This document shows, one piece after another, positions 1-64,000 of a stretch of 64,000 nt of DNA. The position numbers were made by a program, and so were the translations under genes. The DNA comes from Eledone cirrhosa (taxonomy: Eukaryota), in assembly GCA_964016885.1 (NCBI GenBank), contig OZ024741.1, positions 125,612,001-125,676,000 of the forward strand, read 5' to 3'. The notes beneath the pieces were generated by a model that saw only the letters and a program-made list of their open reading frames with translations, had not been told where the DNA came from and did no database searches. Position 1 is the first letter of the stretch. The number at the start of each line of letters is the position of its first letter.

Positions 1-277
1 TCAGTTTCGGCTTGTACCCGTGGGGGGGCCGGGTCATCTGTATTACTACTGCGTGACGCCAGAGGTCACAGTCGTGTGTATATATATCATATACATATAT
101 ACACCAGATTTTCTGGCGTCAAAGATGCTACTTTTTTCATAAAGTAAATCTCAAAATTCTACCATGCGTCCTGGAAACCGAAGGTTGTTTATTATTTTTT
201 TTTTCACATTTTTGGTTGTCAAAATTAGAGTGCGTCATTGAGGACGAAGCACCTTCAGTGCCGGGAAATACAGTATG

Positions 278-329
<52 letters not shown>

Positions 330-333
<4 letters not shown>

Positions 334-1470
334 GGTTTGAGGTTCACCACTGGATAGAGCTGGTCTATTCCGTATGGTCAATCTCAATGTAATAATATGG
401 AGAGTACTCAACGTAAAGCAGTTCAACCGTCTTTGTTTTTGTAGTTGGTGGTGCTATTACGGAGTTAAATATTATAATGAAATGACAGGAGGCTGGATTT
501 GTGTAAATCCTTGAAAGGTTTATTATACTATGATCATTTCAATGACCGGGTTCCGTATGAATCCTGTGATATCATCAGGTATTCGAAATATAATACGTGA
601 ATGTAATAGATAGAATCCATGGGGCTGAAAATCGAGGACCCGAGGGCGACCGCTATCTTGCACCCTCTACCTTAGCCGGTCGCTCTCGAGTGACGTGGCT
701 AAAGCTCACAGTGTGCTACTACCGGTCAGATAAAGGAAAACAGAAAGGGATGGGAACATAAGTTAGCGTTAATCTCATGCCACAAGAAAAAAGAAAGAAA
801 GAAAGGAAGAGAGAAGGGGGAAAGAAGAAGAAGAGAAGCCAGGGTTAATGCCAGCTATAAGAAGAAAGACAGAAAGAAAGAGGAGGAAAGGTCGGTATTA
901 CAGTCAGGCCAGGATTGTCGCGAAGAAATTTTTTATTCTACGAGACCCGTATCTAAACAACTACTACCGGTCAAATATAGGCAAACAAAAAGGGGAAGGA
1001 ATATAAGTCTGCGGGAGGAAGACAGAAAGAAGGGAGAAGAGAAGGAAGAAAAGGAAGAAGTAGAAAAGTCAGGGTTGATGGCTACAAGAAGGAAGATAGA
1101 AAGAAAGAGGAAAAAAGGTTGATATTAATGTCAGACTACAGTCAGGCCAGGAGTGGCGCGAAAAAATTTTCAAAGGGACCAGTATCTTAGCAGAGGTAAA
1201 TATAGTGGGGGTCAGTGTGTTATAATGTGTGAGCAGAAGATTGGAACGTTACGTTTTTGTTTAGACTTATAGGATGAAGTTAAAAATTAATAATCAATAT
1301 TCAATATCAAAGGAATTAGAAAATTCAAAGTTAAACAGTTTAACATTTTAAGGTTGATATATCCAATAGTTCTGATATGATCCGTAATTTAAAGGTACTA
1401 TGTGGCGGTATAAATCCAGGAAGTGTAATGTGAAGTTACTGTAGGTTCACCCAGGTGAGTACTCGATTTT
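330..1470 (-). mobile_element. Probable Penelope-like element (PLE) 3' remnant between (TA)n tracts
   Basis: Minus strand ~1320-1460 gives frameshifted fragments (HLGEPTVTSH, QNYWIYQ) resembling the C-terminus of a PLE GIY-YIG endonuclease. A degenerate hammerhead-like core (CTGATGA...GGAACCCGGTC) lies at ~541-580 minus. There is an internal ~245-bp tandem duplication (ctactaccggtca at 716 and 961). Confidence 0.45.
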
Positions 1471-2169
1471 TATGTATATATATATATATATAACCTATGT
1501 ATGTATATAACCTATATAAATATATATATATATAACCTAAATCTTGTGTCACACCTTGTTAACATAGCAATCTTATTTCTTTGATTAAGCATAGATTCAA
1601 AATCTAAAACCCATTTTATTCTTTTTAAGCATATTATTGTTATGCAGCTCACTGTGTTAAATCCAAGCACACGTGCCACAACTCATACTTATCTCCCTTC
1701 TAGGTCTCACTCGACCCTCCCTTCCCCTCACAGAGCAGGAGGCAGGGCTCTTCTGTTCAAACAAGGTCAGCAACATCTCTAGCGTTTGTGCCATGAAAAT
1801 GCTCCCGGTACACTCTGTAAGGTGGCTGGTGACACAAAGAGCAGCCTGTTGTAGAAACCAAGCTAAAAAGGGTTGAAAGGACCCTTCAGTTGTGTCATGG
1901 TGTGACAACCTCTCTAGCGTTGTTGATCTACACAATAAATGCACCCAGTACATGATGTAAAGCAGTTGGGCATTAGAAGAGTATCCAGCAATAGAAAGCT
2001 TGCCAAACAAAGGGTTGGATGGACTCTTCAGTTGTGTCAAAGACATGACAACCTCCCTTGTGCACTTGATAGAACATGAGACCATATGTTTAGTGAAATA
2101 ACAGACCCTAATCAAAGGTCTGGAAATCTAAGCTTCCATTAAATTTGAAATGTGATTTTTTCAAGCAGT

Positions 2170-2570
2170 TCTATTATAATGGTGTACAACATGGACTCTA
2201 ACAAAGCATCTTGAAAATAAAATTGACAGAACTTATACAAGAATTCTTCAAGCTGCTCTGGACAACTCTTGGAGGCAACACCCTACGATAGAACTTCTCC
2301 ATGGTAATTTATCACCAATATCACACGCCATCAGAGAAAGAAGAACAAGATTCACTGCACATTGTTGGAGAGCAAAGGATGTGATTATCAGCAACGTTCT
2401 TCTTTGGGAACCGAAGCAAATGTTGGTAGACCACATCAAACCTACATAAAGCAACTGTGCGAGGATTCTGAGTGCACCCGAGAAGACCTACCATGAGCAA
2501 TGGCAGATTGAACAGTCAGGAGAGAATGAGTCCCAGCAATCCATGCAATAAGCACGCCTGGATGATGATA
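2170..2570 (+). mobile_element. Degraded RTE LINE 3' fragment
   Basis: Decayed LLxxCTTWTLTK / HCWRAKD / LLWEP-type motifs, ending in a gatgatga tail. Confidence 0.6.
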
Positions 2571-3775
2571 AGCCTGTTTGGGAGGTCAGTAGCCCCACTT
2601 CAGTACTGACTTTGTCTATGTAGACCTGTCAAAACTTTGCTAGCAGGGAAAGCAATGTTAAATGATGATGATGACACACACATACACACTGATTTATATA
2701 ATTTTAAATATATTTTCTAACTAAAATCAAATGAACTAAAGTAATTGAAGGAAAGAATAGATTAACAAAAGACTGAAAAGTTCTGTGACTCCCAATCCCT
2801 AATTAAACAGAGGAAAACAATGCCTGTATGTGCACACATACACACATACACATACACGCACACATGTTTAATATAGGCTGATGTTTACAAGTAGAAACTA
2901 CATATGTTTCAAAACTTGAGCATCAAGACTCTGTTTCTCTTCAGGTATGACTTGTGAATGTGTGTTATATGTTTATGTGTGTGTGTAAGCAAAAGAAAAA
3001 CAGAAATAACAAAGCAAATGACACAATACAATGAAGAAATATATTAATTTTGCGCTTGATATAGTCGGAAAAGAGCCTTAACATTTCAGATGCTAGTCCT
3101 TCATCAGGAAATAGAATGAGAAATTAAAGAAGAAATAGAAAGATAGAGAGGGGACGGACAGGGCAGAAACAGGGGGGGGGGGGGGGGGGTATTTTAGAGA
3201 TAAATGACAGGTCCATTCATGTTGACATCTCTTGGAAAACTGTTTTGTGTATGATATACAATTTTGGAAATGGTGGTGATGGAGCGCATGTGTGTATAAA
3301 ACCAAAAACACAGGGTGTATTTTTAAAACCTGCCTTTATTTATTTTTCTATTATATTCTTTCATTTAGTTTTAGTTCTTAATTATTTATCTATTTCTTGA
3401 CAGAGTGGTAAGTAATAGGGCAGATGTTAAGGTGTTGTTTCTCCAAAATCATACATAGAACATGACAACAACCACTATGGTATGAGTGATGAGTGACTGA
3501 TTGTTCAATCAAGCAGACTTAATTACTTTCATGTTAATGAACTTTGAGAAACAAACCAAACAAATATAGAGTAAAAACTCATTCATCACATGGAACATCC
3601 TCAATGAGTGTAAGGCAATAAGGCAGTAGTACTTTACAGAATACATACAAAATGTATATTAAACCAATATATCGGGAATACACTGACCTACATGTATATT
3701 GCGTTGAGGGTTCTATTCTATCCTGTGTACCCTAATGTCAGTTGATTAACTTACACAATATACACACACACACAT

Positions 3776-3828
<53 letters not shown>

Positions 3829-3831
<3 letters not shown>

Positions 3832-6608
3832 TCATCATCATCATCATCATCACCGTTTTACGTCCGTTCTTCCACGCTAGCATGGGTTACACGGGTTGTC
3901 CTGTTGTGGGCTGTGTCTGGTCGGCTGACCATGCCTTGCTCATACAGGAACTGATCTGGCTTGATTTCTACAGCTGGATGCCCTTCCTAACACCAACCTC
4001 ATTTACAGTGAGTGCTGGGTGCTTTTTCGTGGCGCCTACATGTCCACTTTACAGTGTGGGCTGGGTGCTTTTTTGCCGTGGCACCTCCACGACCACCTTG
4101 CGGTGGGGGGAGTGGGGGCATATTGTTTATATGCTTCAGCATGTACCCATGGGAGGTCGGGTACCCTGTATTACTGCGTGACGCCAGAAGTCACGGTCGT
4201 GTGTCATTGACTTTGAGAGGTGTAGTTGGGTAAGGTCGGCTTTTATCACCTCATCCCAAGTCATCTTGGGTCTCCCCACTCCGCGGTTTCCATCAACTTC
4301 TAGTGCTCTGCACCTTTTTATGCAGCTGTCATCCTTCATACGCATCACATGTCCATACCAGCGTAACCGCCTCTCCTGCACGCAGCATTTGATTCCTCTT
4401 ATGCTCAGTCTCTCTCTCAATTCCTTTATGCTTTGTCGTTCACGTATATTACTGTTACACATCCATCGGAGCATGCAGGCTTCGTTTCTCTCTAATCTAC
4501 GTAAGTCTTCCACCTTCAGCGCCCAGGTCTCACTACCATGCAACATCGCTGTTCGGATACACGCATCATACAGTCTGCCTTTCATTCTGAGGGAGAAGCC
4601 TTTTGCAGCTAGCAGTGGTAGTAGTTCCCTAAACTTCTTCCATCCCGTTCTTACCCTAGTTATTGTACTTTCTGAACACCCACCTCCGTTGCTAATTCGG
4701 TCACCTAGGTAGCAGAAGCTGTCTACTGTTTCTACAGGGCCCTCCCAGAGATTGGTGGTACTTGTTTCCTGTGGCTGTTTGCTTGCTGTTTCAGCACAGC
4801 TGCTGCATGTGAATCCTACATTCTTAATTAAGCTTCCTGAGATCCCGCTACATCTCTTGTGTACCCATTGTTTGCATTTGGGGCAGAGAATGGAGTTCCT
4901 ACCTACACCTTTCCTACATACTGAGCAAGGCCATTTCCCTGAGGGGATCTGGGTTCTGTTTTCTCGTCTACTTACAAGGACCTTAGTCTTTGTCATGTTG
5001 ACTTTGAGGCCCTTTCTCTCGAGTCCCTGCTTCCAGGTTTGGAATTTATTCTCTAGTTCTACCATAGATTCAGCTATGAGTGCGAGGTCATCAGCATACA
5101 GGAGTTCCCATGGGCATCCGGTCTTAAACTCCTCCGTTATTGCCTGCAGGACTATGATGAACAGGAGAGGGCTAAGAACAGAGCCCTGGTGGACCCCAAC
5201 CTGTACGCTAAATTCCTCGCTATACTCATTGCTAATCCTAACTTTGCTGACTGCTCCCCTATACATGGCTTGTACCGCTTTCACAAGCCATTCATCTACT
5301 CCTAGTTTTCTAAGAGCCCACCAGATTACTGCACGTGGAACTCTGTCAAAGGCTTTCTCAAGGTCGACAAATGCCAAGTAGAGTGGCTTACTTTTAGCTA
5401 GGTACTTTTCCTGTAATTGCCTCACAAGGAAGAGGGCATCAGTGGTGCCTTTCCCTGGTACAAACCCAAATTGCATCTCGTCTATATTCACCCGGTCCCT
5501 AATCAGCTGTGCTATAACTCTTTCTGTTACTTTCATGACCTGGTCCATCAACTTTATACCTCTATAGTTTCCTCTATCTAGTGCATCGCCTTTACCTTTG
5601 TAGCAGTTGACAATGATGCTACTGCACCAATCTTTTGGTATGGCCCCTTCTAGTATTACCTGGTTAACGATACGTGTGGTTATAGTGTGACCTACAGACC
5701 AAGATGCCTTCAGCATCTCGGCAGCTATACTCGATGGACCGGTTGCCTTCCCTATCTTCATATCTCTGATTGCCTTACTTACTACGCTGCCGCTGACTTG
5801 TACTGCTGGTCCCTCTATAGGGTCTACGTGGGGTAGGGTCTCTTCTTCCCATGCATTCTCCTCATTTAGTAATCTATCATAATGACTCTTCCATGCATCT
5901 TTCTTCTCAGCACTTGTGAGGGCAAGCTCACCTTTATCATTCCGGATACACTTCTCTCCAATGACATCACAACTATCTCTGACACACTGCCTCGCAATCT
6001 TGAATACCTCCTGTTTCTGGTCCTCACGTTGTAAAACATGCTTGAATTTTCTATCCTCTGCTTCCCTCCTAGCTAAGTATACTTGTCGCCTAGCTTCCCT
6101 CTTGGTCTCTATGTAATGTACCCTGCTCCCCCCGTTCTTCCATTCTTTCCATGCCTGTCTCTTGGCCTTGACTGCTTCATCTACCTTATTGTTCCACCAC
6201 CAAGTCACTCTCCTCCTGCTTGAGGTCTTACTCCAGCCACAAACCTCATCCGTCGCCTCTAGTAAGTTATTTTTTAGGAACTCCCAGTTCTCTTCTACGT
6301 TAAATGTCTCTATCTGTTCTTCTTTACTGTCGTAGGCGTTGAGTAAAATATCTTTAAATCTGTTACTGGTTGAGGGGACTTTCAGCTTCCAGATCTTTCT
6401 TCTCCAGGTTGGCCTCTGTTTCCGGGTTCGTCTAGTTCTGACCGTGAGGTCGCTGACAACTAAGCTATGTTGGGATGTACATTCCTCACTAGGGAAGGCT
6501 TTTGTGTTTACGACCGTCCATCTGTCACGTCCTCTGATGAGGATAAAATCTAACTGACTAGAGTGCTCCCCTGATCTATAGGTGATCAGGTGGTTGTCGG
6601 GTTTTTTA
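3829..6608 (-). mobile_element. RTE-clade LINE, 5'-truncated, with 3' UTR and (ATG)n tail
   Basis: Uninterrupted ORF covering the end of the APE endonuclease (SQLDFIL...QHSLV) and the RT. 3' end is gctagcgtggaagaacggacgtaaaacggt(gat)n next to (TA)n. Confidence 0.93.
4136..6608 (-). CDS. RTE ORF2 fragment: C-terminal APE + reverse transcriptase + PHD-like finger
   Basis: Motifs NYRGIKL, QFGF, AFVDLEKAFD, GVHQGSVLSPLLF, LLYADD, FCYLG, RLRWYGHV, GRPK. The ORF-track start at 6697 lies in a (TG)n microsatellite and is spurious. Confidence 0.9.
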
Positions 6609-6657
6609 TATATGTGCATCAATACACTCACACACACACACTCACACATACACACAG

Positions 6658-6694
<37 letters not shown>

Positions 6695-6699
6695 CATAC

Positions 6700-6870
6700 A
6701 TGGCTAACTGAATACAGACGTGTTTTTTGGGGGGTTTTTTCAAAATAATTTACCTCATTCCTTCCTCTTATCTCTATCTTTCTATTTCATCTTTTATTTC
6801 TCATTCTATCTTCTGATGAAAGACTAGTATCCGAAACATAAAGACTCTTTTCCCACCATATCAAGGCAAT
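6700..6870 (+). mobile_element. Short repeat with minimal hammerhead-like core (other copies ~3050-3240 minus and ~29200-29370 plus)
   Basis: All three share tttctatttcatcttttatttctcattcta.. followed by CTGATGAAGGACTAGTATCCGAAAC(G)T(T/A)AAGA (consensus read from the three copies). Confidence 0.7.
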
Positions 6871-7289
6871 GCCCCAGCATGACCAAAGTCTCATAATAGA
6901 AATTAGTAGAAAAATAAAAGAATATATAAATATAAACTAAAACTATTTCACTTGAAGTATAGAAAAAGAGAATTTAAATAGTTTACTTCATTAATGTGTG
7001 TGAGTGAAGGCCTACTGGTTTGGGTTTGGCTCACGGTTGTAAGGGCATGGCTTTGACACCTGGATCGAGTGAATTTTTTCCTTGAGCTAGACACTTTATT
7101 TGACTTTACTTTGACCAACACAGCTTGTAAAAAATAAGTTGTATATGTAATTCAAAGGGCCAGCCTTGTCACACACAGTGTCATGCTGCCACTGAATCTA
7201 AACTATAATAAAGGAAGGTCTGCGGGATTGCGTACATTTTTTTTTTTATCCCGTTAGAAAAATAAGTTGGATTACTTTAAATAAATAAT

Positions 7290-7465
7290 TGTTTCTACTT
7301 TTGGCACAAGGCCAGGAATTGTCTAGTGCATTACTGGTACTTTATTTTATCGACCCCGTAAGGATGAAAGGCAAAGTTAATCTCGGCGGGATTTGAACTC
7401 AGAATGGCAAGGGCCGTAACTATGCATCAAAGCATGACGTCCGACCCTCTACCGGTACTGCCAAT
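7290..7465 (-). mobile_element. tRNA-derived SINE, 'cccgccgaggttaactttgcctttcatcc' family
   Basis: B-box-like gagttcaaatccc on the minus strand. The same body recurs at ~11380-11570, 24740-25275 and 40641-40742. Confidence 0.75.
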
Positions 7466-7887
7466 AAATAATGAATGAATATTACATAATTTATCAACTA
7501 AATTTCGTAAACAAAAATAATTTCGTAAAAATAAATAATTTAAAATTGACTTCTTTTCAAAGTTGCACTTCCGGTATATCGTTGCCACCACCACCACCAC
7601 TTCAACTACCATATATATAGAAAGAAAAAGTGTGTGATGTCAACACTTCCAGTGGCGATCACTTAAATAAACATACTAATTTTCTGTCACTAATTTTCTC
7701 CTAATGCAGTTTATATATAATATCGTCCTTTTTTAATGTATCATGGATTACGTTACTGATTACATAAGGTAGTGTAACACAGTCTTCATTCAATTTCTCT
7801 GTATATTGTCAATTACGATTTTATTTGATGTATCATATCTACATGTATATATACTTGCATATAATATCAATATACACATTACACATG

Positions 7888-7925
7888 CTAGCAGAAAACC
7901 ACCCGAAGGGTGGTTTTTCTGCTAG
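7888..7925 (+). other. Hairpin ending in CTAG|T, candidate Helitron 3' terminus
   Basis: ctagcagaaaaccaccc-gaa-gggtggtttttctgctag: a GC-rich stem a few nt upstream of CTAG followed by T. Confidence 0.4.
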
Positions 7926-8271
7926 TTATGTTAAGGGTACATGTGTCTATTGGTTGTATTAACTGGGACACTCATCAGACATTGACAGAAATTGAACACA
8001 AGTGAGAGCGAATCTATATATATATGCATCATGCAGAAATGAACATTAAATGTTGAAGAGATACATATATACATATATCATCATCGTCGTCATCATTGTT
8101 TTTACGTCTGTTTTTCGAAGCTTGCATGGGTTGGGTGGGTCCTTCTCAGCACGGCATCTCTCCACTTGTCGCGTTCCTTCATTGTCTCCTCTGCCAGTCT
8201 TAGCAATCTAGCTGTCGAAACAGCCGGAGCTCAGCCATCGGGGTCCTGAATCTTTTCATAAATATATATAT

Positions 8272-9000
8272 ATATGATGCGTGTATACAAACAGCAATGT
8301 TACGTGGTAGTGAAACCTGGGCGCTGTCTGTAGAAGACTTGTTTAGATTAGAAAGAAACGAAGCTTGCATGCTCCAATGAATGTGTAATAGTAATATACG
8401 CGAACGGCAAGGCATAAGCAAATTGAGAGAGAGACTGAGCATAACAGGAATCAAATGCTGTGTGCAGGAGAGGAGGTTATGTTGGTATGGACATGTGACG
8501 CGTATGAAGAATGACAGCTGCATAAAAAGGTGCAGAACACTAGAAGTCAATGGAAGCCGCGGAGTGGCGAGACCCAAGAAGACCTGGGATGAGGTGATAA
8601 AAGCCGACCTAACCCAATTGCACCTCTAGCGACCGTGACCTCTGGCATCACGCAGTAATACAGAAGACCCGACTTCCCCCAGGAACAAGCCAAAGCTGAA
8701 GCATATAGACAATATGACCCTACTCCCTCCCACTGCAAAGTGGTTGTGGAGGTGCCACGGCAAAAAAGCACCCAGACTACACTGTAAAGTGGACATGTAG
8801 GCGCCACGGAAAAAAAGCACCCAGCACTCACTGTAAATGAGGTTGGTGTTAGGAAGGGCATCTAGCTGAAGAAATCAAGCCAGAATCAGTTTCTGTATGA
8901 GCAAGACAAGGTCAGCCGACTGGACACTGCCCACAACAGAACAACCCGTCTAACCCATGCTAGCGTGGAAGAACTGACGTAAAACGGTGATGATGATGAT
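8272..9000 (+). mobile_element. 5'-truncated copy of the RTE family at 3829-6608
   Basis: Near-identical C-terminal peptide (CNSNIRERQ...IKCCVQERRL.WYGHV...WDEVIKADLTQLHL) plus the same 3' UTR and (GAT)n tail. Further fragments at 1-75, ~37850-38220 and ~42660-43020. Confidence 0.88.
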
Positions 9001-10719
9001 ATATATATATATATACGCACACACAAGTATATATATGGGAGAGAGAGAGAGAAAGATACAAGCATAAATAAGTGTTTAATGTGTGTGTGTGTATACACCT
9101 ATATATATTGAAAGAGTGAGAAAGAGAAGGGGATTTTGCACATAACAAGACATACATACATACCTACATACATACATACACAGATATATAGAAACACATA
9201 TCTACACATTCACACATTCAAAGAACACAAGACAGTCACACATACATACAAATATAGATAATCACACACATAACCACACATTAAAGAACACAAAAAAACA
9301 TACATACACAGATATAAATAAACACACACACATATATATATACACACACAAAACACACAAGACAAACATATGTACATACATATATAGATAAACACACATA
9401 CAATCACATACATCACATCACACAAAACACAAGATAAACGTATATACATAATATACATAGTCATAGACAAACACACACCACATACTGATATAGACACACA
9501 CAGGCACATATACACACACATGCACCACACCACATACAGAGAGATAGCTTTGTACTTTAAAGCCACAAAAGTTGTCAAAGAATTGAGACATTTTAACTAC
9601 AGGATCTAATTATAGAAGAAAACACAGTGAAATTCTTATGGTATGTGTGAATATGTGTTGGCGTGTGCGTATGTGTACTTATAGGTATGTGTACATGTAT
9701 CTATGTATGTGAAAGTATATGACTTAGTGGTTAGAATGTCCAACTCATGATTGTAAGGTTGTGTTTTGATTCCCAGCAACACATTGTGTTTGTGACCTTG
9801 GCTATTTGCATAGTCCCGTAACTCCTGAGGGTGTCGTATACAGTGTTTCTATTGCATTTTTAAACCTGGCGGAGCCCATCTCCTCTCCAAGTTTGAATAC
9901 AGCAGATTTTATTCCAAAGAAAGATAGAGAGTAAGAGAATGGAAGTTGGAAAAAGATATAGCGGAAGAATCAAACCCCAATAGTTGACTGGTACTTTTTT
10001 TTATCAACCTGGAATGGCAAAGTTGACCTTGGCAGGATTTGAATTGAGAGATCAGAGAGCTGAAATGAATACTGCAAAACGATGTATTTCCTGTCACTGC
10101 AGTCCACTCAGCTGGCAAAAATGAGTTGTACCTGTAATTCAAATGTCCTGTGTAATGTTGAAAAGATGACCATTGTATCAAGTTTATAACATTAATCAAT
10201 GTTCAACTTTAGTTTTATACTAACACACATCAACCAATAAGACCCCAAACTTCATTTGCTTATCGAATGGGGTGGAACTCGGCAGATTGGAACAATGAAA
10301 CAATGTTTCCTTTAGTTTTTCCATTGCTGATACAATCTATGGGTCGCAACTCCTGGTAGAAAGAGCAACGTGAAATAAATTGTCTTGCTCAAAGATGTGA
10401 TGCATCACCTGGTCCAAGAATTGAACTCGCAACCTCTTGATTTCGGATCCAATTCCCTAACCACTATGCCACGCACCTTCACTGTTGTTGGTCCTCGATT
10501 GGTTTCAATGACAAGTGCTTCAATGAATGGATGTCGTTGAGCATTCCTAAGACGTGTACATTTAACATAATTCTCAGGGTGAATCAGAGTGACACAGTGT
10601 GTGACAAGTCTGACCTTTTGAAATCACAGGTACAAGTAAGTTTTTCCAGATGAGTGGACTAGAATAATGTGAAACAAAGTATTTTGCTAAAGGACACTAC
10701 ATACTGCCAGGAATCAAAC

Positions 10720-10947
10720 TTAACCCTTTAATGTTCAAACAGGCCAAAACCGACCAGAATTCTCTACCTCTTTCTGTTGAAACTGGCTGTAACTGGTCAC
10801 TCAAACTGATGTTAAGGTATTGTTCTCAAAATAAATACTTTCAAAATCTCATAGATTCGATATTATGTGAGATAATTATGCGAGGTAAAGCCTTTACCAT
10901 GAAAATATAATAGTATATATAGAGTAATGTGAATGCTAAAGGGTTAA
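10720..10947. mobile_element. piggyBac-type MITE (TTAA TSD) nested in a SINE head
   Basis: TTAA-CCCTTTA...TAAAGGG-TTAA termini. It interrupts a minus-strand tRNA-SINE head (ggaatcaaact | gactttacaatc...accactaaacc). Confidence 0.8.
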
Positions 10948-11168
10948 GACTTTACAATCATCAGGTCACACACCCAAACCACTAAACCACACCTTACACA
11001 CACACATACACACATAAAAATTAGTCCCAGTATTGTAATAGATTTGTATTTTTGTAACATGTAACTTTTTATCATGATGCTAAACAGAACTATATACACC
11101 TTTTAGAAAAGGAAAACATTAAATAGATCAACTTCTCAATTTGTATATATGCATATACACAGAACACT

Positions 11169-11225
<57 letters not shown>

Positions 11226-11301
11226 TTACACACATATATATATCATCATCATCATCATCATCATCATCATTTTACATCCCCTTTACCCTACTTGCAAGGG
11301 T

Positions 11302-11343
<42 letters not shown>

Positions 11344-11577
11344 TGCACATACACACTCACACACATATATATATATATATAATTGTTTCTACTTTTAGCA
11401 CAAGGCCAGCAATTATTTCAGTGTATTACTGGTACTTTATTTTATCGACCCCGTAAGGATGAAAGGCAAAGTTAACCTAGACAGGATTTGAACTCAGACC
11501 GTAAAGGGACGTAACTATGCTAGAAAGCATGGTGTCCAACCCTCTACCGATACTGCCAATTCACTGCCATTTGACCA

Positions 11578-11960
11578 TCTAGGGCGGGTAAAATTCCCGA
11601 GATCCATGGACGAGTTCTCTCCAGCGGTCTCTGTCCCTCATTATCGCTGCCATGTCCTGTGTCTCCAACAGACCAGTGTCTGTCCTTAGCGCATCAACAT
11701 ACGTTAACCTTGGTCTTCCTCTTCCAGTGTGTCCATGTCGGGGCTCCCACAGGAGCACTGAGTGCAATGTCAACTCTGGATGTCGGTGAGCATGTCCAGC
11801 TAACCTCAGTCTCCTCTGTGTCACTTTTGAGCTGACTTTTGGGAGGCTCCCATACAGCTCTGAGTTTTTCATCCTCAGTGTATACTGATTAATGTTCAGA
11901 GCCATCCTCAGCATTCTCGTGTAGCACCCATCCACCATCTAAGTGAGTTTCTTGGTCATT
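11578..11960 (-). mobile_element. 3' fragment of the RTE family at 29466-32775
   Basis: Peptide MVDGCYTRMLRMALNINQY...EFYPP* is nearly identical to the C-terminus at 32414-32763. Confidence 0.9.
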
Positions 11961-12401
11961 ATATATATATAATAACATTATATATATATATATAATAACA
12001 TAAATAAAGATGCTGATGTTACATAAATCATTTATTCATTATAATTATTTCAACGGTTGTTATTATATACTAATGTTATTATTATACTAAATCTCCATCG
12101 TAACTACAAACTACGAATTTTGAGAGCTTTCTCCTGCTTGCTCCTGTTTTTGCCAAAATCAATCTCTTTGGAACATATATATATTATAAAGAGTCGCAAT
12201 GTGACGGCTGAGCTCTTACCGTCTCAATGGCTAGTTCCGACTCTATATAATATATCTATACTCTAGTACACCAAGTATCGAGAACTCTGCTGAGGAATGG
12301 TCTAACCAATTTCAAACTGAATCCATCCTGATATATATATATATCCCGTCTAACCCATGCTAGTGTGGAAAATGGACGTTAAATGAAAATGATGATCATG
12401 A

Positions 12402-12470
<69 letters not shown>

Positions 12471-12473
<3 letters not shown>

Positions 12474-12630
12474 TGAAACTCCATTATAACAAAATTCACA
12501 GGGCATAAAAAAAAATTTGTTGTAACAAAAAATTCTTTAAAACGAGATCAACCTAACACATCATGTGTGGCTGGGGATTGAAAAACATTTTGCTATACTG
12601 AAAAATTTGTAATAACAGAATTTTACCTGT
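12471..12630. mobile_element. Tc1/mariner-pogo-type MITE (second copy 60898-61070)
   Basis: TA-flanked CAGTGAAAYTC.TTATAAC ... GTTATAAC.GAATTTTACCTG imperfect inverted termini; two copies in the window. Confidence 0.65.
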
Positions 12631-13060
12631 GTGTATATATATATCAGTTCTGAATGAGCAAGACATGGTCACCTGACCTGGCATTTCTCACAACAGGACA
12701 GCTCATTTAAATCCATGTTAGCATGGAAAATTGGGCTTTAAATGGTAATGATGATATATATATAGTAAGAAAAATGGATTTTGTAGTGTACGTCCAGTAA
12801 TTCACTAAATCACATACACTATATAATCATTTGGTTTCCTAAATAGAATATTATTCTACGACTTCAATTATACCATAAATGTGGCTTTGTCTTTCCGTAT
12901 AATTGTTCTCATCGCTCCACATAACAACGTATTATCTTCGCTTTTTTCCGTTCATTGCCAGAGAACGTCTTCACGAACGAAAGTATCGTCTTCCTGTTTT
13001 CCTTCAGTTGCAACATTTTTCGAAATATCAAACTGCGTTCACAGATTGATTTTTTTTTTT

Positions 13061-13111
13061 AGTTTCAGAAGATCCTGTTAAGGGTGAAAGCAGCGATTCT
13101 TTGCTTAAACT
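13061..13111 (+). ncRNA. Type I hammerhead ribozyme, degenerate core
   Basis: Stem I agttt/aaact; core CAGAAGA (one change from CTGANGA); stem II cct/agg; GAAA at 13086; stem III AGCA/TGCT; CTT triplet. Confidence 0.5.
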
Positions 13112-13148
13112 TTAATCTGTTATATTAATAAATATATATATATATATA

Positions 13149-13340
13149 GGAACGAGTAGGACCCCGACGGCTAATTCTGGACTAAAAATTTAAACATTTT
13201 TAGTCCAGAATTAGCCGTCAAAACGCCTTGAGCTCAGCCATCGGAGTCCTACTCGTTCCTATTACCCACTCTACTACCCTAAGTATTGAGTACTTTGGTG
13301 CGTTATGGTCCATCTGGTTCCTTACCACATTTCCTTCGTT
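13149..13340 (+). mobile_element. (TA)n-embedded hairpin repeat family (copies 8206-8258, 34984-35180, 39433-39540, 61800-61986)
   Basis: Shared sequence agctgtcGAAAC(a/g)gccggagctcagccGTCggggtcctgactcttttcctattacccactctactaccctaagtattgagtactctggtgcgttatggtccacctggtatcttaccacaccttctttgtt, usually preceded by an inverted copy of its own start. Confidence 0.75.
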
Positions 13341-13567
13341 ATATATATATATATATATATATATATTTCGCTCCTAATAACAGTCTTTCCTATCTCTGTT
13401 TGGTTGAGCACACTTCTCTGAGTGGCTTTGGGCTGCCCTTTCTAGCAGTTCGTCTCTCAGAGGCCACTGGTTCACTGCCCTTAAACACACTGTGACTTCT
13501 CTCTCCCACGTGTAGCTGGACAGGCAATTGATAAATTCTCTTAGTGTTGTCTGAAATGTATGGCCTT

Positions 13568-13648
13568 ACACACGCTGATGAACCGAGACTAAACCATTTC
13601 TTTCAACAAATTTTTTGGTGAAACATATCTTTGGATTTGTACGTGTGT
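13568..13648 (+). ncRNA. Type I hammerhead ribozyme, complete core
   Basis: Stem I ACACACG(13568-74)/CGTGTGT(13642-48); CTGATGA 13575-81; stem II ACCGAGA/TTTTGGT; GAAA 13620-23; stem III ACATATC/GATTTGT (one mismatch); GTA cleavage triplet 13639-41. Confidence 0.8.
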
Positions 13649-15398
13649 TATATAGTTATAAAGGTATTTATTTACGCTTTAATTTATATTTTTAATTATC
13701 GTGTCTATAGTCTGCCTTTCATAGGTTATAGATTCCATACACTGGTGGTTTTTTTCCCTGTATTATTGATAACGCACTATATATCTCTCTCTGGTGTGTT
13801 ACCTTCTCAACATATTATATTTTAAAGGGCTCAGGATCTCTTCCCCTTTGAGCACATTATTTACAGGGAATAACGACGGCCTATGCCTCCGTTAATTTAT
13901 CGTGATATATATATATATATATACAAAGTTGGGTTGTAGATTAATAGGTATATAGATGAATAAATGACAGCACACATTCTCAAATACATACACACATGCA
14001 AACATACATATGCATACATACACATATATATTATATATTTATTGTAGGATGTAGATTTAAAGGTATGTAAATGACAACACACATTTATACAAATGTAAAT
14101 GATGATGATGATGATGATTTACAAGCACTAATTCATCATCATCGTCATTATCTCGCTCATTCTGATCACTCGACAAGATCCCAGACTTCATTTACTTGCC
14201 GAGTGGGGTGGACCCCGTCAAATTAGACAAAGGAAACAATGTTTCCATTGATCTTTCCATTGCTGATACTATCTACCGGTCACAATTCCTGGCAGAACGA
14301 GCGACATGAAATAAAGTGACTTGCTCAAGGACTCAACACATCAGCCTGTCCAAGAATTGAACTCACAATTGTGAGGTTGCGAGTTCAACTCTCTAACTAC
14401 TAAGCCACATGCTATTTGAATGTTTTCTCTGTTAGTAAGGGTTGTTATGCATTTTTACAGACCAATTCAGTATTTACTCAGAGTTATTGATCTCTAATTT
14501 ACATATGTTCCTGCGCTCTACTGAGAGTGACAAGGGCATGTTATCCCGAAACCAACACTAATAAGGTCATTATATCCTTGACACAGCTGAAGAGTCCTCC
14601 CAACTCTTTGTTTGGCAGGTTTTTTTATGGCTGAATGCCTTTCCAACCACATAACAGAGTGTTTTATCTTGTCCACACCAACATTAGAGAGTTAGCTGTG
14701 CCCTTGACACAATTAAAGAGTTTCTTTACCCTTTGTTTGGAACGTTTTTTTATGGCTGGTTTAGACTAATTATTGCTTCTAATTCAAGCAAAGGGCCAGC
14801 AATTATAGGAAAGGTGGGGGAATAGTTGATTATATTTATTTCAGTAATTAACAGCTACTTTATTTTATCAACCCAACACCGCCAGAAAGATGAAAAACAA
14901 AGTTAACCTCAATTGGACTTGAACTCCAAATAAATGGCTAACTAAATATACTCTTGGGCCCAAATAATGGCGAGGGGGGGGGGGGTGGAAGGGGGGGGAA
15001 TCGGTAATTTTTCTAGGTTGTCTCCATTGATATTTTAAAAACCAGAATTAGTCATTCAGTTTATATATTGAAACCCCAACCAATCCTATTTACTTTATAA
15101 CATATGGGATTTCTAGTAATGTACTGTTTTGTCATGTATAATACTTTTTAATGTATAAAGAAAATTGTTGCAGGAATGCTACCACTTAAAATAAAATTTT
15201 GCTGAAGATAGATTAACAAAATTTAATAAGCAGGGGGTTCGGAATAAGAGCAGGGGTTGAGTTGGAAAAATTTGAATACCCCCTTATTAATTTTTCAAAT
15301 TAATAAGGGGGCATTCAAATACACACAGCACATATACAAACACACACACACACACACACACAGATTCACAGATATAAACACACAGCACATAGACACAC

Positions 15399-15460
<62 letters not shown>

Positions 15461-18400
15461 TTCACATACAGCACAACATTAATAAGGAGGTAGGGGACAA
15501 TTATTCGAGACCCAAGAGCAGTAAACCAACCCAGCAATCACCTAAAGTTCTATACACTTGATAGGTATATTGTACAAAACATGTCCAAGATAAAAAGCTA
15601 AAAAGCTTTGATGAAGTGTATGGAGGGGTGAGGGTGTGGTTATTTTCTTTAACACATGTAGGTGTAAGTTAGGAACAAGATAAAGAAATAAAGACATAAA
15701 AATGGTTGATTAGTTAAAAACAGCATGATGTTTGGTGTGTTGGCACTGTAACACTGGAAGATTGACTATTTTAATTTAGTAGACAGAATATTGTTCTGTT
15801 TCTGAAGTCAGGGGTCTCTGTTACATAAGCATGCTCCAGTTAACCCTGTTTTTATATAACTATCACAGTCAGCTAGTTCATTATGAAAACAATGACTGTT
15901 TAGGACAGACAGACAGATGCCTTACACAAATACACAAACAGCACACACACTCACACACATCGATACACACACAGCACATACACTCACACACATCAAATAC
16001 ACACACAGCACAACATGCACACAGTACATACACCCACAGCACACACTCACACACAGCATGCACACTTACACACACAGCACACATACTCTCACACACATGC
16101 AGATACAGATACACACACACACACACACACAGGGGTGTTCGGCTCATTGTGTCCTTGATCAAAACACTTTATTTCATATTGCTCCAGTACACTCAGCTGG
16201 TAAAAGTGAGTTGTAGCTGTATTTCAAAAGGCGAGCCATGTTACATACACAAGGTGTGTCATGTTGAATCTCTTTATTCATAGTTACCTGGGTAAATTTA
16301 TAAACTTTTTTTTTAGGAAAACTAATTTCTTAGAGATCCCCAGCAGGTGCTTTTTTATAAATTTAAACAGTTGAGAGGTCTGTAACTTTGAGGGTCCACT
16401 TCGATCAGTCAAAAACAAAAGAAAAAAAAAATCCCACCAAAGAAAATTCCAAGGATAGGGAAGATCTGAGAGACCCCAACCCCACAAATCAATTTTCGAT
16501 TGCAAGCATGTCAGAGGTCAGATTAGTTGAGTACAAAAACAAAAAAAAACAAAAATAGAAACATTTTTTTTTGTAAGCAAACCCCCACCGGTTACTTTTC
16601 CATAAATTACCATTATCTGCATTGTGGCAACTTCCCAAAAGCTCAAGTATATTTTCAAATCTACATTAATTGGAAATTTGAAATGTGTGCATCCCAATGC
16701 AAATGACCATAATAACAGTGGATCACTATAAATAGTAGTTGAGAAAAATCAAGTAAAGCACCCCTGGAGATGAAAAAAAGTAGACAGGGGCACCTCTCTG
16801 TCACCTTTTTTCTTTTGTCTCCAGGGAAACTTACCAAATTTATCATCTATTAACCCTATATTATCTATATTTACTATTATATTTTCACAGTAAAGGCTTT
16901 ATCTCACATAATATCTCACATAATATTGAATCTATGAGATTTTGATATTATTTATTTTGAAAACAATACCTTAACATCAGTATGAGTGGCCGATTACAGT
17001 CGGTTTGAACAGAAAGAGGAGAAAGAATTCTGGCTGGATATGGCCAGTTTAAATGCTAAAGGGTTAAAGTAGTCATCTGAACTACTTCCTTGAAAATTTT
17101 GGTGCAATGAGTGTTGAGTAAGGAGAGAGATTCCACCAAGACATCAAGACTAGGTATTAAGGTAGGAGGAACAGAAACATGATGGCCTGACAACTGTTCG
17201 TGTCCGTAAAGAGACAGTCGCAATACAAGTTATTCACACAAAATAGCAAAGAGAAAGTTCACTCCTGGAGAAGCTGAAACTCCAGTTTGTCATGAATATC
17301 TATCGTAACATATGTAATTAAACATTTTATGTAATATATTAAACAATAAAAAGTACTATTTGATTTGTGTTAGTTTCTTCTTACAGTATTGCATTTAATG
17401 GCAAAATTGACATTTTTGATTAAAAAATAAATTCCTGTTTAAGAAAATAACTTAAAGTGAGAAAATTTCTGAAATCAGCATTATCAAATTAGGTAGGAGC
17501 AATTGTAAAAATCAAGACAACTAAATTTTTTTTTTTTTTAAATATGTTCTCCAATGTTATTTATAGTGGTCAACTATTATTATGGTCATTTGTGTTAAGT
17601 TGCTCACATTATAAATCTCCCTAATGCTTCTTAAGTCAATCATTGTTTTAAATTAATTGTTTTTATTGCCAAAAAATGTAATACTCTCCTTTTTCCATGC
17701 TGTGAAATATAAGTTTTTCCACTTTGTGAACTATTTCAATATTCCATATCCATACATTCTCCAAACTGATCATGTGATCATATTCATACATATACAAGGT
17801 CACAGCTGCTACACTTCCTCATATGACACACAATATCATGTGCACACATAAACACGTGCACAGACATACGCATAGACATATACACACTGACTTACAAACT
17901 ATTTGGTTTTAGTATTTTTGTCAATACATACAGAGAATATACACACTAACACTAATAAACACAAACACACAAACATACACATACACAGACGTACACACAT
18001 TCACACACAAACATGTATAGACATGCATACACACAGACGTACACACATTCACACGCAAACATGTATAGACATACACACACGCACTTACACAAACATACAC
18101 ACATACATAAACAACTGCCATCAGACACACATGACTCACACGCAGAGAAACAAACACACATATAATCAGAGAGATGTACACATACATACATTTAATTTAT
18201 GAATTATTTCTCAGTGTGTTTCATTTGGTTTTATTAGAACATTGATAGAATGCTTTGTGATATTTTTTCTGATTGTGTTCTGAGTTGAAATCTCGCTGAG
18301 GTCACAGTGGAGTAGAAATATAGAGTGTATAACTTTTCCCTTACTGTTTTACTAATGTGAGACCCTGTTCATTATTTCCAAATAATGCAAAACCATTTTG

Positions 18401-19979
18401 CTGGTTTGAGAGCTGATGAGGGTGAAGATGTGTGTTTGTAAAGTTGTCTTGAACATATTTTATCTGCCTGTCACCCACCTTGTGGATTGATCACTGGTCG
18501 CTGGTCTCATTCCTCTGAGGCATTTTTCCTCCATCGCTGTCTTTGACAGTATTTAACTGTTTTAACAGCTGTTCTAGCGATGAGTTTTCTCATGTTTATA
18601 TGTATTCAAATACAGTCACTTCGTCTCGGTCAGAGACAACATTGTTTTGTTTTGTTTTTTTTTTCATTTTTGAAAACTATCAAATATTTGGAATGAATTA
18701 GTAATATAACTGTCATTTTTAAGATGGCGTTTGGAACATAACTTTTTAAAGGTTCTTACTTAAATTATGACGAAAGGTTTTTTTTCTAGAAAAATATAAA
18801 CACTTTAACATTCCATTACCATAATACTAATGTAAGACACTACTCATGATATCCAAATAATTTTGAAAATAATCAACTTTCTAAATTATTCAGCTGGTGT
18901 TTAAAGCAACAAAATTTGTTAAATAATTGTGATGGAAGGTTTTTAGATAAATTTAAACTTTATCAGTTCATTACCATATTAAAACACAGCTCATGATTTC
19001 CAAATAATTTTGGAAATATTCAAGAATTTATAGAGATTTATTAAAATCACTTTTTCATTATTTATGTTTTGATACATAGACTAACAAAGGTTCTTACACA
19101 AAATTATGAAGGATGGTTTTAAGATAAATACCAACACTTTAAAATAAACAGATTTGTATTGTAGAACCAAGGCTGTTTCCAGCAGTTTGGTATAAAAAAA
19201 ATCTTAAGATATTAATGTACATTATTTATTTAGTATCAATATCAAAAGCTAATGAAAGCATTAGTTAGTAGCCAAAACAATGTTCAAATTTCTCGCCAGG
19301 AGGATTAATGACAAAATGTGTGAAGTGGAATGGCTACAGGCTGGAAATCAGAACTAGATCAAATCATAACTAGGTCATGGGCACAGTTGACAAGAGTCTA
19401 CAACAACCTCTTACTACCTTCTACTTAACTCTTCTTCCACTTCCCTCTTATCCCTTTAATCTGACAATACAAAAGCTGTATTAAATGTGCTCTGTTAATG
19501 TTTGTCATAAAGTTTACATTATATAACAGAAACTACCTACAGCTAGGGGATCCAACATTAACCCTTTTGGTGCCAAATTTCTACAGAAAGACACTGCCTG
19601 TGATTTTCAAATTAATTTGAAAATAATCAATAATTTCGAGGGATATAATTATCTTTCTCAATATTAAGCTGAGTTTGGAATATAATATAAAATTCTGATA
19701 GTGACGCCCTCCAAGTTATGTACTCTATCTAGTAAAATTACTTCAAAGATGCTTCAGAGGAGCCCCTTTTTGACCACTTTTATTTGTGACCAAATTCTTT
19801 CAGTTATTATCCAAGATTCATGTCCATAGGTAAGAGTAGGCACAAAAACTGAATTGAAAATTAAATTAAATCAAAATATTCCAACATAATTAAGCATTTT
19901 TATAAATTCTTCCAAATTCTTCAATACCTAACTTAAACTTTGTGTACTTCATTAGAAATGAGATAAGGAAAGGGTTAAA

Positions 19980-20235
19980 ATTCTTCATTCTTCTTCATTG
20001 CTCACTTATCCCTGGGAGATTTGTGAAGGTAGAGTGGGTCCTTGCAGAAGCAACCATTTCCAGTTGATCTGGCTGGGCCCCAAGCAAGACCAGTCGAGAT
20101 CATGGATGTTATCCAACCATTTTGCTCTGGATCTACCCTTGGGTCTCCTGCCAGTTGGTTTTGCCCATAAAATATGTCCAGTGATTCTATCCTGAGACAT
20201 TCTAACCACATGTTCATAGTATTGGAGCTATGATC
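19980..20235 (-). mobile_element. RTE 3' fragment (family of 40270-41615)
   Basis: HVVRMSQDRITGHILWAKPTGRRPKGRSRAKWLD peptide and a GAAGAA tail. Confidence 0.75.
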
Positions 20236-21631
20236 TCTTGATTCATCATTAATTCATTAAAATAGAGTATTCCATTAGAAGTTTGGTTATAAATGGGTTA
20301 AAAAAAAACTTTTGTTGTCTTTCAAATGGAAATTATACACATGAGAACTGAAATACTAGACCAGTATGCCAACAACAAGAGCAGAATTGCCATAACTGGA
20401 GCACTGATTCAATGTTGCAAAGTATTCATTTCACTATCTAAGTGTTACAGATTTGCTTCAGTCAAGGTGAACAGAGCCAATCAACAACAACAACAACAAC
20501 AACTATAACTGGTAATTACAAAGCAAAATATTTCACAACTAAACATTTTGTCCTCTGTCACTCATTAGATTAATTGTAGAAGCAAAATTGCTGAGTAATT
20601 ATGGCCTCCAGCTACTGAGGACAAAAGACAACTGGATTAAAAGATCTTTGAGTACAAAGGACTTTAGGTTAAAAAATCCTGAGTACAAAGGATTATTGGA
20701 CTAAAGAACTGGAGAACAAAGCAGTACTGGATTCAAAGATTTTAGGTAGAAAAGAACTACTATATTCAAAGACCTTGAATACAAAGGATTATTGGACCCA
20801 AGCTCTGCAATACAAAGCAGTATTGGATAACAATATTGGAGAAAAAAGGAAAGGAGTTGATTATCAGATCAGACCAAGAAAACAATGATTCCATTGGTCT
20901 TTCCATTGTTGATCTTATACGCCAGGCGCAACTCCTGGCAGAAGGAGCAATGTGAAATAGAGTATTTTCTCAAAAACACAATGCATCACCTGGTCCAGGA
21001 ATCAAACCCACGACATTATGACCATCAATCCAGAAACTTAACTACCAAGCCATGTGCCTTCAATGTGAATAGGTACATAAAACTGCGGAATTGAAAGATT
21101 TTTGCTAAGAACAATCTGATTCCAAGGTCTTGAAGACAAAAGACTCATCATCAACACCATCATTTAATGTCTGCTTTCTCTGCTAGCTAGAGTTGGCAGG
21201 TCTACATAGACCAAGTCAGTACTGAAGTGGAGCTATTGACCTCCCAGACAGGCCAAGGGGTCTACATCCTGCTTACATATGGTTATACATTGTCGAGGGC
21301 AGAGCCGAAGGATTGTTGGATATAAATAATTTTAGTACAAGTTTATGGTTAAGTTAAAGTCTTTTCAATCCCTTGAAACTCTTTAGGACTATGCTTATAC
21401 CAGATTCATTTCCATTAAGCAGCTCAGAGTAAAAGACATACTCTAAATAGGAGGCCTGACTGTCGCAGGGTTAACTCCCAGCAATGGCTGATACTTATAT
21501 TTTCAGCTGAGTGTACTAGAGCAACGTGAAATGAAGTATGTTGCTCAAGGACACAATGCACAGCCAACCCACGAACCCTAGGGATGATTATTCAGTGTCG
21601 TCATCCACTTGGAAAATAATAGTTAACATAT

Positions 21632-21847
21632 TTAACCCTTTAGCATTTAAACCGGCTATATCCAGCCAGAATTCTTTCACCTCTTTTTGTTCAAACCAGA
21701 TGTAATCGGTCGTTCATACCAATGTTAAGGTATTGTTCTCAAAATAAATAATATCAAAATCTCGCAGATTCGACATTATGTGAGATAAAGCCTTTACGAT
21801 GAAAATATAATAGTAAATATAGAATAATGTAAATGCTAAAGGGTTAA
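21632..21847. mobile_element. piggyBac-type MITE with TTAA TSDs
   Basis: TTAA-CCCTTTAGCATTTA...TAAATGCTAAAGGG-TTAA. Related copies at ~16850-17067 and ~49220-49432; other TTAA-CCCTT elements at ~19558-19978 and ~33971-34210. Confidence 0.85.
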
Positions 21848-22809
21848 TGCAGAAAACATTACAGTTTGCAGTATTGGAGTAATGACTTTAATTTTTTCAT
21901 GTGATGACTTTAATTTTGGAGTAATGACTTTAATTTTTTCATAGTATTATTTTGTACTTTTCAAGTATGCCTTGCTAATGTGGTTTCATATGGTTTCTTA
22001 AGTGAAATGTTTATAGTATCATTAGTAGTGGATTAATAGTTGTGAAATTTTGCAGTATTAAATTTTAAGATTTTTTTTATTTTTAATGTCATGCAGTGTG
22101 GTTTATACTTTTCAAGAATGTCTTGTTAATGTGGTTTCATAATTCAAATGTTTATAGTATCCTTACTAGTGGTCAGATCATTGTGAACATTTACAGTATT
22201 AGATTAAATATTTTAATATTTAACAGTTATAGTGCTGTTTTGAACATTTCAAGAATGTCTTGCTCATATGGTTTCATGTGGTACAGGGCATTAAGGTTTA
22301 ATTTCATGAAAATATTTGAGAAATTCCCAGTTTAGATTTCAGTTACAAAGGGAAACCTATTTGGTGTTTATTGTTAAATGTATATGGTTCATAATATAAT
22401 ATAGACGAAGAGAACAGCATGTGAGAAAACACGATGGAAGACATTGTCAAACTGACAGCTGGAAGATAATTATTCTTAACAAGCAACAAAAGAACTGTTA
22501 TGTCACAGATGACATAAAAATGTTTAATATTTAATGAAATTGTTTTTTAGTTTTTAGTTTTATTAAATTATATTATTTTTTATAGTTTTATTATATATAT
22601 ATTTTTTTTAATAAATGTTATTAGTAATGAGTCAAGTACATAGAGATTAACAATGTTTTAGTGTATGTGCCTGTACTTGTGTGTGCATGTGTGTGCATGT
22701 GATTGTGTGTATATGTATGTGTGTGTGCATGCATGTGTGTGTATATTTATGTACTTGTCTATGCCTGTGTGTGTGTGTATGTGTGCGTGTGCATGTGTGT
22801 GCATTCAAA

Positions 22810-23290
22810 TAAAGTTGAAAAGACACTGAGTATAAGAGAAATCAACTGTAGATTGCAAGAAGGTTGACTGAGCTGGTATGGACATGTGATGTACATGGTG
22901 GATGAGAGTAGGGTAAAATAGTAACAAGTGATCCAGGTGGAAGGAAACCTGAGGAAGAAAACTGTGGAAGAGGAAGACTGCGAAAGAGGAAGAAGACTGT
23001 GGAAGAGGAAGACTGTGGAAGAGGAAGAAGACAGTGGAAGAGGAAGACGACTGTGGAAGAGGAAGAAGACAGTGGAAGAGGAAGACGACTGTGGAAGAGG
23101 AAAAAGACTGTGGAAGAGGAAGATGGTTGTGAAAGAAGACAACTGTGGAAGAGGAAGAAGGTTGTAAGCTGATTTCAAGCTACTGAACCTCAGAAAGGAG
23201 ATGACAAAGAAGTGCAGCAAGGGTTAAGATGTTAGGCTGGAGAAAACCTACCCAACCCACATAAGTGACATAGCTGTTGCAAACTTATTT
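22810..23290 (+). repeat. Decayed RTE 3' end with internal purine-rich tandem expansion (gactgtggaagaggaagaa units)
   Basis: RLSWYGHVM-type remnant followed by about ten imperfect 15-18-nt units at 22960-23160. Confidence 0.6.
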
Positions 23291-23347
23291 ATAATGACAA
23301 TGGCAATGATCTCATCGTCATCATTTTTACATCCATTTTTCCATGCA

Positions 23348-23390
<43 letters not shown>

Positions 23391-23623
23391 ATACCATCCA
23401 CACCATCGTTTATCATCTATTTTCTATAGTTGGATGGGATGCCCACCAGCTTTCTGACAATTCCATCATCGAATGAAACAGAATTAGTCCTGTAAATGTC
23501 ACCCATCAATGAAATATGTGTGTGCCTGTACATATGAAGGTGTCTGTACATGTGTTTGTGTCAATGAAATATGTGTCTGCACATGTGTATGTCTACATAT
23601 ATATGTGTGTGTGTGTGTATACA

Positions 23624-23822
23624 TACAAGGGTTGGTTGAAAAGTTCATAAGCTGACTGACTATGAAGGAGTGATGTTAGTGTTGTGAAATCTTGCATGCA
23701 TTAATTTCAACTCTTCTTATTAATAACTGTATTGTTTCTTTCTAGGGACTATGTTGAAAAATAAACTTTATTTGGTCATTCCATGAGAGTATCCTGGCCA
23801 GCCTATGAACTTTTTAGCCGAT
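23624..23822. mobile_element. Mariner-type MITE
   Basis: TA-caagggttggttgaaaagttcataagctgac ... ggccagcctatgaactttttagccga inverted termini. Confidence 0.6.
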
Positions 23823-24029
23823 GTATGTATGTGTGTCTGTACATATATGTATGTGTCAATATATATGGGTGTCTGTACATGTTGGTGTGTCTGTACATAT
23901 GTGTGTGTCTATATGTATATGTGTCTCTACATATGTGTGTGTGGAATGAACACATACATACACACACATACTAAACAAAATGGTAGAAAGTCAATATAAG
24001 CTGAATCATCAAGTTATTTACATGTTTAT

Positions 24030-24440
24030 TACTACTACTACCACCATCATCACTACTACTACTACCACCACAACAATTGGTACAACTACTACAACCACTA
24101 CCACCGCTACAACCACTATTGTCACTACAACGAACACCAACACTACAACAACCATCACCACCACTACCACTACAGCATACACCACCACTACAATCACTCT
24201 CACTACAAGTACCACAACCACCACCACACCACCACCCCCACTATCACTATCAGCACAACTACTACAACCACCACCACCACTTCCACTACAACTACCACCA
24301 CTACCACCACTACTACAACTACTACTACTACTACCACCATCACCTCCACTACTACTACTACCACCATCACCATCACCATCACCTCCACTACTACTACTAC
24401 TACCACCACCACCTCCACTACTACTACTACTACTACTACT
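24030..24440. repeat. (ACT/ACC/ACA)n trinucleotide low-complexity tract (similar tract at 47660-48210)
   Basis: Directly visible; explains the poly-T/V/H/P ORF calls. Confidence 0.9.
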
Positions 24441-24561
24441 GTTTATTATTTTATTTTGTTTAGCATTGTTGTTTTTCTATTCTTTCTGTTAACTATAACT
24501 AGTCACCACTTGCTTCACACTCTCGCACCTTCTCTTTCTCTCTCTCTTCCTCTCTCTCTTC

Positions 24562-24610
<49 letters not shown>

Positions 24611-24739
24611 GATCAAGCAATTTTTCAGCAGCACATATTGAAGAAAAAAAAGTCATTTATTTTTATTATTATCATTATTACATTACAAGAGCAGTGGATT
24701 GTGGCCTTGTACCTAAATCAGAAACCATTATTGCTACAC

Positions 24740-25285
24740 AGAAGGGCAGTGGATTGGCAGTATCAGTAGAGGATCGGAAAACATGCTTTGTGACATAGTT
24801 ATGTCCCTTTATGTTCTGAGTTCAAATCCCGCCAAGGTTAACTTTGCCTTTCATCCGTACGGGGTCGATAAAATAAAGTACCAGTAATGTACTGGAATAA
24901 TTGATGGCCTTGTGCCTAACGTAGAAACAATTATTATTATTATTATTGGGAGGTGTAGGGCGGTATTGGCAGTATCGAGTTCAAATCCCGCCGAGGTTAA
25001 CTTTGCCTTTCATCCTTACGGGATTGATAAAATAAAGTACCAGTAATGTACTGGTTAATTGCTGGCCTTGTGCCAAAAGTAGAAACAATTATTATTATTG
25101 GGAGGTGTAGGGTGGTGGATTGGCAGTGTCAAGTTCAAATCCCGCCGAGGTTAACTTTGCCTTTCATCCTTACGGGGTCGATAAAATAAAGTACCAGTCA
25201 TGCACTGGGGTCGATTTAATCGACTTTCCCCGCCGCCAAAATTGCTGGCCTTGTGCCTATCTAAGAAACAATTATTATTGGGAGG
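24740..25285 (+). repeat. Head-to-tail array of three SINE units
   Basis: gagttcaaatcccgccgaggttaactttgcctttcatcc...agaaacaattattattgggaggtgt occurs three times. Confidence 0.8.
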
Positions 25286-25766
25286 TGTGGCAAGTTTTCT
25301 TCTGCCCAGCAGCTAAGGCAAAGGAAGCAATATGGTGGACAAATGAAAAAGGTTTGAGGAGAGGAATCTTCCTCTCTGGCCAGGCCCTCATCAACTTCTT
25401 CCTGAGCCATTGAAGAGGGGGTGAGGGTAGAGAGGGAGGTACTGCTTTATCATATTTTTTTTTTTTGTCTTTTTTTATAAAAGATTGGGTTTATTGCATT
25501 CTGAGTTCAAATCCTGCTCTGGCCTACCAGCCACCATGGAAGTAATAGGGAACCACTATGTGCAAACCCATAGTTAACTATCAATAGCAACAAGATAATC
25601 CATGGTATTTAATTATTGTGAAATAATAATTGAATTATTAGAAATCATTTCCCTTTAATATTGCCAAGCTGGACTTAGCCTTTAACCCTTCTGGAATCAA
25701 TAAAATAAAAAGTAGCATTCGAGTACTGAGTCCTACCTAATTAACAACACTTACTGCACATCCACA

Positions 25767-26745
25767 AAGGAGTGAATGCTTAGTCGTTAGCATGTTCAGT
25801 TCCCAAAGATGAAGTCATGAGTTTGATTACCAAACCAGGTGGTATATTGTGTCCTTGAGCAAAACATTTTATTTCCAGCCTCTCAGCTGGAAAAAATGAG
25901 TACCAAGGGCAGCAAACTGGCATCCCAAGCAGGTTGAAGTCTCATACTCCCTGTCTATGTTACATGAAACTAACAGACTCCAGGAGTGAAGTCTTGTACT
26001 CCCACCCACTTAATGCCATATGGAACTAACAGACACTCGAAGGAAAAAGATTTGTACTCTCAGTTACTTAATGCCACATGAAACTAACCAACTCCAGAGG
26101 TGAGAAGACTTTTACTCTCAATCACTTGATGCTACATAGAACTAACAGACACCAGGAGGAAGTTTTGTACTCTCTGTCAATGACACATGAAATTAATAGA
26201 CCCCAGAGAAGGAAAAAGATTTGTAGTCCCAGTCACTTAATGTCACATAAAACTAACAGACCCCAGAGAAGAAGTCTTGTACTCCCAGTCACTTAATGCC
26301 ACATAAAACTAACAGACCCCAGAGAAGAAGTCTTGTACTCCCAGTCACTTAATGCCACATAAAATTAACAGACCCGAGAGAAGTCTTGTACTCCCAGTCA
26401 CTTAATGCCACATGAAACAGACCCCAGAGAAGTCTTGTACTCCCAGTCACTTAATGCCACATAAAACTAACAGACCCCAGAGAAGAAGTCTTGTACTCCC
26501 AGTCACTTAATGCCACATAAAACTAACAGACCCCAGAGAAGAAGTCTTGTACTCCCAGTCACTTAATGCCACATGAAACTAACAGACCCCAGAGAAGAAG
26601 TCTTGTACTCCCAGTCACTTAATGCCACATGAAACTAACAGACCCCAGAGAAGAAGCCTTGTACTCCCAGTCACTTAATGCCACATGAAACTGGGATGAA
26701 CTCCAGCCTGATGAGCCTCAAGATTTGATACAGACTTTAATCTTT
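25767..26745 (+). mobile_element. tRNA/CORE-like SINE with Nin-like 3' domain, internally expanded into a minisatellite
   Basis: A/B-box-like head; gtgtccttgagcaaaaca CORE-like block; 3' end gaaactgggatgaactccagcctgatgagcc. Unexpanded relatives at ~50200-50370 minus and ~28150-28370 plus. Confidence 0.6.
25971..26691 (+). repeat. ~56-bp minisatellite, 13 units
   Basis: Unit aacagaccccagagaagaagtcttgtactcccagtcacttaatgccacat(a/g)aaact; for example, units start at 26311 and 26367. Confidence 0.92.
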
Positions 26746-27318
26746 TTAAACCACTTGACCGGTCATTCCATACATAAACACGAGGAAAACCATGGCCTTG
26801 TGCTTATTTCCAAAATCAATATTTATGGTTTGTGTGATTAATATATTAGACAAATAAATTAATGGGATGATGGCCCCCATCAATAATATATAACTAATTA
26901 GTATATTTATGTCAATTATCTTTCAAGTACATAATAGATAATTACTACATTAAAGAACACAAAAAAGGAGCTAATTTTAAATCTAAACATAATATTAACA
27001 AAACATGATGTACACGCCCTTAACTAAAATACAATACAACGTGTCACACAGTTGTAATAAGCTTTGACTAAAGTATGATACAATATATGTCAGTGCCTTC
27101 CACTGTAATACCTTGACTAAAGTTTGATATAATGTGTCACAATGCCTATCTCTGTAAACAGAAAACAAGAACCATTCCTATTTTATAAAGATGAAATTGG
27201 TTTGTGGTAAACAATTTTGCATAAGTGTACGAATAACTTCACTTACAAGAAGAAACCCAATATGAATCTGAAATAACACAAAAGTAACACTAGCATTGAA
27301 AACAAAATGTTTAATATA

Positions 27319-27418
27319 CAGGGTATCCCTAAAAAACGTATACACACTTTGATTACCTGTACAAACAATATTTATTAGAATGCTGTTGAAGTGTGTACAC
27401 ACTTTTTGAGATATCCTG
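27319..27418. mobile_element. Tc1-like MITE
   Basis: TA-CAGGGTATCCCTAAAAAACGTATACACACTT ... AAGTGTGTACACACTTTTTGAGATATCCTG-TA. A partial relative lies at ~61700-61770. Confidence 0.7.
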
Positions 27419-29465
27419 TATTTATACATAAATACAAACATCATATATTATTTTACACAACCATATTTCTATTAAAAATCATAATAATCATAAAAATAAA
27501 CAATAATTTGGAATGATATAAATAATAACTTTCTCATTATTAAGCTAATATTTGGAACATAACTAAATAAAGAGTCTTAGAAAACAGGCTTTTTGGAGAG
27601 AAAAAGCTAAAACCTTAGCTCTTTTATTACCATATTTCTTGTGAAAAATTATGCCTATTATTTTTAAATCTTGGGTGGAGTTAGTGATATAACTAACTTA
27701 ACTTTACCAATATTAAGCTGGTATTTCAAAGATAATTTAACACAAGTTCTTTGCTTTTAGATAAACATAAACACTTTTAACACTTTCATTCTGATATTTC
27801 TAATGAAATACATTGCTTATGATTTTCAAATTATTTTGAAAATAATGAAAAGATTTGTGAGATTTAGTAATATAACTTTCACCTTAAGTTGGTGTTTGGA
27901 ACATAACTTAACCAAGGTTCTTCATAGAAAACTATGATGGATGGCTTTTAGATAAATATAAATACTTGAACATTTTTGTAATCATATTTCTATTGAAAAA
28001 CACTGCCCATGTTTTTGAGAAAAATAATGAAAAAATTTGAGGGATTTAATGAAGTAACAACTTTCTCATTATTATGCTGGTGTTTGGAACATAACTTAAC
28101 AAAGGTTTTTTTTTAAATAGTGCAAAAGTTTCAGGATTTAATAATATAAAGTCATGGGTTCATTTCCTGGACTGATTAAAATGCTGTGTCCTTGAGCAAG
28201 ACACTTCATTTTACATTGCTCCAATTCCCTCAGTTGAAAATGAGTACCAGTAGCAGCTGGAGATTTAGCCAAATGATGAACTGGTGCCCTGTCCAGGGGA
28301 AAATTTTGAATTATCAGTTATTTGACGTCCATGAAACAGAAATAAGCCCTGGGTTCTGTCCAAAAAGACGGGTGTAATATGATAAGGATAATGAACAAAG
28401 ATACAGACGATCTTCATTTTAGAAACAGGTGAAAGTTTTGTTGGGTGGAGGTGGTGGGCGCATGGAAATTTGGCAGCTAATATTAAACAGCCTGAGCAAC
28501 AACTACATAGAAACTCCTGCACTGGTTTGCCACACCAATGGTTATCAGCTGAGGCAGCAGATAATATGGCTAATTAGGAAAAGTCTAGAAAACAAAGAAT
28601 GGTAAAAAGAACAAAAAGGATAAAAACAATATAGCCATTCCCAAATTAAATTCCTAAATATATATAACCCTTTTGTTATCATATTTCTAATGAAAGACAA
28701 TACTTATGACATTCAAAATAATTTTGTAAATAATCAAGAATTTGGAGGGTTTTAATAATATAACAACTTTTCTCATATTAAGCTACTCTTTTACTCTTTT
28801 ACTTGTTCCAGCCATCCAGCTGAGGCCATGCTGGGGTACCACCCTTGTTTGGAAAATAATTTAACAAAAGTTCTTATATAAAATTACAATGGAAGATTTT
28901 TAGATAAATATTTAAAGAATGGATGAATGTAAAATCTCCCCAAACACATCACCTCTAAACACATGGCCCCCAGCTCTTCACACCTGAATCCATTGGGTTA
29001 CCACATATGAGGGAAGTCAATCAATGCCTCCATAACACAATAAAATCTCTTAAGTCCTCCATAACTAGCACAATGTCCAAAATAGATAAAGATCATCTGA
29101 TTCGAACATGTCAACATTTCAGACCTCATATTGAAGCAGTCGTCAATGCTAGGATTCATTGAATATCAAGAAGTCTCAAGATTATTCATGCCAACTCTTT
29201 CCAAAATGGCTGACAGAATATGCACATGTGTGTTTTTTTACCCTCAAATTTTTTTCTATTCCTTCCTCTTTTCTTTATCTTTCTATTTCATCTTTTATTT
29301 CTCATTTTACCTTCTGCTGGAGGACTAGTATCTCAAACGTTAAGATGCTTTTCCTATTATTTCAAGTGTTAAACTAATATATTTCTATATTTCTTCATTG
29401 TACTGCTGTTTGCTTTGTTATTCCTGTTTACTTTATATATATATATATTTATCCATATATATTTA

Positions 29466-32400
29466 TCCATGTCCTGGGTATGACATTAAACTACATCCAG
29501 TGGCAAGGCTCCAGTTCAGGAGTTCAGGAGATGTAGGGTATGTGGAGTTACCCCTTAGTTGTCATGACTCCCAGGTCTGCCCTGGCCCGGGGTGGTAGTA
29601 CCTGTTAGGGCTCCATTTATGGGTTAAATAACTACCTTATTCGAGTGGCGCCGGTAAGGTATTGTCAGCCATTGAAAAGAAATATGGAGAGTCGATCTAA
29701 CAGCACTAGGGTTAGAGCCCCTAATTACACTGTCAAGGAGCAGCCTGGTCGTTATGACTGCTGGCTTAGAGCCACAGAGAGGGCCAGTGGATGATGGATC
29801 AGCTGTCTCTGAGACAAATATAAAGAATGCAGTTTTGTCCTGCAGAAGAGCCATCAAAATGGGCACTTTGAATGTGAGGACTATTCGGATGCTGGAGAAG
29901 CGAGAGGAGTTGGGACATCTGTTCGAGGAGAGTGGTATACAGATACTTGCGATCCAAGAACACAGGATCCTACACGATGAGCCCGTGAGGAGTGTGATGA
30001 TCGGGAGGAAGAGCCAGCTCATCACTACATCGGCAGTGAAGAACACAACAAATGCTGCAGTAGGAGGAGTGGGTTTTGTGTTCAGTGCAAAAACCAATCT
30101 GTTGGTGAGGGAAATAATGCCTATCTCCCCGCGAGTGTTGAGGGTGACCTTCAATGGAAACCCAAGACTGACAGTCATCTCAGCCTATAGTCCAACCGAG
30201 AGGGACAGTGATGTGAATGCGGAAGAGTTCCATGAGGAGGTGTGTAGAGCTGTCAACACCACTCAGGCACACAATATCTTGCTTGTTTTGGGGGACTTCA
30301 ATGCACATCTGAGTAAGGAGGGCAGTGAAGATCCTTGCTGGTACTTCCATAACAACACCAACCGAAATGGAAGACTACTGAGAGACACCCTGCTGGAGGC
30401 GAACTTGATGGCGACCAACCTAAGGTTTAGGAAGAATCTGGGGAAGATGTGGACCTACATCTCAGATATGCACCTGTCCAAGTCCCAGATTGATTTCATT
30501 CTGGTGAGGAAAAAGTGGCGGAATAGTGTTCTGAACACGGAACCATACAGCTATTTCAGTACACTGGGTAGTGACCACCAGCTTGTTATGAGTGAGGTCC
30601 GTGTGAGCTTAAGAAAGAGCAAGGTTCAGCCCCGGAGAACAATCTATGACTGGGGAGCTTTCAAGGAAGATGATAAGCTACAGGAGAGGTTCACAGTGGA
30701 AGTGGGAAACAGGTTTAGTGCTCTGTGTGGAGAGTCAGAGGAGAGAGAGATTGGATGGACTGAGGAGAGTGTGACGAGGAGGTACGGGCACTTCACCAAT
30801 GCAGTGGCGGAAGCAAGTGAAACCCTGGTGCCGAGGAAAAAGAACAAAGGGAAGCACGTCAGCTCTGCAAACCCAAAAGTGTGTGCAGCCAGAGAACACC
30901 TGAAAGCTGCCAGGGACCAATTCTATGCTGATCCTACGGAGGAGAGGATGGAGACTGTGGAGGTGATGAGGGAAGAGCTCTGTACCGCTTACACTGAGGT
31001 CAGAGAGGAGGCACTGAAAGAGAATATCAGAAGTGTGGAGAGAGTGGTTGACAGATCTGGATGTAAGGAGAGCTGGATGATCATCAACGAGATCACAGGG
31101 AGGAAGAGAAGGTGTTCGAGTCAGATCCAGGGAACGGGGCCCGAGGATAGGAAGAGGAAATGGCTAGACCATTTTAGGACCCTACTAGGAGAGCCACCCT
31201 CCACAGCCCAGAGCACTGGGGAGATCAGGCAGCTGTCTGAGGAACTGGATGTTGAGACAGAGCCCTTCACCAGAGAGGAGCTTCAGAGAGCCAAGAAGAA
31301 GATCAAGGAGGGCAAGGCTCATGGAGAAGATGGAGTGGCATCAGAGGTGATGAAGAGGTGTGATTTTGATGATATCATCCTGGGGTTCTGTAACGGGGCA
31401 CTGGAGAAAGGAATTGCCCCGAATCAGTGGAGGATCAGTAACATCGTCCCAGTGCCAAAGAAGGGAGATCTCTCTAACACCAACAACTACTGAGGGATCT
31501 CACTGACGTCACTTGTGGCAAAGACCCTCAACAGGATGATTCTTAACAGGATCCAGCCTGAGATGGAGAAGCTTAGGGACAACCAGAACGGCTTCAGAGA
31601 GGGTAGATCAACCACCAGTCACATCCTGATGCTGAGGAGGATATTAGAGGGAGCTAGAGCAAAGTGCCTTCCTGCGGTCATGGTTTTCATTGACTTTAGG
31701 AAGGCCTTTGATTCTGTGGACCGTTACTGCCTGATGAAGATCTTACAGGCTTATGGAATCCCCAAGAAGATAGTGGACCTGATATCACTGCTCTACACCA
31801 ACACCAAAGCCCAATTCATTACACCTGATGGGATGACAGAGTTCTTTGAGATACTGGCTGGAGTGCTCCAGGGAGATACATTGGCTCCCTACCTTTTTAT
31901 CATCGTAGTGGACTATTGTATGCGCCTTGCACTGGAGAAACACGAGGACTCTGGCTTTACTGTAGCACCGGCTCAGAGCAGGAGAGTTAGGGCGAAAAAG
32001 GTATCGGATGCTGAATTTGCCGATGACATAGTATTGGTGACAAATACAATGAAGGAGGCAGAGGATTTATGCGGGAGGTTGAGACTGTGTCGATGAGTGT
32101 GGGGCTGAGAATGAATGAGACTAAAACAAAATATCTGGTAGAGAATGTTGAGAAGCCAGAGGGTATCACTAATGTAGGCGGGAAGCCGCTGGAATTGGTT
32201 GAGGACTTCCTGTATTTGGGAGCAAAGATTGGGAATACGGAAGATGATGTGGTTGAGAGGAAGAGCAAGGCCTGGGCGGCGTGCCACAGCTTGAGATCGG
32301 TGTGGAAGTCGGACCTTCATAGAGACCTGAAAATCCGCCTCTTCATTGCTGTAGTGGAGTCTGTGCTGCTGTATGGGTCTGAGACTTGGACACTGACCAA

Positions 32401-32775
32401 GAAACTCACTCAGATGGTGGATGGGTGCTACACGAGAATGCTGAGGATGGCTCTGAACATTAATCAGTATACACTGAGGATGAAAAACTCAGAGCTGTAT
32501 GGGGGCATCCCAAGAGTCAGCTCAAAAGTGACACAGAGGAGACTGAGGTTGGCTGGACATGCTCACCGACATCCAGAGTTGACATTGCACTCAGTGCTCC
32601 TTTGGGAGCCCCTACATGGATACACTAGAAGAGGTTAACATATGTTGATGCCCTAAGGACAGACACTGGTTTGTTGGAGATGCAGGATATGGCAGTGATA
32701 ATGAGGGACAGAGACCGCTGGAGAGAACTCGTCCATGGATCTCGGGAATTTTACCCGCCTTAGATAGATAGATAT
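29466..32775 (+). mobile_element. Near full-length RTE-clade LINE (putative 5' region, APE, RT, (TAGA)n tail)
   Basis: A single long ORF from 29754 with a complete APE domain and RT, ending cccgccttagatagatagata. The 5' boundary is uncertain. Confidence 0.88.
29754..32763 (+). pseudogene. RTE ORF2 (APE endonuclease + reverse transcriptase), inactivated
   Basis: APE motifs GTLNVRT, IQEHR, LGDFNA, QIDFIL, SDH; RT motifs QNGFR, FIDFRKAFD, GVLQGDTLAPYLF, EFADD, FLYLG. Lesions: TGA at 31491 in NY*GISL (likely CGA>TGA), a frameshift near 32069, and a small deletion near 32635. Confidence 0.92.
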
Positions 32776-34632
32776 TTATCCATATTAATCAGCAGTGCTA
32801 TCCCAAGCCAGTAACAAAATGTTATATATAAAACAACAATAATAATAATAATAATAATAATAATAGAGATAGTGATGATTATGGTGGCAATGATGATGAT
32901 GATAATATTAATGAGCACTTGAACTGCATTTTTTAAGAATGTAGGTTAAGAAAGTCATTAAAAATGTTTATATCACTGGAATTCCTCTTAAAAGATACTT
33001 GAGATATTTTAATGATCAATTATATAAAGGTGAACTTTATGGCAGTATATTGTCATCAATGGAATTATAACAATCAGTGAGGTGTATAGAGAAAAACGCA
33101 CTCTTCATGCAGCACTAAATCTTTTTTTCTTTCATATTTTTCTAAAGTACATGGCTTATATGAACTGAACAGCAAGTGTAAGTCCATTTTCCATGCTAAA
33201 CTTGGGCCCGACGATAAGTTTCATACTTATCATGGGGTCCTTTTTGAAACAATATTTTACAGCTGTATGCAACAACTTCCTGGAAACAACACTTTTAGTC
33301 ATCTCTTACGATACACACAGATGCAGTGTTCCTATTCTAGACTGGATATAAAATTCACAGCTCACTTCTCTATGTAGGTTTAGCTCACCAACTATGTTGT
33401 TTCATCTCACAGGAGGTTTCTCGGGTGTTTTAAAGATAGAGGCCTCTATCCTGTCTCAAAAACAAACATGAAATGAGGTGTCTTTCTCAATATAACAGAG
33501 CATGCTGCCTGGTCCAGAAATCAAAACCAAGACCTTATGATCATGAGTTAATCACAACAAAAAATGCCGAGTCAATGCTGTAATGTAGTCATTTTGGTTC
33601 CACAATAAAAAAACACCCAGTCCACACTGTAAATGCTTCTTTTGTTGCCATGATAAAAAGCACCCAATCCCCACTGTAAAGTGGTCAGATTGATGTCACG
33701 ATAAAAAGCACCTAGTCCACACTGTAAATGTGGTTGGCATTAGGAAAGGCATCCAGCCACAGAAACCAAGCCAGAAATAGTTCTGTATGAGCAAGACAGT
33801 CATCTGACCTGACTTGTCTAACATGGACATTAAACAACGATGATGATATATCTATACCAATGAGTGTATACATATACAACTCTTTGTTTGGAATGTTTTC
33901 TATGGCTAAATGCCCTTTCTAACACCAACCAATCTAATCCATTGCAGGGATTAGCCTGTAAATTTGTTAGTTAACCCTTTCATTTCCATATTTCTAATGA
34001 CAAATGCTGTTTTTCAATTGATTAATGAAGAAATTTGAAAGATTTACTAAAATTATTAATTATTTCATTACTAAGATAGTGACCTAACTACGGTTCTTAT
34101 ATAAAATTACATTGGAAGATTTTAATCAAAATAGACAAGTATTAAAACAGTTGGCTTTGTTTCATAGAACCAGAGCCAGTTACAAACCAAGTTGGTATAA
34201 AAAGGGTTAATATATTATTTTGACATCATAAAATACAACACATTCATTCTCACTCATCGATTCACTTGCATTTTCAACACAACAAATAACAAAAGAAGAC
34301 ATTTATTTGGCACAACTAGCAAATACTTGTTCTGAAAAATATATGTTCATGATTTGCAAAGTATGGAAGGATATCAGTGACATAATCAAGATAGTAAATA
34401 GTTTTATTATGATAATGTAAAGATAAAACAAAAATCAAACTAAACCAAAATATACATCTGTCCTTTAAATATGTTTCATTATTGAAATGTAATTGAGATT
34501 GTAAATACTTTCATTATATCAATGTGAAGATGAAATTACAAAAAAATATATATCCGGTCTTTAAATACTTCAATTACTGGAAAGTGAAGATTAAATTTGA
34601 GAATAATCAATAAGGGTATTACAAATGAAGAA

Positions 34633-34711
<79 letters not shown>

Positions 34712-34896
34712 AATAAGAGAGACAGTCTTATTCATACATTTTCATTTTATTATCTAATTTCATTATACGTATTTCAAAGATGCAAGGGTAGTTACATAAT
34801 AACCACCTAGCATGTTTTCTTCAGATGAATTCAGATGTGTTTCTCTATCCATTGACATGTTACAGGTTTAACATGGTGTTAACATCGCTGTCAAGT

Positions 34897-34980
<84 letters not shown>

Positions 34981-35127
34981 TATAACAAAGAAGGTGTGGT
35001 AAGATACCAGGTGGACCATAACACACCAGAGTACTTGATACTTAGGGTAGTAGAGTGGGTAATAGGAAAAGAGTCAGGATCTTGACAGCTAAATCTAGCT
35101 CAGCCGTCGGGGTCCTGACTCTTTTCC

Positions 35128-35158
<31 letters not shown>

Positions 35159-35642
35159 CGGGGTCCTGACTCTTTTCCTATATACATATATATAATACTA
35201 TACGAACATGCTAGACAACAACATGACGGTAACATAGACAACATAGAAATTAGAATAATATCTAAACATAGAAATGACCCAGCAGATAGGCAAATCAGAG
35301 AGGCCAGTGAAATAGAAATTAGAAGGCCAAGACTAAACAGAAAGAATTGAATGGAATAACAACAACACCCAAACAAACAACACTGACCTAAGAGAAGTAT
35401 AAATAAGTAAATAAAATAAAATAAATAAATAAATAAATAAATACATACACAAACACAATAACAACAAGCACATAAACACACACTAGTCACCCATCACACA
35501 GCAAACAAAACACTACACACACGCAAACGCATGCGCAAAGAAGACAAAATAAAATAAACAAACAAGCAAATAAATAAATAAATATATAGACAGACTGAAT
35601 AAAAATGGCGTAGACATATAATACAACAGGAGGAAACGATAA

Positions 35643-35691
35643 CACCACTGACGATGTTGCAGATGTGCAATGAAAGATTTATGATAAACTA
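35643..35691 (+). ncRNA. Hammerhead core ending at the predicted cleavage site
   Basis: CTGACGA 35648-54; stem II GTTGCA/TGCAAT; GAAA 35672-75; stem III AG(A)TTTAT/ATAAACT; CTA 35689-91, then tatata instead of a stem I 3' strand. Confidence 0.55.
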
Positions 35692-35844
35692 TATATATGT
35701 GTTTGTGTCTATATTGTATCTGTATTATTTTTTGACCGTCGGTCAGTCAATGGCAACATTGAGGACCGAGTAAGTTAGATTACCGATATAAAAGACACAG
35801 AAGCAAGAAGCGAAAACCAATCAAATATGACCCTCCCCAAGTAT

Positions 35845-35895
<51 letters not shown>

Positions 35896-35924
35896 AAAGA
35901 ATAGAGGTGTAACACACAAGTTAT

Positions 35925-36328
35925 TATATATTGGTAAACGGAATAGAAAATGCTGACAAATTGTTCACAGTTGAAAAATAGTTTAATTAGGAATAAAAGA
36001 GTATTAGTGATTGTATGGGTTAGTATTCAGTTGTGGTTTTAAGTTTTTAAGTTTTTACCGGTTGCGCATTTCTAAATGCTTTTCAAAAATAATTTTGAGA
36101 TAGAGTGTCCGTGCTGTTTGCTCTGATCAGAGCAAACAGCACGGACACTCTATCTCAAAATTATTTTTGAAAAGCATTTAGAAATGCGCAACCGGTAAAA
36201 ACTTAAAAACTTAAAACCACAACTGAATACTAACCCATACAATCACTAATACTCTTTTATTCCTAATTAAACTATTTTTCAACTGTGAACAATTTGTCAG
36301 CATTTTCTATTCCGTTTACCAATATATA
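35925..36328. repeat. Perfect 404-bp palindrome (no spacer)
   Basis: The arms are exact reverse complements around ctctga|tcagag (36126/36127). The palindrome lies between (TA)n tracts. Confidence 0.95.
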
Positions 36329-36759
36329 TATATATATGTAACATTCTAATTATATATATTTCACAGCAACAAAGAATAAACAAAGAAAATCTATTCCTTA
36401 ACAAATTTAAACCAAAACTAAACGGGTTATCACCCCAATAGAATTGTCATAAAATATAAACACACATACGCACGGAGTGACAGATATATGTGTTTGTAGG
36501 TGTGCATGTATATAATTATTACTACTATTAAAGACCAGAGACCAATTCTGTAGAATCAGGTTTATTCGTTGACAGACCATGCCTTTGTGTGACCAACACA
36601 TCCATGTTAAACCCTGCACGTGCACACACATATATCTATATATATATGCGCACACAGAATTCACCACTGTCGGTTGCGGGGCCCAATCTACATGAAGAAC
36701 TCAATGTGATCAGAATGACTTGTATTTTAATTTCACTGTCCTAACTTCTTATATTATGG

Positions 36760-37116
36760 AAAAAATATATGTGTATGTATGTATATATATATATTTGGAG
36801 GCCATTTCTCTGTGTGTGGGTGTATGTATGTGTATATGTGTGTGTGTGTGTGTGTGTATGTGTGTGCATGTGGATGTATGTATTGTGTGTGCGTGTGTGT
36901 GTGTGTGTGTATGTATGTGTGTATCTGGATGTATGCGTATGTGTATATATATGTGTGTGTGTGTGTATATATATGTGTGTGTATGTGTATATATGTGTGT
37001 GTGTGTGTGTGTTTGTATGTGTGTATGTATATATATATGTGTGTGTGCGTATGTATGTGTGGGGGTGTGTGTGTATATATATGTGTATGTATATGTGTGT
37101 ATATGTGTGTATGTAC

Positions 37117-37170
<54 letters not shown>

Positions 37171-37298
37171 GTGTATCTGGATGTATGTGTATGTATATAT
37201 ATGTGTGTGTGTGTATATATATATATATGTGTGTGTATGTGCATATATGTGTGTGTGTATGTGTGTGTGTATATATATGTATGTGTGTGTGTATGTAC

Positions 37299-37346
<48 letters not shown>

Positions 37347-37400
37347 GTGTATGTATATGTATATGTATGTATGTGTGGATGAAGGTATGTGTGTATATAT
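36760..37400. repeat. Compound (TG)n/(TA)n microsatellite
   Basis: Directly visible; source of five overlapping spurious ORFs. Confidence 0.95.
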
Positions 37401-37724
37401 AGGTGTAAGTGCACTAAATCCCTTTCTATCAATCTCCCCTCTCCTACCTACCACAGGAAGATATATGTATGTATATTGCTTCCACCCCCTCACTGACCAG
37501 CAGCTGGCCATCTGGCCATTGCTAAATTTGACCTTTATAAAATAACCCACACCCCCAAATAACTTCTCATTCACTACCAGAAAGGCACCCAGCAGTCAAC
37601 GAGCTGCTAAAGGAGCTGCTACCAAGATGAAAACTACTGTGAAATCCCACAATGAATTTTATACTTGAATTTTCAAATCTCAAATTTTAACTCTTCTTAT
37701 TATTAATTTTTCTTAATATTAATC

Positions 37725-37772
37725 AACATTTGAAAAGATGGCTTTTGCAGACCCATCGAAACCGGTCATTTT
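37725..37772 (+). ncRNA. Degenerate minimal hammerhead
   Basis: TTGAAAA (versus CTGANGA) - GATGG/CCATC stem II - GAAACCGGTC. Confidence 0.5.
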
Positions 37773-38267
37773 TTATACCCTTTATTATTTCCTTACCATC
37801 GAAGTCTATATTTTTCATGCTGCTACACTAGCTTATATATATATATATATCATCATTATTATCACAGTTTTACATTCGTTCTTCCATGCTAGCATGGGTT
37901 AGACAGGCTGTCCTGTTGTGAGCAGTGTCCAGTCGGCTGACCATGTCTTGCTCATCTGGCTTGATTTCTACAGCTGGATGTCCTTCCTAACACCAACCTC
38001 ATTTACAGTGAGTGCTGGGTGCTTTTTTTCTGTGGCACCGACACGTCCACTTTGCAGTGGGACGGGGTGGGGGCATATTGTCTATATGCTTCAGCTTGTA
38101 CCCGTGGGAAGTGCAATTGGGTAAGGTCGGCTTTTATCACCTCATCCTAGGTCTTCTTGGGTCTCCCCACACTGCGGCTTCCATCGACTTCTAGTGTTCT
38201 GCACCTTTTGATGCAACTGTGTATATATATATATATATATATATATCACTGTATACACCATCATTCA

Positions 38268-38596
38268 TCATTTCATTTTACGTCCACTTTTCCCTGCTTG
38301 CAAGGGTGGGACGGGAGCTGATTCTGGCTTGATTTCTACAGCTGGATGCCCTTCCTAACACCAACCTCATTTACAGTGAGTGCTGGGTGCTTTTTTGCCG
38401 TGGCACCTCCACGACCACTTTGCAGTGGAATGATATGGACCCCAGTCCCTATCATCTCATTTCTACAGCTGAGTAAACTGGAGCAATGTGAAATAAAGTG
38501 TCTTGCTCAAGGAAACAACACATCACCCAGTCTGAGAATTGAACTCACAACCTTTTGATTGCAAGGCCAATGCTCTAACCACTAAACCATGTGCCT
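38268..38596 (-). mobile_element. Composite tRNA-SINE: tRNA head, CORE-like block, central ggaagggcatccagctg motif, RTE-derived tail (second copy 41855-42125)
   Basis: Minus strand reads ggcacatggtttagtggttagagc..gagttcaattctc (A/B boxes), then ccttgagcaagacactttatttcacattgctccag, then tail cccacccttgcaagcagggaaaagtggacgtaaaatga. Confidence 0.75.
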
Positions 38597-39221
38597 ACAT
38601 ATATATATCACACACACAAATATTCTTATATGTCAAGAATATCTCTTATAAGAACTTTTCAAATCATTTTTGATTTAGAAATAATTTTGTTGTTTTGAAT
38701 GATAAAAAGCCTTAAAACTCAAAGAAGATTAGTGAACATTACTTACAGAAGCTATGTTGTAAGAAAATAAATAAATCAACTAGTAAATTTGCTCTAATAT
38801 AACTACTGAGTTCTTAGGGCGAGTGACACCAAGATCACTAGACCAGAACACGGAGGCACACAGCTTAGTGGTTATCATAAGGTTGTGGTTTCAGTTCTTG
38901 GATTGGGCAGTGTGTTGTGTTCATCAGCAAGATGTTTTATTTCACGTTGCTTTTCATGAAAGCAGAAAAAAGAACCCATGATAAATATGATTAAGCTTGT
39001 GATAGGGCCTGCGAAGCTAACTCTTGATTCATCAGAAGTAAAAAAGCCTTAAAATGCTCATTGTATTCTATCCAATGTTATAACAACTGAATCAAGTATG
39101 ACTTGTTTAGACTAATGGTCTTAGGTATCTGCAGTGGTGGAAATACCTATAAGCTATATAAGCTATAGTTTAGGGTCACACACTCTCAGGACCCTCATTT
39201 TTTAAAATATATCATCAAAAA

Positions 39222-39262
<41 letters not shown>

Positions 39263-40269
39263 TACACACATACACACATATATGTGTGTATATATATATG
39301 TGAGTGTGTGTGTGTATATATATATCATTTTTGATGATTTAGGTTTAAAGAATAAAAACTAATGATAAAATAAAAATATATTTTTAAAAATGAGGGCCCC
39401 GAGTGTGTGTGGCCCTAATATATATATATATATGAAAAGAGTCAGGACCCCGACGGCTGAGCTCCAGCTGTTTCGACAGCTAGATCCGAGTACTCTGGTG
39501 CATTATGGTCCACCTGGTATCTTACCACACCTTCTTTGTTATATAGATATATATTATATAGATATTAATTAATCTTTATTATTAACATTAATATGAAAAA
39601 TGATAAATATATTTTTTTACAGAAGTGCCTCAAATTTCATAAAGCTTAGAGCCTCAGCAGGTGAATATCTGGCCCTGGATGCCTTTGTAGTGGCAAGCAG
39701 ACACCACCCCCTTGGCCCTCTTAATCTCAACCCAGCAGAACATGAAAAACTTTACTGAGGATTAAATAGAATAGGTCAAATTAGGAAAGTATTATATAGA
39801 CAATCTGTCTGTATAAGAGCTTGTTCGGCTGAGTTAATTAGCAGTGTCAGTTATATGTTGTTTGGCAAGATGCCTGATTTATACTTTGTCACATATTCAC
39901 GTATAGTATATTGTTATTCACAATGTATCCACTAGCAGAAGTATATATATATAAATATATATATATATGTGTGTGTAACTCAGCCCACACTGTAAAGTGT
40001 TTGTTTTGATGCCTCAATAAAAAGTACCCAATGCACACTATAAATGTGGTTGACATTAGGAAAGGTATCCAGCTGTAGAAACCAAGTTAAAATCAGTGCT
40101 GTCTAAACAAGACACTGTCATCTGATCTGGCTTGTCTCACAATGGGACAACTCATCTAACCCACGCTGGATCGAAAAATGGACGTTAAATAGCGATGATG
40201 ATGATATAATATATATGCTTTTACATACATTTTTCGTTGCTTGCATATATATTGCGAATCCTTTTTTTG

Positions 40270-41615
40270 AGGGGATGATCAACAAGAGCTAAGTGTCTGG
40301 CAAAGAGATGCAGGGAGATTGTCAAGTCAAAGCTAGCTGATGGACAGTGTGGTTTTCGCCCGGGATACAGCACAGCCAGCCAAAAATTCACACTGCAGCA
40401 AGTCTTTGAGAAATCGTGGGAGTACTGCCAAGAGGTGTATTCTTGCTTTGTAGACCTCAAAATGCCATTTGACTGTGTTCTACAGGACCTGCAACGAAAG
40501 GTTCTGGGGGAGTATGGGATCGATCAACAGCTTCTTATTGCCCTGATGTCTCTATATGAATTCCTGGGTGTTCGGATAAAAGGAGTCGGACTCGGTCGAG
40601 GGTGCATATTGTCATCTCTCCTGTTCATTATTTTCATGAATCCCGCCGAGGTTGACTTTGCCTTTCATCCTTACGGGGTCGATAAAATAAAGTACCAGCA
40701 ATGCACTGGGTAATTGCTGGCCTTGTGCCTAAAGTAGAAACAATTATTTTCATGAACAGGATTGACATGTGTAACTGGGTTGGAAGTAGTATCACGTCTA
40801 GCAGGTGTCAAATCAGTTGGCTGGCATTTGCAAATGGCATGGTATTAGTTAACTGACACAAAGTGATCTCCAACATGTACTTGATAGGTTTGATGCTGAG
40901 TGTAGCATGGTTGGAATGAAAATCAGTGGTGCGAAACCCGAGACATGCGTCCTCTCAAACAAGACTGTGCAGTGTATTCTACATGTGAATGGAGTTCCAC
41001 TGAAGCAGAAGTTCAAGCATCGAGAGGCAATCCTCACAAGTGATGGAAGGCAGGAGGTTGAAGTAAGTGCAAGAATTGCAGGAACTGCTGCATTAATGTG
41101 CCAACTTCAGCATTTGGTAATCAGAAAAAGAGAGGTAGGTGTGAAAGCCAAACTCGTTATCTTCAATTCAGTATTTGTGCCAAACCTTACCTATGGTCAT
41201 GAATATTGGGTAATGACCAAAAGAATATGATTGCAAATACAAGCGACCGAAATGGGGTTCCTCTGAGGGTCTTTGGAGTAACATTTCTTGACAGAGTGCA
41301 TAGCTTGGAGATCAGAAAGTCACTTCAGGTAGAGCCGCTACTTCTCCAAATCAAGAGATCACAGCTCCAATACTATGGGCATGTGGTTAAAATGTCATAG
41401 GAAAGAATCGCTAAACAGACAAAACCAACTGGAAAAAGACCCAGGGGTAGACCCTGAGCAAGATAGTTGGATAACATCCATGACCTCAGCTGGCCATGCT
41501 TGGGGATCCAGCCAGATCAGTTGGAGACTGTTGCTTCTGACAAGACTCACTGGAAGGGATAGTTGAGGACTCTGCCCTCACGACCCTCCCAGGATTAAGT
41601 CGATGAAGAAGAATA
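40270..41615 (+). pseudogene. Old RTE LINE RT remnant interrupted by a SINE
   Basis: QCGFRPG, YSCFVDLK, LSSLLFIIFM, LTYGHEYW, YYGHVV motifs with many lesions. A SINE at 40641-40742 is flanked by a 14-bp TSD attattttcatgaa. Confidence 0.85.
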
Positions 41616-42330
41616 AGCACAACAAGACCCCAGACCTCATTTGCTTACCGTGCGGGATGGAACTCATCAGATCGGACCAAATAAACAATGTTTCCATTAA
41701 TCTTTCCATTTGCTGATACTATCTACTGGTCGCAACTCCTAGCAAAAGGAACAACATGAAATAAAGTGTCTTGCTTAAGGACATAACACATCACCAGGCC
41801 TGGGAATTGAACTCACAACCTCATGATAATGAATGCAACTCTCTAACCACTATATCATCATCATCATCATCATCATCATTTTACATCCGCTTCTCCCTGC
41901 TTGCAAGGGTGGGACGGGAACTGATTCTGGCTTGATTTCTACAGCTGGATGCCCTTCCTAACACCAACCTCATTTACAGTGAGTGCTGGGTGCTTTCTTT
42001 GCCGTGGCACCTCCACGACCACTTTGCAGTGGAATGATAGGGACCACAGTCCCTATCATCTCATTTCTACAGCTGAGTAAACTGGAGCAATGTGAAATAA
42101 AGTGTCTTGCTCAAGGAAACAACACATATATAGATAGATATCCTTTTATGCATGATTTTTCTTTGCTTGCATATATATATATATATATGACCGATGCAAG
42201 CATGGAAATTATAATGATGATGATTATAAGATAATAAACCCTTGATTTTACTGGCTAATAGGTGTGAAGGTGGTCCATTAATCCTTTAAATTTGAAATTC
42301 CTTAAATCATGGTTCATTAAACAAAGGATT

Positions 42331-42376
<46 letters not shown>

Positions 42377-42377
<1 letters not shown>

Positions 42378-42483
42378 TTTTAATATAAATGAGATTCTAC
42401 AGGACTAGAACTGTTTCATTCTTTAGATGATTTCTAAAGAATGAAACAGTTCTAGTCCTCTAGAATCTCATCTAAATTAAAAC
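42377..42483. repeat. Fold-back palindrome turning within a hammerhead core
   Basis: Arms gagattctacaggactagaactgtttcattctttaga / tctaaagaatgaaacagttctagtcctctagaatctc; centre 42430. Confidence 0.8.
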
Positions 42484-42550
42484 TTTTATAATCTGCAATG
42501 TATTGAGTACCTTACTTACTGTGGTTACCTCCGATTCAACCCGGAATAAC

Positions 42551-42644
<94 letters not shown>

Positions 42645-43058
42645 CTATGTATGTATGTCATCATCATCATCATCACCGTTTTACGTCCGTTCTTCCACGC
42701 TAGCATGGGTTAGACGGGTTGTCCTGTTGTGGGCAGTGTCTGGTCGGCTGACCATGCCTTGCTCGTACAGAAACTGATTTGGCTTAATTTCTACAGCTGG
42801 ATGCCCTTCCTAACACCAACCTCATTTACAGTGAGTGCTGGGTGCTTTTTCGTGGCGCCTACACGTCCACTTTACAGTGTGGGCTGGGTGCTTTTTTTCC
42901 GTGGCACCTCCACGACCACCTTGCAGTGGGGGGTGTGGGGGCATATTGTCTATATGCTTCAGCTTGTACCCATGGGAGGTCGGGTACTCTGTATTACTGT
43001 GTGATGCCAGAGGTCACGGTTTAGTATAGCACTCAGTCCATGGTATGAGTTTGGTAGA

Positions 43059-43236
43059 AGTAGTTCCACAACAGTTAATTCCCCATTTCTGAGAACAATT
43101 TGTTTCACCTTAGACGGCTTATTAGCTCGGTTTAAATGAGATTATTCGTATAATCTCATTTAAACTGAGCTGATGATTCATCTAAAGTGAAACAAATTGT
43201 TCTCAAAAATAGTAAATTAACTGTTGTGGAACTACT
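43059..43236. repeat. Imperfect palindrome containing inverted hammerhead copies
   Basis: Centre gagattat-tcgt-ataatctc (43147). The right arm has ctgag-CTGATGA(43170)...GAAA(43189)caaattgTT-ctca. Confidence 0.8.
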
Positions 43237-43367
43237 CTCAAATTCGTTGGATTTTCTAATTGGATTTTCATTCCGAAACTGGATACCAACCCGGAGTATA
43301 TCTGAACTTCCACCAGGAAATCTTTCATATCATTGAAATTTTCTTTATTTCTCTCTCTCTATATATA

Positions 43368-43462
<95 letters not shown>

Positions 43463-44185
43463 ATAATTATATTATATATTAATGTTAATGCACAAAACAG
43501 AAAGAACTACCTAAGGTTTGAAGGACCAATTATGACCACCTCCCCAGATTGTAGAAGAGCAATCAAATTTAACTCATGCTAGCAGAGTAAGATGGACATT
43601 AAATGATGAAGATGATGGTGACACATACACATGTTTAGCTGACTTTTTACAAGGTTGCATCTCAAAGGTTTCAGAGTTGTTTCGATGATAGAGGCTCCAG
43701 TCCCTCTGGCCTTAAGATCATCGTACCAACACTCTAAAAACTAGGCTTTCGTTCATGGAGACATAAGAATGCTGTCATGGCAAACGGCATGACTTAGCCA
43801 TTTTAAACCTGACAACGCCCGTCTCATTTCATGTAATATGTATATATGATATATATATATATATATTCATTTCTTTTCTATTGATGCATGTGTAAGACAA
43901 ATAAAATGTCTTAAATTTCTTGATTTTTCTTATATACACCCTTTGAGATGGAAAAAGAAGTTGCCATCGGCTGCTATGTTTAATAGTTCAAATCCTAGCC
44001 AGTATCTGTGAGATACGAGGTTCATTTACTCATAACAGCAACTTCTTTTTCCCTCTAAAAGGGTCTTCACCCTATTTTATAAGCTATTTTATAGCATCTC
44101 CGAAAATAAGAACATCACTCTTTAACTTAATCCCCTCAGCACTTTGTAAAAGTCTGAGATATCAGCTACATATATATATATTTAT

Positions 44186-44246
<61 letters not shown>

Positions 44247-44777
44247 TAGGTAATATGGTGAAATACTGGTGTTGATACCAAATCAAGCACTCTATGCACA
44301 GGCAGAGTGTATAGAATAGAAAAAAACGAGGTCACCTTGAGCCAATCCTCTGCGAAACACGCATAACAGGTCGATACACAATAAATATTTTTCATATGTA
44401 AACGAAACTACCTTGTGTATATATATTTATATACATACATATATATATTCACTTAAATAATTATCGTGTCGTCTTGAGTTCGTTATGAGTCTCTTTTTTA
44501 TAAAAGGATGCCACAGAGTGTACACATTCTGTGTTTATTATAACATTCTTTTGAGCAACGCTTGTAATAACTCTAGTTAAGGCAACGCTTGTAATAACTC
44601 TAGTTAAACATGATATATATTAATAATAAATTATCGTTGTAATGTAATTAGATTATATAATTGTTATTTTATAAATGATCTTATAAATATTATTGTAAGA
44701 TGTATAAACATATTTTCAGACTTTTAATAGTTAATATAAATTTAAAAAATCATATATAAATTAACAATATAACTTAC

Positions 44778-44920
44778 CAAAACGAGAAAAATATTTTGAT
44801 GATAAACGACGAAATACTGGAGGAAGATTCAAAAGCGAAACGATAAATAAACGTGGAAACAAAGTGGCGGATGCTTTTGAGCAACAATTACTCACGTTGG
44901 TTGATTAGCCAATAAGACGA
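44778..44920 (-). promoter_or_regulatory. Candidate promoter / non-coding first exon of a minus-strand host gene
   Basis: Locally CpG-retaining unique sequence, a CCAAT box (agccaat ~44907), and a strong donor G|GTAAGT at 44778/44777 on the minus strand. Confidence 0.3.
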
Positions 44921-45237
44921 TACATTACAAAAGATGTTTGGGAGGCATCACCACGGCCAGAGATACCCCTTGAATTTTTATTCACAAGCTACGCATGTAT
45001 GTCTAACACGCAGACTTAAAACATTCTCTTGTTAGTCACTGCGTGTCTATACATATATATATACATCATCGATTACGTCTATCTTCCACGCTAGCATGGG
45101 TTAGGCAGGTTTGTCCCATTTAGAGGCAAGTTGAGTCGGGTGACCATGTCTTGCTCATATACATATATATATATTTATAGTTATACTTTGGGAGGGTCAT
45201 GCTGCCAATAAAACACATACACCTGTTAGTTTTTACT

Positions 45238-45570
45238 TCAATTTATTACAAATTTCGATTTGGTTGGTTCACCCTCTCCAATTGACCTGGTTGTATTCTC
45301 AGCTGAGCTCAAGGAAGTTATCCAACCAGATAGTTGTTTATATATTGTCAAAGCTCTGGTTGGTTCAATAATAGGATAGTTTTTATATATTATCAAAGCT
45401 CTTTTGTCACACATTATGTGACCTCCACAGAATGTGTGATGAAAGAGCTTAGACAATATATAAACAACCATCCAGTTATTGAACCAACCAGAGCTTTGAC
45501 AATATATAAACAACCTTCCAGTTATTGAACCAACCAACCAACCAACCGAAAATGTTTAATTAATTGGAGT
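45238..45570. mobile_element. Foldback-like element with long imperfect inverted arms and internal sub-repeats
   Basis: gttgtttatatattgtcaaagctctggttggttcaataa on the left is mirrored twice as ttattgaaccaaccagagctttgacaatatataaacaac on the right. Central stem gtcacacatt/aatgtgtgat. Confidence 0.65.
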
Positions 45571-46132
45571 GAAAACACAGGTGCATGTGTTTTCATTGAC
45601 AGCATGACCCTCCCAAAGTATAATGATATCTGTTTCAACACACATTTTCAGATAAAAAATTTTACAAAACAAATTCAAAAACGAAGTATATATCATCATC
45701 ATCATCATAATCACCGTTTTTCGTCCATTCTTCCATGCTAGCATGGATTAGGCGAGTTGTTATGGGCAATGCTAGGTCAGGTGACCATGCTTTGCTTATA
45801 CAGAACTGATATTGGCTTGGTTTCTACAGCTGGATGCCCTTCCTAATGCCAACCTCATTTACAGTGAGTACTGGGTGCTTTTTGTCATGATACCTCCATG
45901 ACCACTTTACAGTGTGGAGTGGGTGCCTTTTGTTGTGACACCTACACAACCAGTTTACAGTGTGGACTGGGTGCTTTTCACAGTCATACTTACAGTGGAA
46001 GGGTGGATGTGGGTGGGGCAGGGCATATATATAAAGGAATGTATCAACAACCTGTGAGGTTATTTCAGACCATAACCCATCCAACCCATGCCAGTGTAGG
46101 CAACAGTCATTAAATGATGTTCATTATGTTGT

Positions 46133-46163
<31 letters not shown>

Positions 46164-46410
46164 ATAAATGTTTCAAAGTGTTAATTGGTGGGTATGGATT
46201 GCTTGTGTTATGAGCCGTAGGTAACACACACACACACTCACAAACATACATACACATATACATATGTACGTACATACATACATGTATACATATATACATA
46301 CATATGTACATATATATATACAGACATACATACACACATACATACATTTATGCATGCATAACATAACAAACATTGTACACATACATTCATACATGTGTGT
46401 CATATATGGG

Positions 46411-46445
<35 letters not shown>

Positions 46446-46563
46446 CGCGCGCGCGAGTGTAAGAATCCAGTACTATGTGTATAATCAAGGTAATTAGTAG
46501 GTGTTGAAAGAATGCATAGGTATTCTTGTGAGGAAGTCCATTAAGTGCAAGCTAGTAAGTCAT

Positions 46564-46597
<34 letters not shown>

Positions 46598-46659
46598 AAT
46601 ATATATCATCATCATCATCATCGCTGTTTAACGGCCAATTTTCCATGCTAGCATGGGTT

Positions 46660-46747
<88 letters not shown>

Positions 46748-46862
46748 TATATACTCACATACATATATACATATATATATACACACACTCACATATATAT
46801 ATATGTATATATACATATATATACTCATGTATATATATATATATTTACATATATACATATGC

Positions 46863-46907
<45 letters not shown>

Positions 46908-49900
46908 CAAATATGTATGTTTATGTGTATGTATATATGTGCATTTCCGTGTTTGTATATATATGTGTATAAGCATCATCATCATCATTTTTATTTCATA
47001 ATAGTGTATATAGATATCTTGCTGCTCATATTTATATTGATGCAGGCGTGATCCTGTATCTCCTAAAGAAATTGTTAGGACGCCATGTTGACATACAGTG
47101 TTTCTAGGTCATTTTTAAACCTTGTGGAGCCCATCTCCTCTCCCGGTCTGAATACAACAGATTTCTTCTAGAGAAGGCTAGAGAGTGAGAGAAAGAAAGA
47201 GAGAAAGAGACATTGAGGAAGAATCAACCTCAGTACTAGACTGGTACTTTTTTATCAACCTCGAATGGATGAAAGGCAAAATTGACCTCAGTTGGATTTG
47301 AACTGAGAGAACAGAGAGATGAAATAAATACCGCGAATTATTCTATCTGATGATCTAATGACTGTGCCAATTCCCCAATATTTTAGCTGAAATAGGAACC
47401 CTTTAAAATGGGTGGTATGGGAATTCATAGAACCAGAAAGGAAACACTTAGAAGAACTTAATGCAAATAAAAACAACTTCCCCTTTATTTATTTATTTAT
47501 CTATTTTATTTATTTATCTACTTTGCTTCTTTTTACTGATTTCAGTTATAGGACTGCGCCATGCTAGGGTACCACTTTCAAGGGGTCGATTATATTGAAC
47601 TCTTCCTTCCAGTAATTTGTTTCATACTTATTTCATAGATAGAGAAAATGTAGTGATCATTAACCACCACCACTACTACTAACACCAACGACAACACTAT
47701 TGCCACCACCACTACCACCTACCAACACCACTATCACCAGCAATACCAACATTAACAACACCATCACCACTACTACTACAACACTACCATTACCATCACC
47801 ACTACTACTACAACCAACACTACCACTACCAACAATACTACCATTACCACCATCACTACCACTACCAACAACACTACCATTACCACCATCACTGCAACCA
47901 TCAATACTCCTACCACCACCAACACCACTACAGCCATCATAACCATTACTACCACCACTACTACTACTACTACTACAACCATCACTAGAATTAGCAACAA
48001 CACCATTACCACCATCACTGCAAACATCCACCAACACCACTAACATTACCAACATTAACACCACCACTATTACTACAATTACCAACAACGCCATTAACAC
48101 CACCACTACCACTACAACCATCAACCACCACCACTACTATTACTACCACTACAACCATCACTACAAATCCTAGCACTACCAATACTAGCACTACCACCAC
48201 TAGCACCACAAGCTTTACATGACTGGAGCAAGATACTGCACACACATACACACACACACATGCACGCATATACACATACACATACATTATGTATACATAC
48301 ACATACATTATGTATACACACACATATATACACACAAAACACACATACACATACATCCTGCTCCTGTCATATGAAGCTAGAAATCAATGTTTTTCTTCCA
48401 TGTCTCAGAGTGCAAATAATTATCTCATTAGTCAATCAATGTTTAATTTAGAAGTCATGGGTTCAAGTCCCACCCCTGCCAAATGTTCTATATGTGTTTT
48501 ATCCTAAAATATCGCAACCTTTTTGACACCAAATTGTCTGAAACTGCCTCTGGTTCTGTGATACAAAACTGTTTTAAAGTGTCTATATTTATCTAAAAAT
48601 ATTCCATCATAATTTTATATAAGAATCTTTGTTATGTCCTAAAATAAGCTTAATAATGAGGAAATTATATTACTAAATCGCTCCAAATTCTTATTTTCAA
48701 TATTATTTGGAAATCATAGTGTTTTTCACTATAAATGTATCAACAAACGGGTTAAATTGAATTGTATATATTTGTCTAAAAACCTTGCCATCAGTTTTAT
48801 GTAAGAACCTTTATTGTTTTAAACACAAGCGTGTTTATCAAAAGGGTTAATTTACAAATTACATTTATTCCCAACAAATTTTGCAGCATCAAATTTAAAG
48901 GACAGTCTAGCTCATGGTCCTGTCTGACAGGATGAAGAAAACATTGCCCAAGAGAACTGGGAAGGAGATACACTGGAACAGCCACTCCACCTCACGAGGC
49001 TTGCACTTGTGGGTAGCCAGATCTACTCCGAAAGCAGTTAGTAGGGATGCGGTTCAAGGGCCAAGAATGCCGGAAGTTTCCACTGCCACAGGCTCCACAA
49101 CAAACCTATCAGAGAGTGGCTGATAGTTTGCCTGGCAGGCAGTTAATCCTGGGCTGATAATGAGAAAACTAATTATATTGTTAAATCCCTCCAAATTCTT
49201 GATTATTTTCAAAATTATTTTAACACTTTAGCATTTAAACTGGCCATATCTCACCTTTTCTGTTCAAACCAGTCGTACTGGCTGCTCGTACTTATGTTAA
49301 AGTATTGTTCTCAAAATAAATAATATCAAAATCTCGTGGATTCAATATTATGTGTGACAATTATGTAAGGTAAGGTGTTTACTATGAACATACAATAGTA
49401 AATATAGAGTAATGTAAATGCTAAAGGGTTAAAATCATAGGCAATGTCTTTCATTAGAAATATTGTAACAAAAGAGATAAGGGTACATGTGTCTGTGGAA
49501 TACTCAGCCACTTGGGTAATCCAGTTAATAACTAGAATACTCATCATCGAAACCATTTATTTGACATAATCTTTATTTTACAGCCGCAGAAACCATGCCA
49601 AAAGAGACTGTGAGGATTCTTCAGTTGTGTCAAGGACAAAACAACCTCTTTAGTATTTGTGTGGACAAAATGCACCTAATACACTGTTAGATAACTGGTG
49701 ATAGGAAGGGTATCCAACTGTAGAAACCATGCCAAAAGAGGTCAATAGGACTCATCAGTTGTGTCAAAGGCACTACAACCTCCCTAGAGTTGGTGTTTCC
49801 AGTACACTTTTCAAATAGGTTGGTGATAGGAAGAAGATCAATGCATAGAAAATGGGCTTAAAAACTCTACCGCTATGTCACAGACATGACAACCACTTTA

Positions 49901-51314
49901 GTGTTGTTGCGGACATGATAAAACACACCCAGTACAGTGTGTAAAATGGTTAGTGATAAGCAGGTCATCCAACTGTAGATAACTTACCCCAAAAAGGGCT
50001 GAAAGGAATCTTCAGTTGTGTCAAAAACATGATAGCCTCCCTAATGCTGGTACCACAATAAGATGCAGCCATTACACTCTGGAGACTACAGGAATGTATA
50101 TGGGACCCACTGCTAGTCTGAAAAATCAGGGGCTCCAATTAAGTACTTACATGGTCTGTGATGATCTGTTCAACCCTTGCTAGCAAGGAAAAGTCTAATG
50201 TCTGTCTCAAGTCTAGAGGCTCATCAGGCCACTGCTTATCTCAGTTTTCTTGATGTGAAGTGACTGAGAGTACAAGACTTTCCCCTAGGCAGGACACCAG
50301 TCCATCACATAGTCCAGCTATTGCTGCTAGTACTCATCTTCAGTATACTGGAGCAACGTGAAATGAAAGTATACTGGAGCATTCACTTCCCTGACATTTG
50401 TATATTATTCTATGTACTATACATGCACCTTTGACGAGTTGTAGTGCACCTGAGCACTTTACACAATAATTTCATTATTATTATTATAACAGGAAATGAA
50501 AGTATACTAGAGCAACATGAAATGAAGTGTTTTGATCATGAACATAACACACAACCCAGTCCAGGAATCAAACCCACAACGTTATTATCGTAAGTCCAAC
50601 ACACTTACCACTAGACCACATTCCTCTTAAATGATGATTATGATAATGAAAGTGTGTGTGTGTTGAGTATTTGGTTGCTATTTCTAGCATATCAAAGAAC
50701 CATGTAGAAGCTCCCTCAATAACATAAGGTGTTGATAAGGTTCTAAGTTCTATAAGTGAGTGCCAACATGTTTCTCTCTGTTCTTCTCTTTCTTTATTGA
50801 ATTATTTATTTATTTATTTTATTTTACACTTATTTATTTTTATCCTTTTTAGATATTTATCATTTTATTTATTTTTATGCATTTTTTATATTTATTCTTT
50901 TATATTTTATTTATTTCATATTTTATTTTTCATTTTATATATATTTATTCATTTATTTAGTTTTACTCTTATTAACTCATTTTAGTGTATATTTTACTAT
51001 TTTTTATTTATTTATATTTATTTATTTTTTCTATATTTTGTATTGAATATTTTTCTCCCCACTTCCCCCCTCCCTTCATTGTTATTTTGGAAATGTATAA
51101 TTAATTTAGTATTCTGTTGCACACCATTGATTATTTCATTCTTCTTTTATCATTTATTTTCTTCTTAGTTCATAAAATTATTTTGTTATTTCTTTTTTTG
51201 TTTTTTTGTTTTTGTTTTTGTTTTGTTTCTTCGTTGTTGTTGTTGTTGTTTTTATTTATTTCTTCGGTTTGATCTTCTATTCTGGTGTGTTTAATATAAA
51301 AACACAGACTATTC

Positions 51315-51690
51315 ATCCATCCATTCATATATCCATCCAGCCAGGCTGACCATCTAACCATTCATCCAGCCAACCATCCATCCAGCCAGCCAACCATCCA
51401 GCCAGCCAACCATCCAACCAGCCAGCCAATCATCCAACCAGCCAGCCAACCATCCAACCAGCCAGCCAACCATCCAGCCAACCATCCAACCAGCCAGCCA
51501 ACCATCCAACCAGCCAGCCAACCATCCAACCAGCCAGCCAGCCAACCATCCAACCAGCCAGCCAACCAGCCAGCCAACCATCCAGCCAGCCAACCATCCA
51601 ACCAGCCAGCCAACCATCCATCCAGCCAGCCAACCATCCAACCATCCATCCAGCCAGCCAGCCAGCAAGTCATACATACATCCATCCATT
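51315..51690. repeat. (CCAN)n tetranucleotide tract
   Basis: Runs of ccag/ccaa/ccat; explains the WLAG/WMVG ORFs. Confidence 0.92.
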
Positions 51691-51881
51691 CATTTGATAG
51701 ACAGACAAACGTTTACTTATCAATAATCTATGTAACCTTTTATATACACACATATACATGCATATATGTATATAATACACACATACAAACACACAATTAC
51801 ACACACACATAATATATTATCATCATCGTCATTTTACTTCTGCTTTCCTTTATATCATCATCATCAATATATACATATATA

Positions 51882-51912
<31 letters not shown>

Positions 51913-51993
51913 CCTCATCATCATCATCATCATCATCACCATTTAACATCTATTTTTCCATGCTTATATATATAACCAGCATCACAATATATT

Positions 51994-52078
<85 letters not shown>

Positions 52079-52330
52079 CATACATGCACACACATAAATA
52101 CATATATATATATATACATACATGCACACACATAAATACATATATACATACATGTATACATATGTATATATATAGGTGAATTACTCGTATAATCTCCTCT
52201 ACCATTTTAAAATGTCAGATATATACAAATAGATTAAAGAAGAATATTATTGCGGTCTGGAGCTCCGAGTGTTAGTGGTCTGTCAGTGTGTGTGTTAGTG
52301 GTGAGACTGTGTGTGTGTTAGTGGTGTGTG

Positions 52331-52380
<50 letters not shown>

Positions 52381-52692
52381 TGAATCATCATCATCATCAT
52401 CGTTTAACGTCCATCTTCCAAGCTAGCATGGGTTAAACGGGTTTGTCAAACTTCAGGCAAGATTGGTCGGGTGACCGTGTCTCACTCGTATAGAACTGTA
52501 TCTGGCGGGTTTTCTACAGCTGGATGCCCTTCCTAACGCCAACCACATTTACAGTGTCGACTAATTTTATAGAGAAAGGGGTGGTGTTGGCGGGAGTGGA
52601 AGGATGGAGTAGGCATAGTGGGTTGGGGTGTATGTTTTGTTTGGAGGGGCCTACTGACTGTAGGTTAACTTTGCACATAAGGAAGGCGGGTC

Positions 52693-52783
<91 letters not shown>

Positions 52784-52787
<4 letters not shown>

Positions 52788-53149
52788 GTGTTCTGCCAGA
52801 CCCAGGATTATTTATTTGAGTAAATATCACCGGAATCTAACTACTAAATTTTATACAGAAAAGGATAAGATATATTTACAAAACACCATATCGAATACAA
52901 GTCTTCATTTTATTATAACTCCGTTATAATTGTTGTACACAAATATCCTCGTACATATTTAGGTATAGTCCAAGCCCATGATTAACATGTTTATCTTCAG
53001 TGTTGTCGGTTCGAAGGAAAGGCGCCAAAGAGAGAAAGAGCTGGCTGTGTTGCCGCTATTTGTAACCTCTTTCCGGAAGTTGCAAAAGAGAGTTCTAGAC
53101 TTTCGACGGGAAGTAACTCTAACTACTTCCCTGTCTAGAGAGCGCTACA
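52784..53149 (-). repeat. 3' LTR (366 bp)
   Basis: Direct repeat of 56905-57272; minus-strand termini TGTAGCG...CACTAAA. Confidence 0.93.
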
Positions 53150-53152
53150 AGA

Positions 53153-53162
53153 CTCCCCTCTC
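53153..53162 (-). promoter_or_regulatory. Polypurine tract
   Basis: GAGAGGGGAG just upstream of the 3' LTR on the minus strand. Confidence 0.8.
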
Positions 53163-53367
53163 AGGCGAGAAGTCGAATGACCAAACGAAATCATTGTAGC
53201 GAGAACATGAGGAGCAAAGCAAAAGGTACAAGAACATGAATGAATAAAACATGCAGAAAAATGTAACTGGAACAATACAAATCAAAACAGTACAAGGGAG
53301 CAAGGAAAATAGTGCTCAAAAATAAGTTTAAAATTCTTCAAAGTCAGATAGTTAATGCTACTAGGGG

Positions 53368-56131
53368 TTAAACGAATATTGTTTTTGAGAGTTTCCGTGG
53401 CCATATTACTGTCCTGCCACTTCGTGTGAAATATGGTTGTGTGGTATGTGGTGTTTGCGGTGGAGGTGAAGGTGTTTGTGTGGGAGTGTATATGCGAGGT
53501 ATGTCAGGCAATGATGTGAAACTTTCAGAGAAAGCCTTCTTTGCTCTGCCAACGGATATTACCTCTTTTCGACCATTGACAGCCACTGTAAAATGTTTTG
53601 GAGTGTGCGAAAGCACACGAAAAGGTCCATTGTAAGGTGACGTAAGAGGTCCCTTGACGGAATCATTCCGTATGAAAATGTGTGTCCACGTAGAGATGTC
53701 CGATGGGACAGCAGAAGAAATAGATTGGTCATGAGGGTTCATTGGTGGAAGATCCGAGAAATACGAACGAATCCTGGTGACATATGATGCTGGGTCAAGA
53801 TGTGATGAATCCACTGGTGCTAACATTTGTCCAGGAAGAGACAATGTGGTACCATAAAGAAGTTCAGCCGAAGAAAAACCTAAATCTGTCTTAATGGCAG
53901 AACGACAACTAAGAAGCACAATTGGCAAAAATTCGGTTCAACGTTGAATCTTAGAGCGCTGACACTTCAAGCAAGAACGTGCCCAACCAGTGATTAAACG
54001 ATGCATATTATGCCAGAAGAATCGAGCCGTAATAAGCTTCACCGTGGCAGCTATGCCAGGATGTGACAAGGAATGAAGTGCATCAAAAACGGTACGCTGA
54101 TGACAATCCGGAACAAGTGGTCTGGGTGAGCCAGTAGAAACATCGCAGAGAATTTTTCCTTCAGAAGATGGAAGAGGTAAATATTCCAGTTTGCTGCAGG
54201 AGAACTGGTCAGAGGAAATGTCCAGTGAATCCAAAGTAGGTTGTTCAGTTGCAATGGCAACTAAATCGATATGTGCAGGAGACGCAAGAGAACACACAGA
54301 AAGTCGAGATAATGCGTCCGCGGGTATGTTGGCAGCTCCAGCTATATGACGAATGTCACTGGTGTACTGGGAGATGAAATCCAAATGTCTGTATACCCTT
54401 GGAGAGTATCTGTCGGACTTGGTTTGAAGAGCGAATGTGAGTGGTTTATGGTCTGTGAATACCGTGAACTCCCGACCTTCAAGAAGATGGTGGAAGTGTC
54501 TCACAGCAAGATAAACTGCTAAAAGCTCTCTGTCAAAAGTACTGTAACGTTGCTCTGCTGGTTTTAGTTGGCGTGAGAAAAACGCCAGTGGTTGAACTTG
54601 GTGATCGATTACATGATGCAAAACTGCGCCAACAGCACAATCAGATGCATCAACAGATAAGGAAAGTCTCGCATTTGCAACAGGATGGGCAAGGAAAGAA
54701 ACTTTAGCTAGCTCAGACTTGACAGATTTAAAGGACTGCAATGCATCGGCAAAAAGTGAAATAGGAGCATCTTTCTTTTTCGTAGCCTTTAAAAACTGTG
54801 TCAAGGGGAACAACTTGTCCGCACAGTTAGGAATGAAGCGACGATAAAAGCTAATTAATCCCAAGAAATGACGTAATTGTTTCAGGGAGGTGGGTGGTAC
54901 GATATGCTGAATCGCTTCTACCTTAGATGGCAAAGGTCGTACGCCTTCTGAATCTATAAGATGTCCAAAGAATTCCAGTGAATCTTCACCAAACACACAT
55001 TTAGCTGGGTTGATTCTGACTTTGTACGATTGGAGACGTTGAAATAACTGAGATAGCTGTTGATGATGGTGTTCATTCGAATCACTGGCTATTAGGAGAT
55101 CATCAACGTAAGCAATCCACGCGTGACTTCATCGATAAAACGCTGGAACGTACTAGAAGCATTCCGCAAACCAAAAGGCATGGACAGGAATTCAAATGAA
55201 CCAAAGGGGGTGGTCACAGCGGTTTTTGATATATCCTCTGGATTCATGGGTATCTGGTGGTATGCACGTATTAGAACTATTTTGGAAAATATCTTGCATC
55301 CATGCAGAACGGATGAAAAATCCTGTAAATTTGGTAGAGGATAACGGTCTGGCGTGGTGATGGCATTAAGTCGTCGATAATTTCCCACAGGCCTAAAATC
55401 CGCTTCAACCTTACGAGCCAAGTGAAGCGGAGATGCCCATGGGCTGGTGGACGGTAATATAAAACCGAGCTGGATCATATGCTCGAACTCGTTTCGTGCT
55501 TTTTTTAGTCTATCCGGAGCCAACCTTCGTGGACGAGAGAAAACAGGTGGACCAGTTGTTGTAACGAAGTGTTGAGTCGAGTGGGCTGCCTGAGTAAGTT
55601 TAAATGAAATATCCGTTAACTCGGGAAACAAAGTAAGGAGTGCATGAAACTGGTTTCCAGCGGCAGCCACAAAAAATGACGGACTGACAGCAGTAGTGGT
55701 AGATTTACGAGTAGGCGTAGATAAGGATGTGTACTATCCACAAGTTTCTGGTTCCTGACATCTACCAAAAGTGAAAAATGCTGTAAGAAATCCGCACCGA
55801 GAATAGGATGAGGAAGGTCGGCAATGACAAAAATCCATTTGAAATCTCGACTTAAAGCTAGGTCCAATGTTAAAGATATTTGTCCATAAGTTTTTATAGG
55901 AGACTGGTTTACTGCATACAAAGAAATGCCGGAAAGAGTTGGCTTGGTAGAGTTGAACCGTAAGGACCAAATACTGCAACTTGATCCTGTGTCGACCATG
56001 AATGATTTGTTTGAAACTCGGTCTCTAATGAAAAAAGCACGATAAGGTGAATTAATGAGGGAAAGATCTGCCATGCCCAGACTCTCCAATTTTAGTTTTC
56101 CGAGGTCTTGAAAGAGCAGGGCTGAATACAA
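53368..56131 (-). pseudogene. pol: Gypsy pol: protease, RT, RNase H, partial integrase
   Basis: VDTGSS protease; SPWASP, YRRLN, MPFGLRNA RT; DAS..VGAVL, TDHKPL, ADALSR RNase H; H-H-C-C zinc finger; YNGPF C-terminal motif. Frameshifted. Confidence 0.92.
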
Positions 56132-56777
56132 TGTTTCGCCTTTTCACGAAAACGCATGTAATACCAACACAAAGACGAGTTGTTGGCGGAGAGGTTGGCG
56201 CTACAGTGAAAGGAAGAAGACCAACTTTGTGAACGCCGTCTAGATGGCGTTCGATCCCTACATAGTTTAGCTACTTGCCTAGTTAACGCGTCAATGGCTC
56301 TCAACATTGAGTCCTCACAAGATGAAGCAGGCTGGGTTTTGAAAGCAGAAGAGGCAATGACCGAATCAGCCAAGGTAGGTTCTCTAGAAAATTCTGGTGT
56401 CAACTGTATTTGCTAATATGGTTTTTACAAAGGAACTGTCTTTGGGTGCATCATCACTGAGTTCACGGATACGCCGTAAAAACTCTGTAGGAGTTCTGTC
56501 CCCCAGATTTTCATCCTCTAATAAGGAACGAAATTTACTCTCAGGTGACCTACAGTTCTTACGCAGTACCTGTCTTCAGAGACTCGTAGGAAACGCCTTG
56601 GGGAGGGTTCTTGATTATGTCTTTTACTGTAATCGCTAGTGAAGCTGGAATTCCGCTGATTAGCATGTTTAATTTTTGCTGCTTTTCCTGTACTCCGTTG
56701 ACCGCAAAATACTCATCAAGCTGGGCGAACCACAATTTGGCATCGCCAGAATACGCTGGTAACGATGTGTTGCTCAT
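56092..56777 (-). pseudogene. gag: Gypsy gag remnant
   Basis: LPAYSGDAKLWFAQLDEYF N-terminus, LGDRTPTEFLRRIREL, and a C-terminal CWYYMRF..KAKHC..PC knuckle-like motif. Frameshifted. Confidence 0.75.
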
Positions 56778-56892
56778 GATGAAATTTGGTTGAGAGAGAT
56801 GATTTTCTTTTTCAAAATGTCAGTAGAAATTATTTGTTCAAACGTCGGTAGAAATTATATGTTCAGACGTTGGTAGAAATTATATGTTCGAA

Positions 56893-56903
56893 CGGGGTCA
56901 CCA
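56893..56903 (-). promoter_or_regulatory. Primer-binding site, tRNA-Trp
   Basis: TGGTGACCCCG one nt inside the 5' LTR, complementary to the 3' end CGGGGUCACCA of eukaryotic tRNA-Trp. Confidence 0.8.
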
Positions 56904-56904
56904 C

Positions 56905-57272
56905 TTTAGTGTTCTGCCAAACCCAGGATTATTTACTTGAGTAAATATCACCGGAATCTAACTACTAAATTTTATACAGAAAAGGATAAGATATATTTAC
57001 AAAACACCATATCGAATACAAGTCTTCATTTTATTATAACTCCGTTATAATTGTTGTACACAAATATCCTCGTACATATTTAGGTATAGTCCACGCCCAT
57101 GATTAACATGTTTATCCTCAGTGTTGTCGGTTCGAAGGAAAGGCGCCAAAGAGAGAAAGAGCTGGCTGTGTTGCCGCTATTTATATAACCTCTTTCTGGA
57201 AGTTGCAAAAGAGAGTTCTAGACTTTCGACGGGAAGTAACTCTAACTACTTCCCTGTCTAGAGAGCGCTACA
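56905..57272 (-). repeat. 5' LTR (368 bp)
   Basis: About six substitutions and a 2-bp indel relative to the 3' LTR, counted by eye. Confidence 0.93.
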
Positions 57273-57310
57273 TATATATATATATATACATATATACAAA
57301 TCATTGTATA

Positions 57311-57360
<50 letters not shown>

Positions 57361-57596
57361 TCATTGTTTTTACATCCACTTTCCATGCTGGCAGTGTTGG
57401 GGTATAAAAATAGAGCTAGTGATGAATGTTGTGATATGCAGTGGTGTAAAATGATTGGGTCAAATGTTGAGGAAGGATGAAAGTGACTGGGTGGGAGGAG
57501 TGATGGGAATAGACCCAGTGATGGATGTTCTGAAGAGAAACGGAATATGATGGCTAAGACATTTTTTGAGGAAGGATTAACATGATTGAGTGTGGC

Positions 57597-59970
57597 TGAG
57601 ACAGAGTGAATGTACCCCACAGCATAGGTTAGTTGTTAGTGATATCTCAGTAAGCAAGAGATGGAATGAGACATATAGGAAGGTGTGGAGAAGAAAGGTC
57701 TGGAAGCTAAAAGACCTTTCACTAAAATACAAATTTAGGAAAGCCCTTCAAGATGTATATGACGAAAAAGAAGACGATTTAGAGACGTATGACATAGATA
57801 ATAACTGGAATTTCTTACATGACAACTTGCTGCAGGCTACTGATGAAACTTATGGCTGGAGCAGAGCTCCAACCAGACAGAGAGTGACCTGGTGGTGGAA
57901 CAGCACAGTAGATAAGGCTATTAGAGACAAAAGACTAGCATGGAAGGCTTGGAAAAAGGGTGGGAGTAGGGAAGAATATACAGCCACTAAGAGAGAAGCT
58001 AGACGTCAGGTGTACTTAGCACGCAGGGAGGCAGAGAGTAGGAGGTTTGCCAATGTTCTGCGACGGGAAGATCAGAGGCATGCGGTGTTCCACATTGCAA
58101 GGCAGTGTGTCAATGCAAATCAGGATATTGTTGGAGATAAATGCGTCCGGGATGATGCCGGTGTACTTTGTGTCATGAATGATCAGAAAAAGGAGGCCTG
58201 GAAATGTAATTATGAGAGACTGATGAATGTGGAGAACAAATGGGAGAGAGAGAAATTACTCTTGGTAGATCCGACAGAGGGACCAGCTATTGAGATTGAC
58301 GAATATAGGGTCCAAGAGGCAATTAGGGAAATGAAAAATGGTAAGGCTGCCGGACCATCGGGAATAGTTGCTGAGATGCTGAAAGCATCAGGGGACGTAG
58401 GCACTAAACTGGTTGCACGCATCATCAATCAGGCTATATTTGGTGGTGTCATACCCAAAGACTGGTGCAGCAGTATTCTCATAAATTGCTACAAAGGTAA
58501 AGGGGGTGCTTTGGAGAGATGCAATTATAGGGGTATAAAACTGATAGATCAGGTTATGAAAGTGGCAGAAATGATTTTAGCACAACTAATTAGAGATGCA
58601 GTTTGGTTTTGTGCCTGGGAAGAGTACAACAGATGCCCTCTTCTTGGTGAGACAATTGCAAGAGAGGTTCTTAGAGAAGAATAAGCCACTATACTTAGCC
58701 TTTGTTGACCTAGAGAAGGCCTTTGATAGGGTACCCCGATCTGTCATCTGGTGGTCCCTAAGGAAGCTGGGTGTTGAGGAATGGCTTGTGAGGACAGTGC
58801 AAACTTTGTACAGAGGTACTCTCAGTAAAGTCAGGGTAGGAATGGAGTTTAGTGAGGAATTCCAGATACAAGTAGGAGTACATCAGGGTTCGGTCCTCAG
58901 CCCGCTCTTGTTCATTATAGTCCTCCAAGCCATAACAGAGGAGTTTAAGACTGGCTGTCCATGGGAACTTCTCTATGCTGACGATCTGGTTCTTATAGCA
59001 GAATCAGTAGAGGAGCTAGAGAATAAATTCTGGCTATGGAAACAGCAGTTGGAAGCAAGAGGACTGAGAGTGAATCTAGCTAAGACAAAAGTGTTGATGA
59101 GTAGAAAAGAGGACAAAACCCTGATTCCGTCAGGGAAATGGCCATGTTCGATATGCAGAAAAGGAACTGGCATAAATTCTATAAAATGCACACAATGCAG
59201 ATCCTGGGTACACAAGAGATGTAGCGGGATAGCAGGCAAACTAACAGGTAGGGAGAAATATGTATGCAGTAGATGTACAGGGAAATTAGACAGTAGAAGT
59301 CGCATTGATAGACATATTTTTCAAATGCAGGAGGGCGTTATAGAAGTGGTGGATAACTTCCGGTACCTAGGAGATCAGATTAGCATGGGAGGAGGGTGTT
59401 CCGAGGCCATAGTATCTAGAATAAGGACGGGTTGGAAGAAGTTTAGGGAGCTGCTTCCTCTGTTGACGAAGAAGGGTTTCTCCCAGCGTACGAAAGGCCG
59501 GTTGTATGATGCCTGTGTGAGGAGCGCGATACTGCATGGTAGTGAGACATGGGCAGCAACTGCAGAGGATATGCGACGGCTGGAGAGAAATGAGGCAAGC
59601 ATGCTCTGTTGGATGTGCAATGTAAATGTGCGTGAACGACCCAGCATAAATGTGTTGAGAGAGAAACTGTGTCTGAGAGGGATAGAATGTAGTGTACGGG
59701 AGAGGAGACTGAGGTGGTATGGACATGTGATGCGCATGGAGGATGACCGATGGGTGAAGAAGTGCCAGGAATTGCCAGTTGAAGGAAGACGTGGTAGAGG
59801 TACACCACGAAAAACATGGGCGGAGATGGTGAGAACAGACCTCAGATCATTGAAGCTCACGGTGGAGATGATGAGGGACCGTGACGAGTGGAGAGATGCT
59901 GTGCTGAATAAGACCCATCCCACCCTTGCAAGCAGGGAAAAGCGGGCGTAAAATGATGATGATGATGATG
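57597..59970 (+). mobile_element. RTE-clade LINE, 5'-truncated, RT + PHD-like finger, (ATG)n tail
   Basis: Homologous to the 4136-6608 protein (VDLEKAFD, GVHQGSVLSPLLF, LLYADD). One frameshifting deletion near 58595. The stop codon abuts the tail. Confidence 0.93.
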
Positions 59971-59979
59971 ATATACATA

Positions 59980-60881
59980 TGATGGACTCTCCCCTCGATT
60001 CATCATATGATCGCTTTCACTGGATATCCTTCCTCAAATGCCTCAAAATGTTGTAGGAGAATTCTTGATTGACGGTCTGGCCCTGTGAGATGAATTCTCG
60101 ATGCAAAATACAATGGATGTCGAAAAAAACGATGAGCATGCTCTTGATTGAGCTACAGCTGTCATGCCTTCTTCTGCCATGGAGATGAAAGATTTTTCCA
60201 GTGTCGACTGTGGTTTCGTTTCAGAATCCTACCCATAGACCCAACTCTCGTCACCAGAGATGATCCTCGACATGAAGAATGGGTCATCAGCGGTGCACTG
60301 ACGGAGATCTTGACAGACTTTAATGCGATGTTCTTTCTGCTCAGTGATCAACCGGCAAGGGACAAACTTGGCAGCAACATGCCACATGTTCAATTCAGAC
60401 GTTAGGATTGCCTGCATGGACCCATACAACAGACCAACGACATCAGCAATATCATTGACTGTCCTCATGCACAAGCTGATTAATTTTCTCCACGTTTCCG
60501 GAAGTGACACTTGTGGCAGGTCTTCCAGGAATCTTCTTCTGCTTTTGAAGCATCCGTGTCACTCGAAACATTGTCTATGACCCACTACAATGTCGCTGTA
60601 AGCTTGCCGAAGAATGTTCAATATCTCTGTAGCAGACTTCCCAAGTTGAATGCAACATTTTACGTTGGCACATTGTTCTAACTGCCTGTGCATGACAAAA
60701 TCGTAAGCTACAGCATACATGTGATCACAAAAACACAAATTTCACAACTTGTGAAGTAAACACAGCGATGTCACTTGGCACATTGGTACATGAAGGTAGC
60801 TCTCACTATATGCACAAACGTGTGTCGCCATATGTTGGCATGCTACAGAACTAATCAAGAAACTTTTTTAATACCACCTCG
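59980..60881 (-). mobile_element. Mariner (DD34D-type) transposon remnant
   Basis: AKFVPCRL (WVP motif), IISGDESWVYG, KSMLIVFFDIH, GQTVNQEF. The terminus TA-CGAGGTGGTATTAAAAAAGTTTC is at 60881. Confidence 0.85.
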
Positions 60882-61159
60882 TATATATATATATATACAG
60901 TGAAATTCGTTATAACGAAATTCACGAGGGATAAAAGAGAATTTGTTGTAACAAAAAATTCTATATAACAAGATCGACCTAACACATCGAGCGTGACCAG
61001 GAAATGAAAAAAATTTCGTTATACTGAAAAATTTGTTATAGTGGTATTCGTTATAACGGAATTTTACCTGTATATAGTTAAAAAGTGAAGATCAAAAAGC
61101 ACAGAAGTATATTTAAAGATTACTTTTTCTTTAATCCAACAGAATGAATAATTTTATGT

Positions 61160-61286
61160 TTGTTGCATTAAATATAACGGGTTTTGATAGGTATACCAAT
61201 CTTATTAAATATTTAATATTTAAAAATTCTTTTTGTGTAACAAACATTGTTATACCAATCGAAATTGGTTATATTTAATGCAACAA
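61160..61286. repeat. Fold-back with hammerhead-like GAAA half
   Basis: ttgttgcattaaatataac / gttatatttaatgcaacaa arms. The arm consensus is tatacc.atcGAAAccggTTA. Confidence 0.5.
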
Positions 61287-63343
61287 TTATATACTCACAA
61301 GACATTCGTTAAATCAGTTTTATTTTGGACGTACCAATACCGAAAGAATACACAATTAAAACATATACAAATACACGTGGCGTACATTGTATATATTACA
61401 TATTGGATAATCAGTAGAATTCGGTTAAGACTTAACAGTCTCTGCATCAGTAGCAGTGAATGTAGTGAGCAGTGAAACATGTTTGTAGTGAAGCATGAGT
61501 GTTGTGTAAGATGAATGCTTGATAATAAATACACCTCCGTCAGTTTCGACGATGAGTGTACCAGTGTAGAATGTCGGACTTTCACATGGTGAGGTCCTAA
61601 GCTATATGGAATTCGAGGCCCTTCTCTAAAAAAATTCGGTTAAAACATAATCATACAATATTTTTATTTATATATTAACGATAATGATAAAAAATAAATT
61701 ATCCCCCAAAAATGTATACACTTCAATAGTATTCTAATCAAAGTGTGTATACATTTTGGGGACACTATTGTGTGTATATGTATGTATATATATATATATA
61801 ACAAAGAGGGTGTGGTAAGATACCAGGTGGACCATAACGCACCAGAGTACTCAATACTTAGGGCAGTAGAGTGGGTAATAGGAAAAGAGTCAGGACCCCG
61901 ACGGCTGAGCTCCGGCCATTTAGACAACGTTCGGATCAAGCTGTCGAAACGGCCGGAGCTCAGCCGTGGGAGTCCTGACTCTTTTCATATATATATATAT
62001 ATGTGTGTGTGTGTTGATGATTTATGGTTAAATGATAAAATAAAAAATATATTTTTTTAAATAAGGCCCCCGAGGGTGTGAGACCCTAAGCTATAGCTTA
62101 TTTAGCCTCTAAGTAAGTCCAGCATTACCAGTGTTAGTGGCTGAATCTTCCACAAACACGTGTGCCTTTAAACTAATTCTCAGTGTTGTGAAAGGCGAAT
62201 CCTAATAAGAGTACGCGTGCCTGTTGAATGCTCAGTCTCGACGAAGAATGTTATTAAAGGTACACGTGTCTATTAAATGCTCAGTCATGCGCTACTTCAT
62301 GAGCTGTCTGTTCCGTTGATCAAAATGGAACACTCATCGTAGAAAGCGACGAAGGTCCATATAAGGGAGATGAAGAGAGAGAGAGAGAGCGTATGTGTGT
62401 GTGTAAGTTCCATCACTAAAACTTCGAAGTCACTGCCACTATTTTCTTCAGAAAATATCTTGCACTATACTCACATGTACACGGGTATTTAAAACACACA
62501 CACACAGACGTATATTTCAATGTATGTGTGTATGCTACCATTCGCGGTGCCGACAAGTGTTCCAGTCGATTCGATCGACGTAAAATTTACGTGCTAGTGA
62601 CCAAGCATTCCATAGACACATGTACCCTAAACAATTATTAGGGAGATTCAGTGACACACAGTGTGTAACAAAGTTGCTCCCCTGAATCGCATGTAACACT
62701 CATTTATTCCAATTGAGTGAACTGTACAACCTGATATAAATTATTTTGCTAAAGGACACAACACGCCGCAACACGCCGGAATCGAACTCATGGCATTATG
62801 TTTGTGAGCTGAACGCCCTAACTACTAAGCCACTATTCATGATTATAAAGAAATCTTTACATAAATCATAACCCTAACGATAAACTTGAATTAGAATCAA
62901 GTGTACTGATAAGGGTTACATGGAGGAGCGACTAGAAATCAGACGACAAAACAAAAGTGAAAGTCATTGAGTTAGATGGGGCGGGGGGTAAAACGAGGAA
63001 GGCATACTATAATGACTCTCAGTTGAAAGAGAAAAAAGGAATAGAACATACAATAGGAGAATGAAAGACCGAGGGATTAAGAGACATACAGACTGTGAAT
63101 AACAAAGAGAGAGAGAAACACAAAGAGACAGACAGACAAAGAGATAGAAAGACAGAGACAGATAGACGAAGAGAGGTGGGATTAAATAATAGAAAGAGTG
63201 AGATTATAGAAATAAAGTAACGAAGAGAAAAGAAAAAAATAGAGACAAAGAAAGAAAATTTATATATATATATACATTATTCTATGTACTATACATGCAC
63301 CTTTGATGAGTTGTAGTGCACCTGAGCACTGTACACAATAATT

Positions 63344-63375
<32 letters not shown>

Positions 63376-63800
63376 GACATAAAAATGGAAATGGGGAGTA
63401 CGGAGAAAGTAAGAACGGCGGGGGAAGTTTTCCTCGTCAGTTGTCCCCTGGGGGTCTCGGGTATTTCAACGCTTTAATATATATATATAGGGTGAATGAG
63501 TTGGGGCCCAGAACCCAACTAAAATTGAGTAATTATTAATATTTATACATATATATATAAATTTTAGTACAGCATTAACGAAGCTTTAGTTCGCGGCCAA
63601 GCTAACGAATGCAAACTCGGTCTAAGCTTTAGCACTCGGATGGGGAAAAGTACCCCCAGAGTAATAACAATACGTTTAGACAGCTTAGCAAATCAAATAT
63701 AGCGACCGGCATTCCAGCCGCATCACTAGAGCAACGAAAATACAGGACTCAGGAAAAGATTTTAGACTGACCTATATATATATATATATATATATATATA

Positions 63801-63855
63801 ATGTCCTGATGATTTCATGCTAATAAAACAGTTGTAGTTCTGTAGAAGTCATTTG
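63801..63855 (+). ncRNA. Degenerate hammerhead-like core related to the 42377-42483 palindrome
   Basis: CTGATGA(63806)tttcatgctaatAAAACagttgtagttctgtagaa aligns with gatgatttctaaagaatGAAACagttctagtcctgtagaa. Confidence 0.45.
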
Positions 63856-64000
63856 TATATATAATATAAGATGCCTATACACTACCAGCGTAGTGAGTAC
63901 CTTTTTTTAACTGGTTTCTCCCGACCACAACTCAGGAATCTACATGTATAAAGGTATCTCTGTGTGTGTGTGTGTGTGTGTGCGCGCACGTGCGTGTGTG

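Follow-up and report, generated by a model that had tools for sequence, protein, structure and literature searches.

A many-copy, protein-less repeat with a type I hammerhead motif in Eledone cirrhosa: a likely non-autonomous derivative of Penelope-like elements

Background

Animal non-LTR retrozymes, as far as the accessible parts of two sources describe them (Cervera and de la Pena 2020, PMC7229834; Li, Clavereau and Pollet 2026, 10.64898/2026.07.22.740005), are ORF-less repeats of under 50% GC that carry a type I hammerhead with a short helix III, occur as head-to-tail units and as monomers, and are predicted to form self-paired circles. The first-described circles measure 170-400 nt, and a Xenopus preprint gives a range of 51-972 bp (10.64898/2026.07.22.740005). 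The same preprint derives non-LTR retrozymes from the pseudo-LTRs (pLTRs) of Penelope-like elements (PLEs), with a phylogenetic link in Xenopus only; PLE hammerheads and the idea of a circular template are already found in PMC4209133. According to a 2020 review (PMC7761336), the retrozymes of metazoans carry no motif by which their partner could be told.

PLEs themselves are described in PMC8557442, whose accessible parts supply the following. TA targeting is a PLE trait, and these elements are further marked by partial tandems, by inverted copies truncated at the 5' end and by one-sided tails. In the Hydra clade, 26 of the 27 listed families prefer TA for insertion, and canonical hammerheads are tabulated; Naiads are given there without canonical hammerheads. 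The MRC1-like non-autonomous elements of the Chlamys clade are ORF-less PLE derivatives with pLTRs and with head-to-tail insertions of several copies, and the clade favours microsatellites, but these are elements of green algae, and a canonical hammerhead is absent in most Chlamys elements. Mechanistic detail comes from Poseidon of Anolis (PAc; Frangieh et al. 2024, PMC11167929): the purified PLE nicks AT-rich DNA and takes a stem-loop within its RNA as the starting point of reverse transcription, with no need for ribozyme cleavage. Among cephalopods, the PLEs of O. vulgaris are abundant and recently active (190 families, 6.83%; PMC13282606), and ribozymes go unmentioned in the accessible part of that paper.

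Here we describe a locus of Eledone cirrhosa that resembles all of these systems in part. Like the animal retrozymes, its repeat unit is ORF-less with a type I hammerhead, it has under 50% GC, exists head-to-tail as well as in monomers and has a self-paired predicted circle, and its 542 bp lie within the Xenopus range, although it is longer than the first-described circles. Unlike them, it has a long stem III with a 24-nt loop 2, sits in TA tracts with no readable target duplication, and has terminal hairpins in common with PLEs. With Hydra-clade PLEs it shares the TA target, a canonical type I hammerhead (the pair at the base of stem II being variable in that clade) and hairpins near the ends, but those elements carry an RT/GIY-YIG ORF and the unit has none; moreover, from the hammerhead to the 3' end there are 256 nt in the unit and about 30-110 in the Hydra clade. 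With the Chlamys elements it shares the lack of an ORF, the head-to-tail arrangement and the microsatellite target. With PAc it shares genomic ends that lie away from the ribozyme cut, set in PAc by internal starts at a stem-loop, and a ribozyme not competent alone, which is demonstrated for PAc and predicted for the unit; PAc differs in being autonomous, in its minimal hammerhead overlapping the ORF start, and in a target that is AT-rich rather than a TA repeat.

Results

The hammerhead motif

The window, that is, the whole stretch of DNA that was analysed, comprises 64,000 nucleotides of contig OZ024741.1 (assembly GCA_964016885.1, positions 125,612,001 to 125,676,000, forward strand); coordinates below count from its first letter (Table 1).

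Table 1. Features of the repeat unit and its borders (positions in the window).
Feature	Position	Strand	Basis or remark
Whole unit, 542 bp, ORF-less, 39% GC	13367..13908	+	joints in runs X1 and X6, ORFs, GC
Left TA tract, common to the unit and the adjacent fold-back repeat	13340..13366	.	tract search
Right TA tract	13905..13923	.	tract search
Hairpin B, GCTC-32-GAGCAC, 3 nt after 5' end	13370..13411	+	motif scan, fold
Distal stem I, 5' strand (predicted; pairs with 13661-13673)	13554..13567	+	fold prediction
Type I hammerhead motif (stems I-III and core)	13568..13648	+	sequence and own descriptor
Core CUGAUGA	13575..13581	+	descriptor; no variant place among those listed
Stem II (7 pairs) and loop 2	13582..13619	+	the ribozyme's variable part
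GAAA, long stem III and GUA triplet	13620..13641	+	predicted cut after 13641
Stem I bulge, 12 nt; a candidate for loop 1, which may contact loop 2	13649..13660	+	fold and inference
Distal stem I, 3' strand (predicted)	13661..13673	+	fold prediction
Hairpin A, GCTC-17-GAGCAC, with 49 nt from it to the 3' end; site of clustered inverted joints	13829..13855	+	motif scan, joints

An original prediction, made from the letters of this stretch, had placed an essentially intact type I hammerhead ribozyme here. As a statement about sequence this stands: the core CUGANGA, GAAA (13620-23), an NUH triplet (GUA, 13639-41), three helices and an open stem I are all present. As read from the sequence, stem I (13568-74/13642-48) has 7 Watson-Crick pairs, stem II (13582-88/13613-19) 7 pairs including two G-U, and stem III (13623-29/13634-40) 6 of 7 pairs with a U-U mismatch at 13626/13637, the pair counts that had been proposed. 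From the known hammerhead consensus, cleavage is predicted after 13641. One class mark differs, since the base of stem II is an A-U pair where G-C is usual. The G10.1-C11.1 pair is highly conserved in type I hammerheads (PMC4209133), but PMC8557442 tabulates Hydra-clade motifs with U-U and other pairs, and an axolotl motif likewise has another pair there (PMC7229834). G-C at this place is common but not obligatory.

In fold predictions, stem I can be extended by 12 pairs (13554-67/13661-73) past the 12-nt bulge. Type I hammerheads carry loop 1 where this bulge sits. The mean pair probability of distal stem I is 0.53 within 13550-13680 at 37 C and 0.0 within the whole unit; at 13661, the majority variant retains a G-U pair of this stem. 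By eye we also spotted a candidate loop 1-loop 2 pairing of 5 bp (13587-91 with 13653-57).

Could the motif be a chance match to the hammerhead consensus? The Rfam check suggested with the original prediction went against it, for the hammerhead models give no match at gathering score in the 64-kb window and none at E<=10 within 13300-13950; nor is the local folding stability of the ribozyme region above that of shuffles (z about 0). However, when both strands of 300 locally shuffled 64-kb windows were searched with our own descriptor, there were 0 matches with at least 6 pairs in stem I and at least 5 in stem II, 1 at the thresholds of 5 and 4, and 8 at those of 4 and 3. In the real window the same descriptor finds the motif at 13568-13648 and one weak match at 15202, with short stems (4/3/2), which is probably chance. 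The 0 of 300 is a bound per window, by itself insufficient against chance across a genome, but the family data set out below exclude chance: the motif sits in a tandem-forming, retroelement-like unit, a known home of such motifs, and a contig of a second subtype still aligns over 13548-13648 despite an altered loop 2 and stem II. In our opinion a chance origin is very improbable indeed.

The repeat unit, its copies and its ends

The original prediction had also seen an ORF-less island of about 540 bp (13366-13905), bounded by (TA)n. It is indeed ORF-less and TA-flanked, while its limits are now 13367-13904 plus ATAT. They follow from copies that we sought in public sequencing runs; 13 of the 17 listed runs contain part of the stretch, and 4 were analysed. 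In run X1, 1846 contigs fall on 13367-13904 (538 bases) and cover all 30 bins, with 516 of them at 99% identity or more, 570 at 95-99%, 480 at 90-95% and 280 below 90%. Their summed depth is 4e3 to 1.9e5, against 5-15 for long single contigs, which should be read as "very many" and not as a copy number; a rise in depth 3' of the ribozyme was given no weight. A head-to-tail joint from 13904 to 13367 via ATAT is found in 3 X1 contigs and in 1 X6 contig (103 letters before it, 127 after), and a joint from 13901 to 13367 in 2 contigs; X1 has 11 distinct head-to-tail junction rows. The joints via ATAT make the unit 542 bp long and show that it exists head-to-tail, the final ATAT being indistinguishable from the TA target. 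There are also six opposite-strand (inverted) joints, of one contig each. No listed contig spans the whole unit or two hammerheads.

Runs X6, X7 and X8 yielded 4, 1 and 1 contigs at depth 3-13; the loose ends in X8 resemble a sequencing adapter. These contigs may be trace DNA, and they lend no support to a spread across species. No second copy of the unit was found within the 64-kb window, and the family pattern had 0 matches in metagenome, prokaryote and viral contigs, as expected for an animal repeat.

The ends that the family defines coincide exactly with the edges of the two TA tracts (13340-13366 and 13905-13923). Given 40 TA tracts of at least 8 units in 64 kb, the probability of chance abutment is about 0.003 per end. 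With TA on both flanks, a target duplication is not readable. The longest stop-to-stop frame within the unit is of 70 aa, and there is no RT or GIY-YIG ORF such as marks an autonomous PLE; an ATG at 13883, with a frame across the joint of about 25 codons (followed by hand), we dismissed as noise.

Thus the unit is non-coding, a few hundred bp long, of under 50% GC and arranged head-to-tail, as retrozymes are, and it has the tandem joints and the six single-contig opposite-strand joints that mark PLE-mobilised repeats. It behaves like a non-LTR retrozyme and bears the testable marks of one; it is not an autonomous PLE. The proposal of a microsatellite-targeted retroelement has fared well, given a many-copy family with head-to-tail and inverted joints whose two ends both lie on TA tracts, and the data support sharpening it to an ORF-less, PLE-dependent unit. 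Our main reading, to which we give a probability of roughly 0.78, is that 13367-13908 is the full monomer of a many-copy, protein-less repeat with a type I hammerhead, existing also head-to-tail, and likely a non-autonomous PLE derivative of the non-LTR retrozyme type that would be copied by a TA-targeting PLE enzyme. We count against it that no autonomous parent of the unit was found.

An improbable alternative is that the unit is a solo pLTR or an autonomous PLE's 5'-truncated end, in which case the tandem joints would be occasional pLTR multimers. A hammerhead is a usual feature of pLTRs, in most cases a single motif deriving from a truncated PLE (PMC4209133), and retrozymes grade into pLTRs (10.64898/2026.07.22.740005); further, 83 X1 contigs overrun the ends of the mapped stretch, and 9 of 136 loose ends were listed. 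But random truncation would not place the 5' end of the window copy at the tandem joint, the unit closes on itself with no ORF, and no common continuation is apparent among those 9 listed loose ends.

Neighbouring repeats

The window is rich in repeats. A second TA-embedded repeat lies at 13132-13365, with copies at 61775-62002, 34958-35170, 39418-39565 and 8206-8284. This family has inverted arms from a fixed point and a one-sided tail of about 80-90 bp. In two copies a hairpin of the form ACTC...GAGTAC, related to the GCTC...GAGCAC hairpins of the unit (see below), stands 47 nt ahead of the TA tract; once past its inverted part, the copy near 39490 restarts at the same arm of its hairpin as X6 contig 11 does in hairpin A. 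A hammerhead was not found in this family. Its sequence suggests the inverted 3' terminus of a further PLE-moved family with the same target.

LINE ORFs with RT domains lie at 4136-6703 (minus strand, an open frame of 855 aa), 57590-59951 (plus) and 29676-32638 (plus). In two of the three the RT is followed by a PHD-like finger, and the DNA of these two is about 69% alike; the LINEs of the window are of animal type, the best match being 54% identical. A broken LTR-retrotransposon pol (RT, RNase H, integrase zinc finger) occupies several frames of 53368-56143 (minus). A SINE-like repeat, which we take to resemble an octopus SINE, lies at 24819-25208 (2.5 tandem copies of 154 bp), 7278-7465, 11372-11571 and 40639-40749, and a minisatellite of 13 copies of 56 bp at 25962-26692.

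Variation and predicted folding of the ribozyme

Among the 32 listed of 36 X1 variant places, 0 fall in the 51 positions of the core, stem I, stem III and proximal stem II, and 5 lie in the 30-nt part that distal stem II and loop 2 make up. This avoidance of the core has p=0.024 if none of the 4 unlisted places is in it and 0.12 if one is, which makes conservation of the core positions suggestive. The window copy has the minority letter at 11 of the 32 listed places (about 2% of the unit). One-sided changes keep 3 distinct pairs and disrupt others in the same register; an X1 variant at 13615, for instance, disrupts a pair of stem II, and in the X6 subtype 13619 is C while no change is listed for its partner. 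Compensatory pair changes were not seen among the variants from X1 and X6 contigs.

A second ribozyme subtype, seen in X6 contig 10 and in two X1 loose ends, differs in stem II, loop 2 and the bulge and has a longer loop 3, while the start of distal stem I is retained (compared over 13548-13680). An X6 loose end at 13648 has another bulge, yet the first 7 letters of 13661-13673 recur.

It is for folding that the term "essentially intact" went too far, as the hammerhead is not the predicted minimum-energy fold of the window copy. In predictions that include no tertiary contacts, the catalytic fold has a probability of about 0.001 (about 0.1%) at 37 C, and lower at 20 C, and lies 2.6 kcal/mol above an alternative that pairs loop 2 with stem III. 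The X6 subtype disrupts 6 pairs of this alternative. We weigh the fraction of about 0.1% and the missing compensatory changes against activity. Experience elsewhere, within the accessible parts of the sources, is mixed: coral and mussel retrozyme motifs cut as monomers (PMC7229834), 8 of 9 tested Xenopus dimers gave no product (10.64898/2026.07.22.740005), and the Anolis PLE hammerhead cuts only with protein present (PMC11167929). That many predicted elements, such as the Xenopus dimers, cut poorly in tests also counts against our main reading. We would still expect the family ribozyme to cleave under some condition, whereas efficient unaided cleavage by the window copy seems doubtful.

Given this, is the hammerhead a decayed passenger in a satellite-like repeat, or in one mobilised otherwise (by LINEs, a Helitron or DNA recombination)? 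The disfavoured ribozyme fold, the lack of visible covariation and the many LINEs with RT domains in the window would all agree with it. On the contrary, the sequence of the unit contains no terminal inverted repeat, nor a poly(A) or tandem tail belonging to it, its inverted joints and TA-bounded ends fit PLEs, and the avoidance of the core by variants is suggestive. We regard this explanation as even less probable than a solo pLTR.

Paired hairpins and the partner enzyme

The unit has two hairpins of the form GCTC...GAGCAC, with 17 letters between the arms in hairpin A and 32 in hairpin B. The GCTC/GAGC arms of hairpin A pair in fold predictions, and across the tandem joint hairpin B begins 56 nt after hairpin A. 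The order around the joint is hammerhead, TA-rich stretch, hairpin A, 56 nt, hairpin B, with the genomic end between A and B. On both strands of the window, GCTC-N12-35-GAGCAC occurs twice, both times in the unit, where 0.97 are expected per window; two in a shuffled unit have P 5e-5, for a motif that was chosen after being seen. The inverted joints cluster at hairpin A: in 5 of the 6, the larger coordinate falls in 13826-13851 (P 0.001-0.008 if breakpoints were uniform), and X6 contig 11 picks up the plus strand again at 13851, within hairpin A's 3' arm.

We read six Hydra-clade consensi (PMC8557442, File S7) by eye for this hairpin. The exact motif lies at most 100 nt from an end in 3 of the 6: in Hydra-2_Amil and Hydra-2_Ajap it follows the hammerhead and a TA-rich stretch and stands 25-26 nt short of the end, and Hydra-1_Ajap has it twice at the start, 36 nt apart. 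Hydra-1_Crog has near-matches at both ends, and the motif was not seen by eye in Hydra-1_Amil or Hydra-1_Obim, the latter having a hammerhead unlike ours. The order around our joint is the order of Hydra-clade PLEs minus the ORF, and two of the consensi show it as hammerhead, TA-rich stretch and hairpin. However, a GCTC...GAGCAC hairpin also stands at the start of Naiad_Ptep (30 of the 70 GAGCAC places were inspected), so the motif is not specific to the Hydra clade; the comparison covers Hydra and Naiad ends. What the unit shares with the Hydra and Naiad consensi of other species is the 10-letter hairpin motif only. Six look-ups of short motifs of the unit in the PMC8557442 supplement gave no sequence match. 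An 8-letter match of the unit start to Hydra-1_Obim was rejected, having 7 occurrences in the 584 kb of supplement text, and no weight was given to 9 letters that match where Naiad_Ovul starts.

Since Naiads are described without canonical hammerheads and nearly all listed Hydra families prefer TA, the Hydra clade is the best, though uncertain, candidate for the partner. To judge from these sequence likenesses, a Hydra-clade PLE as the partner has a little less than an even chance. A bolder joint reading, which we offer tentatively and with the odds against it, is that the paired hairpins would be a cis-signal by which TA-targeting PLE enzymes (of the Hydra clade and some Naiads) recognise the RNA and start reverse transcription between the hairpins. 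The unit would then correspond to a Hydra-type PLE circle that has lost the ORF from between hairpin B and the hammerhead, and the same signal would serve the fold-back repeat next to it.

Discussion

How might such a unit move? The genomic ends of the window copy lie 267 and 275 nt from the predicted cut, hence a linear RNA running from cut to cut was not its template. That leaves two templates, a circle or a multi-unit RNA that stays uncut and is started internally, and by analogy with PAc the offset of the ends fits an internal start of reverse transcription by a PLE enzyme.

In our main reading, tandem copies would be read through into a multi-unit RNA. A PLE RT/GIY-YIG protein supplied in trans would bind the region from hairpin A to hairpin B and nick a TA microsatellite, and reverse transcription would begin inside the RNA at the AUAU between the hairpins, away from the ribozyme cut. 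A single round would give a TA-bounded monomer such as 13367-13908 and more than one round tandems, while stalling or re-priming near hairpin A would give inverted copies. The hammerhead, probably helped by protein, would trim the multi-unit RNA to 542-nt pieces, which may be ligated to circles, and insertion need not require cutting.

A variant that is compatible with this reading is a strict retrozyme cycle, in which two hammerheads would cut a tandem transcript and a ligase of the host would close the 542-nt piece to a circle; with this circle as template, insertions would be circular permutations that open at AUAU. A circle can template the genomic copy as a linear cut-to-cut monomer cannot, and retrozymes of coral, mussel and axolotl accumulate as circles (PMC7229834, accessible part). 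Folded as a circle, the unit reaches z=-3.7 on the ribozyme strand (0 of 60 shuffles as stable) and -1.5 on the other strand. But 1 of 22 other window segments folds equally well, and the same ends are explained by uncut multi-unit RNA with internal initiation (PMC11167929). A background segment at 33501-34042, which overlaps a dispersed repeat, has a circular-fold z of -4.1. We consider the strict cycle possible and rather less than evenly likely; that RNA circles of the unit accumulate at all is slightly easier to believe, yet still short of even odds.

Implications

The kind of element is already known, and the family is an addition to the non-LTR retrozymes and non-autonomous PLEs. The literature that we searched describes neither this family nor the hairpin, nor any cephalopod retrozyme; the family may already be catalogued in Repbase, in Dfam or in subscription journals, which lay outside that search. 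Its hammerhead, which has a long loop and a long stem III and is overlooked by Rfam, belongs to a many-copy family.

The question to which the family speaks is which autonomous element moves animal retrozymes, and via what signal. It offers a short candidate signal that it shares with TA-targeting PLEs, a fixed insertion point off the ribozyme cut and many natural copies, and with these three a circular versus an uncut RNA template, as well as protein-assisted cleavage, become testable on one element. If the reading of the hairpins as a signal is true, it would tie an animal retrozyme to a specific partner and to a defined site of initiation.
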